NCBI GenBank assembly: GCA_036268405.1
Contig: DATAUF010000121.1
Coordinates: 9,086-73,085, forward strand
Source: Mycobacteriales bacterium
Lineage (GTDB): Bacteria > Actinomycetota > Actinomycetes > JAFAQI01
Length of the DNA: 64,000 nucleotides
Direction: 5' to 3'
Part shown: positions 1 to 64,000 of the stretch, piece by piece
How positions within the stretch are numbered: the stretch's first letter is position 1
How the letters are laid out: each line of letters begins with the position of its first letter
The notes under the pieces: model-generated
What the model was told of the DNA's origin: nothing
Database searches by the model: none
The model's input: the letters and a program-made list of their open reading frames with translations, nothing else
Program-made: the position numbers and the translations under genes

Positions 1-2
1 GC

Positions 3-857
3 GTCAGTGGTCCGTCGTACCACCTCACCGCGGTCTTCAATGACGCGTCGGGGCTCCCGGTCGGAGGTCATGTCGAGCTGCACGACGTGACGGTCGGGCG
101 GGTGACGTCGCTCACGACGTCCGGCTTCCAGGCCTACGTCCACATGGTCGTCTCCAGCTCGGCACGACTCCCGGTCGGCACCCGCGCGTCCTTGGCCCTC
201 ACCACTCCGCTCGGCGAGGAGTACGTCAACCTCATGCCGCCCACCGGCGCGGCTGATGCCGGCTATCTGAGATCCGGTGCGACGATCCCCGCGGACGCGA
301 CCAACCGCGCACCCGATGTCGAGGATCTGCTCTCCGCGTTCTCGGCGATCCTGAACGGCGGCGGCGTCGGTCAGATCTCGACCATCGTCAGCCAGCTGGA
401 CACCGCGTTGCAGGGACGAGCGAAGACGGGTCGATCGCTCATTGCCCGGCTCAACGAGGTGTTGTCACAGCTCGATGCGCACACGGGCGAGATCGACCAC
501 ACGCTGACCGCCGTCGCGAACCTGTCGAAGGAGCTTGCGGCACAACATCAGCTGCTGGTGCAGGGGCTGACGGAGCTTCGTCCTGGCATCGCCGACCTGC
601 AAGCGGACACCGCCGGGTTCACGAAGCTGCTGACCCGGATCTCAGTGCTCGGCCGGACGGCGACGCAGGTGCTGGACTCGGTGCAGGGCACCCTGCTCAC
701 CGATCTCGACGACCTGGCGCCGACGCTGGACACGTTGGTCTCGCTGCGTGGCCGCCTCGGCTCGACCTTGCGAGGACTGCGGCGGTTCGCGTTGCTTCTC
801 GACCGGGCGGTGCCGGGCGACTACCTCAACCTTCGCGGAAACGTCGTGGTGCCATGA
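3..857 (+). CDS. Mce family protein (MlaD-domain subunit), 5'-truncated by the window edge
   Basis: Frame is open from nt 3 (VSGPSYHLTAVFNDASGLPVGGHVELHDVTVGRVTSL...), the classic Mce/MlaD core. The ORF track shows only the part from an internal start at 87. Its stop overlaps the next mce start (ATGA at 854-857). Confidence 0.8.
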   Translation, partial: VSGPSYHLTAVFNDASGLPVGGHVELHDVTVGRVTSLTTSGFQAYVHMVVSSSARLPVGTRASLALTTPLGEEYVNLMPPTGAADAGYLRSGATIPADATNRAPDVEDLLSAFSAILNGGGVGQISTIVSQLDTALQGRAKTGRSLIARLNEVLSQLDAHTGEIDHTLTAVANLSKELAAQHQLLVQGLTELRPGIADLQADTAGFTKLLTRISVLGRTATQVLDSVQGTLLTDLDDLAPTLDTLVSLRGRLGSTLRGLRRFALLLDRAVPGDYLNLRGNVVVP

Positions 858-2053
858 GGTTCTTCTCGTGGGGCGGCGACGCGCCGCGCCGGTCGCTGCC
901 AGTCGGCAGGCTTGCGTTGTTCGCCGCCGTGGGTGCCCTCAGCCTCGGCTACGTGGTCTTCAGTGTCATCGGGCAGAAGGCGCTCGAAGGCAGCTACCGG
1001 GTCGTGGTCGACATGCCGGTGACCGGCGGGCTGTTCCCCGGGAGTCAGGTCACCTATCGGGGGGTCCCGGTCGGGATCGTCTCCTCCATCGACATCACGG
1101 CGACCGGCGTCGCCGCGAATCTCGAGATCCACGACTCGGTCCACGTGCCCACCGCTACCAAGGCGGTGGTGGCGGACCGGTCGCCGGCGGGGGAGCAGTA
1201 CCTCGACATCGAGCCGACCGGTGCGGGGCCGCCGTACCTCACTGACGGCTCGGTCATCCCGGTGAAGGACACTGTGCAGCCGCCATCGCTGGCCGGGCTG
1301 CTCAACAGCATTGCGGCGTTCTCGGGCTCGGTGGACCTGACCCAGCTGCGGACTGTCGTCAACGAGCTGGACACCGCGTTCGCGGGGACCGGGCCCGCGT
1401 TGGGTGAGATCCTCGACCATGGGGCGCAGCTCATCGCGTCCTTGGCGCGAATCGAGCCGCAGACCATCGACCTGCTGCGCAACGCGGGCACCCTGCTCGA
1501 CACCCAAGCGGCACATGACGGCGACCTCCGCACCTTCGCCGGGTCGCTGCGCCGGCTGTCCGACACCATCCGTGCCGACGATCCGAAGACCGCGGCGCTG
1601 ATCGAGTCAGCGTTGGAGACCACGCGTCAGGTCGGGCCGATCCTTCTCAACGACTCGCACGACATCGGCGTGCTGCTCACCAATCTGGTCACGACCGGCC
1701 GAATCGCAGTCGCGCGGCTCCCGGGACTGAAGGCGCTGCTGATCTCGTTGCCGGATGGGCTCTACGCACTCGCCTCTGCCGTGCACGGCGGTCATGTGAG
1801 CTTCAAGCTGTCGGACCAGCCGGGGACGTTCTGCAGCTATCCCGGCACTCGCAGGCGCGCGCCGTTCAACCCGCACAAGGGGGCGGCGATCACGAACGGC
1901 TACTGTCTGCACCCGCTGCCGATCCAGGATCAACGCGGCGCGGTCTACGAGCCGCGCCCACCCGGCGACGACACGGCCGGACCGCCCGCGAAGGGCGGGA
2001 AGGCCTCGACCGCGCAGTCTTGGACCGGGATGTACACGACGGGAGCACGATGA
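854..2053 (+). CDS. Mce family protein (last Mce subunit, MceF-like)
   Basis: N-terminal TM (LALFAAVGALSLGYVVFSVI), then an MlaD core (YRVVVDMPVTGGLFPGSQVTYRGVPVGIVSSIDI...DRSPAGEQYLDIEP) and a Pro-rich C-terminus. Translationally coupled to the upstream mce gene. Confidence 0.8.
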   Translation: MRFFSWGGDAPRRSLPVGRLALFAAVGALSLGYVVFSVIGQKALEGSYRVVVDMPVTGGLFPGSQVTYRGVPVGIVSSIDITATGVAANLEIHDSVHVPTATKAVVADRSPAGEQYLDIEPTGAGPPYLTDGSVIPVKDTVQPPSLAGLLNSIAAFSGSVDLTQLRTVVNELDTAFAGTGPALGEILDHGAQLIASLARIEPQTIDLLRNAGTLLDTQAAHDGDLRTFAGSLRRLSDTIRADDPKTAALIESALETTRQVGPILLNDSHDIGVLLTNLVTTGRIAVARLPGLKALLISLPDGLYALASAVHGGHVSFKLSDQPGTFCSYPGTRRRAPFNPHKGAAITNGYCLHPLPIQDQRGAVYEPRPPGDDTAGPPAKGGKASTAQSWTGMYTTGAR

Positions 2054-2589
2054 GCGAGGCAGGCCGGTCGGTCACGTTGCGGCTTCCGACGATGCGCGGC
2101 GTCACGCCGCTGATCGGGTTGCTGGCCGCGGTCGCCGTGATTGCCGGCTCGGTCGTGGCAGGGGTGAGAACGAGCCACCTCGAGTCGAAGAACGACCGGC
2201 TTGCGCACAGCCTGTCGCCCTTCGCGGCCGGTGCGCTCACGGCGGCGCGTGGCTATGCGGTCCGATTCGCGACGTACAGCTATGACCAGCTCGATTCCGA
2301 CTTCGCCGCGACGGAGGCACACGCGGTCGACCCGTTCCTGTCGCAGTACCGCAGCTACACGACGAAGCTGAGCGCCGGAATGGTCCAGCTGAAGTCGAAG
2401 TCCTCAGCGAAGCTGATCAGCGCCGGCCTGGTCTCGCTCAGCTCGACCTCCGCCGTGGCGGATCTCTTCCTCGACCAGACGATTCAGAACACGAAGGCGT
2501 CGAGCGTCGAGCCGCAGCGGATCCGGATGACGATGGTGCGACGCGACAACCGTTGGCTGATCAGCAAGGTCGAGCTCTTCACGACGTAG
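2050..2589 (+). CDS. Mce-associated membrane protein (Mas-like)
   Basis: ATG at 2050 overlaps the mce stop (ATGA). It has a single N-terminal TM (LIGLLAAVAVIAGSVVAGV) and an SnoaL/NTF2-like C-terminal part ending RRDNRWLISKVE, as in Mce-associated proteins that follow mce operons. Confidence 0.6.
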   Translation: MSEAGRSVTLRLPTMRGVTPLIGLLAAVAVIAGSVVAGVRTSHLESKNDRLAHSLSPFAAGALTAARGYAVRFATYSYDQLDSDFAATEAHAVDPFLSQYRSYTTKLSAGMVQLKSKSSAKLISAGLVSLSSTSAVADLFLDQTIQNTKASSVEPQRIRMTMVRRDNRWLISKVELFTT

Positions 2590-3205
2590 TTTCGCCGGTG
2601 AGCTGGCTCGCAACGCCTTTCATCAGCGGCATCAGGTCGATGGTGGAGAACGCGGCCACCTCGTTGACGAGTCGCTCCCGCACATAGCGGGCGATGTGCT
2701 TGCGCATCTCGCGCTCGACGTTGCCGGCTCGCGCCAGCACCCGAGCCTGGACGCCCTTGGGGTGGACGACGACATCGACGTCGCGGTAGGTCGGCGAGTC
2801 CGGCACGATGCAGATCGACAGCGGAGGTGCGAGCGCCACCGTGAACGCGACGCGAATCGTCGCCTCGACATCGAAGTGGTGCCGGGTGCCCGCCACCGTG
2901 ACGTCGACCTCGAGGGCTGCAGGCAGCGACACCTGGTAGGCAAGCGGATCGTGGCCCGTCACTGTCGCGGAGGGCTCGCCGATGTGACCGACCGCGTTCG
3001 CCGTCGCAACCCCGCCCGGCCCGGCGTGCATCGGCCCGACGCGTACGGCCTCTCCGGTGATGCCGTGGATGACCGCGGTGATGCGTTCGGGCGTCACGGC
3101 CTCGTGAACGAACGCCGCGCCGAACTCGGCGTACGACAGCCGCGCCGGGTCCGGCGCAGTAGGCGAGGTGTCCGGCTCGGTGGGTACGTCGGCTGCGCTG
3201 CTCAC
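2579..3205 (-). CDS. Conserved hypothetical protein co-transcribed with a TetR regulator
   Basis: GTG at 3205 overlaps the TetR stop (GTGA). Good coding frame with no motif I recognise. The upstream part of the 261-aa track ORF is Arg/Gly-rich and overlaps the TetR gene, so I trimmed it. Confidence 0.45.
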   Translation of the reverse strand: MSSAADVPTEPDTSPTAPDPARLSYAEFGAAFVHEAVTPERITAVIHGITGEAVRVGPMHAGPGGVATANAVGHIGEPSATVTGHDPLAYQVSLPAALEVDVTVAGTRHHFDVEATIRVAFTVALAPPLSICIVPDSPTYRDVDVVVHPKGVQARVLARAGNVEREMRKHIARYVRERLVNEVAAFSTIDLMPLMKGVASQLTGETTS

Positions 3206-3873
3206 TGCAACCCCTCGAGGAACTGTGCGACCTCTCGGTCGCCGGTCGCAGCAACGGTAAGCGCCGCGTAGAGCTGGCTGAGCAGGAAATCCTCGACCGC
3301 GCGCCGTGGGAGGTCGCGATTGGTCAGCCAGTCCAGCGCCGCCGCCTCGGCTGCGGCGATCCACGACCGCAGGGCGAGCCGGAGCTCGGCGCTGACCTGA
3401 CGTCGTCCCATGCCCTCGACCAGCCGGTCGAACAGTGCTCCGCGGACCTCCTCGACGATCGCGCCGACGGTGCCCGCACGGGCACCCGGATGACCGGACA
3501 GCAGGGCCTGGAAGCCCGTGGCGTGCGCCTCGGCGAACTCGAAGAACAGCCGGATCGCCTCGACCAGTCGCGTCAGCGGGTCGGCGTCGTGAGAGGGGTC
3601 GAGCAGCGCCAGCATCTCGTCCGCGGCAGAGCGCATCGCCGCGACGTAGATCTCGGCCCGGGTGCCGAAGTAGCGGTAGGCCAGCGCGCGGGACACTCCC
3701 GCCCGGGCGGCGACGTCGTCGAGGGTGATCTCGTCGGCGGGACGGTCGCTGAACAGCTCCAGCGCCGCCGCGATCAGCTCCTGCCGGCGGTCCTCGACCG
3801 TCAACCGCCGTCGCGGAGCTGACGGGGTGGCAGGTCGCGCAGTAGTTGACACCGACCCTCCCCGGTAGGCCAT
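3202..3873 (-). CDS. TetR/AcrR family transcriptional regulator
   Basis: N-terminal HTH: RRQELIAAALELFSDRPADEITLDDVAARAGVSRALAYRYFGTRAEIY. Divergent from the EphD-like gene across an AT-rich spacer. Confidence 0.85.
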   Translation of the reverse strand: MAYRGGSVSTTARPATPSAPRRRLTVEDRRQELIAAALELFSDRPADEITLDDVAARAGVSRALAYRYFGTRAEIYVAAMRSAADEMLALLDPSHDADPLTRLVEAIRLFFEFAEAHATGFQALLSGHPGARAGTVGAIVEEVRGALFDRLVEGMGRRQVSAELRLALRSWIAAAEAAALDWLTNRDLPRRAVEDFLLSQLYAALTVAATGDREVAQFLEGLQ

Positions 3874-3921
3874 TATTAGATCGTCAGTCTACTAGCCGGA
3901 TGCGCCGTACGGAGTGATGAC

Positions 3922-5697
3922 GTGGCCACCTTCTTCGTCGAGTCGGGCGGTGTGAAGCTCGCGGTCAACGAGCGCGGGGTGCGCGACGCGCCGACCGTGC
4001 TCTTCGTGCATGGCTATCCCGACACATCAGCGACGTGGAATGCCGTCGCCGACGAGCTGTCCAGCCGCTTCCACGTCGTCGCGTACGACGTGCGTGGCTC
4101 GGGGGACTCGGACCGGCCGCATCGCCGGGCGGCATACCGGCTCGAGGTGCTTGCCGCCGACATCCGCGCTGTCGCTGACGCAGTGTCGCCCCATGCGGCA
4201 GTCCACCTGGTCGGCCACGACTGGGGTTCGGTGCAGTGCTGGGAGGCCGTGACCGACCCGGAGACCCAGAGTCGCTTCGCCTCCTTCACGTCGATCTCGG
4301 GTCCGTCGCTCGACCACGGCGGGTTCTGGACCCGGGACCGGCTCGCGAGCCGCCGGCCCTCCGGTGTATTCGCGGTCCTCGGCCAGGCTCGCCGGTCCTG
4401 GTACATCGCGGTCATGCACGTGCCCGGGCTGGTGCCGCTGATGTGGCGCGCCTTCCTCGGTCGCGCGTTCGCGCCGTCGATCCGGAAGATGGAAGGCATT
4501 CCGCAGCGCGCCGACTGGCCCGCGCCGACGCTGGTCAAGGACGGCGCGCGCGGTGTGCAGATCTATCGCGCCAATGTGCTGTCGCGGATGGGTAAGCCGC
4601 GCGAGCGCTACACCAACGTCCCGATCCAGGTCATCGTCCCGACGGGCGACCGGTACCTCTCACCCTCGATGGTCAGTGACGATGTCGCTCGGTGGTGCGA
4701 CACGGTCTGGGTACGACGAGTGCGCTCGGGTCACTGGCTGCAGCAGAAGTCGCCAGAAGCGCTTGCGCACGCGGTGACCGAAGTCGTCTCCCACGTCGAG
4801 GGCCAGCCCGAGTCGCGGGCGTTGCGCCGGCTGCGCGTCACGGCCGACGAGCCGGCGACACGGAAGGGGCGCAAGGCCAAGAAGGACTTCACCGACCGTT
4901 TGGTCGTGGTCACGGGCGCGGGGAGCGGGATCGGCCGCGAGACCGCCATGGCCTTCTCGCGGCTCGGCGCCGAGGTCGTGATCGCCGAGCTTCAGGAGGC
5001 ATCCGGTGAGCGGACCGCCGCCGAGCTGCGCGCGACGGGAGCCACGGCGCATGCCTACGCCGTGGATGTTTCCGATGTCGCGTCGATGGAGGACTTCGCG
5101 AAGCGGGTCATCGCCGATCACGGGGTGCCCGATGTCGTCGTCAACAACGCCGGCATCGGCATCGCCGGAAGCTTCCTCGACACCAGCGCGGAGGACTGGC
5201 AGCGCATCGTCGACGTCAATCTGCTCGGCGTCGTACACGGCTGCCGGCTGTTCGGCGCCGCGATGGCCGAGCGCCTTGAGGGCGGCTACATCGTCAACGT
5301 CGCCTCGGCTGCGGCGTTCACACCGAGCCGCATGCTCGGCGCGTACTCGACTACCAAGGCCGCGGTGCTGATGTTGAGCGAGTGCCTTGGCGCGGAGCTC
5401 AGGGATTCGGGCATCGGCGTCTCAGCGATCTGCCCCGGCATCGTCAACACTCCGATCACGACTGCTACCCGCTACGTCGGGCTGTCCGAGGACGAGCAGC
5501 GCGAGAAGGCCTCGTCGATCAGCAAGCAGTACGCGCGGCGAAACTACCCGCCGTCCAAGGTTGCTGAAGCGATCGTCAAGGCTGTGCAGCGACGTACCCC
5601 CGTCGTGCCGGTCACGCCCGAGGCGGCCGGCGCGCGGCTGCTGTCCCGAGTCTCGCCGGCAGCGATGCGCCGGTTGGCACGCGTGGAGGTCAAGTGA
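3922..5697 (+). CDS. Bifunctional alpha/beta-hydrolase (epoxide hydrolase-like) + short-chain dehydrogenase fusion, EphD-like
   Basis: N-terminal half: VLFVHGYPDTSATWNAVADEL...VHLVGHDWGS (HGxP oxyanion motif plus a nucleophile elbow with Asp). C-terminal half: VVVTGAGSGIGRETA...NNAGIG...YSTTKAAV (Rossmann TGxxxGxG and the YxxxK SDR triad). Same architecture and length as mycobacterial EphD. Confidence 0.8.
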   Translation: MATFFVESGGVKLAVNERGVRDAPTVLFVHGYPDTSATWNAVADELSSRFHVVAYDVRGSGDSDRPHRRAAYRLEVLAADIRAVADAVSPHAAVHLVGHDWGSVQCWEAVTDPETQSRFASFTSISGPSLDHGGFWTRDRLASRRPSGVFAVLGQARRSWYIAVMHVPGLVPLMWRAFLGRAFAPSIRKMEGIPQRADWPAPTLVKDGARGVQIYRANVLSRMGKPRERYTNVPIQVIVPTGDRYLSPSMVSDDVARWCDTVWVRRVRSGHWLQQKSPEALAHAVTEVVSHVEGQPESRALRRLRVTADEPATRKGRKAKKDFTDRLVVVTGAGSGIGRETAMAFSRLGAEVVIAELQEASGERTAAELRATGATAHAYAVDVSDVASMEDFAKRVIADHGVPDVVVNNAGIGIAGSFLDTSAEDWQRIVDVNLLGVVHGCRLFGAAMAERLEGGYIVNVASAAAFTPSRMLGAYSTTKAAVLMLSECLGAELRDSGIGVSAICPGIVNTPITTATRYVGLSEDEQREKASSISKQYARRNYPPSKVAEAIVKAVQRRTPVVPVTPEAAGARLLSRVSPAAMRRLARVEVK

Positions 5698-6569
5698 CGG
5701 CTGCCGCCATCGACGACCCAGTGCACGAGATCAAGCCGCGCCGGGTTGGGTTCGACTGGGAGCCGACGCCGCTGCGGTGGATCCCGGGGGAGCCGGTCAC
5801 GTCGCACATCATCGACGTGCTGCACCTGTTGCTGCCCGCAGGCGAGCGTTGGTTTGTGCACGTCTACAAGCAGGTGCTGCCGATGATCGACGACGAGCAG
5901 CTGCGTGCCGACGTCAAGGGATTCATGGGTCAGGAAGCCGTGCACTCGCGTGCCCATGCCGCGGTGCTCGACCACTTGCAAGCGAACGGACTCAACCCGG
6001 ATCCGTTCGTTCGACGTATCGACTGGTTGTTCAAGAAGCTGCTCGGCGACGAGTCCATGCGGTTGATCCCTCGCAAGCGCTGGCTGCTCGAGCGGGTTGC
6101 GATCATTGCGGCGATCGAGCATTTCACGGCGGTGCTGGGCGCCTGGATTCTCGACTCTCCGGCGCTGGATGCTGCGGGCGCCGACGCGACGATGCTCGAC
6201 CTGTTGCGCTGGCACGGCGCCGAGGAGGTCGAGCATCGCAGCGTCGCATTCGACGTGTTCCGCGCCGTCAACGGCAACCGGTTCTCGCGGATCCTCAGCA
6301 TGGTTGTGTCCGCCGCGACGATGGCGTACCTGTGGCGGCGCGGGATGCGGTTTCTCTGCGCCGCGGATCCGACGTACGTCGGTCCGGCTCCGAAGTTCAG
6401 GGACTTCTACCGAGCCTCACGGAAGGGCCTGCTGCCGACGCCGCAAATGCTTGCGCTCGCGATCCCGCGCTACTGCCGACACGACTACCACCCGTCGCAG
6501 GAGGCAGACACCCAGGTCGCGTTGGACTACCTGGCAGCCTCGCCGGCCGCGGTCGCTGCAGCTGCGTAG
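5694..6569 (+). CDS. Predicted metal-dependent hydrolase (PF10118-like)
   Basis: GTGA overlap with the EphD-like stop. Motifs FMGQEAVHSRAH and WHGAEEVEHRSVAFDVF. Clear paralog of the gene at 16911-17777 (FTGQETMHGREH / WHALEESEHKAVAFDVY). Confidence 0.6.
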   Translation: MTAAAIDDPVHEIKPRRVGFDWEPTPLRWIPGEPVTSHIIDVLHLLLPAGERWFVHVYKQVLPMIDDEQLRADVKGFMGQEAVHSRAHAAVLDHLQANGLNPDPFVRRIDWLFKKLLGDESMRLIPRKRWLLERVAIIAAIEHFTAVLGAWILDSPALDAAGADATMLDLLRWHGAEEVEHRSVAFDVFRAVNGNRFSRILSMVVSAATMAYLWRRGMRFLCAADPTYVGPAPKFRDFYRASRKGLLPTPQMLALAIPRYCRHDYHPSQEADTQVALDYLAASPAAVAAAA

Positions 6570-7775
6570 CTACCTCTCCTGGCAGAGGACGTTGACATAG
6601 GCCGAGCCATCTGGCTTGACGGTTACCGCCTTGTAGCCGCGGCACACGCCGTGTCCGCCTTCATACTTTGGGCTGCGCCCGGTCAGGGTGTATCTGCCCG
6701 GCGGCACTTCGAGCTCGAAGTTGCCCAGCTGGCCCTCGACAGTCGTGCGGGCGACAACTTGTCCGGCCTTGATGACCATGACAGTGCCGCGCTCCAAGCC
6801 GCGAAGTCCGCTGGCAGTGGGACCGCCGACAGCGCCCAGACTGCCCTCGATGTAGCCCTTGCCTCGCAGGTAGTCGTCGTTGATGAGGTGGCGCATCTGC
6901 CCGGTTGGTTCGAGATCTGGCAGTGACTGGGTGCCGATCATCACGCCGAAGCCGCCGCAGTTGGCGCCTCCTGGGTACGTGACCTGCCAGGTGCGACTAC
7001 CTGAGACGATTGCAATCACGTAACCGAAGGCTGGCCCGGTCCCGCCGATGCAGCCGCCCGACCGGACGGGTGAGGTGTTGAAGGCGCGCACGAATACCTC
7101 CGACTGCTGGGCGTCGAGGGCGACGCTCCTCACCGTCCCGGATGGACGTTCGGTCCGCCGACGCGTGATTGTCACTGTGCTGCGTGAAACCGGGATCGTC
7201 TCCGCGGCGATGCGAATCGGGTGAGGGGCGACCTCGCCGAAGGCGGCGATCACCGTTCGGCCGTTCGCGCCCGACTCCATCTCGACGTAGAGCTCCGAGG
7301 CGTCGACGTACGACGGTGTCGACGTGGGGTCGAAGTGCACGAAGCCACGACCCTGTAGGTCCTCGGCCGACGAGCTCGGCCGGCCGTATCCCGTCAACTT
7401 GAGTCCCGCGACCGCGGACCTCTTGAACGAGCGGTAGACGCTGTCCGGTGAACCGGGTGCGGTCCAGTAACGTGCGCGGACCACCAGGTTGCCGACCCCG
7501 ATCGTTTCGTCGGGATGTTGAAGATTGAGCGGGGGCGCGGTGGTGAGCGGCACTTCACCCACGACCTGGGGCGCCCGACCCGCTAGCGCCGTCGTGTAAG
7601 CGATCGTCGCGCGCTGGCGAGCCGCCACCTGTTCGACGTACGCCTTCGATGTCGGTGTCGGCGCGAAAGCTCGGACGCTGTCGGACGTCGCCGGCGACGA
7701 GCTCGAACTGCAGGCGGCTGTCGATACGAGCGCGGCGCAAGCGGCCACTGCGCCAACGCGGCGGCCGATTCCCAT
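6570..7775 (-). CDS. Secreted lipoprotein, unknown function, C-terminal carboxypeptidase-regulatory-like beta-sandwich
   Basis: Start moved to ATG 7775 (MGIGRRVGAVAACAALVSTAAC, lipobox). The upstream 108 codons of the track ORF run antisense to the DUF2237 gene. C-terminal part: NFELEVPPGRYTLTGRSPKY. Confidence 0.6.
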   Translation of the reverse strand: MGIGRRVGAVAACAALVSTAACSSSSSPATSDSVRAFAPTPTSKAYVEQVAARQRATIAYTTALAGRAPQVVGEVPLTTAPPLNLQHPDETIGVGNLVVRARYWTAPGSPDSVYRSFKRSAVAGLKLTGYGRPSSSAEDLQGRGFVHFDPTSTPSYVDASELYVEMESGANGRTVIAAFGEVAPHPIRIAAETIPVSRSTVTITRRRTERPSGTVRSVALDAQQSEVFVRAFNTSPVRSGGCIGGTGPAFGYVIAIVSGSRTWQVTYPGGANCGGFGVMIGTQSLPDLEPTGQMRHLINDDYLRGKGYIEGSLGAVGGPTASGLRGLERGTVMVIKAGQVVARTTVEGQLGNFELEVPPGRYTLTGRSPKYEGGHGVCRGYKAVTVKPDGSAYVNVLCQER

Positions 7776-7832
7776 GGTGGTTGGACGCCTCCCGGCACTT
7801 GTGGGTTCCTCGCAGCGTGACACGCTCTGGGC

Positions 7833-8225
7833 GTGGAGGGTGAGCTGAACGTTCTCGGGGAGCCGTTGCAGGCTTGCGGGACCGATCCGGTGACCGGCTT
7901 CTACCGCGACGGCTGCTGCAGCTCCGGCCCCGAGGATGTCGGCAGTCACACCATCTGCGCGGTCGTGACGCGTGAGTTCCTCGCCCACCAGGTCTCGGTC
8001 GGCAACGACCTCGTCACCCCGCGCCCGGAGTGGCAGTTCCCCGGGCTCGTTCCCGGTGACCGCTGGTGCGTCGTCGCGGCGCGATGGCTGCAGGCCCACC
8101 TCGACGGGATGGCGGCACCGGTCGTCCTCGCGTCAACTCATGAGCGGGCTCTCGAGATTGTCCCGCTGGAGGTGCTCCAGCAGTACGCCGCAGACGTCCC
8201 CTCCGATCCGAGTGAACTGCTGTGA
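7833..8225 (+). CDS. DUF2237 family protein
   Basis: LNVLGEPLQACGTDPVTGFYRDGCC...HTICAVVTREFL...PGDRWCVVAARW matches the DUF2237 pattern as I remember it. Confidence 0.7.
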   Translation: MEGELNVLGEPLQACGTDPVTGFYRDGCCSSGPEDVGSHTICAVVTREFLAHQVSVGNDLVTPRPEWQFPGLVPGDRWCVVAARWLQAHLDGMAAPVVLASTHERALEIVPLEVLQQYAADVPSDPSELL

Positions 8226-8716
8226 CCGTCACCGACGTGCGCCCCAACCCGACGGTCGCCAAGTTCGTCGACAACATCCGCGTCCTGACCTACCTGAGTG
8301 CCGCGATCTGCATTGCGTCTTCGGTGGTCTTTGCGGTCTTGGTCGGAGACTGCTGGTCGTGGCCGCTGTTCGTGTGGGGCCTCGCCAGCGGCCCGCTTTG
8401 GATTGCCGCAACCTATGGCGTGTATCGGTTCGCCGGGCGACAGGTGCTCGGCGCGACGCCCCCTCCGAGTCGCTTTCAGGCGCTCTATCCCGCATGGTCG
8501 GCGATGGGCATTCCGTTCGGAGTCTTCTCGGCCTCGATCGGATCCCCTGCGCCCGATCTGGGTCTCACGGTCTATGCATTCTTTGCGACGATCCTGCCGC
8601 TCGCATTCGTCCCGCGCCTGCGCCGCAGGCAGGCCGCGCATTCGAAGGCGTCGTCATGTCCGTTCCAGGGAGCCTGCGGGTCTGCCTGCGTCCACCAAGG
8701 GGAGGGTTGTCCATGA
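8222..8716 (+). CDS. Integral membrane protein, unknown function
   Basis: GTGA overlap with the DUF2237 stop. About 4 hydrophobic segments. Its stop overlaps the next start (ATGA). Confidence 0.5.
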   Translation: MTVTDVRPNPTVAKFVDNIRVLTYLSAAICIASSVVFAVLVGDCWSWPLFVWGLASGPLWIAATYGVYRFAGRQVLGATPPPSRFQALYPAWSAMGIPFGVFSASIGSPAPDLGLTVYAFFATILPLAFVPRLRRRQAAHSKASSCPFQGACGSACVHQGEGCP

Positions 8717-9075
8717 AGCCGCTTGCCGTGCACCACGTGTCGATCAACGTGTCCGACGTCGACGAGGCGTTGACCTTCTACGTCGACCGGCTTGGCTTCG
8801 TGCCTCGTACCGATCGTCCCGACTTCGGCTTTCCCGGCGCGTGGCTCGACGCCGGGAACCAGCAGGTTCACCTCATCGAAGGTGGCGCGCCGGCCAACGT
8901 CGGACAGCACTTCGCCGTGCAGGTCGCTGACATCGACGCGTCCATCGAAGAGCTACGCGCGGCCGGGGTCGAGGTGACCGACGCGTTCGAGGTCGCCCCG
9001 GGCATGGCGCGCCAGGCGTTTCTCAGCGACCCGGCCGGAAACGGCATCGAGCTCCACGAAGTCGTCGCGCGCTGA
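8713..9075 (+). CDS. VOC/glyoxalase family protein
   Basis: MKPLAVHHVSINVSDVDEALTFYVDRLGF...HFAVQVADIDASIEELRAAGVEV...FLSDPAGNGIELHE. GGAGGG RBS at 8701. Only the last 120 codons of track ORF 7972-9075 are real. Confidence 0.8.
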   Translation: MKPLAVHHVSINVSDVDEALTFYVDRLGFVPRTDRPDFGFPGAWLDAGNQQVHLIEGGAPANVGQHFAVQVADIDASIEELRAAGVEVTDAFEVAPGMARQAFLSDPAGNGIELHEVVAR

Positions 9076-9103
9076 GCCACGCTGTGCACGCCGAGGAGTG
9101 GGT

Positions 9104-10252
9104 CTAGCCCGTCGGACCGGGTCGATCCGCGAGTCGCGACTCGGCCAGCTCGAGATTGGCCTGAACCCGCGCCCGCTCGTTGTCAGGCAGGCGATCGTCG
9201 GAGAGCAGGTCGCGGCACAGCGCAGAGGACTCCTCGTTCCTGCCGATCCAGGACGCGGCTACTCCCAGCTCGTCGCGCGCCCGCCATCGGTAGACACCTT
9301 CGTCCACCCACAGCACCTCGTTCTCCGGTCGCGGCATTGCCTCGGCGTACGAAGCGAAGAGGTGAGCGAGTCGGTACCGGCCGTTCTGACGCAGGTAGCG
9401 AGCGAGCTCGCACAGTGGCTCGGCGCGGATCGGGCGGCATTCGAACGCTGCCAGGTATGCCGCCACCACGACGTCCGGATCGGCGCCGAGCTGCTCATTC
9501 ATTCCCGCGACGTTGATCAGCGAGTCGTAGACCTCCTCCGCGTGGCCGCCCATCGTCGCGCGCTGCTGGAAGGACTCGAGGGCGTTGGCCCACTGCCCCG
9601 CCCACAGGTAGCTGCGCGCCAGGTAGTAGCGGTAACGCGGGTTGTCCGGCTCGTCCGCAACCGCCTGCTCCAGCAGCTCGGCCTCGCGGGTGTACTTCTC
9701 CGCCTGCGTCAGGCCGGCGCCCCGACCGCCGTCGAAGAGGCCGACGATCCGGGGGCCGTCCAGCGGCAAGCAGCGCGCCGGCGTCTCGCACTCGATGTAC
9801 TCGTGAATCACGCCGCGGTATCTCCAGGGGAGCCGGTTGGCAACGAGACGTTCGAGGCGGTAGGTCACGGTGCCCGTGACCATCGTCAGCGAGTAGCCGT
9901 CAGCGACGAGCGGGGGCCAACTGAACGCGGGCGGCAGCTCGAGGACCTCGTCGGCGTCGACGATGAGGCTGTAGTCAGCCGCCTCGCGTGCCAGCTCGAG
10001 AGCCTCGCTGCGGTTGGAACCGAAGTTGCGCCAGGGGCGTTCGTGCAACGTGCCCGGTATGTCACTGAGCAACGACGTCACCAGCTGCTGCGTGCCGTCG
10101 GTCGAACCGGTGTCGACGATCGTCCAGGTGTCGATCATCGGCCGGACGGACTCGATGCATCGCCCGATCACGTGCGCTTCGTCTTTGACGATCATGCATA
10201 GCCCGACCCGCGTACCCACGCGGTGATTGTGTCGCAGAACGACCGGCGTCAC
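9104..10252 (-). CDS. Family 2 glycosyltransferase with C-terminal TPR repeats
   Basis: GLCMIVKDEAHVIGRCIESVRPMIDTWTIVDTGSTDGT (GT2 motif), then TPR-like YYLARSYLWAGQWANALESFQQ. GTG start overlaps the upstream stop (GTGA). Confidence 0.7.
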   Translation of the reverse strand: MTPVVLRHNHRVGTRVGLCMIVKDEAHVIGRCIESVRPMIDTWTIVDTGSTDGTQQLVTSLLSDIPGTLHERPWRNFGSNRSEALELAREAADYSLIVDADEVLELPPAFSWPPLVADGYSLTMVTGTVTYRLERLVANRLPWRYRGVIHEYIECETPARCLPLDGPRIVGLFDGGRGAGLTQAEKYTREAELLEQAVADEPDNPRYRYYLARSYLWAGQWANALESFQQRATMGGHAEEVYDSLINVAGMNEQLGADPDVVVAAYLAAFECRPIRAEPLCELARYLRQNGRYRLAHLFASYAEAMPRPENEVLWVDEGVYRWRARDELGVAASWIGRNEESSALCRDLLSDDRLPDNERARVQANLELAESRLADRPGPTG

Positions 10253-11517
10253 GCCTCCGAGCGGCGCCGGGACTCCGACGCCGCCCAGGCGAAGACGCCC
10301 TTGGCCATCGTCGACGCCTCGAACTCCGCCCGCGCGCCGAAGACCTCGGCCCGCGCACGATGCACGCCGGCGTCATCAGGTGCCGCGAGCGCCGCGATCT
10401 CTGCAAGATGGCCGGCAAGCCGCAGCGATTCCTCGTCGCCTGATGCGGCAAGGGATGCGGCGCGGTCGGCGAGCGCCGACGCACCTCCGGCGAGCGACGC
10501 GAGCTCAGCGGCAACGACTGCGTCCGGGGCCGGCTTGAGTGACGCCGGGTTGCCGTCGTACCAGCCGCCGTAGAGCCGCCAGATGTTGCGCACGACGAAC
10601 TCCGGCTCGTCGTAGACCGGCCGCAGGTAGGGCTTCGCGAGCAGCTCGGCGGGTGCCTTGACCGAGTGGATGATCTCGTCGAGCCGCGCACCCTGGTTCA
10701 TCATCGCGACGGTCTGCTCGTGCAGCGACTCGAGCAACGCGGCGGTGTCGAGCAGCGCGGTCTTCACCCGGTCCGCACCGACGACCGGCACGCCGTGCCC
10801 GGGCAGCAGGAACTCGGCATCGAGTGCGGCCATCTGGCGCAGCGCCCGTGCCCACTCGATGGGGTAGCGCTGCACCTTCTGCGGGTTGCCGGCATTGGGA
10901 GAAGCCCAGATGAACAGGTCGCCGCTGCAGAGCACCTTCTTCTCGGGGATCCACGTCCAGGTGTGGTCGTCGGTCTCGCCGCGCGCGTGATGCAGCTCGA
11001 TCGTCATTCCGCCGATGACCAATGTCATCGAGTCGCGGTAGGTCACGTCGGGGTAGCGGTACTCCATAGGCCACTGCAGCCCGGGCACCTGGAACTGGCG
11101 CCGGTTGATGATCGCGTTGTACTCGCTGGTCATCTTGTAGCGGTCGAACCGCGCAGGCAGCGCCTCGTGGGCGACGACCTGCGGTGCTCGCCAGCCCTTC
11201 TCGCTGGCCTCGGCCTGGAAGACCTGCACGCCGAAGACGTGGTCGACGTGGCCGTGCGAGTAGACGGCGGTGTGCAGTGGCTTGTCCGACCACTCGCGAA
11301 TCTGTCCGTGAATGGTCGTTGCGAACATCTCGCTGCCGGTGTCGACCAGGAACAGCCCGTCATCGGTCGAGAACGCAGAGACGTTGGCGAACGTCGGCAG
11401 GAACGCGACACCGTCCGCGCACTCCTCGAGTCCCATCCCGGCAAACAGCTGGTGACCGCTGGTGATGGTCTCCTCGCCGCGCCACAGCCGGTCGGCGTAG
11501 TCCAGGGTCTCGCCCAT
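10249..11517 (-). CDS. MBL-fold hydrolase with alkyl-sulfatase dimerisation domain (no SCP2 tail)
   Basis: HTAVYSHGHVDHVFG (HxHxDH), GETDDHTW, and a C-terminal YLRPVYDEPEFVVRNIWRLYGGWYDGNPASLKP typical of SdsA1/alkyl-sulfatase-like proteins. Confidence 0.7.
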   Translation of the reverse strand: MGETLDYADRLWRGEETITSGHQLFAGMGLEECADGVAFLPTFANVSAFSTDDGLFLVDTGSEMFATTIHGQIREWSDKPLHTAVYSHGHVDHVFGVQVFQAEASEKGWRAPQVVAHEALPARFDRYKMTSEYNAIINRRQFQVPGLQWPMEYRYPDVTYRDSMTLVIGGMTIELHHARGETDDHTWTWIPEKKVLCSGDLFIWASPNAGNPQKVQRYPIEWARALRQMAALDAEFLLPGHGVPVVGADRVKTALLDTAALLESLHEQTVAMMNQGARLDEIIHSVKAPAELLAKPYLRPVYDEPEFVVRNIWRLYGGWYDGNPASLKPAPDAVVAAELASLAGGASALADRAASLAASGDEESLRLAGHLAEIAALAAPDDAGVHRARAEVFGARAEFEASTMAKGVFAWAASESRRRSEA

Positions 11518-11529
11518 CTGGATCTCTCC

Positions 11530-12438
11530 TTATTTCTTCCCAGCCTCCGGGCTCGCGCCCTTCGGTCCGTAGGGACGTCGGTGTCGCGCGGCCGGCATCC
11601 ACTCGGTGCCGGCGGTGTCATCGATTCGTGCGACGAGCCTGTCACCGACCGGCTCGACAATATTGAGGAACTCCAAGGTGTGCTCCTCGCCGAGGATCCG
11701 CCACGCCTGCTCGCAGAGCGCGTCGGTTCGGTCCTCGATCTGCTGCCGCAACTCGAGGCCGGCGTCGTTGACCTCGCCACCCGTGGCAAGCCCTCGCGCC
11801 TCGAGGCCGGCGTACGCCGCCGCGAGTGCGGCATCGTCGGAACCGCGGCTGCGTGGGATCCAGTCCTTCGGGTAGTTCAGGTGTGCGTTGTGCAGCAGTC
11901 CGGCCTGGGTCGCCGAGATGTCCTCTGTCGCGAGGACGGCGAAGTGCGTGTCACCGCGCCACTCGCGGATGCAGTTGACCGCCAGCCACGCCGACAGCAA
12001 GTCGTTGTCCGGTCGTGGCTGCTGGCGGTGTGCGGCGAAGAGCGCGCGGCCCGAGACCGCAAGCGCGTCGGCCGCCTCCCACAGCGGAGCAGCCAGTGCG
12101 GCGAGCCCGTCGCAGATCTCGGGGACGTAGGACGTGAGGCCGGCGACGACCGCGTCGTTGCGTGCGGCGATGATCGCGTCGTATGTCGTGTGCTGTTCGG
12201 TGATCTGCAACGCGGCCGCGATGAACTCGGCGGAGATCGAGTAGAACGTCGCGGCCACGACCTGCGGACCCGCCGGGGCGAGTGGCGCGGACCGGCTCGC
12301 GATGTAGGTGATGCCACCCATCTCGACCCCGAGCGCGGCGTACCGTTCGAGCGCTCCGGGATCCCAGTAGATCCAGCCGATCAGCCGATGAGAGGCGAAG
12401 GACGCGCGCGCGGACAGGTCGGTCCAGTCGGCAGTCAT
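11530..12438 (-). CDS. Conserved actinobacterial hypothetical protein (SCO6745-like helical protein)
   Basis: Good coding frame of 302 aa and first gene of the minus-strand operon 12438->9104. Family assignment is from memory only. Confidence 0.45.
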   Translation of the reverse strand: MTADWTDLSARASFASHRLIGWIYWDPGALERYAALGVEMGGITYIASRSAPLAPAGPQVVAATFYSISAEFIAAALQITEQHTTYDAIIAARNDAVVAGLTSYVPEICDGLAALAAPLWEAADALAVSGRALFAAHRQQPRPDNDLLSAWLAVNCIREWRGDTHFAVLATEDISATQAGLLHNAHLNYPKDWIPRSRGSDDAALAAAYAGLEARGLATGGEVNDAGLELRQQIEDRTDALCEQAWRILGEEHTLEFLNIVEPVGDRLVARIDDTAGTEWMPAARHRRPYGPKGASPEAGKK

Positions 12439-12514
12439 GACCGGGCGTTCCTACCATCTGTCAGTACCTGTGACAATAGGTTGACGTGCGGCTGCCGTTG
12501 CTAGCCTTGGTGCG

Positions 12515-13462
12515 ATGGTCGCCGTCCCCGCCGAGCTTCCTCAAGAGGATCTCCCGCCGAGCCCCAACGCTGATCTTTCGCTGCGCCGCGACTTCCACGA
12601 CTTGCGCGTGGAGCGGGCCGACGAGCTCTGGAACTACGGCTACATCGCGCTCTCGTGGGCGGCGGTTGCGGGCTCCGTCGCGATGTTCTGGAAGCGTCGT
12701 ACGCCGGCCAGCGCGGTCGCAGCAGTGGCGGTCATCGCCAGCCGCCAGCAGGCGCTGTTCAACGTCGAGCACGATGCGTTGCACCGGTCGCTCGCCAGGA
12801 ACCGCACGGTCAACGACGTCCTCGGCCTGGTCACGGCCGCGGCGCCGGTCGGCTCGGGCTTTCGGTCCACTCGTGCGCATCACCTGCGCCACCACCGGCT
12901 GCTCAACACTCCCGACGACCCGGACGGCCTCCTCCACAAGGGTCCGCACCTCGACACCCGCAAGGGCTTGCTGCGTCACCTCTTTGAGGGCTTCACCGGG
13001 ATCTATGCGGTCAAGCTCCTCGGCCGCCGTGATGGGTGGGTCGACCCGAAGACGGCGCGCAAGGACAAGCGCGATCTCGCCCTCGTGCAGCTCGGGCTCT
13101 GGGGGATCTTCACCAAGCTCACCTCGTGGTGGACCTATCCGCTGCTCTGGCTCGCGCCGCTGCTGACCGTCACCTCGGGCGTCGTGGTGACGCGCAACTA
13201 CTTCGACCACGCGCTGGTCGGCGACGAGCTCGAGGCCTACCCGGACCGCCGGGTCTCCGTGGACGCCAACGCGGCCGAAGGTCCGAACCTGTCGCCCTAC
13301 AACATGAACTGGCACGCCGAGCACCACCTGTTCCCGTGGATCCCCGCGCGCCGGCTGCCCGAGGCGTCGCGGCGGCTCGCGGCCCGCTCGGACTCGCCGG
13401 ACCGGCTGGTGCGGAAGACCTACCTCGGTGCGCTGATCAAGCACGTCAAGATGCTCCCTTGA
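12515..13462 (+). CDS. Fatty acid desaturase family membrane protein
   Basis: Three His boxes: HDALHRS, HHLRHHR, HAEHHLFP. N-terminal TM segments. Start codon is uncertain. Confidence 0.75.
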   Translation: MVAVPAELPQEDLPPSPNADLSLRRDFHDLRVERADELWNYGYIALSWAAVAGSVAMFWKRRTPASAVAAVAVIASRQQALFNVEHDALHRSLARNRTVNDVLGLVTAAAPVGSGFRSTRAHHLRHHRLLNTPDDPDGLLHKGPHLDTRKGLLRHLFEGFTGIYAVKLLGRRDGWVDPKTARKDKRDLALVQLGLWGIFTKLTSWWTYPLLWLAPLLTVTSGVVVTRNYFDHALVGDELEAYPDRRVSVDANAAEGPNLSPYNMNWHAEHHLFPWIPARRLPEASRRLAARSDSPDRLVRKTYLGALIKHVKMLP

Positions 13463-13475
13463 GCGGCTCTGCTCA

Positions 13476-14492
13476 GTGACCACCAGCGACATCCGCACCG
13501 TCCGCCGGCCCTGCGCGCTGTGCGGCAACACCGAGGCGACGGTGCTGTGGAGTGGTCACGAGCACGAGTACACCGACACCACCGACGCGACGTTCTCGGT
13601 GGTGAAGTGCGACACGTGCGGCCTTGGCCGGCTCGACCCGTGCCCGGACGTCAGCGAGCTCGACACGATCTACCCGCCGACCTACTACAGCTACAACATG
13701 GTCAGCGACCGGCGTCCCGATGGCTCCTTGGGCATGAAGGAGAAGGTGTCGCTGAAGTACACCAACCGGGTCCTGACGACCGCCATGCAGCGGGCCGGGA
13801 TCCCGGAGGGCCAGCCCGTCCGCCTCCTCGACGTCGGTTGCGGCGACGGCCGGATCCTCGACTACTACCGGGCGAGCCGTCCCGAGGGAATGGTCGAGAC
13901 CTGGGGTCTGGACATCAACGGCGACGCGCTTGCCACCGCGGCGAAGGCCGGACACAAGACCGTGCAAGGCGCCTTCGAGGATGCCAACGATCTGCCGAAG
14001 GGCTACTTCGACATCGTCGTCGCCCGCCACGTCATCGAGCACGTCGAGGACCCGGTCGTCTTCACCCGCAACGCAGCGGAGCTGCTCCGGCCGGGCGGAG
14101 TGTTTCTCGCCGCGACGCCGGACTTCGGGTCGAAGGACGCGCAGAAGTTCCGAGGCCACTGGGGCGGCAACCACTTCCCGCGGCACTGGTGGTTCTTCGA
14201 CGCGGATTCGATGCGCAAGGTCGCCGAGCACGTCGGGCTCGAATGCGTGGTCGTCGAGTACGAGCTCAACCCGGTCTTCTGGACCTGGACGATGCACTCG
14301 GCGCTACGCGATCGCTTTCCCGAAGCGAGGTGGGTCGACGCGATCTTCCCGCCGGTATCGATCTTCTACGGCGGCCCCCGCAGCTTCCTGCTGCAGGGCG
14401 GATTCACCGTGGTCGACTCTGTCGTGCGTCGTACGACGGGAATGACCGGCAGCATGATCGCAACGCTCCGCAAGCCGGTCGAAGCTTCCTAA
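13476..14492 (+). CDS. Class I SAM-dependent methyltransferase with N-terminal Zn-ribbon
   Basis: CALCG...CDTCG (4-Cys ribbon), LLDVGCGDGRIL (motif I), VVARHVIEHVEDP. Confidence 0.75.
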   Translation: MTTSDIRTVRRPCALCGNTEATVLWSGHEHEYTDTTDATFSVVKCDTCGLGRLDPCPDVSELDTIYPPTYYSYNMVSDRRPDGSLGMKEKVSLKYTNRVLTTAMQRAGIPEGQPVRLLDVGCGDGRILDYYRASRPEGMVETWGLDINGDALATAAKAGHKTVQGAFEDANDLPKGYFDIVVARHVIEHVEDPVVFTRNAAELLRPGGVFLAATPDFGSKDAQKFRGHWGGNHFPRHWWFFDADSMRKVAEHVGLECVVVEYELNPVFWTWTMHSALRDRFPEARWVDAIFPPVSIFYGGPRSFLLQGGFTVVDSVVRRTTGMTGSMIATLRKPVEAS

Positions 14493-14986
14493 GTCGCGTC
14501 GATCAGCTCGGCGAGCTTTTCCAGGCTCGTGGTCATCGCCTCGATCCAGGTCGCGCCTCCCTTGGTGGCCGCCTGCAGCCACTCGGGGGACTCGATGCAG
14601 TCGAAGGTCTCAGTGACGTCGGTGACACCATCGCCGACCGGGCTCAGTGCGAATCCCCAGCGGTGCTTTGCCGAGACGCCGACACGCTCCGCCGCCTCCG
14701 GCCGGGAGGCGCGGCTCAGGGTCGGCTGCCATCGGATGAGTCGGTCCGGGGTGAAGTCGACGACCACGTTGGTGATCTCGTAGTCGTCCATGTGGGGGTT
14801 CCACATCTCGACCACGAAGCTGTCCCCGACACCGGAGAGTGGACCCGCAACCGTCGAGCGGAGCATCCCGGAGCCGTCGAACTCCACGTGGTTGGCCGGG
14901 TCACACAGCGCGGCGAAGATCGTCGCCGCGGGAGCGTCGAATCGCCGCGTGACCGCGACGGCGCAATCACGGGTGTCAACGGACAT
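14489..14986 (-). CDS. SRPBCC (START/polyketide cyclase-like) family protein
   Basis: VTRRFDAPAATIFAALCDPANHVEFDG... has a typical SRPBCC N-terminus. Convergent 4-nt overlap with the methyltransferase stop. Confidence 0.6.
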   Translation of the reverse strand: MSVDTRDCAVAVTRRFDAPAATIFAALCDPANHVEFDGSGMLRSTVAGPLSGVGDSFVVEMWNPHMDDYEITNVVVDFTPDRLIRWQPTLSRASRPEAAERVGVSAKHRWGFALSPVGDGVTDVTETFDCIESPEWLQAATKGGATWIEAMTTSLEKLAELIDAT

Positions 14987-16205
14987 CGAGCACCCATTCG
15001 TCGTTGGTGATCAGCGGTACGACGGTGCCGTCGGCGCGCATGCCGTCGACATCGACACCGGGGCCGCCGATCACGACGTCCGTGTGCACGACCGAGCGGT
15101 TGAGCCCGAGTTCGTAGAGCTCATCGGACGAGCGTTCCAACCCGCCGCGCACCGCATACGGGAAGCTCTGGCCCCAGGCGACGTGCGAGCCCGCGTTCTC
15201 GTCGTACAACGTGTCGTGGAAGACGACGCCGGCGGAACGCACCCGTGAGTCGCGGTCGACGAGCGCGACCTCGCCGAGCGATCGGGCGCCGTCATCGGTC
15301 TCGTGCTCCGCACGCACTGCGTCTTCGCCTTTCTCGGCCTCGATGTTGACCACGCGGCCACCCTCGAAGTCGACGACCAGCCCGTCCACGAATGCGCCTG
15401 ACCGCGGCATGACGAGCGGCCGGGTGAGGCGGATCCGGCCGTCGGCGCGGGTGCGGTCAGGGCTCGTGAAGACCTCTTCGGTCGGCAGGTTCGGCATGAT
15501 GTCGACGCCGCGGTTGGTGGTGAGGCCGCCGCCCGTCCAGACCGAGTCCGCAATCAGGCCGACAGTGATGTCGGTATCGCCACCGTGGTAACGCACCGAG
15601 TCGAGTCCGAGCGCGGTGACGGCCGCCGCACGTTCGGTCAGCTGCCGGTGGTGCTCGCGCCAGGCGGCGACGACGTCGGGCTCATCGAGCCGGAACGCGA
15701 TCGCCACCGCCTCCCAGAGCCGCTCGACGTCGGGCTCGCCGAAGACCTGCTGCGCCCAGCCCGGGTTGGGTGCGGCCGCGACGGTCCACGCGAGGTTGTT
15801 GTTGCCGACCGCGTCCTTCGTGAGCATCGCGAGCTCGATCGGCATCGCCGCGAGCCGCTCGGGCGCGATCCCCTCGAACAGGTGTGGTGCCGGGTTGCCG
15901 GTCAGTGCGATGTTCGCCACGTCGCCGTCGTCGTAGGACCGGGCCTTGGCGATCTCCCAGTCGGCGGCCGTGGTCAGGCCTTCCATAGGCGCATGCTTGA
16001 GCGCCGCGAGCTTCACGTGGACGTCGCCGTACTCGACGATGACGCGCCTCGCGCCGGCGAGATAGGCCTGCTCGGCAACTGCCCGCGCGACCTCGGCCAT
16101 CGCGACGTCGCCACGCACGAACACGGTCTGCCCGGGCTGCACGTTGGCCCCGACTCGCACGATGACCTCGGCGTACTTCTCCAGGCGGGTGGCGGGGTCC
16201 GTCAT
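14976..16205 (-). CDS. Aminopeptidase, M29 (AmpS/PepS) family
   Basis: Start trimmed to ATG 16205 (MTDPATRLEKYAEVIVRVGANVQPGQ...). C-terminal GEVALV...HDTLYDENAGSHVAWG...HTDVVIG is typical of M29. Confidence 0.8.
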   Translation of the reverse strand: MTDPATRLEKYAEVIVRVGANVQPGQTVFVRGDVAMAEVARAVAEQAYLAGARRVIVEYGDVHVKLAALKHAPMEGLTTAADWEIAKARSYDDGDVANIALTGNPAPHLFEGIAPERLAAMPIELAMLTKDAVGNNNLAWTVAAAPNPGWAQQVFGEPDVERLWEAVAIAFRLDEPDVVAAWREHHRQLTERAAAVTALGLDSVRYHGGDTDITVGLIADSVWTGGGLTTNRGVDIMPNLPTEEVFTSPDRTRADGRIRLTRPLVMPRSGAFVDGLVVDFEGGRVVNIEAEKGEDAVRAEHETDDGARSLGEVALVDRDSRVRSAGVVFHDTLYDENAGSHVAWGQSFPYAVRGGLERSSDELYELGLNRSVVHTDVVIGGPGVDVDGMRADGTVVPLITNDEWVLDVR

Positions 16206-16235
16206 GGCCCCAGAGTGACATACGCCACTTGGAGG

Positions 16236-16247
16236 CAGGCTTGCCTG
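16236..16247. promoter_or_regulatory. Candidate TetR operator (inverted repeat CAGGC-TT-GCCTG)
   Basis: Seen in the 70-nt divergent spacer between the aminopeptidase and the TetR gene. Short, so it could arise by chance. Confidence 0.25.
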
Positions 16248-16275
16248 TTTGTTTATTTCGCCGTACCGTTCGGCC

Positions 16276-16914
16276 ATGGAGCGGCGGTCCCAGGCAGAGC
16301 GCACCGAGCAGATGCGCGCCCGCTTGTTGTCCGCCACGATCGAGTGCCTCGCGGAGACCGGCTACGGCCGGATGTCGACCAACGACATCGTCCGCCGAGC
16401 TCGCGTTTCTCGGGGCGCTCTGGCCCACCACTTCCCGACGAAGGCCGCGCTCGTCACCGCGGCCGCGGAGCGGCTCGTCGACCAGCGCGGCGCGGAGTTT
16501 CGCGAGCGGCTCAGTGCGGTCGAGCCGGAGCGCCGTACGCCGGACGAGGCGCTCGCCGTGCTCTGGTCCTTCTACGACGACCCGACCGGCCTCGCGCTGA
16601 TCGAGCTGACCGTGGCCGCGCGGGCCTACCCCGAGCTCAAGGTCGTGCTCGGCCGGATGGCCGAGCAGATCGGCGCGATCACCGCCGAGATGGTCCTCGA
16701 GTATTTCCCCGATCTCGCGCAGCTGCCCTTCATCGAGGAGGCACTGCGTTCGCTGCACGCGTTGTACGCCGGGCTCGCGCTGTCCGCGATGGCCGGCGCG
16801 GAGGCTGAGGTGCAGGCCCAACGGGTCCGCGAGTTCCTCGGCGTCCTCGCACTGAACATGCAGGTGTCCACCACCAAGCCGCAGTCCTCCAAGACCCTTC
16901 GGAGCAAGCAATGA
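16276..16914 (+). CDS. TetR family transcriptional regulator
   Basis: ERTEQMRARLLSATIECLAETGYGRMSTNDIVRRARVSRGALAHHFPTKAALV. Start at ATG 16276. Confidence 0.85.
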   Translation: MERRSQAERTEQMRARLLSATIECLAETGYGRMSTNDIVRRARVSRGALAHHFPTKAALVTAAAERLVDQRGAEFRERLSAVEPERRTPDEALAVLWSFYDDPTGLALIELTVAARAYPELKVVLGRMAEQIGAITAEMVLEYFPDLAQLPFIEEALRSLHALYAGLALSAMAGAEAEVQAQRVREFLGVLALNMQVSTTKPQSSKTLRSKQ

Positions 16915-17777
16915 CCGTCATGTCGGTTCCGGCCTCGAGCCCGAAGCGCGTCGTGCGTACCCGCCGCGTCAACTTCGACTACACCCCTGCAACGGTCGAG
17001 CGGCACTATGCCCAGGGCGACCTGATCATGAGCCACATCGTGGCGATCCTTTCGGCGATGTTCCCCGAGGGCGAGGACTTCTTCGTCCGCTCGGTGCGCC
17101 ACTACGCCGACCGCATCACCGACCCCGACCTGAAGGAAGCAGTCGCCGGCTTCACCGGCCAGGAGACGATGCACGGCCGTGAGCACCGCGCGCTCAACGC
17201 CCGGCTGCAGGAGCTCGGCTACCCGACCCGTCGCGTCGACAAGCTGGTGAAGTTCGACCTTGCTCGCGTCGAGAAGCGCGCACCGCACATGGTGCAGCTC
17301 GCGATCACCTCTGCGCTCGAGCACTACACCGCGACCCTCGCGGAGCGGCTGCTCTCGAGCGAGCGGGCCCGCGACATGCTCGGTGAGGGCGAGGTCCGCA
17401 AGGTCCTGCTCTGGCATGCGCTGGAGGAGTCCGAGCACAAGGCCGTCGCGTTCGACGTCTACCGCGCGATGGGCGGCACCGAGAAGATGCGAATCCGCGT
17501 CATGCGCGTGATGACGTGGTCATTCATCTTCGGTACGACGGTCCACACGCTGCTGTCCATGCTCGCCGACCGCTCGACGTACAACCCGGTCCGACTCGGC
17601 GCAAGCATCAAGCGGCTGACCCACTCGCCGTTCCTCGGCAAGAAGATGGTCGCCGCGATCAAGGACTACAACCGCGAGGGTTTCCACCCCAACGACCACG
17701 ACAACTCCGAGCTGCTGGCGCACTGGACAAAGGAGCTGTTCGGTGAGCAGGGTCAGCTCGTGGGGAACCTCAAGTGA
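16911..17777 (+). CDS. Predicted metal-dependent hydrolase (PF10118-like), paralog of 5694-6569
   Basis: ATGA overlap with the TetR stop. FTGQETMHGREH, WHALEESEHKAVAFDVY. Confidence 0.6.
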   Translation: MTVMSVPASSPKRVVRTRRVNFDYTPATVERHYAQGDLIMSHIVAILSAMFPEGEDFFVRSVRHYADRITDPDLKEAVAGFTGQETMHGREHRALNARLQELGYPTRRVDKLVKFDLARVEKRAPHMVQLAITSALEHYTATLAERLLSSERARDMLGEGEVRKVLLWHALEESEHKAVAFDVYRAMGGTEKMRIRVMRVMTWSFIFGTTVHTLLSMLADRSTYNPVRLGASIKRLTHSPFLGKKMVAAIKDYNREGFHPNDHDNSELLAHWTKELFGEQGQLVGNLK

Positions 17778-19258
17778 CGCGGCCCGACCACGATGTCGTC
17801 ATCGTCGGCGCCGGCTTCGGCGGCATGGGCGCCGCGATCGAGCTCAAGAAACAGGGCTACGACGACATCGTGATCCTCGAGCGCGAGGACGATCTCGGCG
17901 GCACCTGGCACGTCAACCGCTACCCGGGCCTCGCCGTCGACATCCCTTCGGTGACCTACTCCTACTCCTTCGAGCCCAACCCGTTCTGGTCGCGGCTGTT
18001 CGCGCCCGGTGCGGAGCTCAAGCGCTATGCCGTCCACGTCGCGGACAAGTACGACCTGCACCGGCACATGCGGTTCGGTGCATCCGTCGATGGCGCGCGC
18101 TGGGACGAAGAGGACTCGATGTGGGTGATCAACCTCGCGGGTGGCGAGACGATCACCGCGCGCTTCGTGGTCACGGCGACCGGATTCCTGTCCCAGCCGT
18201 TCCGTCCTGAGATTCCGGGGATCGACTCCTTCGCGGGCACGGTCGTGCACACCGCGGCTTGGGACGACACGGCAGAGCTGGCGGGCAAGCGCATTGCCGT
18301 GATCGGCACCGGTGCCACCGCCGTGCAGCTCATCCCGGAGCTGGCGAAGATTGCTGGCGACCTCACGGTCTTCCAGCGCACGGCGATCTGGGTGACAGCC
18401 AAGACCGACATGCCGATCCCTGCGTCGGTGCAGCGCATGTTCTCGCGCCTTCCCGTGACGCAGCGAGCGGCGCGTGCGGTCAGCAACTCGTTGCTCGAGC
18501 TGCTGATGGTTGCCGGCGTCCTGAAGTACCGGCGGCTCAAGCGGCTCAACCACCGCGCGCGGAGTCTCGCGATCCGCAACCTCTACAAGCACATCAAGGA
18601 TCCCGAGCTGCGCGAGAAGCTCACGCCGGACTACGACTTCGGCTGCAAGCGGCCGACCTTCTCCAACGACTTCTACCCGGCGTTCAACAAGCCCAACGTG
18701 CATCTCGAGACGACCTCGATCGAAAGGTTCGAGCCGGACGGCGTCGTCACCGTCGACGGTCGCAAGACCGAGATCGACGTGCTCGTCCTCGCCACCGGCT
18801 ACAACATCTGGGACGTCAACTTCCCCGCATTCGAGCTGATCGGTCGTGAGGGTCGCAACCTCGGCAAGTGGTGGCGCGACAACCGGTTCTGCGCCTACGA
18901 GGGCGTCTCGGTTCCGTCGTTCCCCAATCTCCTGGTCCTCGCGAGTCCGTACTCCTACAGCGGGCTGTCCTACTTCACGACCATCGAGTACCAGATGACC
19001 CACATCAAGCGGCTGTTCGGTGAGCTGAAGCGGCGCAACGCCGCCACGTTCGAGGTGAGCGAGGCCGCGAATGATCGGTTCCTTGAGCGGATGACGGGCC
19101 TGCTCGGCGACTCGGTCTTCTACAACGGCAGCTGCTCGACCGCGCGCAGCTACTACTTCAATCACGAGGGCGTAGCGGCGATCCTGCGGCCGACCTCGAC
19201 GATCAACACCCGCCGCGAGGCAAAGACATTCCCGCTAGCGGACTACCAGTTCGCCTGA
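17774..19258 (+). CDS. Flavin-dependent monooxygenase, Baeyer-Villiger (type I BVMO/EthA-like)
   Basis: VVIVGAGFGGMG (FAD GxGxxG), DDLGGTW, FAGTVVHTAAWDD (FxGxxxHxxxW fingerprint), IAVIGTGATAVQ (NADP site). GTGA overlap with the upstream stop. Confidence 0.8.
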   Translation: MTRPDHDVVIVGAGFGGMGAAIELKKQGYDDIVILEREDDLGGTWHVNRYPGLAVDIPSVTYSYSFEPNPFWSRLFAPGAELKRYAVHVADKYDLHRHMRFGASVDGARWDEEDSMWVINLAGGETITARFVVTATGFLSQPFRPEIPGIDSFAGTVVHTAAWDDTAELAGKRIAVIGTGATAVQLIPELAKIAGDLTVFQRTAIWVTAKTDMPIPASVQRMFSRLPVTQRAARAVSNSLLELLMVAGVLKYRRLKRLNHRARSLAIRNLYKHIKDPELREKLTPDYDFGCKRPTFSNDFYPAFNKPNVHLETTSIERFEPDGVVTVDGRKTEIDVLVLATGYNIWDVNFPAFELIGREGRNLGKWWRDNRFCAYEGVSVPSFPNLLVLASPYSYSGLSYFTTIEYQMTHIKRLFGELKRRNAATFEVSEAANDRFLERMTGLLGDSVFYNGSCSTARSYYFNHEGVAAILRPTSTINTRREAKTFPLADYQFA

Positions 19259-19309
19259 CGCGCCGCTGGCGCCGTCACCGACCAGAAACCGGCGCTCTAG
19301 TTCGGTTTG

Positions 19310-19347
19310 TGCAGACCTATCAGTAGCGCGCTACTGCCACGTCTGCA
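19310..19347. terminator. Nested inverted repeat / probable bidirectional terminator
   Basis: TGCAGAC-ctat-CAGTAGCGCGCTACTG-ccac-GTCTGCA. A perfect 16-bp palindrome is flanked by perfect 7-bp arms, between convergent genes ending at 19258 and 19365. Confidence 0.45.
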
Positions 19348-19364
19348 CGAACCGAGAAGTGGCG

Positions 19365-19988
19365 CTATCGGGCTCGCCGTAAAGCCCCAATGCCGGGGCC
19401 GGACAGGTCGTCGAGCGCGTTCGGCCGCCCGGCCATCATCATGACGAGCGCCTCTGCGGGTCCCGACACCTCGGGGCCGTCGCCGAGCGACCACTTGATG
19501 TCGGTAGCAGTGAGCCTTACGTCACTGATTCGTCTCCTCGCACGAAAGATGAAACTCGTCGCGGTGAAGTCGGCCACGATCGCGAGGTCGGATTCGGGTA
19601 AGGCACGCTCGATGCCCAAGGGCCGACAGATGTCCTGGCCATGAATCAACACGTGCGCCAGCGCCCGGATCTGCTCACTCGCCCTTGCTTTACGTGGCCG
19701 CTCCGCAGCGGTGCGGAATGCCGCCAGCACAGCCGTCGGGTCCTGCTCGCCACGTGTTCGCCCGTCGATTGCCACCCAGCGGTTGTAGTCGAAACCATGC
19801 CGCAGCAGACCACCGATAATCGCGCTAGCCCCGAAGGCACCCTCGGCTCCGGCGGTCGTATGCGCGAGCACGTCTCTGACACGCCATTCTTCACACAATG
19901 AGGCCGTGTCCCACTGCGCCTCGCTGAGCCCGTCGAGGTGATTGGCCAGACTCAACATCGCCTCACGCACCGGGTCCGTCGACCGCAT
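19365..19988 (-). CDS. DinB-fold, mycothiol-dependent maleylpyruvate isomerase family protein
   Basis: LSLANHLDGLSEAQWDTASLCEEWRVRDVLAHT resembles the TIGR03083 N-terminal domain. Confidence 0.65.
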   Translation of the reverse strand: MRSTDPVREAMLSLANHLDGLSEAQWDTASLCEEWRVRDVLAHTTAGAEGAFGASAIIGGLLRHGFDYNRWVAIDGRTRGEQDPTAVLAAFRTAAERPRKARASEQIRALAHVLIHGQDICRPLGIERALPESDLAIVADFTATSFIFRARRRISDVRLTATDIKWSLGDGPEVSGPAEALVMMMAGRPNALDDLSGPGIGALRRAR

Positions 19989-20016
19989 CTCGAGTCCTCG
20001 TTCTCCCTAGACGCGG

Positions 20017-20769
20017 TTAGCCCTTGAGCAGGCCGCCGATGATTCCGCCGACCGCGCCACCTGTGCCGCCTGCGGCGGCCTCCTGCTCGGGCAGGTACGG
20101 CGCGAGGTCCGCAGCGAGGCCGGCGAGCGTCAGCGACTGAAGCCAGATCTTGCCGGGGCCGGTCAGCTGGGCGAGGAAGAACTCGCCACCGAAGATCTTG
20201 TTCTTGATGCCCTTGATCGTCGTGATCTTCAGCTGGATGCCGCCGGTGTACATGCCGAGGTGCCCGGGGTGCACGAAGAGCACCTGTCCGGGCTGCAGGT
20301 CGTAGGTGATGACCTCGCCCTGCAGCTGGACCCAGGCCTCAGCCTGTCCCGACAGCTTCTGCAGCAGGAAACCTTCGCCGCCGAACACGCCCATGCCGAG
20401 GGTCTGCTGGAAGCCGGTCGACAGCTCGATGCCCGGCGTCGCGGCGAGGAAGCCGTGGGAGTGGACCAGGTACTCACTCGCCGGGCTGATGCTGACCGGC
20501 AGGATCGTGCCGGGCACGTTCGACGAGAAGGCGACGACGCCACCTGCCGGGCCGGCCTGGAAGTTGCTCGCGAAGATTGTGGCGCCGCCCGCGGCGCGCT
20601 TCACGGCTCCCCAGACGCCCTTGCCGCCTCCGGTGAAGGCGCTGGACGTCGTCATCGTCACGTCGCCGGACATCCACGACATCCGGCCGGACTCGCCGAC
20701 TATCGACTCGTTGGGACCGAGCACCTGCTCGAGGACCGCCAGGGTGGTCCCACGGATGTTCGTTTGCAC
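20017..20769 (-). CDS. AIM24 / TIGR00266 (DUF124) family protein
   Basis: GESGRMSWMSGDVTMTT...GGEGFLLQKLSGQAEAWVQLQGEVITYDLQPGQVLFVHPGHLGMY...FFLAQLTGPGKIWLQSL. Confidence 0.7.
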   Translation of the reverse strand: MQTNIRGTTLAVLEQVLGPNESIVGESGRMSWMSGDVTMTTSSAFTGGGKGVWGAVKRAAGGATIFASNFQAGPAGGVVAFSSNVPGTILPVSISPASEYLVHSHGFLAATPGIELSTGFQQTLGMGVFGGEGFLLQKLSGQAEAWVQLQGEVITYDLQPGQVLFVHPGHLGMYTGGIQLKITTIKGIKNKIFGGEFFLAQLTGPGKIWLQSLTLAGLAADLAPYLPEQEAAAGGTGGAVGGIIGGLLKG

Positions 20770-20847
20770 GGCAACCCCCCGATACGTCTTGCGCCCTCAC
20801 CCCTGAGGGTGTGATGACACTACGGCCTCGGCGGCGGGGAGTCACTC

Positions 20848-23800
20848 TCAGCCGGCGACGCCGAGGTAGGACTCGACCACTCGCTCGTTCTCGAGTACCG
20901 ATGTCGGAGCGCCCTCGGCGATCACCTGTCCGAGCTCGAGTGCGACGAGCCGGTCGCACAGCGAGGTCAGCAGCGGCATGTCGTGGTCGATGACGAGCAT
21001 GGTCGCGCCGGTCTCGTCGCGGACTCGCCGCAGCAGCGGGCCGAGCGCCTCGGTCTCCTTCTGCGCGACCCCCGCGGTCGGTTCGTCGAGGAGTACGACG
21101 GCGGGGCGTTGGGCGAGAACGCACGCAAGCTCGACGATCCGCCGGGTGCCGGTCGACAGCTCGCCGATCAACGTCTCGGCGTACCTCGTCAGGCCGAGCT
21201 GGCCGAGGAGCTCGGAAACCCGCGCCGACACGGCCGCCTCGGACAGCGTCGATGCGGGCAGTCGTAACGCCGCGGCGATGAGATCGCGGGAGTCCAGGTG
21301 ACGCTCCAGCGCGACCGCCACCGTCTCGGCGACGGTCAGCGCGGGATAGAGCCGCGCTTCCTGGAACGAGCGACCGAGCCCGATCACCGCGCGGTCGGTG
21401 GCGTCGAACCCGGTCACGTCGGAGCCACCGAGCACGACTCGGCCCGCGTCGGCGGGCAGGAAGCCACAGATCACATCGAACAACGTGGTCTTGCCTGCGC
21501 CGTTGTGTCCGATCAATCCGACGATCTCGCCCTTGTGCACGGTCATCCGGATGTCGTTGAGCACTCTGACGCCGCCGAAGGACTTTCCGACGTCGAAGCA
21601 CTCGAGCACCGCAGGGCGCGCGACGATCTCGGCGAGCTCCTTCGCGGTTGCCTTCGCCGTCTTCTTCCGCGGCTTGCGGCCATTGGCAGAAGTGACGATC
21701 TCCGGGCTTGCGCCGCCGATGAACACCGAGCGCAGCACGTCGGAGCGTTCCAGCAGCGCCGCGGTCTGGCCGGAGAAGCGGACGGTTCCCCGCTCGAGGA
21801 AGACGGCGCGCTGCGCGACCTCGAGCGCCACTGTCACCGACTGCTCGACGAGGACGATGGTGACGCCGTCGGCGGCCAGCTCGCGTACGACGTCGAGCAA
21901 CCTCGAGACGACGGATGGTGCCAGCCCTAGAGAGAGCTCGTCGATGAGCATCATCCGTGGCTTCGACTGCAGCGCCATGGCGATGGACAGCATCTGCTGC
22001 TGTCCGCCCGACATCGTGCCGGCGAGCTGCCGCTCGCGGTCGGCCAGCTGCCCGAACAGCTCGAAGGCACGTGCTCGCCCGGCGGTGATCCTCTCGCCGT
22101 CCCGGCGGATCAGCCAGGCAGCAACCCGTAGGTTCTCGGCAACCGTCAACGACGGGAAGATTGCCTTGGCGGGTACGAGGGACAGCCCTCTGGCGGCGCG
22201 CTGTTCGGTGCTCAGGCCAGTGATGTCCTCGCCGTCGAACCACACCCGTCCCGGACTGGCGGACACCAGGCCTGCGACCGCCTTGAGCATCGTCGACTTG
22301 CCGGCGCCGTTCGTGCCGAGCAGCGCGACGATCTCGCGATTCTCCACATCGAGGTCCACACCGAAGAGGACCTGCATCGTGCCGTAGCTGACCTCGACGC
22401 CATCGCACCGCAGGAACGCCTTTGCGTCGCCGACCGCCGGCGCGCTGGAAGCGGCTGGGCCGGCGGTCGCGGCGATTGCTCCGTCTGCCGTCGCGGTGAG
22501 GTCGATGCCGCGTCGCCGCGCGACGATCGCGAGCAGCCGGTCCCGGACGGCGAACACAACGGATGCGAGGCCGTTGGGGAGGACCAGCAGGATGACCAGC
22601 AGGCCGGTGCCGGTGATCAGCAGCTGGTACTGCGGGTAGAGGTGCACTGCCGTTTCGACTAGCCCGACGCCGAGTAGTGCACCGGTGATCGAGTCGACGC
22701 CGCCGATGATGAGCATCGAGAAGACGAGGAAGCTCTCGAAGGGCTCGTACGTGCCGAAGCCGATGCCCTCCTGGATCGTCGCGTGCAGGCCACCGGCGAT
22801 GCCGGCGATCGCGCCGGACACGATGAAGCTGACCAGCGTTATCCGGGTCGTCGGCACAGCCATAGCCGCCGCGGCGCGGGGGTTGTCGCGGGTCGCCAGG
22901 ATGACGCGGCCGGCGCGGGCACGGCGCATCCCCAACACGATGGAGATCGCGGCGAGCAGCACGCCGAGGCACAGGAAGTAGAGGTCCCGTTCGGATGTGA
23001 GGTCGAAGCGTTTCCAGAGAACGGGGCGGGTGATGGTGCCCGGGATCAGCGAGTTGAAGTTTGTCGGGTTGAAGAAATAGCCGTTGGCAGCGACCGCCAG
23101 CGCCATCGTGGTCACGGCGAGAAACAGGCCGGGGATCCGCAGTGCGGGCAGGCCGATGAGCAGGGCGAGCAATGCCCCGCTCGCGGCGGCCGCGACGAGG
23201 CAGACAAAGAGGTCCAGGTTCCAGTGGTTCATCAGGTCGCCGACCATCACACCGCCCAGCCCGACGAAGGCGTACTGGCCGAGGCTGACCTGGCCCGCCC
23301 ATCCGACGAGGACGACGAGCGACACCGCCACGATCGCGTAGATCGCGGCGATGCTGAACAGCCGGACCGTGCTGGGGCTGCACGCGAGCGGCACCAGGAC
23401 GGCTACCGCGAGCAGCGCGGCGCGGCCGCCGATCCGGACCGCTACGACCTCCGGTAGCCGGCGCAGCTGGGCCGGGATCTGGCGGGTGGTTCCGGACGCC
23501 GACAGCGAGGTTTCCTCAGCGCCGTCCCGCCGGCCGATCGGCCCCCGCTTCAGCGTCAAGGCCAGCAGGATCACGATGAGGAACGCGACGTCCGTCAGGG
23601 ACTGCTGGGTGAAGTTCCACTGCACCAGGGAGTTGAGGACACCGAGCCCGACGCCTGCGAAGACGGCGATCGGCAACGACTCCATGCCGGCGAGGATTGC
23701 CGCAGCGAGGGCGGGTAGAAGTAGCTCCGGCCCGGCTGCCGCATCGATCGTCAGACCTTGCGACGGGGCCGGGAGGATCACCGCGATCGTCGCGAGCAGC

Positions 23801-24504
23801 CCGGCGACCGTCCACACGATTGTCGCCAGTCGGCGTACTGGCACGCCGAGCAGAAGCGCTCGGTCGCGGTTGTCGGCGATCGCACGTACGGCGACACCGG
23901 CGTCCGTGCGTAGCAGGTACCACGCGAGCGCGACGATCGAGATCGGCACCGCGATCACGACAATCAAGTCGTTGCCGGTGAACAGCACGGGCCCGATGTT
24001 CACGCCGTGGTGGGACAGGCGGGTGCTGAAGCCTCCGACGATCGGCGGTCCGCCGAGCCAGCGGGGGAGCAGTAGCTGGATGCCGCCGAGAATCTGGGCC
24101 AGCCCGATCGTGGCCACGGTCGCGATCAGCCGGCTCGACTTCGTGAAGCGACGCATCACGAGCAGCTCGGTGAGCGCTCCGATCAGGCCGCCCGCGACCA
24201 GCCCGGCGGCGACTGCCGCGGGCCAGCTCCAGTGCTGTCCGAGGTAGAGCATCACCCCGACCGTGCCGCCGACACCGCCCATCGACCCGTACGCGAAGTT
24301 CACGATCCGGTCGGAGCGGTAGGTCAGGACCAGGCCCAGCGCGAGGAGGCCGGTGACCGAGCCGAACAGTGCGCCCTGGAGCACCACTCCGGTTGGCGTC
24401 GAGTTCGGTGAGATCACGTGGCACAGGACGACGGCGACGACCACGGCTGCGCCCGTGCTGAGCGCCCGGTGCCGGTTGATGACTGTCGGGACGGCTGTTG
24501 CCAC
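20848..24504 (-). CDS. Fully fused branched-chain-amino-acid-type ABC importer: LivH-like permease + LivM-like permease + LivF-like ATPase + LivG-like ATPase in one 1218-aa protein
   Basis: Residues ~40-330: LTYRSDRIVNFAYGSMGG (LivH-like). ~380-690: WAGQVSLGQYAFVGLGG (LivM-like). NBD1: GTNGAGKST...SGGQQQML...LIDELSLGLAP. NBD2: GHNGAGKTT...LSTGTRR...LLDEPTAGV. One uninterrupted frame. Confidence 0.85.
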   Translation of the reverse strand: MATAVPTVINRHRALSTGAAVVVAVVLCHVISPNSTPTGVVLQGALFGSVTGLLALGLVLTYRSDRIVNFAYGSMGGVGGTVGVMLYLGQHWSWPAAVAAGLVAGGLIGALTELLVMRRFTKSSRLIATVATIGLAQILGGIQLLLPRWLGGPPIVGGFSTRLSHHGVNIGPVLFTGNDLIVVIAVPISIVALAWYLLRTDAGVAVRAIADNRDRALLLGVPVRRLATIVWTVAGLLATIAVILPAPSQGLTIDAAAGPELLLPALAAAILAGMESLPIAVFAGVGLGVLNSLVQWNFTQQSLTDVAFLIVILLALTLKRGPIGRRDGAEETSLSASGTTRQIPAQLRRLPEVVAVRIGGRAALLAVAVLVPLACSPSTVRLFSIAAIYAIVAVSLVVLVGWAGQVSLGQYAFVGLGGVMVGDLMNHWNLDLFVCLVAAAASGALLALLIGLPALRIPGLFLAVTTMALAVAANGYFFNPTNFNSLIPGTITRPVLWKRFDLTSERDLYFLCLGVLLAAISIVLGMRRARAGRVILATRDNPRAAAAMAVPTTRITLVSFIVSGAIAGIAGGLHATIQEGIGFGTYEPFESFLVFSMLIIGGVDSITGALLGVGLVETAVHLYPQYQLLITGTGLLVILLVLPNGLASVVFAVRDRLLAIVARRRGIDLTATADGAIAATAGPAASSAPAVGDAKAFLRCDGVEVSYGTMQVLFGVDLDVENREIVALLGTNGAGKSTMLKAVAGLVSASPGRVWFDGEDITGLSTEQRAARGLSLVPAKAIFPSLTVAENLRVAAWLIRRDGERITAGRARAFELFGQLADRERQLAGTMSGGQQQMLSIAMALQSKPRMMLIDELSLGLAPSVVSRLLDVVRELAADGVTIVLVEQSVTVALEVAQRAVFLERGTVRFSGQTAALLERSDVLRSVFIGGASPEIVTSANGRKPRKKTAKATAKELAEIVARPAVLECFDVGKSFGGVRVLNDIRMTVHKGEIVGLIGHNGAGKTTLFDVICGFLPADAGRVVLGGSDVTGFDATDRAVIGLGRSFQEARLYPALTVAETVAVALERHLDSRDLIAAALRLPASTLSEAAVSARVSELLGQLGLTRYAETLIGELSTGTRRIVELACVLAQRPAVVLLDEPTAGVAQKETEALGPLLRRVRDETGATMLVIDHDMPLLTSLCDRLVALELGQVIAEGAPTSVLENERVVESYLGVAG

Positions 24505-24510
24505 CCGCGC

Positions 24511-26163
24511 CTACTTGCCCTTGTACGGACGTCGCGGCGGCGGGTTGCCGCTCGGCCACGCCTGGAGCGTGTAGCGCTTGCTCGCGATGACGTACGCGCC
24601 CTTCTTGTTGTTGTACGTCGAGACCGCGTCGGGGTTCCAGTAGATCTCGGCGCCGTCGAGTGTCGGAGTGAAGTGGTTGACCGGGAAGCCCCAGGTGCCG
24701 AACTCACCGGACCCACCGGCGTACGAACGCATGCCGCGTTCGAAGTTCGCAGGCGTGAGATCAGGCCCGGCCTGCTGGATGCCCAGCGCCATCATGTACA
24801 TCTGCGCATAGATCAGGTCCACGAGGTGAGCCGGTTCGTCGCTGCGCACCGCCTTGTACGCCGAGTATCCGAGCGTCGCCTGGTAGGGCAGGGTCGGGCC
24901 CTGGTAGGTCACTCCGATGGCATGTGACCACTCCTGCTGGTCGAACAGCTGCCCGACGATGTCCTGGTCGGTGAGCGCGACGCCCACCACCTGCCACTCG
25001 GGGAAGTAGTTCTGCTCGGCGGCGCGCTGCGTGAGGTAAACGGGGATGATCGGGTCGCAACCGCAGACGACCGTGGTGATGTGGTTGGCCTTCAGCTTCG
25101 CGATGATTCCCGCAGCCTGGTTTGCCAGGGTCGCGAGGTTGAGCTGGTAGGGGATGTTCAGCGGCGCCGGGTCGCCCGCAGCCTTGTAGATGTTCTGGCC
25201 GTTGTGAACGCACTCCTGGTACCAGGGGTTGTCCGGCGCGATCGTCGCGAACTTGCGCGTGGTGTTGACGAACTCCGAGCCGGCAAAGATTGCCTTCTTG
25301 CGAGCGAGCTGCCGCGTCGCGATCTCGGCCGCGGCGTCGCTGACACCGGTGCAGTCGGTCGCGATGCTCCACGCGTACGGCGCGCGCTGCTCCAGCCACT
25401 GTTGCGACATGTACGGGACGCCGAAGTTCACCACCTTGTCGCGCGACAGCGAGTCGCTGTACGGCTCGGTCGTGGCGCTCATGTCGGCGAAGGCCTTGAT
25501 GCTCGTCGCGACCTTCAGCGCGTCGTCGCTCGCCTCCTGCTGACCGCCGCCCAGCAGCTCGTTGGTCTGTGAGCCCTGTCCCTTGTAGAAGTCGAACTTG
25601 ATCTTGCGGCCGTAGAACTGGAAGTGCGTGTTGAAGTAGTCGGCCAGGCCTTCGATGGTGCGCTGGATGTCGGCGTTGGTGTCGGAGAACTGCGCGCCGC
25701 CGATTTGCGCGAGCGTCTGCTGGAAGCCCGGGTCTGACGTGACTCGGTAGGAGACGGTGATCGTCGATCGGGTGACGCCGCGACTGGTCGACCCGCCGTT
25801 GTTGCCGCTGAACGCCACGCATGCTGGTGAGTACGGGTCACCCTTGACCTGGGCACCCTGGCAGCCCTTCGGTGCCGCGATAGGTCCCGCGGGTCCGGTG
25901 GTTGCGCCACCCGTTCCCGGCACGCCACCGGTCTTGGCCGGCGCCGTGTCGCTCGGAATCGGCCCGCCGCCCGCTGAGGTCGCCGGACCTGTGCCGGTGC
26001 CGGGCACACCGGTGTCGCTCTGCGTCGTCACGGTCACCCGCTGTGGGGCGTCTGTCGGGACGAACGCCGCCATCAGCACGAATGCGACGAGCAGACAGGC
26101 GAGCGGGCCGTATCCGCGCAGCAACGGCCGCACGGGCGACGGGGAAGGGGAAAGGTTGCTCAT
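24511..26163 (-). CDS. ABC transporter substrate-binding protein (type I PBP, Leu/Ile/Val-binding-like) with N-terminal TM anchor and Pro/Gly/Thr linker
   Basis: N-terminal TM LACLLVAFVLMAAFV, a low-complexity linker, then a ~430-aa PBP-like body. It ends 6 nt upstream of the fused transporter. ATGA overlap with the upstream gene. Confidence 0.7.
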   Translation of the reverse strand: MSNLSPSPSPVRPLLRGYGPLACLLVAFVLMAAFVPTDAPQRVTVTTQSDTGVPGTGTGPATSAGGGPIPSDTAPAKTGGVPGTGGATTGPAGPIAAPKGCQGAQVKGDPYSPACVAFSGNNGGSTSRGVTRSTITVSYRVTSDPGFQQTLAQIGGAQFSDTNADIQRTIEGLADYFNTHFQFYGRKIKFDFYKGQGSQTNELLGGGQQEASDDALKVATSIKAFADMSATTEPYSDSLSRDKVVNFGVPYMSQQWLEQRAPYAWSIATDCTGVSDAAAEIATRQLARKKAIFAGSEFVNTTRKFATIAPDNPWYQECVHNGQNIYKAAGDPAPLNIPYQLNLATLANQAAGIIAKLKANHITTVVCGCDPIIPVYLTQRAAEQNYFPEWQVVGVALTDQDIVGQLFDQQEWSHAIGVTYQGPTLPYQATLGYSAYKAVRSDEPAHLVDLIYAQMYMMALGIQQAGPDLTPANFERGMRSYAGGSGEFGTWGFPVNHFTPTLDGAEIYWNPDAVSTYNNKKGAYVIASKRYTLQAWPSGNPPPRRPYKGK

Positions 26164-27602
26164 AGATCGATTGCCATCCTCGCCAGTCGACGTCGGCGTC
26201 GTACGACGAAATAGTCCGCACCTGCGATGCCGCCGAGCGTTGCGAGGGCGATCAAGCCGACGGCAAGACCGGCGCCCCGGCTGCAGGAAGGACTACCCGC
26301 CGGGCTCGTTGTCGAACAGCTTGAGGCGACAGTTCGGGTCCCTGCGACTTGCGGGCTCGACACCGGTAGCGGCGCGCTCGAGGAGACGGGCAACGGGGGA
26401 ATGGAGGTGCCGCCCGATGGTTCGGTCGCGGGAGGAGGTGTGACAGAGCCACCCAGTGACGGGGCGGGGCTGTCGCCATTTCCGAACGGGTTGGCATAGG
26501 TCTTGTTGTCGGTGGTCGCCGTCACGCCACCGACCTGCACGTCGAAGGCCCCGACCCCGTCAAACGCGGCAAGGAGGAGGTTCACCAGGCTGTAGACGCT
26601 GCCGATCGTGCAGACCGCCTTGGTCGCGCTGTCGACGACGGCGCCGGCGAGCTGGGTGAGCACGAGGGTGATGAGCGGGTCGAGGACCTTAGCCACCGAT
26701 GAGGTGGTGGCGATGCCGATGCTGAGCGGCGTCATCGCGATCACGCCGTCGACATCGGTGAACGTCGGAAGGTCGATGTGCAGGCCGGTGGCAGCGAGCG
26801 CCTTGTTGACCGACGTCAGCGTCGAGGCGAGCGAGGCGGTCGACGCCGTCGGCAGCTTGACCCCGGCCAGGGTCACCGAGCCGATGCTGAAGGAGGACGA
26901 ATGGGCCGGCTTGCTGCCGGAGCGCAGTGCGATCTGCCAGTGCAACCCGTCGAGCTGCACCTTTCCGCCGAGCAGGTCGAGAGTTCCGAGATCTGCGGTC
27001 GCCTCTGCGATTCGCGCCTTCCCGGGAATGAGGTGCGCGTAGCTGTGGCTGGACAGGCCGGCGAGGGCCACGAGACCCGGCAGGTTGATACGGGTTCCGT
27101 CGAACTCGGCGGTGGCCGACTCGTGCGGCGCAGGTATGGCGGCGACGGACTCGCGGCCGGTGGAGACCTTCAGGGTGTCCGTGTCTGGGCCGGCCGCCGT
27201 CTTGTCGGCCCGGCTCGCACCGCTGTCGGACTCGGCGACCAGGGCCTTCGGTAGCTCTCCGGCGGTGACCGGCGCGGGGAGCGCGCTGCATTGCACTGCG
27301 AGCGTGCTTCCGATCACCCCGAGATCGAGTGCCTGGCTGGAGGCCTGCGCGAGGTCGTTGGTGTAGATGGCCACCGAGCGGCCGACGGTGATGCTGGCGG
27401 CCAGGCCCGCGTCGCGTGGCGCGATCTGGAGCGACTGCGCGGTGGCGGTGGCAGTTCCCGGGACGAACGTCGTGCCGGTCGTGGCGTAGGCGGATCCTGC
27501 GGTCTGCGCAGCGACCACTACGACGGCGAGCGCGGCAGTGCCGGCGACCGCGCGTTTGCGCAGGGCAAGCCCGACCCGCGGGACCCCGCGCTGCTGCACC
27601 AC
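26160..27602 (-). CDS. Secreted, C-terminally membrane-anchored protein of unknown function
   Basis: Signal peptide (RKRAVAGTAALAVVVVAAQTAGSAYA), Ala/Thr/Gly/Ser/Leu-rich body, Pro-rich stalk, C-terminal TM plus RRRRR stop-transfer (GLAVGLIALATLGGIAGADYFVVRRRRR). First gene of the transporter operon. Confidence 0.55.
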   Translation of the reverse strand: MVQQRGVPRVGLALRKRAVAGTAALAVVVVAAQTAGSAYATTGTTFVPGTATATAQSLQIAPRDAGLAASITVGRSVAIYTNDLAQASSQALDLGVIGSTLAVQCSALPAPVTAGELPKALVAESDSGASRADKTAAGPDTDTLKVSTGRESVAAIPAPHESATAEFDGTRINLPGLVALAGLSSHSYAHLIPGKARIAEATADLGTLDLLGGKVQLDGLHWQIALRSGSKPAHSSSFSIGSVTLAGVKLPTASTASLASTLTSVNKALAATGLHIDLPTFTDVDGVIAMTPLSIGIATTSSVAKVLDPLITLVLTQLAGAVVDSATKAVCTIGSVYSLVNLLLAAFDGVGAFDVQVGGVTATTDNKTYANPFGNGDSPAPSLGGSVTPPPATEPSGGTSIPPLPVSSSAPLPVSSPQVAGTRTVASSCSTTSPAGSPSCSRGAGLAVGLIALATLGGIAGADYFVVRRRRRLARMAIDL

Positions 27603-27676
27603 TCACGGACCATAAGAGCGCCAGACACGCGCGGCAAGGGTGGTCGGATCAGGCGCCTCGGCGTAGGCTAACTCGT

Positions 27677-30355
27677 GTGACCTCACTAAAACAACTGAGT
27701 AAATCCAGTTATGTGGTGGTCGGCGGCGGCGCGGCGGGGACGTTGGTGGCGACCCGGTTGCTGGATGAGTCAGCCCGGCGACACCTGCCGATGAGGGTCG
27801 CAATCGTCGAGTCGCGCGACTCGATCGGGCGTGGCGTTGCCTACTCCGCCACCGACCGGCGCCACACGCTCAATGTTCCTGCCTCGAAGATGTCGGCGTA
27901 CCCGGAGGACGCCGATCACTTCTTGCGGTGGCTCGCGGCGCATGGTCGCGAGGTTGGGGAGTACGACTTCGTTCCTCGACGCTGGTACGGCGAGTACCTC
28001 GAAGACGTACTGGGAATCGCGACGCGACGCGCGACTGCCGCGGACCTGCACGTGGTCCAGGACCGCGTGATCGACATCGAACGCGTGGGCACCCGGTGCC
28101 GGGTGTTCCTGGCTTCCGGAACGGAGCTGGCTCCGGCCGATGGCGTCGTCCTCGCGCTTGGTCACCTTGGGATCGGCACGGAGTGGGCGCCGTCATCACT
28201 GCGGGATTCGTCTCGATTCATCGCAGACCCGTGGCCGCCGGGGGTGCTCGAAACAGTTGACGATGACCAGGATGTCCTCTGCGTCGGCGCGGGCCTCACC
28301 ATGGTCGACGTCGTTGCTGCGCTCGACCGGCCGGGCCGCGCCATTCACGTTGCCTCGCGTACCGGACATCTTCCGCGCCGTCACGCTGACGAGCTGCTGC
28401 CCGTCATGGAGGCACCGGAGTTCTCCTCGGATGCGCCGGGCCTCGCTGAGCTGCGAGCGGTGATGGCGTCACATCTCGGGAAGGCCAAGCGCCGCTACGG
28501 CAACTGGCGGCCGGCCGTCGACAGCATCCGCGCGATCACCCCGAAGCTCTGGGACGGTCTCGGCGCGGACGACCGCGTTGAGTTCATGGCGCGGGATGCG
28601 CGGGCGTGGGACGCGGCTCGTCATCGCATTCCGCCTGCGGGCGCTGAACTGGTCGCGGCGGCGCGCGACGCAGGGCGACTCGTCTCGGTGACAGGTGAGG
28701 TGGTCGGCGCGACGGAATCCTCGTCGGGGATTGCCGTCGAGCTCACCGACGGCACCGTTCGTACGGTGGGAGCCGTCGTCAACTGCACCGGCCCTTGTGA
28801 CCGGCCCGAGCGCAGCGCGGATGCGTTTGTCGGCGCGCTCCTTCAGCGTGGGCTCGTCCGTCCCGGTCCGCTCGGAATCGGCTTCGACACCTGCCAGGAC
28901 GGGCGCGTGCTCGACCGATCGGGGGAGTCCTCCGCGGCGGTGTTCACTCTCGGCGCGTTGCGAAAGGGCTCGCTGTGGGAGTCAACCGCGATGCCCGAGA
29001 TCCGGGTGCAGGCGGCCGAGCTCGCCCGATGTCTCGTCGGGCCGGCGGTCACCAATCCGGTACGCCCTCGCGATCAGTACGGCCTGGTCGTGTCGACCAC
29101 GGCCGATGCGGCCGACATGTGGCGGCAGGCTCTCGATCGGATCCGCAGGGTGCAGTCCGGCGGGCCCGAGCTGCTGGCTGCGGCAGTCGAGGTCGATCCG
29201 GCCTTCGCGCTGGGACATGCCGCGCTCGCGTTGCTCGCTCGTGAATGCGAGGCGGAGGTTGACGCGCTCGGCAGCCTTTCGGCTGCGGTCGACGCGCTTC
29301 GTCTGCGTGCCGACCCCCGGGAGATCAGCTTCGTGCGGATGGTCGAGGCACGCCTCACTCAGACAACGGCCGAGGGCGATCGCGAGCTGCTCCGTCACGT
29401 CCGGGAGTACCCGACGGACTGCCTCGCGGTAAGCGTCGCCCTGCCGACCATCGCGTTCAGTGGCGTCGCGCAGCCACTTGAAGACGCCTGGCACCTGGTC
29501 GATGTGCTCGCACCGGCGTACGGCGACGACTGGTGGTTCAACAGCCTCGTCGCCTTCACGCGACAGGAGCAGGATCGCTTCGCCGAGGCGGATGCGTTCG
29601 CGGGGCGTGCGCTCGACGCCGACCCGGCTGCGGGCCACGCCGCGCACGCGCGCGCCCACGTCACGTACGAGACCGGTGACCACGGCGCGGGCCTTGCCTG
29701 GCTGGACGCCTGGATCGCCGAGCACGGGGACGATACGAACCACCGGGCGCACTACGCATGGCATGCCGCGCTGCATGAGATCGCGATGGACGACGTCGAT
29801 GCGGCGTTGCGTCGCTATCACTCGCAGCTGGCGCCGCCATTCGTCACCGGCGCGCGGGCGCTCGTCGACTCAGTGTCGCTGTTGTGGCGGCTGCGGATGC
29901 TCGGGGTACCGGTCGGCGTAGATGATGTGCGTCCGGCGCTGGCGGCGGTTGACCGGTGCGTCTTCGACCGACCCGCCACTCTCTTCACCGCTTTGCATGC
30001 GGCGATCGGCCTTGCCGCCGTCGGCGACCTTGGTGCGCTCGGCCGGCTCGAGTCGTTCGCCGCCGACCATGAGAACCGCTCCTTCGCGATCGCGGTCGTC
30101 CCGCTCTGTCGCGGCCTTTCCGCGGTCGCTGGCGGGCGACCTGCCGATGCTGTTGGACCCCTTGCAGCGTTGCGCGTGATGGGCTTGCGCCGGTTCGGCG
30201 GCAGCGCGGCGCAACAGGAAGTCGTCGAGGAGACGCTGCTTCACGTGCTCGTCGCCTCCGGGCGGCAGCCGGAGGCCGCGGCATTGATCGGTGAGCGCCA
30301 TGCGCGGCGCGGGTCGCCTCTGGACGCTTCGCGGCTGGTTGCCCTGAAGCGGTAG
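27677..30355 (+). CDS. FAD/NAD(P)-binding protein (COG4529-like) fused to a C-terminal TTC38-like TPR domain
   Basis: Start set at GTG 27677 so the Rossmann strand YVVVGGGAAGTLVATRLLDE is N-terminal. The upstream 87 codons of the track ORF are Arg-rich and antisense to the previous gene. C-terminal ~380 aa are helical repeats (DPAFALGHAALALL..., HYAWHAALHEIAMDD...). Confidence 0.6.
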   Translation: MTSLKQLSKSSYVVVGGGAAGTLVATRLLDESARRHLPMRVAIVESRDSIGRGVAYSATDRRHTLNVPASKMSAYPEDADHFLRWLAAHGREVGEYDFVPRRWYGEYLEDVLGIATRRATAADLHVVQDRVIDIERVGTRCRVFLASGTELAPADGVVLALGHLGIGTEWAPSSLRDSSRFIADPWPPGVLETVDDDQDVLCVGAGLTMVDVVAALDRPGRAIHVASRTGHLPRRHADELLPVMEAPEFSSDAPGLAELRAVMASHLGKAKRRYGNWRPAVDSIRAITPKLWDGLGADDRVEFMARDARAWDAARHRIPPAGAELVAAARDAGRLVSVTGEVVGATESSSGIAVELTDGTVRTVGAVVNCTGPCDRPERSADAFVGALLQRGLVRPGPLGIGFDTCQDGRVLDRSGESSAAVFTLGALRKGSLWESTAMPEIRVQAAELARCLVGPAVTNPVRPRDQYGLVVSTTADAADMWRQALDRIRRVQSGGPELLAAAVEVDPAFALGHAALALLARECEAEVDALGSLSAAVDALRLRADPREISFVRMVEARLTQTTAEGDRELLRHVREYPTDCLAVSVALPTIAFSGVAQPLEDAWHLVDVLAPAYGDDWWFNSLVAFTRQEQDRFAEADAFAGRALDADPAAGHAAHARAHVTYETGDHGAGLAWLDAWIAEHGDDTNHRAHYAWHAALHEIAMDDVDAALRRYHSQLAPPFVTGARALVDSVSLLWRLRMLGVPVGVDDVRPALAAVDRCVFDRPATLFTALHAAIGLAAVGDLGALGRLESFAADHENRSFAIAVVPLCRGLSAVAGGRPADAVGPLAALRVMGLRRFGGSAAQQEVVEETLLHVLVASGRQPEAAALIGERHARRGSPLDASRLVALKR

Positions 30356-30514
30356 TTCGAAACACAACAGCGCATTGACGGCGCGAGGTCCTTTGGTTGG
30401 TCCGGATTCCGGCCGCCGTTCCACTTGTCCTGTGGATAAGAATTGTTGAGATTTCTTTTGGTACCAACTGATTCAGGGCCGAAACTGTCGTACCCGGGTC
30501 GTAGGTTTCGTGGC

Positions 30515-31699
30515 ATGGCAAGCCGGTCGGTCGAGCAGCTTCGTTGCTCGGTGGGTGCGGTCCTCGGCGAGGATCCGCACGGCCAGCCGGACTGTCTGGT
30601 CCTTGAGGACACCGAGGTGTTGCTCGCCGTGCAACGTCAGCTCGACGGTGCGCTGGCCGCCCGCCTGCAGGTGATCGACGCTCGTGACGCGACCACCAGC
30701 GAACGTGGCCGTTGCACCCGGGGGTGGCTGGTTGAGGAGCTGCAGCTGTCCGGTCCCGACGCCCGCGGCCGGCTGCGGGTGGCGCGGGCCGGGGTCGCAC
30801 GCCCGGCGGTGATCGAGGCGCTGCGCGGTGGGGAGATCGGTCACGACCACGCGAAGGTGATCCTCAATTTCCTGCCCAAGCTTCCCGACGCCGACGCGAA
30901 GGACCACGCCGAGAAGCTGCTGCTGGACGCGGCGAAGGTCACCGACCCCACCACGATGACCCGTGGCCTGCGCGAGCTCGCGGACCGGTTGTGCCTGAAC
31001 GAGACCGCGGAACAACGCGCGGCGCGGCGCCACGCCGACCGGTGGCTGCGGTTCACCGAAACCTTCAACGGGATGACCCGCTTCGACGGGATGCTCGACC
31101 CGGTCCAAGCCACCATCGTGCAGACCGCGCTCGCGCCGCTGTCCCAGCGGGCCGGGGAACACGACGACCGGACCATCGGGCAACGCCGCGCCGACGCGCT
31201 CGTGGACCTCGCCACCATGGCCATGAACCGCGGGGATCTGCCCGACACCGCCGGGGAACCCACCCAGCTCGTGGTCCAGACGTTCCTCGCCGACCTGACC
31301 CGCCGCCTGCAAGCCGGCGACACCTGCCACTCCACGCTGGGCGGCACCCCGATCACCCCCAACACCGTGCGGATGCTCGCCTGCGACGCCGGGATCATCC
31401 CCGCCGTGATGGGCGGACCCTCCGAAGTCCTCGACCTCGGCCGGTCCACCCGCACCTGGTCACGCGCGCAACGCAAAGCCGCGAAACTTCGCGCGAACAA
31501 CCACTGCGAAGCCCCGCTATGCCAAGCCGCCATCGAACGATGCCAACTCCACCACGAACAACAGTGGGCCGAACACCACGGCCCCACCGACCTCGACAAC
31601 GGCATCTACCTCTGCACCTACCACCACCGACTCACCCACCACACCCCCTGGACCATCACCAGAAACCATGCCGGCAGAGTCGAGATCCGGCGGACGTAG
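30515..31699 (+). CDS. DUF222 / HNH endonuclease domain protein (mycobacterial 13E12-repeat-family-like)
   Basis: N-terminal DUF222-like (LLAVQRQLDGALAARLQVIDARD...). C-terminal HNH: NNHCEAPLC...CQLHHEQQWAEHHGPTDLDNGIYLCTYHHRLTH. Lower-GC flanks on both sides. Confidence 0.8.
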   Translation: MASRSVEQLRCSVGAVLGEDPHGQPDCLVLEDTEVLLAVQRQLDGALAARLQVIDARDATTSERGRCTRGWLVEELQLSGPDARGRLRVARAGVARPAVIEALRGGEIGHDHAKVILNFLPKLPDADAKDHAEKLLLDAAKVTDPTTMTRGLRELADRLCLNETAEQRAARRHADRWLRFTETFNGMTRFDGMLDPVQATIVQTALAPLSQRAGEHDDRTIGQRRADALVDLATMAMNRGDLPDTAGEPTQLVVQTFLADLTRRLQAGDTCHSTLGGTPITPNTVRMLACDAGIIPAVMGGPSEVLDLGRSTRTWSRAQRKAAKLRANNHCEAPLCQAAIERCQLHHEQQWAEHHGPTDLDNGIYLCTYHHRLTHHTPWTITRNHAGRVEIRRT

Positions 31700-31859
31700 A
31701 GCCTTCGGCCTTCCGGCTAGCGCCGCCGCGCACCGTCCAATCGCTACAGGGTGTCGGTGCCGACTACTGGGCGGGGTCGATGTTGTCGATCAGAATCCCG
31801 ACCGCTTGGAACGAGCGATCGAGCATGTCGATCGGACTTGTGGAACTCACAGATTGACG

Positions 31860-32234
31860 TTAGGCGGTCTGCGTCGGAAGGCCGGCGGCACGCCAGGCTC
31901 GGAAGCCTCCGGCGAGGTCGGTGGCGCGCCAGATGCCGAGCTGCTGAAGCGCCGACGCAGCGAGACTCGACGCGTACCCCTCATTGCAGAACAGCACGAT
32001 CCACGCGTCGCACGACGCGTCGGCGATACGCGCCTCGGATGCCGGGTCGAGTCGCCACTCCAGGACGTTGCGGTCGATGACCAGAGCTCCTGGGATGAGG
32101 CCTTCGATCACCCGGTTGACCTCGGGCCGGATGTCGACGAGGAGCGCACCTTCGCGCTGCGCGGCTGCGGCTTCCTTTGGGTCGAGCCGGCGCAGTCGCG
32201 TCCGCGCGTCCGCCAGCACCTCGTTGATCGTCAC
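31860..32234 (-). CDS. Single-domain rhodanese sulfurtransferase
   Basis: GTG 32234 overlaps the CDO-like stop (GTGA). LLVDIRPE...IVLFCNEGYASSLAASALQQLG with the active-site loop CNEGYAS. Only the 3' third of track ORF 31860-32660 is real. Confidence 0.75.
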   Translation of the reverse strand: MTINEVLADARTRLRRLDPKEAAAAQREGALLVDIRPEVNRVIEGLIPGALVIDRNVLEWRLDPASEARIADASCDAWIVLFCNEGYASSLAASALQQLGIWRATDLAGGFRAWRAAGLPTQTA

Positions 32235-32770
32235 GCCGAGATCGCTCCCTGGCGGGCGGACTGGCTGTCGTCCCGGGTCGACACCGTTCGCAGCCGGGCA
32301 AGCCCGCTCGGGTGTTGCGCGTAGAACGACATTGCGGACAACGGAGGGGAGTACGCATGCAGGCTTACCGCCGCGGCCGGTCCGGCGTTGTAGACGTCGT
32401 GCACCGTCGTGGGTGCGATCGCGACCGAGTTGCCGGCGGTCACGATGGTGGTCGTCGTGTCGAGCGGGGAGTCCGGGACCGCGCGGATCTCGGTAAGTGC
32501 GCCCTGCACGACGACGAATGCGCCCGAGGATCCCCCGTGGTCGTGCAGCTCCGTCCCCTGGCCGGTGAGCCAGCCGAGCAGCCAGATGTCGGCGGTGTCG
32601 TCGCCGTGCAGCCGTCGCCACCAACGCCCGCACGCATCGAAGCGCGCCAGGCTTTGCCACTGCGACGCGCGATCGGCTAGTCGCTCGAGGACGATCGCGA
32701 GCTGGTCTGCGTCGAGGCGCGACTGAGCCGGGAGAGTCCGTGTGGGCCGTAGTCGTTGGGGGAGTGCCAT
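32231..32770 (-). CDS. Cysteine dioxygenase type I-like cupin (thiol dioxygenase)
   Basis: WLLGWLTGQGTELHDHGGSSGAFVVVQGALTE...HDVYNAG...SLHAYSPPL has the cupin His triad pattern of CDO/3-mercaptopropionate dioxygenase homologs. Confidence 0.65.
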   Translation of the reverse strand: MALPQRLRPTRTLPAQSRLDADQLAIVLERLADRASQWQSLARFDACGRWWRRLHGDDTADIWLLGWLTGQGTELHDHGGSSGAFVVVQGALTEIRAVPDSPLDTTTTIVTAGNSVAIAPTTVHDVYNAGPAAAVSLHAYSPPLSAMSFYAQHPSGLARLRTVSTRDDSQSARQGAISA

Positions 32771-32805
32771 GGCATTACTATACCATAATGCTCAAGTAAC
32801 TCTGG

Positions 32806-34197
32806 TTACTCCCGACCGGCCGTCGCTGAGACCAGATCCAGTTCTATTGCCGTCGCGAACGGGTCGTCCACCAACACGACGTCGCGGTCTGCGCGATCGA
32901 GCAGGGATGCGGCGATCGTCGCTCGGAATCCGCTTGCGCAGTGGATCCACAGGACACCTTGGGGGAGCTCGGTCATTCGCGCCGCCAGGTCGGCGAGCGG
33001 CACGTGCCACGAGCCGGGGATCGCGCCGTCACGAACGACCTCGTCCGGGCGCCGCACATCGATCACCTGCGCGCCGATGCCGAGCGCGTCCGCCAGGTCG
33101 ACGAAGGTGGCGATCGGGAAGCTGCGTCGTGGCAGGTTCGGGGCAATCTCGGCGAGATCACCGTATGCCGCCGCGGCCGGACGGTCGATCCCGATCCTGA
33201 CCAGCTGGCGCTGAGCCGCGGCGACCTGCTCAGCGGTTTCGGCAAGCAGGCTGAGCGGCTCGTCGTACGGATAGATCCATCCGAGGTACGTCGCGAACTG
33301 CGGTCCGAGCTCCACGGCGACAGTTCCGGCGAGGTGGTCAGCCGCGAAGCTGCGCCGGTCGCGGATGTCGACCACCCACTCGCCGGACGACAGCCGCTGG
33401 CCGATTTGGTCGGACCCGGCGATCTGCGGCGGACTGAGGTCCGCGGGGGGCGCGCCGGCCCGATTCCGTGGCGCCATGTGGACGTAATAGCTGGGGTACG
33501 GCGTGAAGCCGGCGATCGTACGTTCGACGAACCCGTCCTCATCATCCTCTGCGAGCGCAGCGTTGCTGCGGCGCTCGTCGCCGAGCGTGCCCGACGCGGA
33601 GTCGTGCTTGCCTGGGGGACCCGACGCGCAGAAGCTCCCGAAGCCATGCGTCGGAAACAGCCGCACCTCGTCAGGTAGAGGCGCCGTGAGCTCGCGGACT
33701 GAGCGGTACTGCGCGCGCGTCAGCTCACGGGTTCGGCTCTCATCGATCAGATCGGTGCGACCGACCGCGCCGTAGAGCAGTGAGCCGCCGCTGAACACCG
33801 CAGTCTCGCCACCCGATCCGGTGACCACATAAGAGAGGTGTCCGGGGGTATGGCCGGGCGTCGCGACCACCCTGATGTGGAGCGACCCGACCTGCAGCAT
33901 CGAGGCGTCGTCGACCGGCGTCCGCTCGTATGCCACTTCCTCGGATCGGGCGACGAGGTAGGGGACGCCAGCCGATCGTGCGAGGTTGAGCCCGCCCGTG
34001 ACGTAGTCGTTGTGGATGTGCGTCTCGCCGACCGAGCCAAGCACGAGCCCGAGCTTTCCCAGCATCTCGCTGATGCGATCGATGTCGCGCTGCGGGTCGA
34101 TCACGAAGGCGATTTCGCCGTCGTGCACGACGTAGCTGCGGTCGCCCAGCTCGTCCGTGCGGATCGTTTCGACCCGCAGGCGTGGTCCGCCGTTCAT
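32806..34197 (-). CDS. Persulfide dioxygenase (ETHE1/MBL fold) fused to rhodanese domains
   Basis: ETHIHNDYVTG (HxHxDH variant), ATPGHTPGHLSYVV, and C-terminal rhodanese modules (VVDIRDRRSF..., VIDVRRPDE...LWIHCASGFRATIAASLL with a catalytic Cys loop). Architecture resembles PDO-rhodanese fusions such as CstB/Blh. Confidence 0.8.
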   Translation of the reverse strand: MNGGPRLRVETIRTDELGDRSYVVHDGEIAFVIDPQRDIDRISEMLGKLGLVLGSVGETHIHNDYVTGGLNLARSAGVPYLVARSEEVAYERTPVDDASMLQVGSLHIRVVATPGHTPGHLSYVVTGSGGETAVFSGGSLLYGAVGRTDLIDESRTRELTRAQYRSVRELTAPLPDEVRLFPTHGFGSFCASGPPGKHDSASGTLGDERRSNAALAEDDEDGFVERTIAGFTPYPSYYVHMAPRNRAGAPPADLSPPQIAGSDQIGQRLSSGEWVVDIRDRRSFAADHLAGTVAVELGPQFATYLGWIYPYDEPLSLLAETAEQVAAAQRQLVRIGIDRPAAAAYGDLAEIAPNLPRRSFPIATFVDLADALGIGAQVIDVRRPDEVVRDGAIPGSWHVPLADLAARMTELPQGVLWIHCASGFRATIAASLLDRADRDVVLVDDPFATAIELDLVSATAGRE

Positions 34198-34214
34198 CTG
34201 TCCTCGCTCGTCTT

Positions 34215-34228
34215 GTGACCCAGGTCAC
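34215..34228. promoter_or_regulatory. Candidate operator in the divergent promoter region (GTGACC-CA-GGTCAC)
   Basis: Perfect 6-bp inverted arms with a 2-bp spacer, 18 nt upstream of the PDO-rhodanese start. It lies in the 141-nt spacer shared with the SBP56-like operon. The rest of the spacer is AT-rich (gctatatctaatcc). Confidence 0.3.
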
Positions 34229-34338
34229 GAACTCGTGTCGCGGTGGTTTGGGCTGTCCGATTCGTGCTATATCTAATCCAACCCACTCAAGTTAGGTGGG
34301 ATACTGAGCAAGGTAAAGCCGACGCACGGAGGGCATGG

Positions 34339-36705
34339 ATGCGGATCCGGTTGGGAAGTTCGAGGCTGGTGGCGGCGGGCGCCGCCTTGGCGGTCGCGTC
34401 AGGCGGTGGAGTGGCCGCGGCAGCCACTGGGTCGTCGGGCAGCACGCAGTCGTTGCTCCCGACGATCACGCGGACGGTCGACCAGATCCGCGAAGCGGGG
34501 AAGACCGTGGTTGGCAGCGTCAACTACACGGTCAACGAGAAGTCGCAGGCGCGTACGACCACGACCGACAGCTACGGAAACCCGCTGCAGGGCTTGTCCC
34601 TGCAGGGGCTGCCGAGCCTGCCGGGTGTCGGTCAGGCGCTTCCGTTCGAGACCGGCAACAACACGGACCTGGACAACGAGCCATCCAGCGAGAACACCGG
34701 CGAGTGCCCCGCAGCGGGCAAAGGTCACGAGTATCTGATCGTGTGGGCCGGCAAGATGAACGCCGCCGACCTGACCGGTTCGGACATCGAGGACCTGATC
34801 GGCGGCGGCGAGGTCAACCCCGAGGGCTTGAAGTCGCAGATCCCGATCGAGTTCCTCGAGACCGGCTCGGACATGATGGCCACGATTGACGCCGAGCCTG
34901 GTTGCTCGACCTACGGCAAGGTCGTCAACGTCTCGGTTGTCAGCGGCCCCGACGGCGTCGAGAACGAGCCGCACCACATGCAGTACACGTGGTACCCCGG
35001 CCAGACCGTGTGGGCCGGTGGCCTGTTCACCTCGCGAATCTTCACCTACGACCTCTCGGACCTGCCGCAGGTCAAGCTCACGAAGATCGACGAGCCCTGG
35101 TCGACCCCGAGCGGCAGCATCTGGGACGCGTTCGCGACGCTGCCCAACGGCGACGCCTACGGCACGCTGATGGGTGGCCCGCTGTACGCATACGGCACCA
35201 CGCCGGGCGCTGTCGTCGAGATCGCCGGCAGCAACCACCCGGGAGCGCAGCCGGGCGACATCCTCGGCGAGTGGCCGGCGACCGGCTCGAACAACCTTCT
35301 CCAGGGTGCGGACACCAACGGAAACGCGGTTGGTGCCCTCGCCAAGTCGGTCGGCGGCACCGTCTCCGACCTGCCGCACCTGGTGACCAGGGGTCAGGAC
35401 GACAGCGGCCTGGACTTGAACAACGGCTCGGTCAAATGCCCGGACTTCGGCAGTTGCGCCAACCCGCACGGCATCCAGATCCGCGCCGACCTCAAGACGA
35501 TGGTGACGTCGGACTACGCCGAGCCGGCGCAGATCATCGAGGATCCGGTCAAACCGACGAATGCGTACTACTTCAGACGCACGGTGAGGGTCTGGAGCTT
35601 CAGCTCCAAGGGCTGCTCAGGAAACCCGACACCTGGCGCGACGCTGAACAACCCGAAGATATGTGCCATCGACGTGATGCCACTGGGGCCGCGTGACGAC
35701 TCGAACCCGGCTCACGGCGAGAACCTCGGCATCATGGAGAACGGCTCGACGTGGGACTACCCGCTGCCGGACGGCCGGATCCCCAAGGGCTGGTTCTCGG
35801 AAAGCATGTGTGGTGGTGCCGTCTTCTACACGCCGGACATCACCAACACCAAGAAGCACCCGTGGCACGAGGTGTTCGACTCGACCGCTGCAGTCGCGGC
35901 GCTGAAGTCGAACGGCGCAGGCAAGGTTCCCGGTGGCGGCGACCTGAAGAACGAGCCAGCCGGCTGTGACGGTGCGGCGTGGGACGTGGTGAGCCCTGAC
36001 AACCGGTTCCTGGGTCACGCGGTCAACGGCCGTTACATCCTGCAGGACGACTTCGATGACGCGGGTACGCCGAAGATGGTCTACACCCTGAGCATCACGA
36101 AGCTGCTCGAGGCCGGCGATCACTACCAGTGCAACCTGTCGGACAACATCCGGGCTCTCGCCGACCCGACGCTGGGCGGCAAGGACTGCCCGACGGTGGC
36201 CGGTGTCGTCGCGATCAATGACCCGACCTCGGGTGGTCCTCACTGGGCGGAGTTCGACAACTTCCGCCTCGCCGCGATCAAGATCAAGGACCCGAAGACG
36301 GGCAAGATCGTGACGGACTATCACGCGCCGACTCGGATCGCGGAGGCGAACTACTTCGTCGCGCGGACCGGCGTCGATGGCAACCACACGGTCTGCATGA
36401 TCAACATGAACCCGAAGACGGGAAGCCTCTCGCTCGACACCAACTTCATCGACGAGACCGAGGGCACGCCCTGCGTTCAGTTCAACCGGCGGGACTGGCC
36501 AGACCCCAACATCAAGGGCTACTACAAGCCGCACGCGATGCTCTTCGTCGAGAACGGCGCGCCTGCCACGGGCTTGACCCCCTACGGGCACTCGTACGGT
36601 CCGAACTGTGAGTTCGGCAAGGTCGTCGATGGGCAGTGCCGTGGCTACTGGGGGGAGCCCATCGACATGGGCGCCGATACGGCCGGCCTGAAGTACGAGG
36701 AGTGA
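34339..36705 (+). CDS. Secreted, enlarged SBP56 (selenium-binding protein / methanethiol oxidase)-like beta-propeller protein
   Basis: ATG 34339 lies 5 nt after GGAGGG. Signal peptide [21 protein letters not shown]. Blocks that resemble my recollection of SELENBP1: [24 protein letters not shown] vs [44 protein letters not shown] vs [34 protein letters not shown] vs [19 protein letters not shown] vs SHLYVWDW; GGPHW vs GGPQM; [17 protein letters not shown] vs VKGGLKLNPNFLVDF. 788 aa against ~470 for canonical members. Confidence 0.5.
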   Translation: [788 protein letters not shown]

Positions 36706-39536
36706 CGCGCCGCCGTCTGCGTCGGGCCGGTTCGCTGGCCCGACGCAGCGGCAGTGTGGTGCTGCTTGCCGCGGTCCTCGGACTCGCGACGGCGGCCCCC
36801 GCCGCCGCGCATCCTTACTTGCTCAGCAGCGACCCCGCGAGCGGCGCGATCCTGACGACCGCGCCGGGCCAGATCGACATCGGCTACACCGAAGGCCTCG
36901 ACCGCTCGTACTGCACCGTCGTCCTCATCGCACCGGACGGCCATCGGATCTCAACCCACCAGGCCTCCGCGGATGCCCCGACCGAGCTGTCCGTGGTCCC
37001 GGACTCTTCGCTGGCCGAGCAAGGTACCTACGCCGTGAACTGGACGGCGGTCGGCGACGACGGCCACACCGTGATCGGAAGCTTCAGCTTCAGCATCGGA
37101 CATCCTTCGGCCAACTCCGCGGTGCAGTCCGGCTCATCGGATGTCACCGGCAGTGCCTCCTCGCCACGAGGAGCGCAGCGGCTGCTGCGAACCGTCCTGC
37201 CGTTCGCATCCGTCGTCCTCGTGGCGCTGCTGCTGCTCGGCGGCGTTCTCGCCGCCACGGGACGGCGGGCGTCGCGAGTCCGATGGGGTGCGCTCGCGGT
37301 TGTTTTCGCGGTGGAGATCGCCCTTGCGGCCCTTGTCCTGTCCTCCGGCGGGCTCTCCGCCTTCGGCTCATCAGCCACCGGACGTCGGTTGATCGCGGAG
37401 CTCATTCTCACGGCCCTGGTGCTCCCCGTCGTCATCGACGGTGGCCGGCTCGCGGCCGGTCAACGCCCTTGCGGCTGGCGTCGCTGGCTCGCTGCGCTCA
37501 GTTCGCTCGGACTGCTGGTGGTGCTCGCCGACTCCGGTCACGCGGCTTCGCAGCCGAGCTCGCGCCGCGACCTCGTGCTCGCGGTCTACTCGGTTCACCT
37601 GCTGGCGGTCAGTGTCTGGATCGGCGCCCTGCTCGCGGTCATCCTCCGGATGCGATCAGGCGGCGGTGAGGCGCCGACGATGTCGACAGCAGATCCGAAA
37701 CGCTCGCTGCGCCCACTCGTTGCGGTGTCGCTGGTCGCGGTGCTCGGCACTGGGATCGCGACTACCGACTGGGGTCTGCGCACGCTCGGGGACGTCCCGG
37801 GCACCTTGTACGGCAAGCTCGCCGTCGCGTTGCTGATCTTGTTCGTCGTGATGGTCTGGCTCGGGATCGTGGGCTCGTCGATGATGCCGGCTGCCACGGG
37901 GGAGAGGAGTCGGCTGCCGCGACTCAGCGCCGCGCTGATGGGTGCGGAGGCGGTCGTCGCGGCGGCGGCGCTGCTGGTCGCGGGAATCCTTGGCCAGGTC
38001 TCACAGCCGCTCGACGAGCCGTACGCCTCGCAGGCCTATGCGACGTCGACCGGCGTACCGCTCGCCGTGACGGCGGTCGGCGCCGATTCGCTGGACGTCG
38101 CCACCCTCGCGCCCGGCATCGTCGGCCGAAACACACTTGTCGTCGAGGTGGGTCAGGCGGACGAGGACGACTTTCTCAGTCCGGCACCCGGCGTCCGTTC
38201 AGTGACGGCGACGTTGTCGTGTGGCGGATGCGGCGAGCCCGACCAGCAGGTCGCCCTTCATTCGACCGGCGGTGGTGCCGAGTGGACCGCCGACGTCTCC
38301 CTGTCCGAGGCGGCGTCGTGGCTGGTCACCGCGGCTGTGACGCGCTCGGGTGAGCGACCTGGCACCGCGCGGTTCGCCGAGCGCGTCTCGCCGGCCGAGC
38401 TTCCGCACCAGATCGTTGTCGGCGTCCCGACGTCACTGTCAGGACCGACCGGTGAGACCTGCCGTGACGAGATCCTCGGTCTCCAGGTGGCACTCGAGGA
38501 TCTCAACTCGCAGGCCGCCAACCACGGCGACCTGATCCGCGTCGTGGCGGTCGACCTGCACGACGGTGTCCCCGCGGCCATGGCGCGACTTCAGTCGCTC
38601 GGAGCCCGCCTGATCGCCTTGCCGTGCGGAACGGCGAGCGAGGTCCAGGGGGCGACAGCAGCCGCGCGCGACGCCGGTCTGCCGGTTGTCGCGGGTGCCG
38701 CGTCGATTCCTCAGGACCGCGCCGGCGTGTGGTCGACACAGCCGTCGTGGCGCGCCGAGGGCGCGGCGATCGGCACCCAGGCGCTACGCCAGCTCGCGAC
38801 CTCGGTCACCGTGCTCGTGGGCGACACGGTCGTCGACCGGACCGAGCTGGCCGGTCTGCGCTCGGCGCTGGCCGGGCGCCAGGTCGCGCTTCACATGACG
38901 GGATTCCCGTCGAAGCCGCTCCCGTTCGTCTCCGCATTGCAGCGCCACAACGCTGACGTCGTGGCGTTGCTCGGCGATCGGCATGAGGCCGCGCCGGTTG
39001 TTCACGCGTTCTCTGCGGTGTCACAGATCAACGGCTGGGTGCCTTCCCACGGCATCCTTGCGTCCGCTCAGCTGATGAGTACGGACTTCATCGACGCCGC
39101 GGGCACGATCACCAGACTCGGGGGGATCGAGTTCGCGAGCGACATCAATCCGTTCGACCCGGTGTCGCAGTACTACGCACAGCGCCTTCGCGCGCTCGCG
39201 CCCGGCGTACGGCCCTCCTTCGACGGACTGCACGGCTATCAAGCGGGTCTCGCGATCGCGCAGGCACTGCGCGATGGCGGCGGACGTCCGTCGTCGAGCT
39301 CTTTGATCAGCCTGCTCGGCAGCCGGTTCGCCAAGTTCACGGTCGGGAGCTACCGCCTCGGCTGGAATCAGACTGGAGGCACCTCGACATCGCTGGCGTT
39401 CTTTCGATCGACATACGTGAACCCGATGGCGATGCCGTCCGACACGCCTGGCGGCGCCTCAGCCCTGGCCCACGAGGGCACCTTCCTCGACAGCGGCGGC
39501 TTCGAGCAGGTCGCGCCGTTCCGGATCACCTCATGA
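36702..39536 (+). CDS. CopC - CopD - type I periplasmic-binding-protein triple fusion
   Basis: GTG 36702 overlaps the upstream stop (GTGA). The signal peptide ends AAPAAA|HPYLLSSDP, so the mature N-terminus is His as in Cu(II)-binding CopC. CopC body: GTYAVNWTAVGDDGHTVIGSFSFSIG. Then ~8 hydrophobic CopD-like segments. C-terminal ~380 aa are Peripla_BP_6-like (QIVVGVPTSLSGPTGE...LIALPCGTAS...). Confidence 0.75.
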   Translation: MTRRRLRRAGSLARRSGSVVLLAAVLGLATAAPAAAHPYLLSSDPASGAILTTAPGQIDIGYTEGLDRSYCTVVLIAPDGHRISTHQASADAPTELSVVPDSSLAEQGTYAVNWTAVGDDGHTVIGSFSFSIGHPSANSAVQSGSSDVTGSASSPRGAQRLLRTVLPFASVVLVALLLLGGVLAATGRRASRVRWGALAVVFAVEIALAALVLSSGGLSAFGSSATGRRLIAELILTALVLPVVIDGGRLAAGQRPCGWRRWLAALSSLGLLVVLADSGHAASQPSSRRDLVLAVYSVHLLAVSVWIGALLAVILRMRSGGGEAPTMSTADPKRSLRPLVAVSLVAVLGTGIATTDWGLRTLGDVPGTLYGKLAVALLILFVVMVWLGIVGSSMMPAATGERSRLPRLSAALMGAEAVVAAAALLVAGILGQVSQPLDEPYASQAYATSTGVPLAVTAVGADSLDVATLAPGIVGRNTLVVEVGQADEDDFLSPAPGVRSVTATLSCGGCGEPDQQVALHSTGGGAEWTADVSLSEAASWLVTAAVTRSGERPGTARFAERVSPAELPHQIVVGVPTSLSGPTGETCRDEILGLQVALEDLNSQAANHGDLIRVVAVDLHDGVPAAMARLQSLGARLIALPCGTASEVQGATAAARDAGLPVVAGAASIPQDRAGVWSTQPSWRAEGAAIGTQALRQLATSVTVLVGDTVVDRTELAGLRSALAGRQVALHMTGFPSKPLPFVSALQRHNADVVALLGDRHEAAPVVHAFSAVSQINGWVPSHGILASAQLMSTDFIDAAGTITRLGGIEFASDINPFDPVSQYYAQRLRALAPGVRPSFDGLHGYQAGLAIAQALRDGGGRPSSSSLISLLGSRFAKFTVGSYRLGWNQTGGTSTSLAFFRSTYVNPMAMPSDTPGGASALAHEGTFLDSGGFEQVAPFRITS

Positions 39537-40177
39537 CTGTCACGCGGTCCGGAGCCGGCTGCGCCGCGACTCTCGCATTGCTCATCACAGTCTCCGGGTG
39601 CGGCGGCGGCTCGACCCCGCTGCCGTCGCACCCGGATCCAACGTCATCGGCCACCGGCTCCTCCGCCGCGGCGCCGATCTCGACCGGCTGCTCACCGAAC
39701 CTGGTTCCCACGGGCTACACGATCGACGCGAAGCACTCCGGCAAGCTGACCGCCCACAGCTACAGCGCAGCAGCCGAGGTCCAGGCTGCGCTCGAGTACG
39801 ACCAGCTGCAGTCCGGCGCGCGAGAGGTGTTCGTGCACTCGGCCGGCCGGCGCACCGACGGCGTCGCGACCTGCGTCGCCATGCAGTTCCCCTCTGCCCA
39901 TCTCGCCGGACGGTTCTTCATGTCCTACCGAGCGCTCCGCAAGCAAGCCGGGTCGCTCGTGGCGGAGGTCTCGATCCCTGGCGGTGCAAGCGGCCTGTCA
40001 GGTGCAACCGGCTACCTCGAGAGGGACCAGTCATTCCGCGGCTACCAGATCGCTTCGACCGATGTCATCGAGTTCTCCGGGCAGGACGGGCGCAGGCTCG
40101 ACATCGTGTCGGTGGCCGGCGCGACTCCGTCGCGGAGCCTCGGACACAAGCTGCTCGTCGCGATGGCGAATCAGTGA
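39533..40177 (+). CDS. Lipoprotein, unknown function
   Basis: ATGA overlap with the CopCD-PBP stop. Lipobox LLITVSGC. Confidence 0.55.
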   Translation: MTVTRSGAGCAATLALLITVSGCGGGSTPLPSHPDPTSSATGSSAAAPISTGCSPNLVPTGYTIDAKHSGKLTAHSYSAAAEVQAALEYDQLQSGAREVFVHSAGRRTDGVATCVAMQFPSAHLAGRFFMSYRALRKQAGSLVAEVSIPGGASGLSGATGYLERDQSFRGYQIASTDVIEFSGQDGRRLDIVSVAGATPSRSLGHKLLVAMANQ

Positions 40178-40848
40178 TGAGCATCAACCGCACAGTCGCG
40201 GCCGTGATCGGCGTCGCTCTGCTGGGAGCGGTGTCCGCGGGCTGCAGCAGCAGCGGAAGCAACGGGGCCGCGGCACCGACGATCTCGCCTTCGGCCACCG
40301 GCAGCAGCCAGGTCACGCCCGCCTCCGGTCTGCCCACCCCGCTCGCCGGCTCGACCCTGACCGCGGCCGATGTGGCCGACCCAGGCCTGCCGTCGAAGAT
40401 CGGGCCGGGCAAGCTGTCGAACGCGACGATCAAGAAGCTCGTCCAGTACTTCGAGGACAACGTCGCCAAGGCGTACGCCGACGGAGATGCCAACGCGCTC
40501 GAGCACTACCTGGCGGGTCCGATGCTCTCCGGCAACCGCGCCACGATCACGTTGCTGGCCAAGCAGGACAAGCTCAACATCTTCCGGATCCGGGTGCAGA
40601 AGATCACGGCGGAGACGAACGAGGCCGAGCACGTCATCATCGACATGACCGGCGACATGGTCTTGAACTACTTCATCGACAGCAAGACCCACAAGATCCT
40701 CGAAAACGGTCTTCCCGGCCCCAGCCAGGTGCAGTTCGCGATCTTCCTCGACCGCAACCCCAAGACCAACACGTGGTACTGGACGGGGGAGCAGTCCGAG
40801 ACCACTGGCGGTGCGACGAGCGGCACGACCGTGGAGCAGGCGCCGTGA
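40177..40848 (+). CDS. Lipoprotein with NTF2/ARC6-IMS-like C-terminal domain
   Basis: TGATG junction. Lipobox GAVSAGC, Ser/Pro/Ala linker, then YLAGPMLSGNRATITLLAKQDKLNIFRIRVQKI...VIIDMTGDMVLNYF. Only the 3' part of track ORF 39598-40848 is real. Confidence 0.55.
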   Translation: MSINRTVAAVIGVALLGAVSAGCSSSGSNGAAAPTISPSATGSSQVTPASGLPTPLAGSTLTAADVADPGLPSKIGPGKLSNATIKKLVQYFEDNVAKAYADGDANALEHYLAGPMLSGNRATITLLAKQDKLNIFRIRVQKITAETNEAEHVIIDMTGDMVLNYFIDSKTHKILENGLPGPSQVQFAIFLDRNPKTNTWYWTGEQSETTGGATSGTTVEQAP

Positions 40849-41801
40849 TCTCGCATGCACCGCTAGCGGCCGCGACAGCGCTCGCCGGCTGTCTGTTTGC
40901 CGCTGCTCCCGCGACGGCGGGGACCGCGGGTCCGCCCGGTGTGCTGCAGCTCACCGGAGTGCTCCACCTGTCCAAGGGCACGTGTGACGGCGACAAGCCC
41001 GGCGGCAGCTATCTGTCGGTGACGTTCGGCACCAAGGTCATCGGCAACCCTGCGTCGAGCTGCGAGCACGGCGCGGTCACGCTGCTTTCGCCTGGTCGAC
41101 CGGGCCTGTCGACAGACGCGTTCACACCGCTGTCCGACGAGGCGTTCGACAGTCGAGGCAACCCGGTCGCCACGTCGTTGACGCAGCCGGTCCGGTTCGG
41201 ATCCCACCTGCTCAGCCTGGTGAGCTCCGGGCAGGATCTGCAGGACGCGCCGACCGGCCGGGCGACGTTCGCGTTTCCGCATCTCTACGTCACCGGGACC
41301 AAGGTCCTCGCCGATGTCCGGTCGATTCAGGCGCTCTACGACGGCGCGGCCGGGACGACGTGCGCATCCGGCGCGGGGAGTGGCTGCTGGCTGATCGGAG
41401 CCGAGCGCGCGACGGGGACGTACGACGCGCAGACACATCGGGTGACGCTGTCCTGGTTCTCCGGGCAGTCCTTCGTCCAGGAGTCGGCCGGTACCGTCGT
41501 CCACCTGTCGGGAGTGTTCGTCGGAGCCAAGCCCAAGCCGCTCAAGCGGGGCACGGCCGTCGACCTCGGCACCTCCAGCTTCGCCGCGGGACCCGCGCCC
41601 AGGTCGAACGCTCGCACGATGGCTGCTCGTCACCGGCGCGGCAGTACTCGAACCGGCGCCCAGCAGGCGACGGCATCCGCCCGCGCGGCAACCACCGCCG
41701 CGTCCTCCGGCAACCGTCGGCTCGCGGCGATCCTCGCCGCCGCCATGCTTCTCGTGCTCGCGGCGTCGCATGGCGCCGCTCTTCGTAAGGGACGCTCGTG
41801 A
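40845..41801 (+). CDS. Uncharacterised secreted protein family, paralog 1 (C-terminal TM anchor)
   Basis: GTGA junction. Family motifs: LTGVLHLSKGTCDG..GGSYL, TLLSPG, EAFDSRGN, ATGTYDAQTHRVTLSWFSG, VHLSGVF. C-terminal basic/Ala-rich linker plus TM LAAILAAAMLLVLAA. Confidence 0.6.
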   Translation: MISHAPLAAATALAGCLFAAAPATAGTAGPPGVLQLTGVLHLSKGTCDGDKPGGSYLSVTFGTKVIGNPASSCEHGAVTLLSPGRPGLSTDAFTPLSDEAFDSRGNPVATSLTQPVRFGSHLLSLVSSGQDLQDAPTGRATFAFPHLYVTGTKVLADVRSIQALYDGAAGTTCASGAGSGCWLIGAERATGTYDAQTHRVTLSWFSGQSFVQESAGTVVHLSGVFVGAKPKPLKRGTAVDLGTSSFAAGPAPRSNARTMAARHRRGSTRTGAQQATASARAATTAASSGNRRLAAILAAAMLLVLAASHGAALRKGRS

Positions 41802-42502
41802 CCTCGCAACGTCGGCTCGCCGGACTGGCCGTCACACTCGCCGTCGTTGTCGCCGGATGTAGCGGCGGGCACGGCTCGTCGAACGCGACGTCGACGAAGC
41901 TGACCGGGCTGTTCAAGATCACGCCGGGTGCCTGCGCGACGGCGAAGGGGAAGCCCACCGGCAGCTACCTCGTTGTCATCTCCGCCGCGGCCGGCAAGAC
42001 CGTGGGAAACAAGCACGGCGGATGCGTGAACCCGGCATACACGTTGTTGCGTCCCGGGGCCGACGGCGGCCTCGTCACCGGTGAGTTCCAGGACGTCTCA
42101 GGTGCGGCGTTCGACAGCCACGGCAACGGCCGGGCCAACCGGATCGTGGTGCCGACCGCCTTCGGGTCGCGGCGCTTCGGGATCGCAACGAACACCCACG
42201 ACCAACAGGGAGCCGCGAACGGTCAGCCCGCGTACCCGCGACCGGCGGCAATCGCGACCGGCTCGTCGCTACGCGTAGACCTCCGTTCACTCGTCATCAC
42301 CTACGGCGGGCCTGCAAGCTCGACCTGCGAACAGGCATTCGGGGTCGGGTGCTGGGAGCTCGGCTCGGAGAACGCCACCGGGACCTATGACGCGACCAGT
42401 GCCCACTACCTCATCAACTGGTTCTCGGGGGAGTCCTTCACGGCGAAGGGTGACTCCATCGAGGTGCACCTCGAAGGCACATTCGTCCCGCAGTCCGGGT
42501 GA
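41798..42502 (+). CDS. Uncharacterised secreted protein family, paralog 2 (lipoprotein)
   Basis: GTGA junction. Lipobox VVVAGC. Motifs: LTGLFKITPGACA..TGSYL, YTLLRPGADGGLVTGEFQ, AAFDSHGN, ATGTYDATSAHYLINWFSG, VHLEGTFVP. Confidence 0.65.
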   Translation: MTSQRRLAGLAVTLAVVVAGCSGGHGSSNATSTKLTGLFKITPGACATAKGKPTGSYLVVISAAAGKTVGNKHGGCVNPAYTLLRPGADGGLVTGEFQDVSGAAFDSHGNGRANRIVVPTAFGSRRFGIATNTHDQQGAANGQPAYPRPAAIATGSSLRVDLRSLVITYGGPASSTCEQAFGVGCWELGSENATGTYDATSAHYLINWFSGESFTAKGDSIEVHLEGTFVPQSG

Positions 42503-43095
42503 GCAGCCGCGTCGTAAGTGCGCTGGCAGCCGGCATTTTTGTCGTGCTCTGCGCCGCGGTGCCCGTCGCGGCGTTCACGCATCAGGGCCGCGCCGACGTC
42601 CCCGCTGCGCGAGTCGCGCCGCTGTCGACCGCCGATCGCAAAGCGCTCCTCGCCGCGCAGAAGCTGATTGCTGATCTGCCCGAGGCGCTCGCCGAGGTGC
42701 CACGCGCGGGCGCGGATGTCGCCGGCATCGGTCCGTCGGCCGCCCGCGCCACCCTCGGCGGCTCCGCCGAGCTTCGGCCGCTGGCCGAAGCGGTCGATGG
42801 ACGCGTGCCCGCCGTGACGTTGCTCGAAGCGTCGTATCGAGCCCTGCTCGATGACCGCCCGCTGCCGGACCCGGTCGCGTTGTCGAGTGCACTCCAGACG
42901 TTGCAGATCGTCGAAGGCGACGTGCTCCCGGCGGTGCGCGTCATTGCCTTGGAGCACGGTCGGCATGTGTCGGCGGGGGGAGCGCTCGACGCGGTCGAGC
43001 GCGACCCTGCGACATCAGCACTCGGCCGGCTGCTCGTCGACTGGCAGCAGGTCTACGGCGTCTTCGTGCTCGTCGAGCAGGCCGCTGCCCGCTGA
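42499..43095 (+). CDS. Secreted/membrane-anchored Ala/Leu-rich protein, unknown function (last gene of the operon)
   Basis: GTGA junction. N-terminal hydrophobic segment ALAAGIFVVLCAAVPVAAF. Confidence 0.45.
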   Translation: MSSRVVSALAAGIFVVLCAAVPVAAFTHQGRADVPAARVAPLSTADRKALLAAQKLIADLPEALAEVPRAGADVAGIGPSAARATLGGSAELRPLAEAVDGRVPAVTLLEASYRALLDDRPLPDPVALSSALQTLQIVEGDVLPAVRVIALEHGRHVSAGGALDAVERDPATSALGRLLVDWQQVYGVFVLVEQAAAR

Positions 43096-43137
43096 GCTCG
43101 CTCCGCCCGTCGCCCAGCGTTCGGCCGGGCCGCCACC

Positions 43138-43845
43138 CTAGCCGGCCGGGGTGAAGTGACCCTGCAGGTGCCAGTAGCCGGAGAAGCCGTTGAACGGACC
43201 ACCGACGATCTGGCTGGTCCACGTCAGGACGAACTTCCCGGTCGTCGCGTCGTACGTCCCCGTCACCGGCGTGGTGTTGCCCGGCATCGATCCGCCTGGC
43301 TTGGGTGAGCCCTGGTTGAAGTACTGGTTGTTCCAGGACGCGCCCCACGACTCGATCTGACCCGACAGCTTGCCGTTCGAGTCGGTGATCGACGGAGCCG
43401 GGACGGTGCGCTTGCTCTGCGGATCGACCTTGTCGGTCTCGATCCCGAAGTTGATGGCGGTGAACGACTGCGGCACCGTGATCAGATCCGCGAGTGAGTT
43501 GCCGTTGGCGTCGAACGCCTTGGCGGGGCTCGGCTGGAATGTCCCCGTGGTCAGCCCGCCGTCCTTGCCAGGACGCTCGGCGGAGAACGACGGGTCCTTG
43601 CACGTCGAGTCCGGGTTGGTGAAGTACGGGCCCTTCGCGAGCGTGCCGTTCGCCTCGATCATTCGGAAGTAGGTGCCCGTCGGGCTTGCGGCCTTGCAGT
43701 TGCCGGCGGTGAAGTGGAACGTCCCGACTAGGGGCTTGCCACCACTGGCCGGCGTGCCGCTGCCTGAGGAGCCGCCACCGCAAGCTGCTGCTGCGAAAGC
43801 GAGCGCGGCGGCTGAGACTGCGAACCGTGCGGTGCGGGTGGTCAT
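43138..43845 (-). CDS. Uncharacterised secreted protein family, paralog 3 (lipoprotein)
   Basis: ATGA overlap with the upstream membrane-protein stop. Lipobox LAFAAAAC. Motifs: LVGTFHFTAGNCK..TGTYF, GKDGGLTTGTFQ, KAFDANGN, WNNQYFNQGSPKPGGS, VTGTYDATTGKFVLTWTSQ, WHLQGHFTP. Only the 3' part of track ORF 43138-44370 is real. Confidence 0.65.
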   Translation of the reverse strand: MTTRTARFAVSAAALAFAAAACGGGSSGSGTPASGGKPLVGTFHFTAGNCKAASPTGTYFRMIEANGTLAKGPYFTNPDSTCKDPSFSAERPGKDGGLTTGTFQPSPAKAFDANGNSLADLITVPQSFTAINFGIETDKVDPQSKRTVPAPSITDSNGKLSGQIESWGASWNNQYFNQGSPKPGGSMPGNTTPVTGTYDATTGKFVLTWTSQIVGGPFNGFSGYWHLQGHFTPAG

Positions 43846-44786
43846 GACTCTTCCTTCTTGTTGAAGACGGCGATACCGGCAACAAGCAGGCCGGGGATGA
43901 CGAAGAACCACGGGAAGAGCTTGAACGACGGCAGCGCCGCAATCGCCTGGTAGCGCGGCTCGCTGTCGCTCATCGCCCCGATCATCGGCGTCATGTCGTT
44001 GAGGAGGTGGACCCACCGGGTGTCCAGAGTCGTGACGGCTGGGTAGTCCGTGGCGAGCTGCCGACCGGTCAAGCCTGTCGAGTGCAGCGCCGGAACGATG
44101 TCTTTGCGGATCGCGCCCTGGCCGACTGCCATCGTCGAGAAGAAGCCCTGGATCTGCTCCACCTTCTGCGTCGTCTCGATGTTGCTGAACGTCGACATCA
44201 TCGTTGCGCCCTTGGGGGCGCGCGTGAACATCTGGAAGGCGACCGGCGCAAGGATCAGCCCGATGCCCAGCACCCCAAGCGCGATGCGCACCGGTGTCGC
44301 GGCCAGTCCGCCGAGCAGACCGAGGATGGCGAAGCCGGCGATCAGGAGGCCGGGAATCACGAAGAACCACGGGAAGAGCCGGAAGCTCGGCAGCGCGGCG
44401 ACCGCCTGGTAGTCCCCGAGGCTGCCGTGCACCTTGTCCAAGAGGTCGGTCATCGTCGAGTCGATCTCAGGCCACTGCCTCTGCAAGCCGCGGTAGGTCG
44501 AGAGGTCCTGGCGGGCCGAGTTCGGCCGCTTCGCCCGCAGCCGGGGAATCGCCTTGGTGTCGACCTCGTGGACGGCCTCGCGGATCTGGCCGATCTCCTG
44601 CTGGAACCCATCCAGGCGCTGGTCTGTCATGAACGGCTTGAAGTCCTGGAGCATGACTGCGCCCTTGGGGGCCCGCGTGAACATCTGGAATGCGACGGGT
44701 GCGGCGGCGAGACCGATGCCGATCACGGCGGCGATCACCAGCAGTACTCCCGTTCGGCCGCTCGGCCGGCCTGCGATCGATCCCAT
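43842..44786 (-). CDS. Internally duplicated 4-TM membrane protein, unknown function
   Basis: Start at ATG 44786 (MGSIAGRPSGRTGVLLV...). Two ~150-aa units, each TM-APVAFQMFTRAPKGA-(~100-aa loop)-ALPSF(R/K)LFPWFFVIPGLL(I/V)AG. Confidence 0.65.
   Translation of the reverse strand: MGSIAGRPSGRTGVLLVIAAVIGIGLAAAPVAFQMFTRAPKGAVMLQDFKPFMTDQRLDGFQQEIGQIREAVHEVDTKAIPRLRAKRPNSARQDLSTYRGLQRQWPEIDSTMTDLLDKVHGSLGDYQAVAALPSFRLFPWFFVIPGLLIAGFAILGLLGGLAATPVRIALGVLGIGLILAPVAFQMFTRAPKGATMMSTFSNIETTQKVEQIQGFFSTMAVGQGAIRKDIVPALHSTGLTGRQLATDYPAVTTLDTRWVHLLNDMTPMIGAMSDSEPRYQAIAALPSFKLFPWFFVIPGLLVAGIAVFNKKEES
43870..44786 (-). repeat. Intragenic tandem duplication (period ~453-459 bp) inside the membrane-protein gene
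   Basis: gaagaaccacgggaagagc occurs at 43902-43920 and 44361-44379. cgcgtgaacatctggaa occurs at 44221-44237 and 44674-44690. Flanking sequence is clearly similar by eye. Confidence 0.6.
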
Positions 44787-44831
44787 AATATGGAGTAATA
44801 TACCTGAGTAAGTGGGGTTAGACTGCACGGT

Positions 44832-45881
44832 ATGGCTCGGACAGGAGTGCGCGTGCCGATGAAGCATCGATCATGGCCGGCGGTCGCGGCCGTTGCGATG
44901 TCGATCTTTGGCGTCGCCGCCGCGACCGCGGGCGCAAGTCCCGCGCTGGCGTCGAACCGGCTGACCGGGACGCTCTACCTCTCCCCGGGCGGCTGCTCCC
45001 ACGGGTCGGTCTCCGGCACGTACATCCAGATGATCCTTCCCAGTGGCTCGACGTCGGGCCCGTACATGTCCAACAGCGACTCCTCGTGCTCCAACCAGGC
45101 CTACACGCTGCTGTCCCCTGGCAGCGAGGGCGGGCTGCGCTTCGGCTCCTACCAGCCGCTGCCGTCGCCGGCGTTCGACTCGGCCGGCAACGCGACCGCA
45201 CACGAGATCTCCGCTCCGGCGCAGTACGAAGGCACCGGCTTCGCGACCTCGACAAACCCGGTGGACCCGCAGACTCACGCCAAGGTCCCGGCCCCGTCGC
45301 TGACGATTCACGGCAGCAAAGTGAGCGCCGACGTCCGCAGCTTCTCAGTGTCGTGGAACAAGCAGTACTTCAACCAGGGCTCCCCGAAGCCCGACGGCAG
45401 TGACCCGGGGATCACGCGGCCCGCGACCGGCACCTACGACGCGGCCAGCGGCGCCATGACGTTGAACTGGACGAGCGAGGTCGTCGGCGGTCCCTTCGAC
45501 AAGTTCACCGGCTCATGGCACCTCGTCGGCCGCTTCGTGCCGACCTCAGGCAGCACCTCGAGCGGTGGCGGACACGCCGGAAGTGGTGGTGGCTCGTCGG
45601 GTGCCGCGGGCGTGGCGGCGACCGCGACGGCTGCTGCCACCGCGACCGCGAACGCCGGTGGAAAGCACGTATCTGCAGCGCCAACAACGAATGCCCGCGC
45701 CTCGTCCCAGCAAGCGGCAGCCACCGCGACCCAGGCAGCCGTATCGACCGTTGTCTCCAAGCACACGTGGCGCGTGTCGTGGTGGCTGATCGCGCTTGCG
45801 CTCGCGTTGGCGGTTGCGGGCTTCGGAGGCTTGGCGGCGCTAGGACGTGCGGGACCGACTGACTCGGTGCCGAAGTCATGA
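44832..45881 (+). CDS. Uncharacterised secreted protein family, paralog 4 (signal peptide + C-terminal TM anchor)
   Basis: Motifs: LTGTLYLSPGGCS..SGTYI, YTLLSPGSEGGLRFGSYQ, PAFDSAGN, WNKQYFNQGSPKPDGS, ATGTYDAASGAMTLNWTSE, WHLVGRFVP. Then a Gly/Ser/Ala/Thr linker and TM WWLIALALALAVAGFGGLAAL. The true start may be GTG 44853 (5 nt after AGGAG) or ATG 44859. Confidence 0.65.
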   Translation: MARTGVRVPMKHRSWPAVAAVAMSIFGVAAATAGASPALASNRLTGTLYLSPGGCSHGSVSGTYIQMILPSGSTSGPYMSNSDSSCSNQAYTLLSPGSEGGLRFGSYQPLPSPAFDSAGNATAHEISAPAQYEGTGFATSTNPVDPQTHAKVPAPSLTIHGSKVSADVRSFSVSWNKQYFNQGSPKPDGSDPGITRPATGTYDAASGAMTLNWTSEVVGGPFDKFTGSWHLVGRFVPTSGSTSSGGGHAGSGGGSSGAAGVAATATAAATATANAGGKHVSAAPTTNARASSQQAAATATQAAVSTVVSKHTWRVSWWLIALALALAVAGFGGLAALGRAGPTDSVPKS

Positions 45882-46630
45882 AGATGCTTGGACTCTCGAC
45901 TCGCGTCATGCGAGCCGGCCTGACGGCGCTGATCGTGCTCGACCTTCTTGCGGTTGCCGCCTTTGCCGTCCGTCGTACCACGGTGACGGTGCGGACGACT
46001 CGACCGGCGGCCAGCTCGAGCCCGACAGATGTCAGCGCGGCGCCGCCTAGCAGTGCCCCTTCGACGGTCGCGCCATCGGCACCCGCGGTCGCTATCGCGG
46101 CGGGCGGCGGCAGCGGTTCGTCGGCCGTGCCGACCAGCGATGGCCACGGCACATCCACGGCGCCTGCCCCACCTCCCAAGAGCGGCATCCCGCCAGTCCG
46201 GATCGCCGCGATCGGAAAGTGCCCGGTCAAGATCTCGACGCCGGACCAGATCGGCGGCGTGCAGTCGCTGGTGGCGTTCGCCCCGGCGTTCGGCCCGTTC
46301 TCTGCGGAGGCCTTCGCGGCTGCATCGGCGTACCAGCCGGAGCTCGAGCTGCTCGGCCCGATCCTCGCGCAGTACCCCAAGGCAGCACCGGTTCTCGACC
46401 CGCTGCTGGCTCCCGTGCTGGGGTTGTTCGCGCAGGGTTCGACCACGCTGTTCGGTGTGCTGGCGCCGTTCTATGCGCCGCATCGGACCGAGGTGCTGTC
46501 GGCGGAGACACAGCTCGCCGCGGCGCTCGCGCCGTACTCCGCGAAGCTGGCAGGAACACCTATGGCCGGTTGTGTGGTTGAGCTAGAGGCAGCTCTGGTC
46601 GGCGACACCAAGAGCGACAAGAGCAAGTAG
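45878..46630 (+). CDS. N-terminally anchored Pro/Ala/Ser-rich envelope protein, unknown function
   Basis: ATGA overlap with the paralog 4 stop. TM LTALIVLDLLAVAAFAV, a PAS-rich linker, and an Ala/Pro/Leu-rich C-terminal domain. Confidence 0.5.
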   Translation: MKMLGLSTRVMRAGLTALIVLDLLAVAAFAVRRTTVTVRTTRPAASSSPTDVSAAPPSSAPSTVAPSAPAVAIAAGGGSGSSAVPTSDGHGTSTAPAPPPKSGIPPVRIAAIGKCPVKISTPDQIGGVQSLVAFAPAFGPFSAEAFAAASAYQPELELLGPILAQYPKAAPVLDPLLAPVLGLFAQGSTTLFGVLAPFYAPHRTEVLSAETQLAAALAPYSAKLAGTPMAGCVVELEAALVGDTKSDKSK

Positions 46631-46634
46631 GAGG

Positions 46635-47168
46635 ATGACGGACGTGGCCAAGGTGTTCGGTTTCCCCAACCCCGTCAACGAGAAGGCGGCCCGCACGGTC
46701 GCCGGCGTCGTGCTTGCAGTGACCGTTGTCACGCTCGTGCTGAGCGTCACGGCAGGACATGCCTGGCTGTGGATCACCGCGGCGCTCGCCTACGGCTTCG
46801 TTGCCCGCGTGCTCACGGGGCCCACGCTCAGCCCGCTCGGCAGGTTCGCGATGACGGTGGTCGCGCCGCGACTCGGCGAACCGCGGCCCGTTGCCGGACC
46901 GCCGAAGCGGTTTGCTCAGGGAGTGGGCGCGGCGTTCACCCTGAGTGCGGTGGTCCTGCTCGCGCTCGGCCACCCGCTCGGCACCCAGATCCTGCTCGGC
47001 TTCATGGTCATCGCTGCGGGCCTCGAGTCGATCTTCGCCTACTGCCTGGGATGCAAGGCCTTCGCCGGCTTGATGCGGTTCGGCCTGATTCCCGAGGAGG
47101 TCTGCGAGGCGTGCAACGACATCTCGCTGCGCGCCCCGATCCAGACGGCTGGGGCCCTGACCCGGTAG
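46635..47168 (+). CDS. DUF4395 family membrane protein
   Basis: FPNPVNEKAAR..., 4 TM segments, and conserved Cys pairs AYCLGCKAF and EEVCEACND, as I recall for DUF4395. Confidence 0.65.
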   Translation: MTDVAKVFGFPNPVNEKAARTVAGVVLAVTVVTLVLSVTAGHAWLWITAALAYGFVARVLTGPTLSPLGRFAMTVVAPRLGEPRPVAGPPKRFAQGVGAAFTLSAVVLLALGHPLGTQILLGFMVIAAGLESIFAYCLGCKAFAGLMRFGLIPEEVCEACNDISLRAPIQTAGALTR

Positions 47169-47190
47169 CTGCTGAGGCACTATTGCGGGC

Positions 47191-48306
47191 ATGCGTACGC
47201 CGTTGTGTGACCGCCTTGGCATCGAGTTCCCGATCTTCGCGTTCAGCCATTGCCGCGACGTCGTCGCTGCGGTGACCAATGCCGGCGGCATCGGAGTGCT
47301 CGGCGCCGTTGCGCACAGCCCGCAGGGTCTCGAGACCGACCTGGCGTGGATCGATGAGCAGGTCGGCGACAAGCCGTACGGTGTCGACCTGCTGCTACCG
47401 GTTACGTTCGCCCCGACCGGCAGTGCGCAGCCCCGACAGCTCGATGACCTGTTCCCCGCCGAGCAGGTCGACTTCGTCGAGGATGTGCTGACCCGTCACG
47501 GGGTGCCGGCGCTGCCGGAAGGCGTCGAGGCGCACCGAGCTTCGATGAGCGTCTCGCCGGAGGCCAACAACACCCTGCTCGACATCGCGCTGGACCACCC
47601 GATCCGCCTGCTGGCCAGCGCTCTTGGTCCGCCCTCGGCGGAGCTCATCGACCGCGCGCACGAACGCAACATCGTCGTTGCTGCGCTGGTCGGCGCCGCG
47701 TCGCACGCCCGCCGGCAGCAGGAGGCCGGCGTCGACCTGATCGTCGCGCAGGGCACCGAGGCCGGGGGTCATACCGGCATGGTCTCGACGATGGTGCTCG
47801 TGCCCGAGGTCGTCCGTGCGGTGCACCCGTTGCCGGTGCTCGCGGCAGGGGGGATCGTGACCGGTGCGCAGGTCGCGGCTGCGATGGCGCTCGGCGCGCA
47901 AGGCGTGTGGTGCGGGTCGGTCTGGCTCACGACCGCCGAAGCCGAGACCGACCCGGTCGTCAAGCAGAAGATGCTGGCTGCCTCTGCCAGCGACACCGTC
48001 CGCTCTCGTTCGCTGACCGGAAAGCCCGCGCGGATGCTGCGTACCGCGTGGACCGACGAGTGGGAGGCACCGGACGCGCCCGCGACGCTGCCGATGCCGT
48101 TGCAGACGATGCTGGTCGCGACCGCGCAGCAGCGGATCGCCCGCGACGCGAAGACCGCTGGCAGCGGAGCGGAGTCATTGGCGACGTACTTCGTCGGACA
48201 GGGCGTCGGCCTGATGGACAAGATCCGCCCGGCGCGCGAGATCGTCGAGGAGATGGTCTCGGGCTATCTCGAGGTCGCCGAACGCTTCGCGAGCCAGGTC
48301 CGCTAG
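47191..48306 (+). CDS. Nitronate monooxygenase (NMO / 2-nitropropane dioxygenase-like, FMN)
   Basis: LGIEFPIFAFSHCRDVVAAVTNAGGIGVLG...VDLIVAQGTEAGGHTG...LAAGGIVTG. Confidence 0.8.
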   Translation: MRTPLCDRLGIEFPIFAFSHCRDVVAAVTNAGGIGVLGAVAHSPQGLETDLAWIDEQVGDKPYGVDLLLPVTFAPTGSAQPRQLDDLFPAEQVDFVEDVLTRHGVPALPEGVEAHRASMSVSPEANNTLLDIALDHPIRLLASALGPPSAELIDRAHERNIVVAALVGAASHARRQQEAGVDLIVAQGTEAGGHTGMVSTMVLVPEVVRAVHPLPVLAAGGIVTGAQVAAAMALGAQGVWCGSVWLTTAEAETDPVVKQKMLAASASDTVRSRSLTGKPARMLRTAWTDEWEAPDAPATLPMPLQTMLVATAQQRIARDAKTAGSGAESLATYFVGQGVGLMDKIRPAREIVEEMVSGYLEVAERFASQVR

Positions 48307-49010
48307 GCCGTCTTGATCTTGAACGCGCCGCCTGGTGTCGTCAGCAGACCAGGGGCCGCCTTCGCCTCCAGGCGGTACGTCACGGTCACGTGTCTCGCTG
48401 AGGTCCAGGTAAAGGTCGTCGCCCAGGCGTGAAGCTTGGACTTGTACGTCAACGTCTCGACGGTCTTCCAGCGACTTCCGCTCTTTCGCTGCAGCACCAT
48501 GTGGCCTTTGGCCGGTCGAGGCTTTGCGTTGCCGGTGACGGTGACGCTCTGGTGGCGAACTGCCGTGTTGGGCGACGTCCAGGTGAGCGACTTGTAGGGC
48601 TTCGCCGCCGGCGTCGACGTCACGTGGCGGAACGTGAGGACTGCGGCGCCGCCGGCAGGCTCGTTGTCACCTGTCGTGAGTGTCTCGGTCCATACGTGAC
48701 CTTGGGTGGAGCCAGGCGGGCCCTCGAAGTCGCCGCCGAAGTCGTCGGAGGTGAGCGTGTACGGCGGATTGACGGTGCCGTCGCCGCCGGCCTCGTTCAG
48801 GGACCACGGCTGGGTGTCGGGCATGGTCGATGTCACGGTCTCGTTCATGTTCGACGTCAACGCAATCGTGACCACGCACGTATCGGCGTCCGATGAGACG
48901 CAGGTGAACGACTGAGCCCCCGTCGCCGTCGCGGGCACGGCGGCCGACGCGACGAGCAGCAGCGCGCCCGAGGTCACGGAGACGATCGCCATCATTTGTC
49001 GCACGGTCAT
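48303..49010 (-). CDS. Secreted protein, unknown function (C-terminal Ig-like domain)
   Basis: Signal peptide IVSVTSGALLLVASAAVPATATG. C-terminal VTVTGNAKPRPAKGHMVLQRKSGSRWKTVETLTY is beta-sandwich-like. Confidence 0.5.
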   Translation of the reverse strand: MTVRQMMAIVSVTSGALLLVASAAVPATATGAQSFTCVSSDADTCVVTIALTSNMNETVTSTMPDTQPWSLNEAGGDGTVNPPYTLTSDDFGGDFEGPPGSTQGHVWTETLTTGDNEPAGGAAVLTFRHVTSTPAAKPYKSLTWTSPNTAVRHQSVTVTGNAKPRPAKGHMVLQRKSGSRWKTVETLTYKSKLHAWATTFTWTSARHVTVTYRLEAKAAPGLLTTPGGAFKIKTA

Positions 49011-49055
49011 CGGGCCCCACCCACCGTCGTCGGTCCCCGAAACGTACTCCCGGAG

Positions 49056-50453
49056 CTAACAGCCGGTCGAGATCCGAATCTGGTGTGCCTTGTTGGTCAG
49101 CGGCGTGTTCGGCATCTTGAAGGCCCCGCCGCCGAGAGCAACGCCGCAGGTGCCGACGTAGATGCCGGGAAGCGGGTAGACGGGCAGCGCCGGCGAGCCC
49201 ATCGCGTCCGGGTCCTCGAAGAACTGGAAGCCAGGCTCGTTGCTCACGGTGTGGGCCTCGTGCTTGCGCCAGTAGTCCATTCCGCCCTTGGTGTTCTTGG
49301 TGCCACTCGACGACGGGTTCTTCTTCGAGGTGTCGCAGTTTGCCGGTGCATCCGGCTGCGGCTTGGTGACGTTGCTCTGCTCGCCGCCGCTGTTGCAGCT
49401 GTAGGGGTCCCACTTCTTGCCGGTGTAGTCGAATGAGTCGCGTTCGGAGTTCTTGCCGTTGCCCTTGCAGCGGTCCTGCTGGCGCACCTCGCCGGTGTTG
49501 GCGTCGCAGCCTTGGTAGATCATCTGCTTCTCGGTGGTTGCGCCGAGGCAGATGCCGTCCGCGCAGAAACCGGTCCCGGCGTTGAGCAGGCCCTCGGGCT
49601 GAGTCAGCGTGCCTGACTGCGCAAGCCGCTGCGGCGTGAAGATCAGCATCACCGCGCCACCGTCGGACGGTCCGACCACTGAGCCGTGCGACAGCGCGGA
49701 GCTGAGCGGACCCTCGCCGTCGTGCTCGCCGTTATCGCTGTTGTCGTCCATGCCGTAGTAGAGGCTGAAACCCTCGGTCAGGACCTTGGAGACGTTCTGC
49801 TCCAGCCCGGTGTCGAGCGAGAGCTTGTTCTGGCCGATGTCGCCACCCGGGATCGACGTGCACTTGTAGGGGAACGACGGAATCATGGCCGCGATCGGGC
49901 AGTAGAACTGGTAGTAGTCCCAGTCGAGCGCGAAGCCTGCGCCGGCCTTGTTGTCGCCGCACCCGTACTTTGTCTGGTCGTGGGCCTTCGAGACGGACTC
50001 GGGCTTCTTGCCCTCCGGCACCGCACCGCCCTTGGTGCCGTCCGTGTTGACCGCGAGACATCCCGCGTGGGTCGCTGAGCTCTGCCCGGGGTAGCCGATC
50101 GAGTAGAGGGTCTTGGTCCCCTTGGAGTTCTCGTCGTTCGGCGACTGGTCGATGCCGAACTGCAGCCAGTCGATGTTGGTCGCGCCGTGGTCACCGAAGC
50201 GCGGAGAGTCGTTGTAGCCGTTGTTGGGGTTGCCGTTGGTGATCCCACCGCTTTCCAGCGTCAGCTGGGCGGTGTGGCAGCCCGGATAGGTCTTGTACTG
50301 CGGCGTGTTCCATTCGCTGGCGTACCACGGGCAGTCCTGCTGTGGTGAGCCGTAGCCGCCACCGCTGACGGCGTAGGCCACGCCGCCCGCGGCCATCGAC
50401 AGCAGAACCGCGGCGATCCCCGTGAGGGACAGAGTCGGGATCAAACGGCGCAT
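49056..50453 (-). CDS. Cys-rich secreted protein, unknown function
   Basis: Start at ATG 50453 (MRRLIPTLSLTGIAAVLLSMAAGGVAYA). About 15 Cys. Composition is unusually rich in Asn/Lys/Tyr/Gly/Asp for this genome. I recognise no family. Confidence 0.55.
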   Translation of the reverse strand: MRRLIPTLSLTGIAAVLLSMAAGGVAYAVSGGGYGSPQQDCPWYASEWNTPQYKTYPGCHTAQLTLESGGITNGNPNNGYNDSPRFGDHGATNIDWLQFGIDQSPNDENSKGTKTLYSIGYPGQSSATHAGCLAVNTDGTKGGAVPEGKKPESVSKAHDQTKYGCGDNKAGAGFALDWDYYQFYCPIAAMIPSFPYKCTSIPGGDIGQNKLSLDTGLEQNVSKVLTEGFSLYYGMDDNSDNGEHDGEGPLSSALSHGSVVGPSDGGAVMLIFTPQRLAQSGTLTQPEGLLNAGTGFCADGICLGATTEKQMIYQGCDANTGEVRQQDRCKGNGKNSERDSFDYTGKKWDPYSCNSGGEQSNVTKPQPDAPANCDTSKKNPSSSGTKNTKGGMDYWRKHEAHTVSNEPGFQFFEDPDAMGSPALPVYPLPGIYVGTCGVALGGGAFKMPNTPLTNKAHQIRISTGC

Positions 50454-50511
50454 CCGGGAGCCTCCAGCTACTGGGTCCACAACGTCCATGACCATGACGC
50501 CGACGTCATGG

Positions 50512-50946
50512 TCATCGTTGACCATTTCGACGTTTGCCGACAACCTCCTGCGCCGCCTCTGGGCTTGCGAACACCAGCCAACCGTCGACCAGCGCCTCTT
50601 TGACGTCGGCGACCCGCGCCTGCTTCAGCTCGATGAGGATCGCGGCGTAGCCGTCGAAGTGCGGGATGGTGAAGAACCCGGCCTTGCCGGCCGCGAGCAC
50701 CGCTTCCTTTTCCGCGAGATCGGCCACCCGGATCGCGACGATCGGGTCGCCCGGCACCGGCTCCTCGCCGTAACGGCGGATGTCGGCCTTGCTGAAGGTG
50801 CGCTCCCAGGCGAAGGTCTTGTCGGCCAGCCGCCAGGTCCGCTGTCCGCGCCGGTCGGCTTCTTCGACCCCGGGCAGGGCGAGCGCAATCTCCGCGACCC
50901 GCGCCAGCGTCACCACGCCCGGCACGTTATCGCGACGACTTGACAC
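50512..50946 (-). CDS. MmcQ/YjbR family DNA-binding-fold protein
   Basis: VAEIALALPGVEE....RTWRLADKTFAWERTF...FFTIPHFDGYAAILIEL. Confidence 0.55.
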   Translation of the reverse strand: MSSRRDNVPGVVTLARVAEIALALPGVEEADRRGQRTWRLADKTFAWERTFSKADIRRYGEEPVPGDPIVAIRVADLAEKEAVLAAGKAGFFTIPHFDGYAAILIELKQARVADVKEALVDGWLVFASPEAAQEVVGKRRNGQR

Positions 50947-50963
50947 GGAGAACGGTCAGTGGT

Positions 50964-50991
50964 CTATTTATCTAGTTACCTAGTGTAATAG
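50964..50991. promoter_or_regulatory. Candidate YtrA/GntR operator (nested inverted repeat)
   Basis: CTATT-tatCTAGttacCTAGtgt-AATAG lies in the AT-rich spacer 15 nt upstream of the GntR start. Confidence 0.3.
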
Positions 50992-51005
50992 CGATGGGAT
51001 GTCAC

Positions 51006-51398
51006 ATGATCGAGTTCCACCTCGACAGCAGGTCAGGGGTGTCGCCGTACCTTCAGCTCGTCCAGCAGGTACGCCATGCGTTGCGGCTCGGAATCCTTGC
51101 GCCGGGGGACCAGCTCCCCACCGTCAAGGACGTCGTCGGCACGCTTGCGATCAATCCCAACACCGTCCTCAAGGCCTATCGCGAGCTCGAGCACGCCGGC
51201 CTGGCGAGCGGGCGCCCGGGCGTCGGCACGTTTGTCACTGCGACGCTGCCGGATGCGCCACTCGCGGCACAGATCCCGATCCGCCGCGACCTCGAGCGCT
51301 GGCTCACCAAGGCAAGGGCCGCCGGCCTTGACGACGAGAGCATCGAGGCGATGTTTCGCGACTCCTTTCGGCTCTCGACATCGCGGGAGATCGCATGA
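51006..51398 (+). CDS. GntR family transcriptional regulator, YtrA subfamily
   Basis: PYLQLVQQVRHALRLGILAPGDQLPTVKDVVGTLAINPNTVLKAYRELEHAGL. Short (~130 aa) and followed by ABC ATPase and permease genes, as in ytrA operons. Confidence 0.85.
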   Translation: MIEFHLDSRSGVSPYLQLVQQVRHALRLGILAPGDQLPTVKDVVGTLAINPNTVLKAYRELEHAGLASGRPGVGTFVTATLPDAPLAAQIPIRRDLERWLTKARAAGLDDESIEAMFRDSFRLSTSREIA

Positions 51399-52291
51399 CG
51401 ACGGCGTTGACGGCGACCGGTCTCGGTAAGCGTTACGGCCGGAAGTGGGCGCTGCGCGGCTGCACGGTCGAGATTCCTGAAGGCCGTGTGGCGGGCCTGG
51501 TCGGACCCAACGGTGCCGGCAAGAGCACGCTGCTCCACCTCATGGTCGGGTTGCTCGCGCCGACCGAGGGATCGGTGGAGGTGCTCGGCCGCGGTCCCGC
51601 GATCGACGCGGAGCAGCTCGGTCGCGTCGGGTTCCTGGCCCAGGACGCGCCGATCTACGCGTCCTTGTCGATCGCCGACCATCTCCGTTTCGGGGCACAC
51701 CTCAACCCCGGCTGGGATGGGGCCTTCGCGAAGGAGCGGATCGACGCTCTCGACCTCGACCCCGCGCAGCGAGCCGGCCGTCTGTCGGGCGGCCAGCGTG
51801 CCCAGCTGGCTCTCACCCTTGCGCTCGCGAAGCGGCCGGGCATCCTGCTCCTCGATGAGCCGGTCGCAAGTCTCGACCCACTGGCGCGACGCGACTTCCT
51901 GGCGGTTCTCGCCGGATACGTCGCGGAGCACGGAATCAGCGTTTTGATGTCTTCGCACCTGCTTGCTGACCTTGAGCGGGTGTGTGACTACCTGGTGCTG
52001 GTTTCCGCGGCGCGGGTTCAGCTCGCAGACGAGGTCGACGACCTCCTCGCGACACATCGCCGGATCATCGGGGCTCGTCGCGACCTGTCCACTCTTCCCG
52101 CAGACCAGCACGTCGTCTGGGAGAGCCACACCGACCGGCAGACGACCGCCGTCATCCAAGTTGACGGACCGATCCACGACCCGTCATGGCAGGTCGAGGA
52201 GCTCAGTCTCGAGGATGTGGTTCTGGCCTACATGGGCGGCGGCGCTGATACCGGCCTGTACGCCCGACCCGCGTTGGGAGTGGCCCGATGA
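51395..52291 (+). CDS. ABC transporter ATP-binding protein (ABC-2/YtrB-like)
   Basis: GPNGAGKSTL (Walker A), LSGGQRAQLAL, LLLDEP. ATGA overlaps on both sides. Confidence 0.85.
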   Translation: MTTALTATGLGKRYGRKWALRGCTVEIPEGRVAGLVGPNGAGKSTLLHLMVGLLAPTEGSVEVLGRGPAIDAEQLGRVGFLAQDAPIYASLSIADHLRFGAHLNPGWDGAFAKERIDALDLDPAQRAGRLSGGQRAQLALTLALAKRPGILLLDEPVASLDPLARRDFLAVLAGYVAEHGISVLMSSHLLADLERVCDYLVLVSAARVQLADEVDDLLATHRRIIGARRDLSTLPADQHVVWESHTDRQTTAVIQVDGPIHDPSWQVEELSLEDVVLAYMGGGADTGLYARPALGVAR

Positions 52292-53331
52292 CCTGGATGA
52301 CCTGGCGTCAGATGAGGGCAGGCTCACTCGCGGCACTTGCGGTGGTCGCGGCCGCCGCGATCACCCTCACGATCACCGGCGTGCACCTGAGCAGTCTCTA
52401 CTCGGGCTATCTGTCGTGCAGCGGCTTCACCTGTAACGCCAAGCTCGACGACATCGGCCGCAGCTATCGCCACATCAAGCTGATCGGCACGGCTCTGATC
52501 GCGGTGCCTGTGGTGCTCGGCGTCTTCTGGGGGGCACCACTGGTCGCTCGTGAGATCGAGAGCGGCACGTATCGCTTGGCATGGGTCCAAGGTGTCAGCC
52601 GCACGCGGTGGATGGCATCCAAGCTCGCCGTCACGGGCGCGGCGACGGCACTTGTCGCAGGTGCGCTCACGTTCGCGTTCACCTGGTGGGCGATTCCGTT
52701 CGATCGGATCGAGGCCAACCGGATCGATCCCTCGATCTTTGCCGATCGAGGCATCGTCCCCGTGGCGTACGCGCTGTTCGCGGTCGCCCTCGGAGTGGCA
52801 GCCGGCACGATCATTCGGCGGACCCTGCCCGCGATGGCAGTGACGTTGGTGGGCTTCATCGCCGTCCGGATGGTGATCCAGTTCTACGTGCGCGCGCACC
52901 TCATCGCTCCGGTGCACCGGGTGTTCGCGCTGACCCAGCGGTTCGGCCTGGGCATCGAGCGATCGCCATCGGGCATTCAGCTCCAGGCGGGGACGCCAGA
53001 GTTTCACGGTGCGTGGGTCACCAGCTCACACCTGGTCGACTCCGCGGGGCACGCTCCGACGTCCGCCTTCATCAACCAGGCATGCCGCGCGGTGCTTGAC
53101 GTCGCCCCGCCGAGTGGGCCGCCGCAGAAGGGAGGAGCCCCCAGCGGTCCGGCCATCCAAGCCTTCCAGACCTGCCTGTCCAACGTGGGCGCTCGCTATC
53201 ACCAGGTGGTGTCCTACCAACCTGCGTCGCGGTTCTGGGAGCTGCAGTGGCTGGAGTCAGCGATCTTCCTAGGTCTTGCAGCGGTACTCATCGGCTTGTC
53301 GATCTACTGGGTCCGCCGTCGCCTCGTCTGA
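52288..53331 (+). CDS. ABC-2 type transporter permease
   Basis: 6 predicted TM segments with a large first extracytoplasmic loop. Translationally coupled to the ATPase. Confidence 0.6.
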   Translation: MTWMTWRQMRAGSLAALAVVAAAAITLTITGVHLSSLYSGYLSCSGFTCNAKLDDIGRSYRHIKLIGTALIAVPVVLGVFWGAPLVAREIESGTYRLAWVQGVSRTRWMASKLAVTGAATALVAGALTFAFTWWAIPFDRIEANRIDPSIFADRGIVPVAYALFAVALGVAAGTIIRRTLPAMAVTLVGFIAVRMVIQFYVRAHLIAPVHRVFALTQRFGLGIERSPSGIQLQAGTPEFHGAWVTSSHLVDSAGHAPTSAFINQACRAVLDVAPPSGPPQKGGAPSGPAIQAFQTCLSNVGARYHQVVSYQPASRFWELQWLESAIFLGLAAVLIGLSIYWVRRRLV

Positions 53332-53337
53332 CGTGCG

Positions 53338-53382
53338 AATGGAACGAGCCCGCAGGCAGTCGGCCTGCGGGCTCGTTCCATT
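53338..53382. terminator. Bidirectional intrinsic terminator (perfect 20-bp stem, 5-nt loop)
   Basis: AATGGAACGAGCCCGCAGGC-agtcg-GCCTGCGGGCTCGTTCCATT, followed by T residues. It sits between the permease stop (53331) and the 3' end of tRNA-His (53383). Confidence 0.7.
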
Positions 53383-53459
53383 TGGGGTGAGTGACGGGGC
53401 TCGAACCCGCGGCCACCGAGACCACAACCCGGTGCTCTACCAGCTGAGCTACACCCACC
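53383..53459 (-). tRNA. tRNA-His: tRNA-His (anticodon GTG), with encoded G-1 and CCA
   Basis: Reverse complement folds as G-GTGGGTG/TA/GCTC-AGCTGGTA-GAGC/A/CCGGG-TTGTGGT-CTCGG/TGGCC/GCGGG-TTCGAGC-CCCGT/CACTCAC-C-CCA. The extra 5' G is the His identity element. Confidence 0.9.
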
Positions 53460-53496
53460 ATCGCGGCCCGACAACGACCGAACCGCGCGGCAAAGT

Positions 53497-54150
53497 CTAA
53501 CCGGATGCGGGCTGGTTCTCGCTGGCCGGCGGTGCGGCGAGGCCGAGGCTCCGTGCCGCGGCGCGTGCCGCGTCCGTGTCCGGCCCAGGTGCCGGGACCA
53601 TCACCGTCGCCCGGTAGTAACGCAGCTCGTCGATGCTCTCCTTGATGTCGGCGAGCGCGCGGTGCCCGCCGTTCTTGGCCGGCGCGTTGTAGTACGAGCG
53701 CGGGTACCAGCGCCGGGCGAGCTCCTTGATCGAGGACACGTCGATCATCCGGTAGTGCAGATGCGCGTCGAGGCGCGGCATATAGCGGGCGATGAAGGCA
53801 CGGTCGGTCGCGATCGTGTTGCCACACAGCGGCGCCTTGCGCGGCTCGGGGATGTACCGCTCGAGGTACTCCATGACGAGCTCCTCGGCCTGCTCCACGG
53901 TGGTGGCCGCGTGGCGGATCGCGTCCAGGAGTCCGGAGGTCGTGTGCATCTCGCGTACCACCTGGTCCATGGCGACCAGCTGCGACGGTGTTGCCGCGAT
54001 GACGATGTCGAGGCCCTCGTCGAGCGGGGTCAGCTCGGCATCGGTGACGATGACGGCGATCTCCACCATCACGTTGCGCTGCGGGTCGAGGCCCGTCATC
54101 TCGCAGTCGATCCAGACCAACGCGTCGCCGGTGCGTGAGCCTGCCGTCAT
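53497..54150 (-). CDS. orn: Oligoribonuclease
   Basis: LVWIDCEMTGLD (DEDDh exo I), CGNTIATDRAFI, HRALADIKESIDELRYYR. Start chosen at ATG 54150; an upstream start at 54183 is also possible. Confidence 0.85.
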   Translation of the reverse strand: MTAGSRTGDALVWIDCEMTGLDPQRNVMVEIAVIVTDAELTPLDEGLDIVIAATPSQLVAMDQVVREMHTTSGLLDAIRHAATTVEQAEELVMEYLERYIPEPRKAPLCGNTIATDRAFIARYMPRLDAHLHYRMIDVSSIKELARRWYPRSYYNAPAKNGGHRALADIKESIDELRYYRATVMVPAPGPDTDAARAAARSLGLAAPPASENQPASG

Positions 54151-54215
54151 GACGACAAGAGTTGCACGCCCTACCCTTGCCATGGCGGGGAGAGCAGTCT
54201 GCCTTGCCTTCTTGA

Positions 54216-54288
54216 GCGCCCGTAGCTCAGCGGATAGAGCAGCTGCCTTCTAAGCAGCCGGTCGCAGGTTCGATCCCTGCCGGGCGCG
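54216..54288 (+). tRNA. tRNA-Arg: tRNA-Arg (anticodon TCT)
   Basis: GCGCCCG/TA/GCTC-AGCGGATA-GAGC/A/GCTGC-CTTCTAA-GCAGC/CGGTC/GCAGG-TTCGATC-CCTGC/CGGGCGC-G. CCA is not encoded. Confidence 0.9.
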
Positions 54289-55716
54289 CGGCGACAGCAC
54301 GATCGGTACGTCCCTGCGGCGGGCAAGGACTCCTGCGGATACCACCGCGCTGGCTGCGAAGAACCCGACGATGAGCTCGATCCCGTGCCGGTACGGCGTG
54401 ATCACGCTGCCATCGTGCGACGACAGCAGTCCGATCAACGCGGCGACGCCGAGCACCGTGCCGAGCTGCCGAGCCATGTTGAGGATCCCGCTGCCGACGC
54501 CGAACCAGGCGGGCGGGATCGCCGAGGTCCCGGCGCCGAGCAGTGACGGGATGCTCAGACCGACCCCGATGCCACCGATGACCTGGGCCGGCAGCATCTC
54601 GGCGGCGTACGACGGGTGAACTCCGATCGATGCGAGCAGCAACAGCTGGGACGACATGTTGACGACTGCCCCGAGCACGGCGACTCGACCTGGCCCCCCC
54701 AGTCGCGTGACGAGTCGCGGCGTGACGAGGCGAGCGACGGGGAGCACACACAACGGACCGGGTGCGATCGCCAGACCCGCCCGAACCGCCGAGAAGTGCC
54801 ATGCGCCGGTGAGGAACTCGACGGTGTTGAGCGCGAACGCACCGAAGCCCGCGTAGTAGAGGACAGAGACGCCGAACGCACCGCTGAAGGACCTGATGCG
54901 CAGCAGCGGTAGCTCGATCACCGGTGCTGGGTGCCGCGCTGAGTGACGCAGCACGATGGCAACCCCCACGACAGCAGCGGCAACGGTGACGCCCAAGCGC
55001 CACGACGTCCAGCCCCAGTCGGGTGCCTTCACCAGGCCGAACGCCGCGGAGCCGACGGCCGCCGCCAGAACCCCAGCACCCAACAGGTCGGGGTGGTGTC
55101 TGGCCTGTGGGTCGCGGCTCTCGGTGAGGGTGCGCCGCGCCAGCGCGAGCGCGATCAGTCCGACCGGCAGGTTGACCCAGAAGACCCACCGCCAGTCGAG
55201 CTGCACCAGCAGCCCGCCGATCACCGGTCCGAGTCCCGCTCCGAGCGCGCCGACCGCCGACCACGTCCCGATCGCCCGCGCCCTGCCCTCAGCGGGCACC
55301 AGCGCGAGCAGCAATGACAGTGACGTCGGGACCATCATTCCGGCGCCGACCGCCTGCGCGACCCGCGCGCCGATCAGGAAGTCCAGGCCAGGCGCCAGCC
55401 CGCATGCGGCGGAGCCCGCGACGAACATGCCGAGTCCAAGGCTGAAGACGAACCGGCGGCCAACTCGGTCCGCCCACCGGCCGGCCGGCACGAGCACCGC
55501 CGCGAAGACGATGGTGTAGGCGTTGAGGATCCACGACATTCCGGACAGCGTGCTGCCGGCGAAGTCGTGACCGATGTAGGGGAACGCCAGGTTCACGATG
55601 AACAGGTCGAGGCTCGACATGAAGACCGCGATGGACAGCACAGCGAGGGCGGCATTCGGTGAGGATGCAGAGGGGGAGGCCGGCTGGCGCGGTGTCGGGC
55701 TGTCAGGCGTGGTCAC
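54250..55716 (-). CDS. MFS transporter, DHA2 (EmrB/QacA-like, 14-TM) family
   Basis: Start at GTG 55716 (GGAGG 5-6 nt upstream). LAVLSIAVFMSSLDLFIVNLAFPYI, AGRWADRVGRR motif, many TM segments. The last 13 codons run antisense through tRNA-Arg. Confidence 0.8.
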   Translation of the reverse strand: MTTPDSPTPRQPASPSASSPNAALAVLSIAVFMSSLDLFIVNLAFPYIGHDFAGSTLSGMSWILNAYTIVFAAVLVPAGRWADRVGRRFVFSLGLGMFVAGSAACGLAPGLDFLIGARVAQAVGAGMMVPTSLSLLLALVPAEGRARAIGTWSAVGALGAGLGPVIGGLLVQLDWRWVFWVNLPVGLIALALARRTLTESRDPQARHHPDLLGAGVLAAAVGSAAFGLVKAPDWGWTSWRLGVTVAAAVVGVAIVLRHSARHPAPVIELPLLRIRSFSGAFGVSVLYYAGFGAFALNTVEFLTGAWHFSAVRAGLAIAPGPLCVLPVARLVTPRLVTRLGGPGRVAVLGAVVNMSSQLLLLASIGVHPSYAAEMLPAQVIGGIGVGLSIPSLLGAGTSAIPPAWFGVGSGILNMARQLGTVLGVAALIGLLSSHDGSVITPYRHGIELIVGFFAASAVVSAGVLARRRDVPIVLSPRARQGSNLRPAA

Positions 55717-55732
55717 GAGGGCCTCCGGTGCG

Positions 55733-55755
55733 GTCAGTCTGGAATCCGGACTGAC
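55733..55755. promoter_or_regulatory. Candidate HxlR operator (23-bp near-perfect palindrome)
   Basis: GTCAGTCTGGA-A-TCCGGACTGAC (10/11 arm matches) lies between the divergent MFS and HxlR genes. The half-site GACTGAC recurs at ~55781-55787. Confidence 0.4.
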
Positions 55756-55805
55756 AATAGGGCAGTTAGTACGAAAAGTCGACTGACTGTCGTACGCTGT
55801 GACGC

Positions 55806-56243
55806 ATGGCACTCGCGACAGCTTCGGTTCGCGCCTGCTCTGTCGCCCGGACCCTCGAGGTTGTGGGCGAGAAGTGGGCCCTGCTCGCGATCCGCGAGGT
55901 GTTCCTGGGCGCGCGCAAGTTCGAGGAGATGGTCGCCAACACCGGCGCGCCGCGCGACACGTTGGCCGCACGGCTGAAGACCCTCGTCGCCCACGGCATC
56001 CTCGAGCGCCGGCGCTACTCCGAGCGCCCGCCCCGCGACGAGTACGTGCTGACCGACGCCGGCCGCGACCTCTATCCCGTCATCATCAGCCTCATGCAGT
56101 GGGGCGACCGTCATCGCCCCCTCGACGGCGGCCCGCCGATGCTGCTCGAGCACAGCTGCGGCCACCGGATGCACGCCCGGCTGACGTGCGAAAGCTGCGG
56201 CGGGCTCGTCGAGTACGGCACCGCCAAGCGGATCAGGGCATAG
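55806..56243 (+). CDS. HxlR family transcriptional regulator
   Basis: CSVARTLEVVGEKWALLAIREVFLGARKFEEMVANTGAPRDTLAARLKTLVAHGILERRRY...EYVLTDAGRDL. Confidence 0.85.
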   Translation: MALATASVRACSVARTLEVVGEKWALLAIREVFLGARKFEEMVANTGAPRDTLAARLKTLVAHGILERRRYSERPPRDEYVLTDAGRDLYPVIISLMQWGDRHRPLDGGPPMLLEHSCGHRMHARLTCESCGGLVEYGTAKRIRA

Positions 56244-56315
56244 CGGACCACCGAAGTAACCAGCGCCACACCTCGCCACGCTGCTGGTGCCTCGGCCGGG
56301 TGACAGGATCGGCGC

Positions 56316-57875
56316 GTGGGCGGAGGGCATCTGGCGGCGCACGCCGAGCGCGTCGCGGCGCGGCGCCGCTGGTGGAACACCGGAGCCGCAGTCCTCGTCC
56401 GGACCAGGGTCAGTCTGATCATCTCGCTGTTGCTGCTCAACATCGTCGGGGCCGCGGCGACGGCGCTTGTCGCGCTCTATGTGGTGCCGGAGCCCAAGCA
56501 GCTCACCTCGGCGGGCGCGGTCGGCACCTACGTCGCGATTGCGATTGCCTACGCGGCGGTCGCTGTCGCGGTCGGCGTCGTGGTGGGCGTGCGCTCGCTG
56601 TCCAGCCTTGGTGAATGGCTTCCCTCCGAGAAGCCGCCCACCCCTGAGCAGCAGCTCGTCGTCCTGAGGGGTCCGCGCACGCTGGCGCGCGGAATCGGCC
56701 TGCTGTGGTTCGGCGGCACCGTTCTCTTCGGGGCCTTGACCCTGAATCGGTCGATCGACGGCGGGCTGCGGATGACCGCGATCGTCGGACTGAGCGGCAT
56801 CATCACCAGCTCCGTCGCCTTCCGGTTGTCCGAAAGACTGCTCCGAGAGGCCGCGGCCCGCGCCCTGTCAGCCTCCGAGCACCCGCAACGCATCGCCCAG
56901 TCCGTCGCGGTTCGCTCGATCATGACGTGGGTGGCCGGGACAGGCGCACCGGTCCTTGGTGTCGTGCTGCTCGGCGTGGCCAGCATTGTCGACCCCGTCG
57001 GCAGCCGTCGCGAGCTCGCGATCGCCACGGCTGTGCTCGGCGCGAACTGCTTGCTGGCCGGATTCCTCACGACCGTCTTCGTCGCCCGCGCGACCGCTGA
57101 CCCCATCATCTCGGTACGCCGCGCGCTGGCCCGGATCGAACGTGGCGAGCTCGACGTCTCCGTGCCGGTCTACGACGGAACCGACATCGGCTTGCTGCAA
57201 GCCGGCTTCAACCGGATGGCGGCCGGACTGCGCGAGCGCGAACAGCTGCGCGACCTGTTCGGCCGGCACGTCGGAGTCGACGTCGCACGACAGGCGCTCG
57301 AGCAGGGGATGGCGCTGGGCGGCGAACAACTTGACGTCGCCGTCCTCTATATCGACATCGTCGGGTCGACCATGTTGGCGCGAAAGCTCCCGCCGGCCGA
57401 GGTGGTCGAGCTGTTGAACCGGTTCTTCGCGATCGTCATCGACGTGGTGGAGTCGCAGCGGGGCTCGATCAACAAGTTCGCCGGCGACGCCGCGCTTGCG
57501 ATCTTCGGTGCGCCTGTCCCGTTGCCCGACCGCCATGTCCGAGCACTGGCGTCAGCGCGGCTGCTCGCCGAGCGGGTGAGGGCCGACATGCCGGACATCG
57601 ACTTCGGGGTCGGTGTCGCCTCGGGTCCTGCGGTGGCCGGCAACGTCGGCGGAACCAGCCGCTTCGAATACACCGTGATCGGTGACCCGGTCAACGAGGC
57701 CGCCCGGCTCGGCGAGCTCGCAAAGACCATTCCCGGGCGGGTTGCCGCATCCGGAAGCCTGATCCGCGAGGCGGCGGTTGAGGGTTGGTCGGCCGCCGAC
57801 GAGGTCGCGTTGCGTGGGCGTGGCGTGACGACGACCGTCTACACGCCCGACCCGGTAGGTCTAGGGATCGGCTGA
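56316..57875 (+). CDS. Membrane-anchored class III adenylate cyclase with HAMP domain (Rv1318c-type)
   Basis: 6 TM segments, HAMP (DPIISVRRALARIERGELDVSVPVYDGTDIGLLQAGFNRMAAGL), cyclase core (VAVLYIDIVGSTMLA...INKFAGDAALAIFGAP...VAGNVGG..RFEYTVIGDPVNEAARL). Start codon is uncertain. Confidence 0.8.
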   Translation: MGGGHLAAHAERVAARRRWWNTGAAVLVRTRVSLIISLLLLNIVGAAATALVALYVVPEPKQLTSAGAVGTYVAIAIAYAAVAVAVGVVVGVRSLSSLGEWLPSEKPPTPEQQLVVLRGPRTLARGIGLLWFGGTVLFGALTLNRSIDGGLRMTAIVGLSGIITSSVAFRLSERLLREAAARALSASEHPQRIAQSVAVRSIMTWVAGTGAPVLGVVLLGVASIVDPVGSRRELAIATAVLGANCLLAGFLTTVFVARATADPIISVRRALARIERGELDVSVPVYDGTDIGLLQAGFNRMAAGLREREQLRDLFGRHVGVDVARQALEQGMALGGEQLDVAVLYIDIVGSTMLARKLPPAEVVELLNRFFAIVIDVVESQRGSINKFAGDAALAIFGAPVPLPDRHVRALASARLLAERVRADMPDIDFGVGVASGPAVAGNVGGTSRFEYTVIGDPVNEAARLGELAKTIPGRVAASGSLIREAAVEGWSAADEVALRGRGVTTTVYTPDPVGLGIG

Positions 57876-57896
57876 CGCGCGTCCCGTCCGCCGCTA

Positions 57897-58721
57897 GTGT
57901 CCCGGTCGACCAACACCGCTCGGAAGGACCACCTGGTGCTGCTGGACGTGGAGCACGTCACAGTGCGCTTCGGCGGTCTGGCAGCGCTGACCGACGTCTC
58001 CGCTGCGGTGGCCGATGGCGAGGTCGTGGGGGTGATCGGTCCCAACGGGGCCGGCAAGACGACACTTTTCAACGTCATCTGCGGCTTCGTCAGGCCCGCC
58101 CAGGGTGAGTTGCGGTGGCGCGGCGAACCGCTGCGCCGCCATCACCCGCACCAGCTCGCCGGCCTCGGGATCGCGCGGACCCTGCAGGGTCTTGGCCTCT
58201 TTCCGCATCTCAGCGTTCTCGACAACGTGCTCGTCGGCGCAGATCGACATGGCAAGGCGTGGTTCGGGTCGGGGCTGTTCGCCTTGCCGCGCGGTGACCG
58301 CGACGAGCGACACCTCCGCGAGCGCGCCACCGAGGCACTGCGACGGCTTGGCATCGAGGATGCGGCGGGGCTGCTACCGGGCCAGCTGCCCTACGGCGTG
58401 CAGAAGCGGGTGTCCCTGGCCCGTGCACTGGTCGCCGACCCGGCGCTGCTGTTGCTCGACGAGCCGGCATCGGGTCTTTCTGCGCAGGAGATGTCCGAGC
58501 TCGTCGAGCTCGTCCGTGATCTCAAGCAGCACACCGCGGTCCTGCTGGTCGAGCACCACATGGACCTCGTGATGAGTGTGTGCGACCGCATCGTCGTCCT
58601 TGACTTCGGCCGTTGCATCGCGACCGGGACGCCCTCGCAGGTGCGAGATGACCCAAAGGTGCTCGAGGCCTACCTCGGCGAGCAGATCGACGACGCGACC
58701 GACGAGGTGAGCAGTGCCTGA
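57897..58721 (+). CDS. Branched-chain amino acid ABC transporter ATP-binding protein (LivG-like)
   Basis: GPNGAGKTTLFNVICGF, LPYGVQKRVSLARAL, LLLDEPASGL. The true start is possibly downstream. Confidence 0.8.
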   Translation: MSRSTNTARKDHLVLLDVEHVTVRFGGLAALTDVSAAVADGEVVGVIGPNGAGKTTLFNVICGFVRPAQGELRWRGEPLRRHHPHQLAGLGIARTLQGLGLFPHLSVLDNVLVGADRHGKAWFGSGLFALPRGDRDERHLRERATEALRRLGIEDAAGLLPGQLPYGVQKRVSLARALVADPALLLLDEPASGLSAQEMSELVELVRDLKQHTAVLLVEHHMDLVMSVCDRIVVLDFGRCIATGTPSQVRDDPKVLEAYLGEQIDDATDEVSSA

Positions 58722-59451
58722 CGTCGCGCGGAAGGACGCGGGGCTCAGCATCGACGGCGTTGTCACGATGTACGGCGCGGTCCGCGCGTTGGACGGCGTC
58801 TCGCTCGAGATCCCGGACGGTCAGATCACCGCCATCCTTGGGGCCAACGGCGCCGGGAAGACCACGTTGCTTCGCACCGTCAACGGGCTCGTGCATCCTT
58901 CGGCCGGCACGATCACCTACCACGGGCACAACCTGGTCGGCGCCCCGGTCGAGCGGGTGGTGACCTATGGCATCGCGCATGTCCCCGAAGGGCGCGGAGT
59001 GATCACCGAGCTCACGGTGGAGGAGAACCTCCGGCTCGGCGTGCTCTGGCGTACCGATCGTCGTGCGGTCACCGATGAGGGCCTGGCAACGGTCTACGAG
59101 ATGTTCCCGCCGCTCGCCGAGCGGCGCGACAAGATCTCCGACACCTTGTCCGGCGGCGAGCGACAGATGCTCGCGCTCGGTCGTGCCCTGATGAGCCGGC
59201 CGTCTCTGCTGCTGCTCGACGAGCCTTCGCTCGGCCTGGCGCCACGGGTGACCGCGCAGATCATGGCAACCCTCAAGCGGCTCAGCGGCACGGAGGGTCT
59301 CACCGTCGTGCTGGTCGAGCAGAACGCGCGCAGCGCACTGTCCGTCGCCGACACCGCGGTCGTGCTCAACCTCGGCCGAGTGGTTGCCTCCGGTGCCGCC
59401 GCCGACCTCGCCGGCGACGACAAACTCCGACACGCATATCTGGGGTTCTGA
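58714..59451 (+). CDS. Branched-chain amino acid ABC transporter ATP-binding protein (LivF-like)
   Basis: GANGAGKTTLL, LSGGERQMLALGRAL, LLLDEPSLGLAP. Confidence 0.8.
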   Translation: MPDVARKDAGLSIDGVVTMYGAVRALDGVSLEIPDGQITAILGANGAGKTTLLRTVNGLVHPSAGTITYHGHNLVGAPVERVVTYGIAHVPEGRGVITELTVEENLRLGVLWRTDRRAVTDEGLATVYEMFPPLAERRDKISDTLSGGERQMLALGRALMSRPSLLLLDEPSLGLAPRVTAQIMATLKRLSGTEGLTVVLVEQNARSALSVADTAVVLNLGRVVASGAAADLAGDDKLRHAYLGF

Positions 59452-60335
59452 TGACCTTCCTGAACCTCGTGATCTACGGCATCGCGAACGGCGCCATCTA
59501 CGCGCTACTTGCGCTTGCGTTGGTGTTGATCTGGCGCTCGACGAGAATCTTGAACTTCGCTCAGGCCGGCATGTTGATGTTCACGACGTTCATCGCGTGG
59601 GATCTCGTCCAGCGGCACGGCCTCAACTACTGGCTCGGCCTGGTGGTCGCGCTCGTCGCCGGGCTGATCCTCGGCGCGGTCGTCGAGAGACTGCTGATCA
59701 GACCCGTCGAGAACGGGCCACCGCTCAACCCGGTGATCGTCACACTTGGATTGCTACTGCTGATCGAGGCTGTTGCCGGAATGATCTGGGGTAACGGGCT
59801 GAGCTCGTTCTCGCCGAACTTCTCACTGAACTACTACCGCGTGGGCAACCAGGTGATTCTGTTCTCGCCCGACTACCTCTTCATCGTCCTGGCAGTCCTC
59901 GTCGTACTCATTGCGCTCTACCTCCTGTTTCAGCGCTCGCCAGTCGGGCTGCGGATGCGCGCCAGTGCTTTCAACCCGGAGGTCGCGCGGCTGCTCGGGG
60001 TCCGGGTCGGACGGCTGCTGACGCTGGGCTGGGCACTCGCGGCCATGGTGAGCGCACTCGCGGGGGTGCTGATCGCGGGCACCCAGCCGGACTACATGAA
60101 CCCCAACGCGTTCGACGGGCTGCTGATCTTCGGCTTCACAGCCGCGGTCATCGGCGGCCTGGAGTCTCCGCTCGGTGCGGTCATCGGCGGCGTCCTCGTC
60201 GGGGTGCTCCAGCAGATCCTCGACAACTACGTCAGCAACAACATCGACTTCTTCTACCTGTTGGTGATCCTTCTGGTCGTGCTGATGGTCCGGCCCAACG
60301 GGCTGTTCAACCGGACGTCGGTGAGGCGCGTATGA
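59451..60335 (+). CDS. Branched-chain amino acid ABC transporter permease (LivH-like)
   Basis: NGAIYALLALALVLIWRSTRILNFAQAGMLMF. TGATG junction with LivF. Confidence 0.8.
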   Translation: MTFLNLVIYGIANGAIYALLALALVLIWRSTRILNFAQAGMLMFTTFIAWDLVQRHGLNYWLGLVVALVAGLILGAVVERLLIRPVENGPPLNPVIVTLGLLLLIEAVAGMIWGNGLSSFSPNFSLNYYRVGNQVILFSPDYLFIVLAVLVVLIALYLLFQRSPVGLRMRASAFNPEVARLLGVRVGRLLTLGWALAAMVSALAGVLIAGTQPDYMNPNAFDGLLIFGFTAAVIGGLESPLGAVIGGVLVGVLQQILDNYVSNNIDFFYLLVILLVVLMVRPNGLFNRTSVRRV

Positions 60336-61381
60336 ACGTCGTCGACGGCGCGTTGTGGCGGCGTACGCCGATGGTCCTGCGTCATGGCCTTCCCGCTGTC
60401 GCCGGCCTTGGGCTGCTGCTCGTCGTCACCGGCCGGCTGTCGGACTACCGCAACACCCAGCTCGCGCAGATCGCGACGGAAGTCTGCGCAGTCGCGGGGC
60501 TGACCGTGCTCACCGGGTTGTCAGGTCAGATCTCGCTGGGCAACGGCGCCTTCATGTTTGTCGGCGCCTACACCGTCGCGCTGCTGTTGAACCATCACCC
60601 CAGTGCCAACAACGGCGAGTTCGTCCTGATCCTGCTGGCGGCCGTCCTCGTCGCTGCGGTAGTGGGAGGACTTGTCGGCATTGCCGCGGCCCGGCTGCGC
60701 GGGCCCTATCTCGCCGGCGTCACGCTCGCGCTCGCATTGGGGCTCCCGGTGCTGCCGAAGTACTCGCATCTGCAGGGTCCGCTGGGCGGTCATGCCGGGT
60801 TCTCCGTCAACGCGCCGGCCGGTCCGAGCAGCATCGACTTCTTCCGCTGGCAAGCCTGGGTGTGCTGCGTCGCGGCGGTCCTCACGCTCTTCTTGCTGGC
60901 GAACCTGTCTCGAAGCCGGGTCGGTCGCGCCTTCCGAGCGGTCCGTGACGACGAGATCGCGGCGTCGCTTGCCGGCATGTCGGTGGCCCGTGTCCAGGTG
61001 CTCGCATTCGTGGTGAGCGCCGCTTGTGCGGGCCTGGCGGGAGGCCTTGCTGCTGATGTCGCAGGCAGCGTCGGCCCCGACTCGTTCTCGCTCACGCTGT
61101 CATTGGGCCTGTTGTCCGCGGCCGTCTTCGGCGGGCTCGGCACACTCAGTGGCGCGGTCTACGGCTCGATCGTGATCATCCTGCTCCCGCAGTGGTCGCA
61201 CGATCTGGCCAACCACGTGTCGCTGTCGATCAACGTCGTGAACAACCTGCCCTACGCCCTCTACGGGCTTGCGCTGATCGTCGGAATGCTGATCTTCCCG
61301 CTCGGAATCCAAGGTTTGGTACGTCGCCTCAGGCGCGCAATCGCCGTCCGGGTGCCGCAGTCACGGACGGTCGCCGAGTAA
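60332..61381 (+). CDS. Branched-chain amino acid ABC transporter permease (LivM-like)
   Basis: LTGLSGQISLGNGAFMFVGAY, FRAVRDDEIAASLAG. ATGA junction. Confidence 0.8.
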   Translation: MNVVDGALWRRTPMVLRHGLPAVAGLGLLLVVTGRLSDYRNTQLAQIATEVCAVAGLTVLTGLSGQISLGNGAFMFVGAYTVALLLNHHPSANNGEFVLILLAAVLVAAVVGGLVGIAAARLRGPYLAGVTLALALGLPVLPKYSHLQGPLGGHAGFSVNAPAGPSSIDFFRWQAWVCCVAAVLTLFLLANLSRSRVGRAFRAVRDDEIAASLAGMSVARVQVLAFVVSAACAGLAGGLAADVAGSVGPDSFSLTLSLGLLSAAVFGGLGTLSGAVYGSIVIILLPQWSHDLANHVSLSINVVNNLPYALYGLALIVGMLIFPLGIQGLVRRLRRAIAVRVPQSRTVAE

Positions 61382-61490
61382 CACTCCGCTGAATAACACC
61401 TAGGGAACGAAACCGCCGGGTGACTAGGCACCGAACCGGATTCGGCGTAGGTTCCGGCCAGCAACCGGCCAATGATGATCGGGAGGACCT

Positions 61491-62816
61491 ATGAACAAGG
61501 CGTCGGCACGCCTTCTTGCAGCGGGCGCGGTGGTGGCAGTCGTTGCCACTGCGTGTGGTGGGAGCAGTAGCGGAGGGAGTGGCGGAAACGGCTCGGCGGC
61601 GGTGCCAGGCGTGACCGCGACGACGATCACCATCGGCAGTCACCAGCCGCTGACCGGCATCGCGGCACCGGGTTACGACGAGATCGCGCCCGCCTCGGCC
61701 GCGTATTTCAAGTGGGTCAACGCCCACGGGGGCATCAACGGTCGCACCATCAACTTCAAGTACCTCGACGATGCCTACAACCCCGCCACGACGTCCACCG
61801 TTGTCACCAAGCTGGTCGAGCAGGACAAGGTCTTCGGGATCTTCGAGGGTCTCGGCACGCCGACTCACGAGGCCGTCGTCAACCGCCTCAACCAGGAGAA
61901 GGTGCCCGACTTGTTCGTGGCGTCCGGTTGCCTGTGCTGGAACAACCCGAGCCAGGATCCCGAGACGTTCGGGTGGCTGCCCGACTACACCCGCGAGGGC
62001 AAGATCCTCGGGCAGTATGTGAAGCAGAACTTCGCTGGCAAGAAGATCGGGATCTTCGCTCAGGGCGACGACTTCGGTCAGAACGGGATCAAGGGCTTCG
62101 AGGACGAGATCCCCGCTAGCCAGATCGCGTCGATCCAGCAGTACGACCCCACCAACACGACCATCACGCCGCTCGTGAAGAAGCTGAAGGATGCCGGCGC
62201 GCAGGTTGTCGTGTCGTTCACCGTTCCGGCATTCACCGCGCTGCTGAAGCTGACCTCGTTGCAGCTGGGATTCAGCCCGCAGCTGGTAGTCAGCAGCGTC
62301 GGATCCGACCCGGTCACTCTCGCGGGTCTGATCACGGCGTTCGCCAAGCAGGGTGGTACGACGCTCAAGGGCGAAGACCTGATCCAGGGCATCGTCACCG
62401 ACGGCTACCTGCCGTCGGCCGCCGATCCCAGCAACAGCTGGATCAAGCTGTTCGAGAAGATCTACAAGAAGTACATGCCTGCCAAGACGTATCCGGCGTT
62501 CGACGGCAACATCGAGTACGGCATGGCATCGGCGTACACCTTCGCCCAGGCGCTCGTTGCGGCGGGGAAGAACCTGACGCGCGCCGACATCGTCTCGGCA
62601 GTGGAGGGCGGCCTGACGGGTGGCCCGAACCTGGTGCCGTACGCGTACTCGTCGAGTGACCACTCCGGCATTACGGGTGTGCAGATGGGTGTCATCAACG
62701 GGCTCAGCATCAAGCTGCAGGGCACGCCGCTGACAACCGACGACGGCTCGGGAGCCATCACGCCGTACACCACGGCAGAGGCAACCGCGCCGGCGAACGG
62801 CATCCCGACGGGTTGA
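61491..62816 (+). CDS. ABC transporter substrate-binding lipoprotein (LivJ/K-like, type I PBP)
   Basis: Lipobox VVATAC. ITIGSHQPLTGIAAPGYDEIAPASAAYFKWVNAHGGINGRTINFKYLDD. GGGAGGA RBS. Confidence 0.8.
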   Translation: MNKASARLLAAGAVVAVVATACGGSSSGGSGGNGSAAVPGVTATTITIGSHQPLTGIAAPGYDEIAPASAAYFKWVNAHGGINGRTINFKYLDDAYNPATTSTVVTKLVEQDKVFGIFEGLGTPTHEAVVNRLNQEKVPDLFVASGCLCWNNPSQDPETFGWLPDYTREGKILGQYVKQNFAGKKIGIFAQGDDFGQNGIKGFEDEIPASQIASIQQYDPTNTTITPLVKKLKDAGAQVVVSFTVPAFTALLKLTSLQLGFSPQLVVSSVGSDPVTLAGLITAFAKQGGTTLKGEDLIQGIVTDGYLPSAADPSNSWIKLFEKIYKKYMPAKTYPAFDGNIEYGMASAYTFAQALVAAGKNLTRADIVSAVEGGLTGGPNLVPYAYSSSDHSGITGVQMGVINGLSIKLQGTPLTTDDGSGAITPYTTAEATAPANGIPTG

Positions 62817-62831
62817 TCTGAGAGTGCACCT

Positions 62832-62870
62832 GTCGATGGCCGGCCCGGGGTATCCGGGCCGGCCATCGAC
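62832..62870 (+). terminator. Intrinsic terminator-like hairpin (perfect 17-bp GC-rich stem, 5-nt loop)
   Basis: GTCGATGGCCGGCCCGG-ggtat-CCGGGCCGGCCATCGAC starts 16 nt after the binding-protein stop. There is no U-tract, which is common in actinobacteria. Confidence 0.6.
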
Positions 62871-62926
62871 ATCCGGACCGGCAATCGGCCCGGCCATGAG
62901 CACTGCTACGGCAAACTGATCGCCTG

Positions 62927-63454
62927 ATGACCGAACCGCCGAAGATCACACCTGGCGAGCGCTTCGCCGACGCAGAGCAGTGGGACCACGCCCGGGCGAC
63001 TCCGCCGCACCTGTGGGCCACCCTTGGCTACCGCAGGCTGTCGTGGGCGCCGGGTGCTACCTCGATCGCCTGGGACGCCACTCCCGACTACTGCTTCCGG
63101 ACCGCCGGCGGACCGATCGTCCAGGGCGGGCTGGTGACCGCGTTGCTCGACGCCGCGATGGGTGGAGCGTGCTGGACGGTCCTCGACCGCGACCAGGCGT
63201 TCCTCACCGCGGACCTGCGAGTCGAGTTTCTTCGGTCGGCAGAGGCGGGCACGTTATCGGCGCGCGGCTGGGTCGTACGCCGCACTCGCAGGGTGGTCTT
63301 CTGCGCCGCGGAGCTCTATCGCGGTGAGACGGCTGGCGAGGTGCTGGCGTCGAGCCGCTGCACCCAGGTCGTCCTTCCGGCAGAGGGCCGGGCTGGGCGC
63401 TACCAGCAATCGGGGGAGCCGGATGCCGCTCCGCCCGAGGACGCGCGAGGATGA
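62927..63454 (+). CDS. PaaI/hotdog-fold thioesterase
   Basis: GGPIVQGGLVTALLDAAMGGA...LTADLRVEFLRSA...GTLSARGWVVRRTRRVVFCAAEL. Confidence 0.7.
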   Translation: MTEPPKITPGERFADAEQWDHARATPPHLWATLGYRRLSWAPGATSIAWDATPDYCFRTAGGPIVQGGLVTALLDAAMGGACWTVLDRDQAFLTADLRVEFLRSAEAGTLSARGWVVRRTRRVVFCAAELYRGETAGEVLASSRCTQVVLPAEGRAGRYQQSGEPDAAPPEDARG

Positions 63455-63458
63455 GCCG

Positions 63459-64000
63459 ATGAGCAACGACCTGGCGGCGCTGACCGAGCAGGCGGCGCCG
63501 CACGAGGCCGTCGGCCGCTATCTGTCCGAGCAGCTCGGCGACGACGGCTGGCGCGACTGCCGGCTGGAGCTCATTGCCGGCGGCAAGTCCAACCTGACCT
63601 TCATGGTGAGCGCGACCGCGGGTGACGCGGTGCTGCGCCGGCCGCCGCTGTCCAACCGGCTGCCGACTGCGCACGACATGGGGCGCGAGCACCGGGTGAT
63701 GACGGCGCTGGGCGCGACGGCGGTGCCGGTCCCGAAGACCCTCGCGCTGTGCACCGATGACGACGTGATCGGTGCGCCGTTCTACGTGATGGATCGAGTT
63801 GTCGGGCACATCGTGCGCGACTCGCTGCCCGACGGCTACGCGGAGTCCCACGAGGAGCGCGCGGCGATCTCCTACGGCCTGATCGAAGTGCTCGCCGACC
63901 TGCACGCCGTTGATCCTGCCGCTGTGGGCCTCGGCGACTACGGCAAGCCGCATGGCTATCTCGAACGGCAGATCCGGCGCTGGACCTCGCAGTGGGAGGC
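63459..64000 (+). CDS. Phosphotransferase (APH/choline-kinase fold, acyl-CoA-dehydrogenase-associated type), 3'-truncated by the window edge
   Basis: Absent from the ORF track because it has no stop in the window. ATG 63459: MSNDLAALTEQ...LIAGGKSNLTFMV...VLRRPP...AHDMGREHRVMTAL...PFYVMDRVVG...ERQIRRWTSQWE. Confidence 0.7.
   Translation, partial: MSNDLAALTEQAAPHEAVGRYLSEQLGDDGWRDCRLELIAGGKSNLTFMVSATAGDAVLRRPPLSNRLPTAHDMGREHRVMTALGATAVPVPKTLALCTDDDVIGAPFYVMDRVVGHIVRDSLPDGYAESHEERAAISYGLIEVLADLHAVDPAAVGLGDYGKPHGYLERQIRRWTSQWE

Follow-up and report, generated by a model that had tools for sequence, protein, structure and literature searches.

Secreted beta-propellers distantly related to SBP56/MtoX, paired with CopD-type membrane proteins: a two-gene module possibly acting on reduced sulfur

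The core of the divergent locus described here is a two-gene module, which encodes a secreted beta-propeller distantly related to SBP56 and methanethiol oxidase (MtoX) together with a CopD-type membrane protein. Tentatively, we read the propeller as a new family of extracytoplasmic copper enzymes acting on a reduced sulfur compound, a reading that is possible rather than probable. All database names of the propeller family members are "hypothetical protein" or "secreted protein", and we found no published description. The sequence-only reading of this DNA had proposed a copper-loaded thiol oxidation pathway of the methanethiol oxidase type with its own sulfide clean-up; what it observed was confirmed, whereas its interpretation was partly supported.

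Within the window, i.e. the whole stretch of 64,000 nucleotides (64 kb) that was analyzed, a minus-strand and a plus-strand operon diverge from a spacer at 34198-34338, and the gene positions originally given hold (Table 1). The locus host is a soil actinobacterium. The plus-strand operon consists of seven genes spanning 34339 to 43095, with the propeller gene first and five further genes following the propeller and CopCD genes; start and stop overlap at every junction. Many of its products are secreted proteins and lipoproteins, and Pfam and NCBIfam revealed no obvious redox partner among them.

Table 1 Features of the divergent locus and its surroundings in the window.
Feature	Position	Strand	Evidence or remark
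NAD_binding_9 FAD/NAD(P)-binding protein, long C-terminal extension	27416..30355	+	PF13454 E 1.7e-39; start uncertain
Single-domain rhodanese, 124 aa, last gene of operon	31860..32234	-	PF00581 E 2.2e-12
CDO_I cupin, cysteine-dioxygenase-type (thiol dioxygenase), 179 aa	32231..32770	-	PF05995 E 2e-22
CTCAAGTWA motif, copy 1	32791..32799	+	In 35-nt spacer between persulfide dioxygenase and cupin genes, 21-29 nt upstream of cupin start
CstB-like persulfide dioxygenase (metallo-beta-lactamase fold)-rhodanese fusion, 463 aa	32806..34197	-	PF00753 + PF00581
Palindrome TGTGACCCAGGTCACG	34214..34229	.	17-32 nt upstream of persulfide dioxygenase ATG
Conserved, relatively AT-rich block GTGCTATATCT..CAAC..ACTCAAGTTA.G.G	34264..34303	+	Contains motif copy 2 (34286-34294)
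Secreted seven-bladed beta-propeller, 788 aa, remote SBP56 superfamily member	34339..36705	+	Fold, profile comparison, bridging proteins
CopC-CopD-Peripla_BP_6 membrane fusion protein	36702..39536	+	Start overlaps propeller stop (GTGA)
Lipoprotein lipo1, 214 aa	39533..40177	+	ATGA overlap; no Pfam/NCBIfam match
Lipoprotein lipo2, about 223 aa	40177..40848	+	Weak Tim44-like (NTF2-like), PF04280 E 0.0011, below cut-off
Secreted protein, C-terminal membrane anchor	40845..41801	+	Paralogue 1 of unnamed beta-rich domain of ~200 aa (alignments A4, A5); GTGA overlap
Lipoprotein	41798..42502	+	Paralogue 2 of the same domain (alignments A4, A5); no match in Pfam, NCBIfam or PDB sequences
Final overlapping operon gene, 198 aa, N-terminal hydrophobic segment	42499..43095	+	No Pfam/NCBIfam family match; kept in L002, L003, L004, L007
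DUF4395 membrane protein	46635..47168	+	PF14340 E 2.9e-33

The propeller gene starts with an ATG preceded by a GGAGGG ribosome-binding site, and its product begins with a signal-like hydrophobic stretch. This protein had been called SBP56-like, a label that stands in the sense of remote superfamily homology only: the Pfam SBP56 profile PF05694 gave no significant match (12.5 bits for a cut-off of 34; E 0.061), an outcome that the sequence-only reading had itself named as refuting its proposal, and the NCBIfam MtoX model (NF052453) matched only residues 173-259 (E 1.6e-9; 36.7 bits, where the equivalog cut-off is 650). Three lines of evidence nevertheless place it in the SBP56 superfamily. A Foldseek search with its AF2 model (pLDDT 68.7, pTM 0.76) retrieved the S. 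tokodaii SBP56 structure 2ECE as the best match (E 5.4e-14), profile comparison of the propeller family with MtoX by hhalign gave a probability of 96.8% (E 2.8e-10, 292 columns), and proteins of about 440 aa serve as a bridge, with matches to the family profile of 1e-27 to 1e-33 and scores that also pass the Pfam SBP56 cut-off. Weak PF05694 matches occur in 34 of 52 family members.

Seven residues of the propeller (H212, H213, D263, H377, H560, H635, and H732) are invariant and are candidate metal ligands. Three of them, H212, H213, and H732, align with His88, His89, and His424 of RpMTO, which are among the ligands proposed for MtoX (PMC5739008, PMC10936201). Both H212 and H732 are invariant across the propeller family and MtoX, whereas H213, invariant in the propeller family, is not found in all bridging proteins.

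The second gene, most likely starting at GTG 36702, had been described as encoding a CopC-CopD protein. This assignment holds for CopC (PF04234, E 6.5e-17, 62.8 bits, with a match to NCBIfam CopC as well) and, with a PF05425 match below cut-off (E 4.7e-4, 20.9 bits) and an NCBIfam CopD match (E 1.6e-9), for CopD, but it missed a C-terminal Peripla_BP_6 domain (PF13458, E 4.6e-10, 40.1 bits). The protein thus runs from a signal/anchor segment through CopC, CopD (about eight transmembrane segments), and an Ig-like linker to Peripla_BP_6. In the alignment with mature CopC structures, H59 falls on residue 1, placing the N-terminal His at mature position 1. CopC is missing from most partners (44 loci), and these CopC-less partners are homologous to that of the window (hhalign 99.8%, E 1e-27). 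In most accounts, CopC and CopD serve in copper uptake or resistance, and they are not proven metallochaperones. Neither the window nor 80 loci revealed a Sco/SCO1 or mauG gene; the CopC/CopD protein is thus the one metal-handling partner that is apparent, in line with the earlier suggestion that CopCD would take the place of Sco.

The pairing of propeller and CopD, for which a conservation check had been proposed, proved widespread: in 60 of the 67 informative loci (those with at least 1.5 kb of downstream sequence), spread over Actinomycetota, Chloroflexota, and Dormibacterota, the gene directly 3' of that for the propeller encodes a CopD-family partner, although such counts overstate the number of independent events because the loci are phylogenetically related. 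The tie to sulfur genes, also part of the sequence-only reading, held in part. A persulfide dioxygenase-rhodanese gene adjoins the propeller gene in two separate clades, the close one and one of 42% identity (L019, L020, L023), but sulfur-type neighbours are present in only 30 of 59 large loci, about half lacking any such gene up to 10 kb away; in Chloroflexota and Dormibacterota, the loci possess the full CopC-CopD partner without persulfide dioxygenase or any sulfur-type neighbour. Other neighbours include YedE/YeeE-type transporters (17 loci), Rrf2 (7), SufS-like proteins (6), and CDO (4). As for the remaining operon genes, tblastn located lipo1 3' of the propeller-CopD pair in L002-L007, L012, L013, and L015, Chloroflexota and Dormibacterota loci included, and lipo2 is kept in L002-L007, L011-L013, and L015. 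The NAD_binding_9 protein may be an associated component, its family also occurring near the propeller gene in L001, L002, L006, L021, L033, and L083; the DUF4395 gene is possibly associated as well, and in L083 a DUF4395 gene lies three genes 3' of the propeller gene.

On the minus strand, the gene calls made earlier stand: the persulfide dioxygenase-rhodanese gene comes first, followed by the cupin and the rhodanese. The fusion protein, which contains the loop CASGFR, matches the PDB entries 3TP9 (E 5e-52), 3R2U of S. aureus (E 5e-38, residues 27-437), which we take to be CstB, and ETHE1 4CHL (E 2.6e-13). The cupin scores 80 bits with PF05995, for a cut-off of 23, and among solved structures it comes closest to a cysteine dioxygenase from bacteria (8QFL, E 2.2e-20). 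The GTG start of the rhodanese gene overlaps the cupin stop as GTGA, and its product has the catalytic Cys loop CNEGYA.

The spacer measures exactly 141 nt, with 56% GC overall and 48% in its conserved core, compared with 68% for the window, and the reported inverted repeat GTGACC-CA-GGTCAC was recovered at 34215-34228, inside the palindrome. The latter differs by one mismatch from the CRP/GlxR-type consensus TGTGA-N6-TCACA and looks like a generic site of that type rather than a sulfur-specific operator. L002, L007, and L003 keep its half-sites GTGAC/GTCAC and differ in the central 4 nt, and the site is missing from L001; the only other GTGAC-N4-GTCAC in the window (46719-46732) falls within the DUF4395 ORF. 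In the alignment of the window with L001, L002, L007, and L003 (A3), the columns of the block at 34264..34303 are invariant and the remaining spacer has diverged; the plus-strand operon probably has its promoter or operator in this block, and a simple sigma-70 scan found no promoter. The 9-nt motif CTCAAGTWA occurs exactly twice in the window, against 0.11 copies expected, once per transcription unit, and at the same positions in L001 and L002.

In the mechanism that we propose, the propeller would be exported, and the CopC/CopD partner would supply copper, outside the membrane, to a putative central His/Asp site. The loaded propeller would then oxidize a reduced sulfur compound of small size, such as a thiol, sulfide or polysulfide, and sulfane-sulfur or thiol products reaching the cytoplasm would be handled by the divergently encoded persulfide dioxygenase-rhodanese, thiol dioxygenase, and rhodanese. 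Given the common CTCAAGTWA motif in both transcription units and the CRP-like site between them, the units are probably co-regulated.

The substrate named earlier, methanethiol, with H2S and H2O2 as products, would make the propeller a genuine methanethiol oxidase with the same function as MtoX/SELENBP1, loaded with copper by CopCD instead of Sco. Its kinship with MtoX, the retained His-His pair and C-terminal His, the partial NCBIfam match, and the presence of Pseudonocardia sulfidoxydans among the carriers (L054) are in line with this proposal, as is the adjacent persulfide dioxygenase-rhodanese, since MtoX yields sulfane sulfur that is cleared by persulfide dioxygenase (PMC10936201). However, no conserved residue of the propeller family corresponds to the essential Cys28 of RpMTO, or to its Trp223 and Trp386, the proposed TTQ tryptophans: the position of Trp223 aligns with an invariant Pro, and Trp386 is missing. 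An invariant Asp takes the place of His141, and the additional invariant H377, H560, and H635 and several Cys suggest a remodelled site. With several MtoX-defining residues missing and no Sco/MauG gene nearby, methanethiol oxidase activity is unsupported, and we consider it very unlikely. A module for copper acquisition or homeostasis, in which the propeller binds or releases copper (e.g. copper-thiolate or copper-sulfide) and passes it to CopC/CopD, the sulfur genes being incidental or indirect, seems unlikely, though less so. It would account for the CopD-type protein being the only universal partner, for the loci without sulfur genes, and for an operon rich in secreted proteins and lipoproteins; moreover, YcnJ-like CopC-CopD fusions, as in B. 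subtilis, act in copper uptake. It fits poorly with the sulfur or chalcogen genes, which recur in three or more unrelated layouts: the persulfide dioxygenase-rhodanese is transcribed divergently, a YedE/YeeE-like transporter with Rrf2 lies downstream, or a SufS-like gene lies upstream. By a rough, uncomputed estimate, a gene present in one to three copies should turn up within 10 kb in about 1% of cases, and the observed frequency is far higher. The motif shared by the persulfide dioxygenase and propeller operons also speaks against it, and the functionally characterized SBP56 relatives are enzymes.

Selenium or general chalcogen handling is suggested by the founding members of the superfamily, which bind selenium. 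Here the propeller would bind or convert extracellular selenium species that YedE-like, SufS/selenocysteine-lyase-like, and rhodanese proteins process inside. The downstream transporter indeed favours the selenium-linked YedE/FdhT model (140-177 bits) over TsuA (71-88 bits), and the SufS-like proteins also match the selenocysteine lyase SclA (E 3.7e-25), but all of these scores lie below the curated cut-offs. Persulfide dioxygenase, CDO, and the CymR-like Rrf2 regulator are sulfur markers, the window has no YedE-like gene, and an unsystematic look at the loci showed no selD or selA; we give selenium little chance. It is just as improbable that the propeller is an enzyme or binding protein that has nothing to do with copper or sulfur, for example a hydrolase or lactonase-type propeller with Zn, Fe or Ca, the CopD-like partner being a membrane anchor or transporting something else that its binding-protein domain senses. 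Peripla_BP_6 domains usually bind amino acids or amides, the CopD matches are weak, most partners lack CopC, and the His-to-Asp change and extra His would also suit Zn or Fe. The second-best Foldseek match is the metal-independent propeller lactonizing enzyme 1JOF; at 3e-7, however, it is beaten by 2ECE by seven orders of magnitude. Ligand positions are conserved with a copper enzyme, those CopC domains that are present carry the canonical N-terminal His for Cu(II) and the D-G-H motif, and the sulfur neighbours would be left unexplained.

A copper enzyme acting on reduced sulfur, our preferred reading, can be set beside several known systems. With MtoX/SELENBP1 the window propeller shares the seven-bladed fold, detectable profile homology, a secreted or periplasmic location, the conserved motif DFLAVID...TYGKV...NE(P/A)HH, the three His ligand positions, and a metal-handling gene directly downstream. 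It differs in length (788 aa, and ~610 aa in most relatives, versus ~435 aa), in failing both family cut-offs, in the residues lost and the invariant His and Cys gained, and in having a CopD-type partner instead of SCO1, with no MauG. In R. pomeroyi, MtoX is functionally linked to persulfide dioxygenase (PMC10936201). The minus-strand operon resembles the cst operon of S. aureus in its protein of CstB architecture and the extra rhodanese alongside; it has a CDO-type thiol dioxygenase instead of SQR, TauE, and CstR, none of which was seen among the window genes scanned, and, unlike cst, it shares its locus with an operon for a secreted propeller.

The partner protein has the CopC-then-CopD order in a single polypeptide and the CopC N-terminal His Cu(II) site of B. 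subtilis YcnJ-type fusions (PDB 9C14), to which it adds the Peripla_BP_6-type domain and translational coupling to an SBP56-like propeller; in most propeller-family partners, CopC has been lost altogether. In ammonia and methane oxidizers, copCD sits beside amo/pmo, a similar placement next to a presumed copper enzyme. Thiocyanate dehydrogenase (TcDH) of Thioalkalivibrio is reportedly a beta-propeller that releases elemental sulfur. It shows no detectable sequence similarity and no preferential fold similarity to the window propeller, being missing from the PDB profile matches and the Foldseek top 50, and its Tat export, separate copC and copD genes, and fccAB electron acceptor were not seen at the window locus. 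Nevertheless, TcDH provides a precedent for the arrangement, as an extracytoplasmic copper-dependent enzyme that acts on a sulfur compound and is encoded beside copC and copD, the genes being co-induced (PMC5744179).

The genes called in the window, the spacer, and the overlaps between genes confirm the divergent locus described in an earlier sequence-only reading of this DNA, in which sulfide- and thiol-detoxifying genes face genes for a secreted protein and a copper-handling fusion. That description was correct but incomplete, as the plus-strand operon comprises seven genes rather than two. A GGAGGG precedes the ATG at 34339, the start codon of a 788-aa protein (termed here the propeller protein) whose N-terminus is signal-like. 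The start of each of the six downstream genes overlaps the stop codon of the gene before it (GTGA, ATGA, or TGATG), and the last one ends at 43095. On the opposite strand, a fusion, a cupin, and a rhodanese are encoded by a single three-gene operon, in which a GTGA overlap joins the stop of the cupin gene (cdo) and the start of the rhodanese gene.

Features of the locus and its surroundings in the window
Feature	Position	Strand	Remarks
Alkyl-sulfatase-type metallo-beta-lactamase protein	10249-11517	-	
Flavin monooxygenase (FMO-like)	17774-19258	+	
Two branched-chain-type permease and two ABC ATPase domains	20848-24504	-	single polypeptide, 1218 aa
Large ORF	24511-26163	-	550 aa
Large ORF	26160-27602	-	480 aa
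DUF222 gene	30443-31699	+	PF02720, E 7e-34
Rhodanese	31860-32234	-	124 aa; Pfam
CDO_I cupin	32231-32770	-	179 aa; PF05995, 80 bits (cut-off 23)
Metallo-beta-lactamase + rhodanese fusion	32806-34197	-	463 aa; PF00753 + PF00581
Divergent spacer	34198-34338		141 nt, 56% GC
Palindrome GTGACCCAGGTCAC	34215-34228		
Propeller protein	34339-36705	+	788 aa
CopC-CopD/Peripla_BP_6 partner	36702-39536	+	start most likely 36702
Beta-rich domain paralogue	40845-41801	+	~200 aa, secreted
Beta-rich domain paralogue	41798-42502	+	~200 aa, secreted
Beta-rich domain paralogue	43138-43902	-	~200 aa, secreted
Beta-rich domain paralogue	44832-45881	+	~200 aa, secreted
DUF4395 ORF	46635-47168		
GTGAC-N4-GTCAC site	46719-46732		inside the DUF4395 ORF, near its 5' end
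HAMP + adenylate/guanylate cyclase protein	56316-57875	+	

The propeller protein had been labeled SBP56-like, with the proviso that failure to find a significant SBP56 HMM match would count against the label. By the Pfam criterion it does fail: the protein scores 12.5 bits against the PF05694 cut-off of 34 (E 0.061, residues 177-215 only), and it also misses the MtoX equivalog NF052453 (36.7 bits vs 650; residues 173-259, model positions 32-114). A direct PDB sequence search with the protein gave only a chance match, and the profile of its relatives (the family) retrieved the SBP56 structure 2ECE at E 0.045, insignificant taken alone. As a statement of remote homology, the label stands on four independent lines. 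One comes from the family itself, 34 of whose 52 members match PF05694 weakly (E up to 0.01; best E 2.3e-7). The fold agrees, as the AlphaFold2 model built from the 52-sequence alignment (pTM 0.76, confident core) has as its best Foldseek match in the PDB the Sulfolobus tokodaii SBP56 structure 2ECE (E 5.4e-14, target-normalized TM-score 0.66), the next propeller being found at E 3e-7. Profile comparison of the family with an alignment of relatives of Ruegeria pomeroyi MtoX, whose sequence was taken from the megaplasmid, gave an hhalign probability of 96.8% (E 2.8e-10, 292 columns). Finally, HMMER, run in full against 1.84 billion representative proteins, identified bridging proteins of ~440 aa (database proteins P0459, P0460, P0485, P0501, P0406, and P0480) whose matches to the family profile range from 1e-27 to 1e-33 and which also pass the Pfam SBP56 cut-off with 38-74 bits; they may form a third, likewise uncharacterized subfamily. 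At the fold level, the propeller protein is thus a member of the SBP56 superfamily of seven-bladed beta-propellers.

In order to compare its active site with that of MtoX, we used the hhalign output and a 13-sequence alignment that included bridging proteins. The proposed copper ligands of MtoX are His88, His89, His141, and His424 in R. pomeroyi numbering (PMC5739008, PMC10936201); in addition, Cys28 is essential, and Trp223 and Trp386 are the proposed precursors of a TTQ cofactor that MauG would mature (PMC10936201). H212 and H213 of the propeller protein, in the motif NEPHH, align with His88 and His89, and H732 aligns with His424 (KPHAMLF vs RAHIMRF). The latter equivalence rests on the multiple alignment, in which H732 is invariant; a trimmed C-terminal hhalign gave only E 0.33, and a permissive extension to the C-terminus, which produced meaningless alternative alignments, was discarded. 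H212 and H732 are invariant in all three groups; H213 is so throughout the family, but some bridging proteins lack it. The position of His141 is occupied by D263, invariant in the family; some bridging proteins keep His there, and others have Asp together with an NPHG motif. The invariant P396 stands where MtoX has Trp223, a residue other than Trp is found at the position of Trp386, and the equivalent N-terminal segment contains no conserved Cys to match Cys28. The family has additional invariant residues, namely H377 (motif CANPHG), H560, H635, and several Cys. Moreover, MtoX is encoded in an mtoX-SCO1/senC-mauG arrangement in R. pomeroyi, unlike the propeller protein: neither the window nor any of the 80 loci described below gave a tblastn match to R. 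pomeroyi Sco or MauG (E up to 1e-3). These gains and losses, along with the missing Sco and MauG, point to an SBP56 superfamily protein whose metal site has been rebuilt, not to an MtoX orthologue.

The pairing of the propeller gene with a gene for a CopD-type membrane protein is the most robust result of our analysis. The sequence-only reading had proposed examining conservation of this pair, and a homologous membrane protein is indeed encoded directly downstream in 60 of the 67 loci with at least 1.5 kb of downstream sequence. In the window, this partner had been described as a CopC-CopD protein; both parts were recovered, CopD by weak matches, and a Peripla_BP_6 domain had been overlooked. 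The order is a signal/anchor segment, CopC, ~8 hydrophobic segments with the weak CopD matches (PF05425, 20.9 bits vs 32.1; NF033808, 37.8 vs 195), a linker, and Peripla_BP_6. The CopC domain exceeds the family cut-off (PF04234, 62.8 bits vs 23.3; NCBIfam NF033814, 62.4 bits, below the equivalog cut-off of 95) and has a predicted Cu(II) site with an N-terminal His: H59 aligns with residue 1 of the mature CopC, PcoC, and YcnJ structures, and a D-D-G-H motif is visible in the translation. A shorter orthologous partner in locus L083 passes the Pfam CopD cut-off (36.7 bits). The partner clusters with that of the window in 24 loci, from Mycobacteriales, Frankiaceae, Acidimicrobiia, Solirubrobacterales, Chloroflexota, Dormibacterota, and one Burkholderiales MAG, and a CopC domain is detectable directly downstream in ~21 of them. 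In 44 loci, mainly of Pseudonocardiales, the partner is ~600 aa long and has no CopC domain; hhalign of the two types shows homology across CopD and the C-terminal domain (99.8%, E 1e-27).

The products of the minus-strand operon were assigned by comparison with known families and structures. The fusion shows the architecture of CstB, a putative dioxygenase domain of metallo-beta-lactamase fold followed by a rhodanese with a catalytic Cys, as judged from nearly full-length matches to 3TP9 (E 5e-52) and to 3R2U of Staphylococcus aureus (E 5e-38), which we take to be CstB; its match to ETHE1 is weaker, and a CASGFR loop is visible in the translation. The cupin belongs to the cysteine dioxygenase type I family by its PF05995 score and resembles a bacterial cysteine dioxygenase structure (8QFL, E 2.2e-20).

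We examined the wider distribution of the module in 80 loci from species-representative genomes (L001 and so on), drawn from 456 matching loci, and clustered their ORFs. The family occurs in at least 456 species-level genomes; it is a small one, with 110 representatives at E up to 1e-30 in the HMMER scan. The exact sequence of the propeller protein of the window had no record in public assemblies. The closest relatives of the window are metagenome-assembled Mycobacteriales genomes, with propeller proteins 88-89% identical in L001 and L002, and cultivable carriers include Pseudonocardia, Kutzneria, Saccharopolyspora, Amycolatopsis, and Carbonactinospora. A gene for a persulfide dioxygenase-rhodanese lies close to that for the propeller in L001-L004, L006, and L007 (the close clade), directly and divergently in L019, L020, and L023, where the propeller is only 42-43% identical, and as a close neighbor in L033 and L041. 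A YedE/YeeE-family transporter is encoded after the pair in 17 loci, from Pseudonocardiaceae, Kutzneria, Sciscionella, Fodinicola, and Carbonactinospora, often together with an Rrf2 regulator (in 7 loci) or a desulfurase resembling SufS (in 6); tblastn detected no Rrf2 or YedE-like genes in the window. Two other recurrent neighbors of the pair, an NAD_binding_9 flavoprotein and a DUF4395 membrane protein, are both present in the window, and the DUF4395 family also accompanies the module in L083. At least one sulfur-type gene is found in 30 of the 59 loci of at least 12 kb, a count inflated by the kinship of the loci, and none in those from Chloroflexota or Dormibacterota. The association with sulfur genes is real but not universal.

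Several other genes surround the locus. The DUF222 gene, a member of an HNH-type family common in mycobacteria, lies between the NAD_binding_9 and rhodanese genes and looks like a mobile insertion, because these two genes are directly adjacent in L001 and L002. The two large ORFs upstream of the gene for the 1218-aa polypeptide, on the same strand, have no Pfam match. The alkyl-sulfatase-type and FMO-like genes, 15-24 kb upstream, may add organosulfur or xenobiotic metabolism to the neighborhood. The four beta-rich paralogues comprise two lipoproteins and two proteins with C-terminal anchors. Their domain, with conserved motifs including GTYD, W..G..F, and H.xG.F, has no match in Pfam, NCBIfam, or PDB sequences, and all of its 766 database homologues are named 'hypothetical'; an AlphaFold2 model built from database homologues (pLDDT 74.5) found no significant PDB match in a fold search, the weak best resemblances being lipocalin- or avidin-like barrels.

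The spacer is poor in GC relative to the window (68%). Its palindrome departs at one position from the CRP/GlxR-type consensus TGTGA-N6-TCACA, which it fits better than it would a sulfur-specific operator, a reading that we rejected. One CRP-type site per 64 kb is the chance expectation, so that only conservation speaks for function: the half-sites are kept in L002, L003, and L007, with a variable center. Counted as GTGAC-N4-GTCAC, the window has 2 sites against 0.16 expected, the other lying in the DUF4395 ORF. The motif CTCAAGTWA is more telling. It occurs exactly twice in the window (0.11 expected), once in the spacer between the fusion gene and cdo and once at 45-53 nt upstream of the propeller gene, inside a strongly conserved block, and stands at the same two positions in L001 and L002, which supports the view that one factor would co-regulate the divergent units. 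The spacers just upstream of position 10001 in L019, L020, and L023 contain TAACTTGAC, also present in L021 at 9775-9783. This is the reverse complement of the TCAAGTTA core of the window, hence in opposite orientation, and could be an operator half-site common to both or nothing more than a -35-like TTGAC. A promoter and terminator scan of the spacer found none, and an RNA hairpin in its conserved block (CCCAC..GTGGG) was rejected because L001 and L002 break pairs without compensation. Five other loci (L027, L036, L054, L060, and L074) encode Cyclase-AAA_16 proteins close to the propeller; these and the cyclase gene of the window may bear on the CRP-like site.

Our tentative interpretation, held at slightly less than even confidence, is that the propeller protein is an extracytoplasmic copper enzyme of SBP56 lineage. 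It would receive its copper from the CopC/CopD-type partner and act outside the membrane on a reduced sulfur compound, and cytoplasmic clean-up would fall to the CstB-like and thiol dioxygenases and the rhodanese. A true methanethiol oxidase would account for the shared histidines; with Cys28 and both proposed TTQ tryptophans lost, we regard it as very unlikely. The strength of the CopD-type pairing and the loci devoid of sulfur-type genes would suit a copper-acquisition module with incidental sulfur neighbors, an improbable reading when set beside the divergent persulfide dioxygenase genes of distant relatives. The same neighbors could be thought to serve selenium or general chalcogen handling, and those in the window belong to persulfide and cysteine dioxygenase families; this possibility seems slight. 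That the propeller has no relation to copper or sulfur would fit its aspartate at the His141 position and is hardly probable next to the conserved histidines and partner.

The copper-enzyme interpretation can be extended to an unrecognized class of extracytoplasmic, probably multinuclear-copper propeller oxidases of SBP56 descent that would depend on an obligate, dedicated CopD-type membrane metallochaperone and oxidize sulfide, polysulfide, thiols, or volatile organosulfur outside the cell; in this general form it is rather doubtful. The family is found in Actinomycetota, Chloroflexota, and Dormibacterota of soil and peat. Database names of family members are all 'hypothetical' or 'secreted protein', and full-text searches of the literature on SBP56 with CopC/CopD, and on methanethiol oxidase with Actinobacteria and persulfide dioxygenase, retrieved no account of the SBP56-like/CopD module. 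Soil surveys of methanethiol and sulfide oxidation use the canonical mtoX, sqr, and sox markers, and the propeller protein escapes the SBP56 and MtoX cut-offs of Pfam and NCBIfam. Should this protein prove to be a copper enzyme that acts on reduced sulfur, it would represent an unrecognized step in terrestrial sulfur cycling, and a new oxidase class would mean that marker-gene surveys overlook a route by which sulfur or selenium is turned over in soil. The change from His to Asp and the loss of the proposed TTQ residues indicate ways in which an SBP56 active site can be rebuilt, with a bearing on the disputed chemistry of SELENBP1 and MtoX.

The module is of interest for its tight conservation, its presence in cultivable genera, and the possible role of CopC/CopD in loading secreted copper enzymes, which it makes directly testable. 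Its near-universal CopD-type coupling offers a clean genetic system for asking whether CopC/CopD deliver copper to secreted enzymes, a question that stands equally for copCD beside the amo, pmo, and thiocyanate dehydrogenase (TcDH) genes. No TcDH chain appeared among the PDB profile matches or the Foldseek top 50 of the propeller. In function, the nearest precedent is TcDH, a copper enzyme encoded beside co-induced copCD (PMC5744179), rather than MtoX with Sco.

Follow-up and report, generated by a model that had tools for sequence, protein, structure and literature searches.

Is the 788-amino-acid protein encoded at 34339..36705 (+ strand, stop codon included) in a 64,000-nt stretch of DNA from a Mycobacteriales bacterium (hereafter the window) a member of the SBP56 superfamily, and if so, would it act as the characterised members do? 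SBP56 proteins are, to our knowledge, the only known methanethiol oxidases (MTOs), and their mechanism is disputed with regard to the copper-binding residues, the presence or absence of a catalytic cysteine, and the product (H2S or sulfane sulfur). A preliminary description had proposed that the protein represents a very divergent, decorated and exported SBP56 subfamily.

The gene itself is supported by the ORF list, by its homologues and by the homology to SBP56 set out below. The enclosing ORF covers 34243-36705 (+), and a start at the ATG at 34339 is supported by a homologue of 787 aa (P0002) that aligns across 100% of the query. A ribosome-binding site (GGAGGG; 34328..34333, + strand) can be read from the sequence 5 nt 5' of this ATG. 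The resulting product is 310-350 aa longer than canonical SBP56 members (436-476 aa).

Homology to SBP56 and predicted fold

The proposed membership of SBP56 falls short when the family models are searched directly and stands when profiles are compared through intermediates. Against Pfam SBP56 (PF05694), the query reaches 12.5 bits (E 0.061, residues 177-215 only), below the gathering score of 34 bits; against the NCBIfam equivalog model for MtoX (NF052453), it scores 36.7 bits (residues 173-259 only), below the 650-bit cut-off. SBP56 is reached at E<=0.01 by 28 of the 46 relatives (best 5.6e-7), and relatives and intermediates score 24-72 bits with NF052453. The family profile finds intermediates of canonical size (436-470 aa) at E 1e-23 to 1e-61, and these same proteins exceed the PF05694 gathering threshold (38-74 bits). 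With hhalign, the family aligns to the intermediates with 100% probability (E 1e-67, 402 columns), and the intermediates to SELENBP1 with 99.8% (E 1e-27, 365 columns); when the family is set directly against vertebrate SBP56, the probability is 88.5% (E 2.7e-6). We therefore regard the SBP56 homology as secure, though direct family models barely detect the query.

The alignment of the query to SBP56 extends end to end. All the motifs quoted in the preliminary description are found in the 788-aa ORF, and they are collinear with SBP56: ENEPHH (residues 208-213), a 10-residue motif (232-241), KIDEP (249-253), MVTSDYAEP (388-396), RVWSF (417-421), GGPHW (632-636) and a 13-residue motif (691-703) pair in order with their SELENBP1 counterparts, which include GGPQM and KGGLKLNPNF.

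The AlphaFold (AF2) model has a pTM of 0.76 and a mean pLDDT of 68, and its core comprises ~31 strands. When this model was compared with solved structures using Foldseek, the first-ranked PDB match was the Sulfolobus tokodaii SBP56 protein ST0059 (2ECE; E 6.4e-14, target-normalised TM 0.65). The runners-up, the seven-bladed lactonase/isomerase-type propellers 6IGB, 1RI6 and 1JOF (E 1e-8 to 1e-7), are weaker by about five orders of magnitude. 2ECE, which we believe to be the only solved SBP56 structure, is also the sole PDB SBP56 sequence match of the family profile (E 0.041). The likeness has limits; the two proteins share 12% identity, and the query-normalised TM is only 0.40. In the query, loops, a hairpin and linker at the N-terminus and a tail at the C-terminus add about 330 residues. 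The predicted fold, probably a seven-bladed beta-propeller, is nearest to 2ECE. A non-SBP56 fold or motifs out of order had been named beforehand as grounds for rejection; instead, 2ECE came first and the alignment was collinear, and together with the intermediates and the profile-profile comparison this supports the proposed subfamily.

We found 470 homologues at E<=1e-3, with relatives in 373 species-level genomes of Actinomycetota, Chloroflexota and Dormibacterota. Carriers include the cultivable Kutzneria, Saccharopolyspora, Amycolatopsis and Pseudonocardia, among them Pseudonocardia sulfidoxydans, a dimethyl-disulfide degrader. In our searches, those relatives that have a name are labelled "hypothetical protein" or "secreted protein"; current family models miss these proteins. 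Phylogenetically, the query falls in a third clade, apart from both the SELENBP1-type and MtoX-type clades, and its identity is 21.7% with MtoX (388 shared columns) and about 19% with human SELENBP1. We rejected the query as an MtoX orthologue on its score (36.7 vs 650 bits), the absence of SCO1/MauG neighbours and its position in the third clade. The related intermediates are located in quite different operons (one clade relative lies in a di-iron monooxygenase cluster), and function is therefore not uniform within the third clade.

Export signal, domain layout and cysteines

The protein begins with a signal peptide (~residues 1-29/31; 34339..34431, + strand) with three Arg ahead of a hydrophobic stretch, and no second hydrophobic segment was found beyond the N-terminus. 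The signal peptide contains neither a twin-arginine motif nor a lipobox, and therefore looks Sec-type. Of the earlier label "Sec-exported", the N-terminal signal peptide (a charged, then a hydrophobic region) is borne out, while the Sec route itself is what we infer. On these features, an extracytoplasmic location like that of MtoX is predicted. A clear signal peptide is present in 33 of the 46 aligned family sequences (query included), and AF2 predicts residues 1-38 to be disordered.

An N-terminal addition follows (34432..34713, + strand), delimited by alignment and pLDDT and made up of a family-wide beta-hairpin (residues 42-66; pLDDT 66-84) and, in the long forms only, a low-complexity linker (67-125; pLDDT <50 for residues 74-121). 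The N-terminal extension thus exists, but signal peptide, hairpin and linker together reach about 90-105 aa past the canonical start, rather than the ~130 aa first estimated.

Alignments, AF2 and Foldseek place the propeller core at residues 126-739 (34714..36555, + strand), with inserts at 141-176, 296-372, 421-434, ~515-545, ~586-618 and 641-662. The large insertion originally placed at ~300-400 is genuine, spanning 296-372 in long forms only and predicted to be disordered. The stretch at ~480-640, which had been taken for a single insertion, is instead alignable propeller core broken by the three smaller inserts from ~515 to 662. The insert at 141-176 and the Cys-containing C-terminal tail come on top of what had been described. 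This tail (residues 740-788; 36556..36702, + strand) carries Cys757 and Cys767, occurs in long forms only and has low pLDDT.

The many extra cysteines noted earlier are real: the query has 14, and all are kept in 12 aligned long forms. In the alignments, none of them is equivalent to a canonical SBP56 cysteine, and no unpaired cysteine is evident. Because the 14 conserved cysteines co-occur in adjacent pairs, up to seven disulfides may be present. The 788-aa form is the most decorated subfamily, with its extra linker, disordered loop and Cys-containing tail.

A remodelled active site and a probable copper-protein partner

In human SELENBP1, mutagenesis showed that H73, H74, H137, H140, D189 and E252 are each essential for activity, while selenium is dispensable (PMC10362175). 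A set of histidines has been proposed as the Cu ligands of MtoX, the third of which was described as strictly conserved in all three domains of life (PMC5739008). Rhodobacteraceae MTOs further need the Cys motifs GWNACS, HT[VI]HC and GGDCS (cluster 1) or TCQSPYM (cluster 2), and the MTOs of Ruegeria pomeroyi feed a persulfide dioxygenase (PMC10936201).

We judged residue conservation on 46 aligned family sequences, query included. About 100 positions are invariant across the ~600-aa propeller, including H212, H213, D263, C373-A-N375-P-H377-G, E467, H560, H635 and H732. The family retains the His-His pair (His212/His213, invariant in 46/46; human H73/H74, R. pomeroyi MtoX H88/H89, Hyphomicrobium H89/H90), the Glu (Glu467; human E252, R. 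pomeroyi E269) and the C-terminal His (His732; human H457, R. pomeroyi H424, Hyphomicrobium H412). At the position of the third His (human H137, Hyphomicrobium H140, R. pomeroyi H141), all canonical sequences in the alignment have His, but all 46 family sequences have Asp (Asp263). Human H140 is replaced by Ala266 in the query (Trp in short forms), and human D189 by Gln380 or Gly378 depending on the alignment, the register there being uncertain. Hence three of the six SELENBP1-essential residues (H73, H74 and E252) are retained. None of the Rhodobacteraceae Cys motifs aligns with cysteines in the query, where the positions are deleted or non-Cys; the CSSC, HxxHC and GGDC motifs of SELENBP1 are likewise missing. 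Conservation of the copper-ligand His and Cys residues, against which the SBP56 assignment was to be checked, is thus partial, with the third His, H140, D189 and the Cys motifs all changed or absent.

MtoX of Hyphomicrobium sp. VS and R. pomeroyi (SPOA0269) resembles the query in its predicted seven-bladed propeller, its N-terminal signal peptide, the NE[PA]HH motif and the lack of a GWNACSS insert, although at ~435 aa it is far shorter. Human SELENBP1 and Caenorhabditis elegans SEMO-1, both copper-dependent thiol oxidases, are homologous to the query over the whole propeller, but are cytosolic and without a signal peptide. In both MtoX and the query locus, a metal-handling gene lies immediately downstream and there is a link to sulfane-sulfur/persulfide-dioxygenase metabolism. 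The partners differ: SCO1/SenC and MauG for MtoX, and a CopC-CopD-periplasmic-binding-protein (PBP) membrane protein here.

This partner (36702..39536, + strand) is a fusion of 945 aa when read from the GTG at 36702, which overlaps the stop codon of the SBP56-like gene as GTGA. Pfam matches CopC (62.8 bits, cut-off 23.3) and Peripla_BP_6 (40.1 bits), and also CopD, at 20.9 bits and below the cut-off of 32.1; NCBIfam likewise matches CopC, and CopD with E 1.6e-9, below its cut-off. There are eight hydrophobic segments, one N-terminal and seven in the CopD region (residues 160-438). The mature N-terminus of the CopC domain would start with His (AAAH|PY), and a DDGH motif is present. CopC/CopD fusions are known, for example YcnJ of Bacillus subtilis. 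The present one differs from such systems by its C-terminal region of ~500 aa with a type-I PBP fold and by its coupling to an SBP56-like propeller.

A CopD-type gene lies directly 3' on the same strand in 65 of the 66 loci with enough sequence, and was the only near-universal neighbour in unbiased clustering. Pfam CopD is matched at E<=0.01 by 19/44 partners and CopC by 8/44, short-form partners being without CopC. One locus (L002) also contains a cupredoxin gene. In tblastn searches with SCO and the MauG-like protein of R. pomeroyi, we found neither SCO1 nor MauG in the window or in 86 family loci, and the classical copper-resistance genes CopA, CopB and CsoR were not seen in the loci examined. 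The near-invariant pairing suggests a copper-loading route for an exported Gram-positive enzyme, unlike the SCO1/MauG route of MtoX; in the literature we searched, CopCD is nowhere described as loading an SBP56 enzyme.

Genes related to sulfur metabolism are frequent near family members, though not universal. In the window, the divergent neighbour (32806..34197, - strand, 463 aa) has a metallo-beta-lactamase (MBL) fold and a rhodanese domain (Pfam Lactamase_B, Rhodanese) and is persulfide-dioxygenase-like. In this it resembles the Blh/CstB-type persulfide dioxygenase-rhodanese fusions and it recurs with the family, but it occurs in a minority of loci and matches the curated models weakly (NCBIfam GloB and Blh, 30-64 bits, far under the cut-offs). 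Beyond it are a rhodanese-domain, sulfurtransferase-like protein (31860..32660, - strand; Pfam Rhodanese E 1.5e-11, with NCBIfam matches) and an FAD/NAD(P)-binding protein (27416..30355, + strand), recognised by its NAD_binding_9 domain and its recurrence. A homologue of this flavoprotein is encoded directly 5' of the SBP56-like gene in one related locus (L001); in L002, the flavoprotein forms a single fusion with MBL and rhodanese domains. Among the 42 loci with >=8 kb on both sides, a YeeE-type Sulf_transp gene is found in 22, the flavoprotein in 8 and the MBL-rhodanese protein in 7. Rrf2, DUF4395 and cysteine dioxygenase genes also occur near family members.

Possible functions of the exported propeller

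The reading we prefer, and to which we would give about an even chance, is that this exported propeller of a third SBP56 clade is probably a copper-dependent extracytoplasmic oxidase of a reduced sulfur compound; metal and substrate are suggested by homology and gene context. Because half of the essential residues are changed and the gene is paired with a copper-handling membrane protein, we propose that the family is probably a so far unstudied group of sulfur-oxidising enzymes from soil Actinobacteria.

The protein would leave the cytoplasm unfolded via its signal peptide, presumably by the Sec route, and fold outside the cell, where up to seven disulfides between the conserved cysteines may stabilise it. 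There it could acquire a metal, most likely copper, from the translationally coupled CopC-CopD-PBP protein; the gene pairing is observed, and delivery is what it would suggest. The remodelled central site, putatively formed by His212, His213, Asp263, Glu467 and His732 and perhaps also by the family-specific residues His377 and His635, might then oxidise a reduced sulfur compound with O2. Candidate substrates are small thiols, methanethiol for instance, or sulfide/sulfane sulfur. Judging from the gene context, the flavoprotein, the MBL-rhodanese protein and the rhodanese could process the sulfur product in the cytoplasm. About half of the relatives have a YeeE-type channel gene immediately behind the partner gene, and this channel may import the product.

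If the sulfur link is true, these genes mark an overlooked way in which volatile or reduced sulfur compounds are removed or taken up in soils. The family is also a natural variant of the SBP56 site: the His-His pair, the Glu and the C-terminal His remain, Asp takes the place of the third His, and the canonical cysteines are missing. Its activity or inactivity would therefore test the proposals for the MTO mechanism directly.

Less probable is that the protein is not a methanethiol oxidase but the catalytic subunit of an undescribed three-part extracytoplasmic module. Its parts may be the propeller with a rebuilt metal centre (the His-His pair with Asp, Glu and a further His, and in addition His377 and His635, both specific to the family), the CopD-PBP membrane partner and often the YeeE-type channel. 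In Actinomycetota, Chloroflexota and Dormibacterota of the soil, such a module may transform an environmental sulfur compound by a new copper-dependent reaction, either to take it up or to detoxify it. Where the propeller is of the long form, it may be aided by a lipoprotein whose fold has no known relatives. Five overlapping ORFs, d1-d5 (214, 223, 318, 234 and 198 aa; 39533..43095, + strand), delimited by synteny and gene calls, follow the partner gene. Their products, mostly lipoproteins, match no family in Pfam or NCBIfam. Synteny of these ORFs is limited to the long and ~690-aa forms, and in the gene calls on a related locus (L099) they overlap by 1-4 nt.

We think it unlikely that the protein is a true methanethiol oxidase (CH3SH + O2 -> HCHO + H2S or sulfane sulfur), that is, a distant orthologue with lineage-specific decorations. 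Superfamily and fold are those of MtoX and SELENBP1, NE[PA]HH and the missing GWNACSS insert are shared with the MtoX clade, export is as in MtoX, a persulfide-dioxygenase-like gene adjoins, and P. sulfidoxydans has a member. The equivalog score far under its cut-off, the universal Asp at the third His, the absence of the catalytic Cys (that of TCQSPYM included) and of SCO1/MauG, the separate clade with its low identity to MtoX, and the differing operons of the clade intermediates argue against it.

Slightly less plausible again is a non-enzymatic protein that captures or buffers extracellular metal and serves, with its CopC-CopD partner, in copper acquisition or tolerance. The sulfur genes nearby would then be coincidental, or reflect only copper-thiol chemistry. 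This would fit a CopD-type protein being the sole near-universal neighbour, the replacement of half the SELENBP1 catalytic residues and loss of the catalytic cysteines, and the many invariant His, Asp and Glu, which could merely bind metal. However, the retained HH pair, Glu and C-terminal His are those common to all active SBP56 enzymes, and ~100 invariant positions in a ~600-aa propeller exceed what a simple binding protein would require. The Sulf_transp genes that follow the pair in 22/42 loci, and the loci examined being devoid of CopA, CopB and CsoR, also speak against metal capture.

It seems improbable that the SBP56 scaffold was recruited for chemistry unrelated to sulfur or copper, such as that of a lactonase-like or other hydrolase. 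The lactonase/isomerase-type propellers are indeed the next structural matches, the active site is heavily remodelled, and relatives from the clade are encoded in unrelated operons, for example the di-iron monooxygenase cluster. Yet the SBP56 match is better by five orders of magnitude, metal-ligand-type residues are invariant, and the copper-protein partner and recurring sulfur genes would be left unexplained. The Sulf_transp (YeeE/YedE) family has been tied to selenium use by comparative genomics. Even so, and despite the 22/42 loci with this channel and a superfamily named after selenium binding, we consider it very unlikely that the protein binds or transforms selenite or selenide outside the cell and passes it to the channel, as SELENBP1 is active without selenium (PMC10362175), the proposed Se-binding Cys of the plant and mammalian proteins is absent, and neither selD, selA nor other selenium-use genes were seen in the loci examined.

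Finally, the divergent promoter region between the SBP56-like and MBL-rhodanese genes contains conserved non-coding elements (34214..34302) that have no Rfam match. An alignment of five upstream regions shows a CRP-like palindrome at 34214-34228 (TGTGA-N6-TCAC) and, at ~34264-34302, the conserved block GTGCTATATCT..CAACCCACTCAAGTTAGGTGGG.

An exported SBP56-superfamily propeller

The gene under study lies within an ORF at 34243-36705 (+) and begins at the ATG at 34339, with a GGAGGG ribosome-binding site 5 nt upstream, bearing out the 788-aa product (the query) that had been described there. This start is also supported by homologue P0002 (787 aa), which covers 100% of the query. A spurious ORF was considered and dismissed, given 470 homologues, the ribosome-binding site and synteny. 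At the N-terminus, three arginines precede the only hydrophobic segment of the protein, and neither a lipobox nor a twin-arginine motif is present there. Together these features point to a signal peptide that is likely Sec-type, in keeping with the proposed Sec export. The same organisation occurs in 33 of 46 sequences in the family alignment (query included), the others mostly being truncated or having mis-called starts. Several 610-aa relatives (e.g. homologues P0041, P0068 and P0076) carry an RR-x-hydrophobic motif in their signal peptides, which the window protein does not; these short forms could be exported by the Tat pathway, and export may be by Tat in some family members and by Sec in others.

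The query has 470 homologues at E<=1e-3 in three size classes, which we treat as one family: long forms of 740-860 aa (57-89% identical to the query), forms of about 690 aa (52-57%) and a large group of about 610 aa (38-44%). Neither Pfam nor NCBIfam recognises this family. The query scores 12.5 bits against Pfam SBP56 (E 0.061; threshold 34) and 36.7 bits against NCBIfam MtoX, over residues 173-259 only (cut-off 650), while 28 of 46 sampled family members match SBP56 at E<=0.01. Membership was not settled by sequence alone in direct searches of PDB sequences, where phmmer with the query found nothing relevant and the family profile gave a marginal match to 2ECE (E 0.041).

The connection is instead provided by intermediates of canonical size. 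A family-profile search of 1.84 billion representatives returned 678 proteins at E<=1e-3, including proteins of 436-470 aa; these have E-values of 1e-23 to 1e-61 against the family profile and also exceed the Pfam SBP56 threshold (38-74 bits). Although the PF05694 model falls below threshold on the query itself, profile-profile comparison links the family to the canonical-size proteins with 100% probability (402 columns, E 1e-67) and the latter to vertebrate SELENBP1 with 99.8% (365 columns, E 1e-27). This route and broader alignments supersede an earlier hhalign comparison of the family with vertebrate SBP56 alone (88.5%, 273 columns), in which the Glu252 region was misaligned. An AlphaFold2 model of the query (pTM 0.76, mean pLDDT 68; residues 1-38, 74-121, 157-169, 325-372, 396-411 and 743-788 disordered) has Sulfolobus tokodaii SBP56 (2ECE) as its best Foldseek match in the PDB (E 6.4e-14, target-normalised TM 0.65), followed by generic seven-bladed lactonase-type propellers (E 1e-8 to 1e-7). 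Thiocyanate dehydrogenase and nitrous-oxide-reductase-type propellers were considered as alternatives and set aside, neither being within the top 50 structural matches. The motifs quoted in the preliminary description, GGPHW among them, are all present, in the same order as the SELENBP1 and MtoX motifs in multiple alignments. The divergent SBP56 propeller suggested there is supported by the intermediates, the profile-profile comparison and the top structural match; the query is a real, exported and highly conserved member of the superfamily.

Canonical references were taken from plasmid records: Ruegeria pomeroyi mtoX together with the neighbouring SCO and cytochrome-c-peroxidase (MauG-like) genes, a Skermanella homologue likewise accompanied by SCO, and SELENBP1-type proteins of Rubrobacter, Haloferax, Deinococcus and Azospirillum. 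Identity of the family over 388 shared columns is 21.7% with MtoX, 18.8% with the SELENBP1 type and 27-37% with the intermediates. A neighbour-joining tree, which is only indicative since it is distance-based and midpoint-rooted, separates SELENBP1-type, MtoX-type and third clades, placing the family outside the MtoX clade; within the third clade the intermediates split off earliest, and the most derived position belongs to the window's family. One canonical-size third-clade protein, P0339 (440 aa), is encoded inside a soluble di-iron monooxygenase operon (locus L096, 5347-6669; locus L097, 5250-6572) with MmoB/DmpM, two Phenol_Hydrox subunits, TmoB, Rieske and cupin genes. Other intermediates adjoin a Na/sulfate symporter (L094) or a di-haem oxidoreductase (L098).

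Decorations, cysteines and the putative metal site

The enlargement of the query is spread over many segments. Family-wide elements are the signal peptide (residues 1 to about 29-31), a beta-hairpin (42-66), an insert (141-176) and further inserts or replaced segments (about 515-545, 586-618 and 641-662). Restricted to the long forms are a low-complexity linker (67-125), an insert that is disordered in the model (296-372), a short insert (421-434) and a Cys-containing tail (740-788). An N-terminal extension is therefore present as described, but it runs about 90-105 aa past the canonical start rather than ~130 aa, and the single insertion reported at 480-640 dissolves in the alignments into core strands broken up by several smaller inserts.

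The many extra cysteines noted previously are real: the query has 14, all kept in 12 long forms, and seven are family-wide (373, 491, 543, 598, 617, 686 and 712). Short forms have an additional cysteine some 12 residues before Cys373. Adjacent cysteines occur together in pairs (123-189, 367-373, 426-442, 491-543, 598-617, 686-712 and 757-767), from which we infer seven disulfides in the query, fitting an exported protein. Equating Cys123 of the long forms with the TCQSPYM cysteine of MtoX was rejected; its strict co-occurrence with Cys189 and its absence from short forms would place it in a disulfide.

Mutagenesis of human SELENBP1 and Caenorhabditis elegans SEMO-1 has shown that H73, H74, H137, H140, D189 and E252 are each required for activity (PMC10362175). 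We mapped these residues from an alignment including R. pomeroyi MtoX. Human H73/H74 (MtoX H88/H89) correspond to query H212/H213, E252 (MtoX E269) to E467 and H457 (MtoX H424) to H732, all invariant in the family. H137 (MtoX H141) is replaced by D263, an invariant Asp, and H140 (MtoX F144) by A266, which is Trp in short forms; D189 falls at MtoX Gly203 or the Asp of its 'GYD' motif, and at query Q380 or G378, the register being uncertain. The motifs GWNACS, HT[VI]HC, GGDCS and TCQSPYM, whose cysteines are required in Rhodobacteraceae MTOs (PMC10936201), are all absent from the query in the alignment; a later study found an MTO motif cysteine relevant but not essential (PMC13603461). The family has invariant residues of its own, namely a C373-A-N-P-H377-G motif, H560 and H635, with H377 and H635 also found in some intermediates. 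Conservation of the putative copper-ligand His and Cys residues thus holds for H212/H213 and H732, but not for the third His or the canonical Cys motifs, and together with the family-specific residues this indicates a putative metal site that is partly kept and partly rebuilt.

A CopD-type partner and sulfur-handling neighbours

The target gene runs into its downstream neighbour, the stop codon of the former overlapping the GTG start of the latter (GTGA at 36702-36705). The downstream gene encodes a probable CopC-CopD-periplasmic-binding-protein fusion (36702-39536, +). This partner comprises an N-terminal signal or anchor segment, CopC (with His as its first residue after predicted cleavage), seven hydrophobic segments and about 500 predicted extracytoplasmic residues. 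A partner homologue lies directly next, on the same strand, in 65 of the 66 family loci with at least 2 kb downstream; in the exception, L020, the contig start truncates the family gene and no partner was found in the 10 kb downstream. Unbiased clustering of adjacent ORFs also returned the partner as the only near-universal neighbour. Pfam CopD is matched by 19 of 44 partners (best E 4.9e-13) and CopC by 8 of 44, short-form partners being without CopC. The intermediates have other gene contexts without a CopD partner, so the pairing is specific to the family, which is in fixed coupling with a CopD-type membrane protein. Homologues of SCO1 and MauG were found neither in the window nor in any family locus.

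Scanning one genome per species, we found relatives in 373 genomes, including Mycobacteriales, Frankiaceae and Sporichthyaceae MAGs, Pseudonocardia, Kutzneria, Saccharopolyspora, Amycolatopsis, Sciscionella, Fodinicola and Planosporangium, as well as Acidimicrobiia, Chloroflexota and Dormibacterota. The window itself belongs to a Mycobacteriales MAG; loci L007/L008 show 88-89% identity over the target gene. Among the carriers is Pseudonocardia sulfidoxydans, an actinomycete that degrades dimethyl disulfide and dimethyl sulfide; strain NBRC 16205 encodes a 610-aa family member (L057, 10001-11602), although its contig ends 699 bp downstream, leaving the partner position out of view.

The family is also often associated with sulfur-handling genes. 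Across the 42 loci that extend 8 kb or more to each side, the second commonest neighbour is a Sulf_transp (YeeE/YedE-type) protein (22 loci, e.g. Kutzneria buriramensis), while an NAD_binding_9/Pyr_redox_2 flavoprotein occurs in eight and an MBL-rhodanese protein in seven; Rrf2 regulators, DUF4395, rhodanese, cysteine dioxygenase and a sulfate- or molybdate-type ABC transporter also recur. In the window, an MBL-rhodanese gene (32806-34197) is divergent from the target gene, with a rhodanese gene just past it (31860-32660) and the gene for a 979-aa NAD_binding_9 flavoprotein beyond (27416-30355, +), the family match of the latter being limited to its N-terminal third. In L002 (22059-22466), a homologue of the flavoprotein also carries MBL-fold and rhodanese domains; this fusion suggests one polypeptide for sulfide/persulfide oxidation. 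A DUF222 gene (typically HNH endonuclease-associated) sits between the flavoprotein and sulfurtransferase genes (30443-31699, +), which seems to reflect a local insertion or rearrangement, since in L001 the flavoprotein gene is directly upstream of the SBP56-like gene.

Perhaps the partner brings copper to the propeller outside the cell, consistent with a signal peptide without a Tat motif, and the propeller would then oxidise a small reduced sulfur compound. The product might be processed in the cytoplasm by the flavoprotein, persulfide-dioxygenase-like protein and rhodanese, or taken up via a YeeE-type channel. We give this composite explanation about an even chance. The family resembles the MtoX clade in its NE[PA]HH motif, and the GWNACSS insert is missing from both; that it is a strict methanethiol oxidase seems unlikely. 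Ranking below this is a non-catalytic, metal-binding partner of CopCD. Chemistry unrelated to sulfur or copper is improbable, and selenium handling more improbable still.

The family combines SBP56 fold and ancestry with changes in the ligand set, loss of the catalytic cysteine, another putative maturation partner and large decorations. Named members in our searches carry only 'hypothetical protein' or 'secreted protein'; we found no paper describing the family, and no gene-level information in the literature on actinobacterial SBP56/MTO and P. sulfidoxydans. As a natural variant it could serve to test the SBP56 mechanism, which is disputed, and it represents a candidate sulfur or copper module of cultivable soil actinomycetes.

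Downstream ORFs and the promoter region

Five ORFs with overlapping stops and starts (d1-d5; 39533-43095, +) follow the partner gene; their conservation is confined to the long and roughly 690-aa forms. None matches a Pfam or NCBIfam family, and d4 has no fold or sequence match in the PDB (Foldseek of its model: best E 0.21, TM below 0.2), making these ORFs uninformative on mechanism. A lipoprotein domain of about 200 aa is common to d3, d4 and two nearby ORFs (43138-44370, -; 44832-45881, +), with 33-40% identity between copies and only 65 homologues in a search of 5.8 billion proteins. For d4, a protein 100% identical to NCBI VHV76_11075, the AF2 model is confident and all-beta (pLDDT 90.7), and the domain may have an undescribed fold.

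The divergent promoter region between the MBL-rhodanese and SBP56-like genes contains a CRP-like palindrome, TGTGA-N6-TCAC (34214-34228), also found upstream in L008 and L009. The same region holds a block of about 40 nt (GTGCTATATCT..CAACCCACTCAAGTTAGGTGGG, about 34264-34302) that is almost invariant in five related loci, among which the flanking non-coding DNA has diverged. This block has no Rfam match; it could combine a promoter with an operator, or form a leader element. Near the target gene, no RNA element came up in Rfam and tRNA scans; the only Rfam/ARAGORN matches in the window are tRNA-His(GTG) (53383-53458, -) and tRNA-Arg(TCT) (54216-54289, +).

Follow-up and report, generated by a model that had tools for sequence, protein, structure and literature searches.

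Sco1/SenC, PCuAC (ECuC) and YcnI are small copper chaperones that work outside the cytoplasm, held to the membrane by a lipid or by one transmembrane (TM) helix, and are encoded in operons with CopC-CopD (YcnJ) and a secreted copper enzyme. Methanethiol oxidase (MTO) is a periplasmic copper enzyme, and mtoX operons carry the copper chaperone Sco1/SenC (PMC5739008). The locus described here lies in a 64-kb window, by which we mean the whole stretch of DNA analysed, and contains four paralogous genes, par1 to par4, whose products resemble these proteins in size, tethering and operon setting. In the par1/par2 type the likeness to Sco1/SenC extends to a pair of invariant Cys residues and a His. 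The par domain has, however, neither a sequence nor a fold relationship to Sco1/SenC, PCuAC or YcnI. We rejected an assignment to Sco1/SenC because the predicted fold is all-beta rather than that of thioredoxin, no HMM match was found, and the Cys spacing is Cx7C, not CxxxC. PCuAC (DUF461), YcnI (DUF1775) and CopC were rejected because HMM matches were absent and the conserved columns hold neither an H(M)x10Mx21HxM motif nor an N-terminal His brace; solved members of these three groups are also absent among the Foldseek matches of the par3 model. The par3/par4 type further differs from copper chaperones in that its sequence appears to hold no plausible copper-ligand cluster.

Three other comparisons are instructive. 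Calycin-type barrels and barrel lipoproteins (lipocalins, nitrobindin, YceI/BcnA, TbpB/HpuA, LpqH) are, like the par domain, all-beta and often lipid-anchored. They dominate its weak Foldseek list and their strand order is compatible, but no match is significant (best E = 0.35, TM-score <= 0.24), and LpqH aligns over only ~90 residues of a larger domain (~200 aa, ~15 predicted strands). The membrane protein TM4, encoded beside par3, is small and helical like the Tweety homologs TTYH1-3, its TM helices extend into a large extracellular helical bundle, and its partner is a separate carrier-like protein, much as TTYH2 has APOE. Tweety homologs move lipids between a membrane and a soluble carrier, and TTYH2 passes lipid to APOE (PMC12328215, PMC8361169). 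TTYH proteins are eukaryotic, with five TM helices and no internal duplication, whereas TM4 has four and is duplicated, and its partner is a tethered beta domain instead of an apolipoprotein. Finally, an SBP56-like protein of the locus resembles MtoX in being secreted, in a partial NCBIfam match over an HH pair, and in being encoded with copper-handling genes. It is nearly twice as long as MtoX, and its locus lacks a Sco1 or MauG gene.

A previously undescribed family of tethered all-beta proteins

An earlier note on this DNA had described four paralogs of an uncharacterised secreted domain, and the open reading frames are present at the positions and on the strands given there: par1 (40845-41801) and par2 (41798-42502) on the plus strand, par3 (43138-43845) on the minus strand and par4 (44832-45881) on the plus strand. 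The par1 gene overlaps par2 by 4 bp and the upstream lipoprotein gene by the same length. The four proteins align collinearly with 42 invariant columns; of the motifs said to be shared, TLL(S/R)PG..GGL is imperfect in par1 (without GGL) and par3 (SAERPG). Exactly four copies of the domain, and no fifth, were found in the 64-kb window by profile HMM and tblastn, in agreement with the proposed local amplification. BLASTP E-values are 4e-42 for par1/par2, 4e-66 for par3/par4 and 5e-14 to 1e-27 between the two pairs, and orthologs confirm the two suggested subtypes, A (par1/par2) and B (par3/par4). TC-x6-GCW and WFSGxSF are invariant across par1/par2 and their orthologs (those of par2 lie at L082:11321-12034, L085:10993-11712 and L087:7492-8190), and WNNQYFNQGSPKP and GGPF are invariant in the par3/par4 type; a loop swap, Cx7C versus NQGSPKP, distinguishes the subtypes. 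Four Cys residues of par1 are invariant (C47, C73, C173 and C181). Judged from orthologs, the par1/par2 type has the extra, invariant Cx7C and a near-invariant His, and the par3/par4 type has one near-invariant His only and a single Cys pair. The motifs WNNQYFNQGSPKP, GTYD, NPDS and DPQ are very strongly kept across orders at 45-60% identity.

Our analyses place par1 to par4 in a family of all-beta proteins that had not been described before and whose members are tethered to the membrane on its extracytoplasmic side; the four are not stand-alone lipoproteins. Neither the single sequences nor the profile matched a Pfam or NCBIfam family (best E 0.02-0.7, to unrelated families), nothing consistent emerged when 80 members were scanned one by one against Pfam (no family common to more than 2 of the 80), and the profile found no PDB sequence match (best E = 1.5). 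The AF2 model of par3, our reference (pLDDT 88.6, pTM 0.81, confidence over the core >95), is all-beta with ~15 strands, and Foldseek found no structure close to it in the PDB at E <= 0.001 and none in BFVD. Profile searches and Foldseek, named earlier as the test that might refute novelty, thus placed the core in no well-characterised family, and the domain can still be called uncharacterised. In the model it has an extra N-terminal sub-domain and, in its C-terminal half, an apparent up-and-down strand order. Homologs amount to 232 matches and, at E <= 1e-3, to 497 representative clusters (50% identity), every one labelled hypothetical, which bears out the idea of a new envelope protein family; nearly all members come from soil or peat Actinomycetota. 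Tandem multi-copy forms of 480-1011 aa exist, and distant members are fused to MopE-type motifs of PF11617, a putative metal-binding motif only.

The par domain is extracytoplasmic and membrane-tethered, with alternative anchors. The lipoproteins par2 (lipobox VVAGC, short tether) and par3 (lipobox AAAAC, 16-aa Gly/Ser tether) contrast with par1 and par4, in which a Sec signal and the beta domain are followed by a linker (~65 aa in par1; ~80 aa, rich in Ala/Ser/Gly/Thr, in par4) and a C-terminal hydrophobic TM helix ending in basic residues. These anchor differences had been noted before and stand, except for a lipobox-like LAGC in par1. We rejected par1 as a lipoprotein because its 12 orthologs do not keep this Cys and carry ordinary Sec signals. 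Judged by a signal peptide that ends in a lipobox ([LVI][ASTVI][GAS]C), par2 and par3 count as lipoproteins, and par1 and par4 do not. Each subtype thus consists of a pair, a short-leash lipoprotein (14-16 aa tether) and a long-leash copy (65-80 aa linker, C-terminal TM helix). The anchor split runs through the family as a whole and is not peculiar to this locus: of 187 single-domain relatives, ~60 carry a lipobox but lack a tail, 65 begin with a plain hydrophobic N-terminus, and 34 possess a tail that includes a TM helix (median tail length 111 aa).

TM4 and the par3/par4 module

TM4 (43842-44786, minus strand) is a 4-TM protein with an internal duplication; it has two helical-bundle domains outside the cytoplasm and invariant motifs rich in Met. 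In the window its gene shares 4 bp with par3, and it is present in 61 of 80 related loci, almost always immediately 5' of a par3-type gene on the same strand. These counts show that TM4, itself undescribed, is the dedicated and near-universal genomic partner of the par3/par4 subtype. Its helical bundles and the beta domains lie on the same side of the membrane, and natural fusions of the two exist with either one first, both arrangements being consistent in topology: P0151 consists of the domain, a TM tail and TM4, and P0125 of TM4 and the domain, followed directly by a DUF4395 gene. In P0125 the Cys pair of the par3/par4-type domain is missing as a pair, and this joint loss suggests that the two residues form a structural disulfide. 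Eight Met residues of TM4 are invariant, among them those of an M-x2-M-x3-M helix face, and the protein lacks Cys.

Foldseek returned TTYH1/2 as the only high-probability matches of TM4 (E = 2e-3 to 0.07, probability up to 0.99), with TM-scores of 0.2-0.3 and rmsd >10 Å. We found no sequence similarity to TTYH and rejected membership of that family on these grounds, together with the four TM helices and the internal duplication; as far as the models go, the resemblance is one of architecture only, and loose. The SPW repeat (PF03779) has no Pfam match in the TM4 of the window and weak or faint precomputed matches in many homologs (P0151, 21.7 bits against a 31.5-bit cutoff). A terpenoid-cyclase-like toroid domain is joined to TM4 in Solirubrobacterales, where an ExbB/ExbD-like motor comes next.

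A short, AT-rich divergent promoter region (44787-44831) separates TM4-par3 from par4-p250-DUF4395 and contains, at 44799-44820, a degenerate copy of a palindrome known from close relatives. In many loci par4-type genes come after par3-type genes. p250 (45878-46630, plus strand) has an N-terminal TM anchor, a Pro/Ala-rich linker and a conserved ~130-aa C-terminal domain, matches no Pfam or NCBIfam family and is found in 20 of the 80 loci; L081 encodes a 143-aa homolog of its residues 115-243. The next gene (46635-47168, plus strand) encodes a 4-TM protein whose C-terminal end carries CxxC...CxxC and which belongs to DUF4395 (PF14340; E = 2.9e-33, 115 bits against a 24.5-bit cutoff). DUF4395 occurs in 38 of the 80 loci, and its four Cys residues are accompanied by weak matches to a YgaP-like (membrane rhodanese) TM domain. 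TM4, the par3/par4 type, DUF4395 and p250 are shown by this recurrence to form a module conserved across Actinomycetota.

The par1/par2 operon and its sulfur-gene neighbours

The par1 and par2 genes belong to a seven-gene plus-strand operon with 4-bp overlaps throughout. It begins with the SBP56-like secreted protein (788 aa, 34339-36705), a distant relative of MTO, and a CopC-CopD-Peripla_BP_6 triple fusion membrane protein (36702-39536, GTGA overlap). Two lipoproteins without a family match follow, one of 214 aa (39533-40177) and one of 223 aa (MSINRT...SAGC, 40177-40848; kept in L001 and L006), then par1, par2 and p198 (42499-43095), a secreted helical protein that matches no Pfam or NCBIfam family and is kept behind par2-type genes in L082, L085, L086 and L087. 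The whole operon recurs as a unit in these same four loci, so the paralogs are not scattered or unlinked to it elsewhere. par1 and par2 are translationally coupled to the SBP56-like and CopC-CopD genes. The link to a copper/sulfur operon claimed in the earlier note is real, with a refinement: the chief partners of par3/par4 are TM4, to which that note gave only a brief mention, and DUF4395, and the SBP56-like/CopCD pair adjoins their module in ~9 loci from several orders. Examples are Nocardioides Root240 and Root682 (TM4-par3-SBP56like-CopCD-DUF4395) and L084 (TM4-par-par-SBP56like-CopC). Most TM4-par loci have no copper genes within 10 kb, and no CsoR, CopZ or P-type ATPase gene was found nearby.

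The SBP56-like protein matches the NCBIfam model of MtoX (NF052453) partially, over 87 residues (E = 1.7e-9, 36.7 bits against a 650-bit cutoff) that cover an invariant HH pair within an invariant EPHHMQ motif. It has no Pfam match itself, although ~14 of 120 homologs carry PF05694, and neither the protein nor its profile has a PDB sequence match.

Sulfur genes are commoner neighbours of par loci than copper genes. Divergent from the operon lies a metallo-beta-lactamase (MBL)-rhodanese fusion of the CstB-like persulfide dioxygenase type (32806-34197, minus strand), with a type I cysteine dioxygenase (CDO) gene beyond it (32231-32770, minus strand). Sulfur genes occur within 10 kb in ~31 of the 80 loci (MBL-rhodanese 14, NAD_binding_9 FAD protein 18, CDO 10, family 2A encapsulin with cysteine-desulfurase cargo 6-8, SBP56-like 7), and additional loci have YeeE-type Sulf_transp, TauE, sulfatase or sulfotransferase genes. 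When SBP56-like homologs were taken as the starting point, their neighbours included DUF4395, a Pyr_redox_2 FAD protein, rhodanese, Sulf_transp and Rrf2.

Possible roles of the beta domains

The family and the module are new; their function we infer only. We tentatively propose, with a probability of about 0.35, that the beta domains are leashed carriers or adaptors in a copper/sulfur pathway on the outer face of the membrane, with copper the likeliest cargo. The short-leash copy would dock at the membrane onto TM4 or, in subtype A, onto CopCD, its long-leash counterpart would extend into the wall zone, and together the two would exchange a small cargo with the secreted SBP56-like enzyme and its relatives. 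This cargo would most likely be copper for maturation of the SBP56-like enzyme, reduced sulfur being a close second, and the par proteins would take the place that Sco1/SenC has in proteobacterial mtoX operons. The family-wide leash asymmetry favours leashed carriers. Copper is favoured, on circumstantial grounds, by the operon with CopC-CopD, the partial MtoX match with its HH pair, the Cx7C plus His, the Met residues of TM4 and the PF11617 fusions. Against copper stand the par3/par4 type, in which Cys, Met and His are not conserved in a cluster as they typically are at copper sites, the few loci with copper genes, the missing CsoR, CopZ and P-type ATPase, the commoner sulfur genes, and the TTYH resemblance of TM4, which points toward a hydrophobic cargo.

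It is less likely, if still a serious alternative, that the module handles reduced sulfur species (sulfane sulfur, thiosulfate, sulfite or a volatile organosulfur compound) and not a metal. The beta domains, TM4 and DUF4395 would then capture or pass on a species made or consumed outside by the SBP56-like enzyme, in exchange with the cytoplasmic set of persulfide dioxygenase-rhodanese, FAD oxidoreductase and cysteine dioxygenase, which they would feed or drain. The sulfur genes near par loci, the transport and sulfatase genes at further loci, the company of SBP56-like homologs and the Cys residues and YgaP-like matches of DUF4395 all fit. None of the core proteins has a recognisable sulfur-carrier motif, however, the conserved Cys pair behaves like a structural disulfide, TM4 has no Cys, and H2S and methanethiol pass membranes freely, so that the need for a carrier is not obvious. 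TM4 is also Met-rich, in contrast to typical sulfur-starvation-induced proteins. On the favourable side, some MTOs are reported to release sulfane sulfur (PMC10936201).

Transfer of a hydrophobic ligand or lipid, with a Tweety-like TM4, barrel-like beta domains as carriers and copper and sulfur neighbours reflecting co-regulation only, seems improbable. It would account for TTYH1/2 as sole high-probability matches of TM4, for the abundance of nitrobindin, lipocalins, BcnA, avidin, TbpB/HpuA and LpqH among the weak matches of the beta domain, and for the toroid fusion and motor in Solirubrobacterales. Yet the structural agreement with the five-helix TTYH proteins is low, every beta-domain match has E >0.3 and TM-score <= 0.24, lipid-metabolism genes do not recur nearby, and the idea does not explain why par1/par2 are so closely coupled to SBP56-like/CopCD.

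Equally doubtful is a passive role as envelope scaffold or wall-associated protein, in which the domains are spacers or anchors for TM4 or secreted enzymes and themselves bind no ligand. In its favour, neither a catalytic nor a metal-binding signature was found, tethers that span the wall typically have long linkers of low complexity, and tandem forms exist; but the strong conservation of polar and aromatic surface-type motifs (WNNQYFNQGSPKP, GTYD, NPDS, DPQ) argues for specific binding, and the loop swap between subtypes suggests distinct specificities.

Non-coding frames in high-GC DNA, or a known family missed by searches, can be dismissed as very improbable: a crude GC3-based gene call did miss par1, par3 and par4, and the Foldseek comparison of the beta domain covered the PDB and BFVD, but the 80 single Pfam scans were without a consistent match, the AF2 core confidence is high, public pipelines call the same genes, and hundreds of homologs keep motifs and synteny across orders.

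A tethered beta-domain family with two anchor types

All four ORFs placed here by the earlier note are present: par1 (40845-41801, plus strand), par2 (41798-42502, plus), par3 (43138-43845, minus) and par4 (44832-45881, plus), in a window of high GC content (about 68%) whose best matches point to an uncultured Mycobacteriales bacterium of soil. They are collinear, as had been claimed, aligning end to end over ~200 residues with 42 invariant columns, and profile HMM and tblastn searches find exactly four copies of the domain in the 64 kb. The proposed division into two subtypes with motifs of their own is real. Pairwise BLASTP gives E=4e-42 for par1/par2 and E=4e-66 for par3/par4, with cross-subtype values of 5e-14 to 1e-27. 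Subtype A (par1, par2 and 15 relatives) has four invariant cysteines, including TC-x6-GCW, together with WFSGxSF, and an invariant Cx7C plus a histidine; members of subtype B, the par3/par4 type, have WNNQYFNQGSPKP and GGPF in common.

The anchors read earlier as lipoboxes in par2 and par3, and as C-terminal TM helices (followed by basic residues) in par1 and par4, stand; the lipobox-like 'LAGC' of par1 does not, and is absent from par1 orthologs, which carry plain Sec signals. Each subtype in the window comprises one short-leash lipoprotein, with 14-16 residues between the lipid-modified cysteine and the first strand, and one long-leash copy, in which a low-complexity linker of 65-80 residues leads to the C-terminal TM. 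Both anchor types recur among family relatives. A role of the conserved cysteine pair as persulfide carrier was considered and dropped: the homologous protein P0125 has lost both cysteines together, making a structural disulfide more likely.

The domain has no match in Pfam, NCBIfam or PDB sequences, whether searched with single proteins, with a profile or with 80 members scanned singly at E<=1. The AlphaFold2 model of par3, built from an 80-sequence alignment, is all-beta with about 15 strands (mean pLDDT 88.6, pTM 0.81, pLDDT >93 in every core block). Foldseek, which the earlier note had recommended, gave no PDB match at E<=0.001; its top one had E=0.35, TM-scores were <=0.24, and the insignificant matches were enriched in calycin-type barrels and barrel lipoproteins. 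The viral library BFVD gave nothing. The domain is therefore assignable to no known family, as the earlier note had it, and its model provisionally suggests a new fold, judged against PDB and BFVD structures. The four paralogs also show the defining feature of no known family, in keeping with their proposed standing as a candidate new envelope protein family. Their four-TM partner, TM4, likewise shows none.

A word-indexed search yielded 232 relatives, and 497 clusters at E<=1e-3 came from an HMM search run exhaustively over 1.84 billion representatives. Every named relative is labelled 'hypothetical protein' and none carries a Pfam domain. A scan of one genome per species gave 80 related loci, 79 titled Actinomycetota (the exception, L044, is labelled a Proteobacteria MAG), whose genes were taken from six-frame clustering and public gene calls, GC3-based calling being unreliable for these genes. 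They include Mycobacteriales MAGs, Acidimicrobiales (many from peat, palsa, bog and fen samples), Nocardioides sp. Root240 and Root682, Marmoricola, Aeromicrobium, Leucobacter weissii, Solirubrobacterales, Baekduia, Conexibacter stalactiti and Gaiellales. Three distant members of 800-1000 aa, P0150, P0247 and P0230 (L088:930-3854), have sequences that do not look actinobacterial, with 2-3 shortened domain copies alternating with Cys-rich 'Cu-binding_MopE' motifs (PF11617) and thrombospondin type 3 repeats, so the family reaches beyond its typical tethered single-domain form.

TM4 and the conserved gene module

Every protein of the window was run by tblastn against the 80 loci. TM4 (43842-44786, minus strand) occurs in 61, where a par3-type gene of the same orientation nearly always comes directly after it; in the window the two genes share a 4-bp overlap. 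Its more than 1,200 homologs are all hypothetical, many with just a weak SPW-repeat match. TM4 is internally duplicated, each repeat running TM, ~105-aa helical domain, TM, and the positive-inside rule predicts both helical domains to be extracytoplasmic. Its invariant motifs are strikingly Met-rich, with eight invariant methionines and zero cysteines; FQMFxRAPxGxxMM lies after TM1 and TM3, and repeat 2 holds the invariant motif NDMTPMIGAMSD. The AlphaFold2 model is all-helical (pLDDT 93.8), and its sole high-probability Foldseek matches are the Tweety homologs TTYH1/2 (E=2e-3 to 0.07), at TM-scores of just 0.2-0.3 that denote architectural resemblance, not family membership. TTYH proteins are now believed to shuttle lipids between a carrier and membranes (PMC8361169, PMC12328215).

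The domain and TM4 families are joined in two natural fusions. P0151 consists of the domain, a C-terminal TM and TM4, the last 41% identical to TM4 of the window (E=1e-69); P0125 joins TM4 to the domain in the opposite order, with DUF4395 directly after. All extracytoplasmic parts stay outside in both.

Subtype B is part of this TM4 module, in which DUF4395 (46635-47168) follows in 38 of the 80 loci and p250 (45878-46630) in 20. An AT-rich spacer of 45 bp separates the divergent TM4-par3 and par4-p250-DUF4395 units of the window; the order in Acidimicrobiales is co-directional, TM4-par3-par4-DUF4395-p250. We regard as established a new family of tethered extracytoplasmic domains with a dedicated four-TM partner, in a conserved module with DUF4395 and p250. 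DUF4395 itself gives weak matches to the TM hairpin of YgaP, a membrane rhodanese, and, to judge from sequence, looks like two tandem YgaP-like (DUF2892-type) hairpins; weak PF11127 matches fall on each half, in different members. Its C-terminus, CxxC-x16-CxxC, is placed on the cytoplasmic side by the positive-inside rule.

A Solirubrobacterales-type variant occupies 16 loci from Solirubrobacterales, Conexibacter, Baekduia and Leucobacter (L047, L049, L051-L053, L055-L057, L059, L060, L062-L066, L068). A terpenoid-cyclase-like (squalene-hopene-cyclase-like) alpha/alpha toroid domain is fused N-terminal to TM4 in 15 of them, followed by a family member and then, in all 16, a MotA/ExbB-like proton-channel protein (examples at L053:5402-7900 and 8704-9384, and L057:10704-14101). 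In L057, the sole locus read further, inspection by eye of the ORFs that come next suggests three products: one small and ExbD-like, one a MoxR-type AAA ATPase and one a VWA protein resembling CoxE. The same clusters also hold highly divergent, Cys-free domain paralogs at 25-32% identity (L047:10730-11434, L053:4470-5216 and relatives), after which several loci encode a large secreted RCC1-repeat protein.

Copper- and sulfur-related neighbours and a proposed envelope machine

Subtype A lies in a seven-gene operon: an SBP56-like gene, CopC-CopD-Peripla_BP_6, two unassigned lipoproteins, par1, par2 and p198 (42499-43095). GTGA was read directly at the SBP56-like/CopCD junction, and the other five junctions are 1-4 bp overlaps. 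The operon recurs as a unit in L082, L085, L086 and L087, upholding the earlier note's link between the paralogs and a copper/sulfur operon, and we consider the coupling of subtype A to the secreted SBP56-like protein and CopC-CopD firmly established. L085 has no TM4 within several kb of the operon. Elsewhere the contexts of subtypes A and B are interlocked: in Nocardioides Root240 and Root682, TM4-par3-SBP56like-CopCD-DUF4395 diverges from p250 and par4, which share a strand, L084 has TM4-par-par-SBP56like-CopC...PBP, and the SBP56-like/CopCD pair also lies within a few kb in L003, L006, L046 and L050.

The SBP56-like protein (34339-36705, 788 aa, secreted) is a distant SBP56 relative with an invariant EPHHMQ motif. 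Its NCBIfam methanethiol-oxidase match is partial (E=1.7e-9, 87 residues, far under cutoff), PF05694 is recorded on about 14 among its best 120 homologs, and neither sequence nor profile searches matched PDB sequences. Bacterial MTO is a periplasmic copper enzyme whose operons carry the tethered copper chaperone Sco1/SenC and MauG (PMC5739008); neither gene is present at the SBP56-like operon. The adjoining gene (36702-39536, 945 aa) is an unusual triple fusion of a CopC domain, CopD-type membrane helices and a C-terminal Peripla_BP_6 (Leu/Ile/Val-type) solute-binding domain, kept in L082, L084, L085 and L086.

Sulfur genes are close by. Upstream in the window lie a metallo-beta-lactamase (MBL)-rhodanese fusion of persulfide-dioxygenase type and a cysteine dioxygenase. 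Across the 80 loci, MBL-rhodanese occurs near the family in 14, a NAD_binding_9 FAD protein in 18 (often adjoining the MBL-rhodanese gene), cysteine dioxygenase in 10 and SBP56-like/CopCD in 7; about 31 have at least one of these or an encapsulin. A family 2A encapsulin shell with cysteine-desulfurase cargo (NF041162 and NF041166, both above cutoff) lies <=10 kb from the family in 6-8 Acidimicrobiales loci (L022, L036, L037, L040, L041, L042, L061; e.g. L036:2672-3652, L041:13046-14923). YeeE-type Sulf_transp, TauE, sulfatase and Rrf2 genes turn up in further loci. Searches started from SBP56-like homologs lead to the same neighbours, as in L091 (rhodanese, SBP56like-CopD-x-DUF4395, FAD oxidoreductase) and L090 from Carbonactinospora thermoautotrophica (SBP56like-x-Sulf_transp-Rrf2). 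The window's NAD_binding_9 protein (FAD/NAD(P)-domain, 27416-30355, 979 aa) has homologs of roughly half its length in the 18 loci, and its L091 equivalent carries Pyr_redox_2, which suggests that it may be a sulfide or persulfide oxidoreductase.

Three minor points concern this region. A DUF222 gene (30443-31699) lies between the FAD-protein and cysteine dioxygenase genes; DUF222 proteins commonly go with HNH-endonuclease or mobile-element genes, and the sulfur gene island may have been rearranged at this point. SfnG (dimethylsulfone monooxygenase) was dropped as a recurrent neighbour, true SfnG occurring in L004 alone; the rest of its cluster ('cluster 3') consists of luciferase-like monooxygenases of generic type, about 30% identical. 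On the minus strand, two further proteins predicted to be secreted (48303-49010, 235 aa; 49056-50543, 495 aa) match nothing in Pfam and lack counterparts in all 80 loci.

The boldest reading, to which we give a probability of about one in five, unites TM4, DUF4395, p250 and the two beta-domain proteins with their different leashes in a hitherto unrecognised actinobacterial envelope machine. In it a TTYH-like dock would pass copper or a sulfur intermediate to the short-leash carrier, and the long-leash carrier would bring it across the wall zone to the secreted methanethiol-oxidase-like enzyme. In the mechanism that we think most likely, the beta domains would act as leashed carriers or adaptors, the short-leash copy docking on the membrane component and the long-leash copy extending into the wall zone; each TM4 repeat could hold one beta domain. 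The likeness to Sco/PCuAC/YcnI and to TTYH-APOE is an analogy of role and architecture only.

Our tentative first choice of cargo, at clearly less than even odds, is copper destined to mature the SBP56-like enzyme, because of an operon position analogous to that of Sco1/SenC, the invariant Cx7C plus histidine of subtype A, the Met-lined helices of TM4 and the fusion of distant members to MopE-motif repeats. Against it, subtype B has no copper-ligand cluster and copper genes are missing from most TM4 loci. The neighbour statistics give better support to reduced sulfur species than to copper; the family has no recognisable sulfur-carrier motif, and we rate such a cargo as somewhat less likely than copper. 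By analogy with TTYH the cargo might be hydrophobic, which we think improbable, as we do a purely passive scaffold.

We rate the beta-domain family and its module as categorically new, with structures compared with the PDB and BFVD, and their function as a proposal. Both the tethered beta domain and TM4 lack annotation, a Pfam model and a PDB structural relative, and together they form a gene module that is conserved in major actinobacterial lineages of soil and peat and is tied to sulfide/cysteine oxidation genes, to CopC-CopD and to a secreted SBP56-like enzyme. These ties make the module a concrete candidate for the accessory machinery so far missing for copper-dependent oxidation of organosulfur compounds in Gram-positive bacteria, which are not known to carry the Sco1/MauG genes of proteobacterial mtoX operons. 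If the envelope-machine reading is true, a new fold would serve as metal or sulfur carrier, in a new route of methanethiol/sulfide turnover in abundant soil and peat Acidimicrobiia, Solirubrobacterales, Nocardioidaceae and Mycobacteriales. The idea is directly testable because cultured Nocardioides sp. Root240 and Root682 hold the full cluster. Even if the copper/sulfur idea fails, there would be two new Pfam-suitable families, a probable new fold, and bacterial proteins with some Tweety-homolog architecture. Uncharacterised actinobacterial lipoproteins are plentiful, but few combine a confident model lacking a PDB neighbour with a membrane partner, with fusions in both orders and with a link to copper-dependent oxidation of organosulfur compounds that is reproducible in dominant lineages of soil and peat, cultured strains among them.

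Candidate regulatory sites

A universal motif upstream of TM4 was sought by k-mer enrichment over 56 upstream regions and rejected, the signal being dominated by coding conservation. Close relatives (L001, L002) have a GC-rich palindrome, TAACCCCATCTACTGGGGTATA, upstream of TM4 in the TM4/par4 divergent promoter; the window copy (44799-44820) is degenerate. Control by CsoR/RicR through this palindrome was also rejected: it resembles CsoR/RicR boxes, but its spacer is 7 nt, against RicR TACCC-N4-GGGTA, and neither the window nor the loci hold a CsoR-like gene.

The sole upstream box seen is IscR-like and lineage-restricted. Palindromes such as TTGACTAAATCAGTCGG fit the E. coli IscR type-1 consensus. 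In several Acidimicrobiales loci they run across the -35 box ahead of TM4 homologs, and they also lie beside cysteine dioxygenase, encapsulin and luciferase-like monooxygenase genes (L016:2632, L076:8859, L011:8782, L029:3996, L007:643; also L036:4654, L037:2976, L022:13571 and 3971, L024:11264, L035:4610). Rrf2 genes adjoin in L001/L082, L002, L003, L035, L041 and L090, and the occurrence of the boxes at these genes hints at a shared Rrf2-type regulon.
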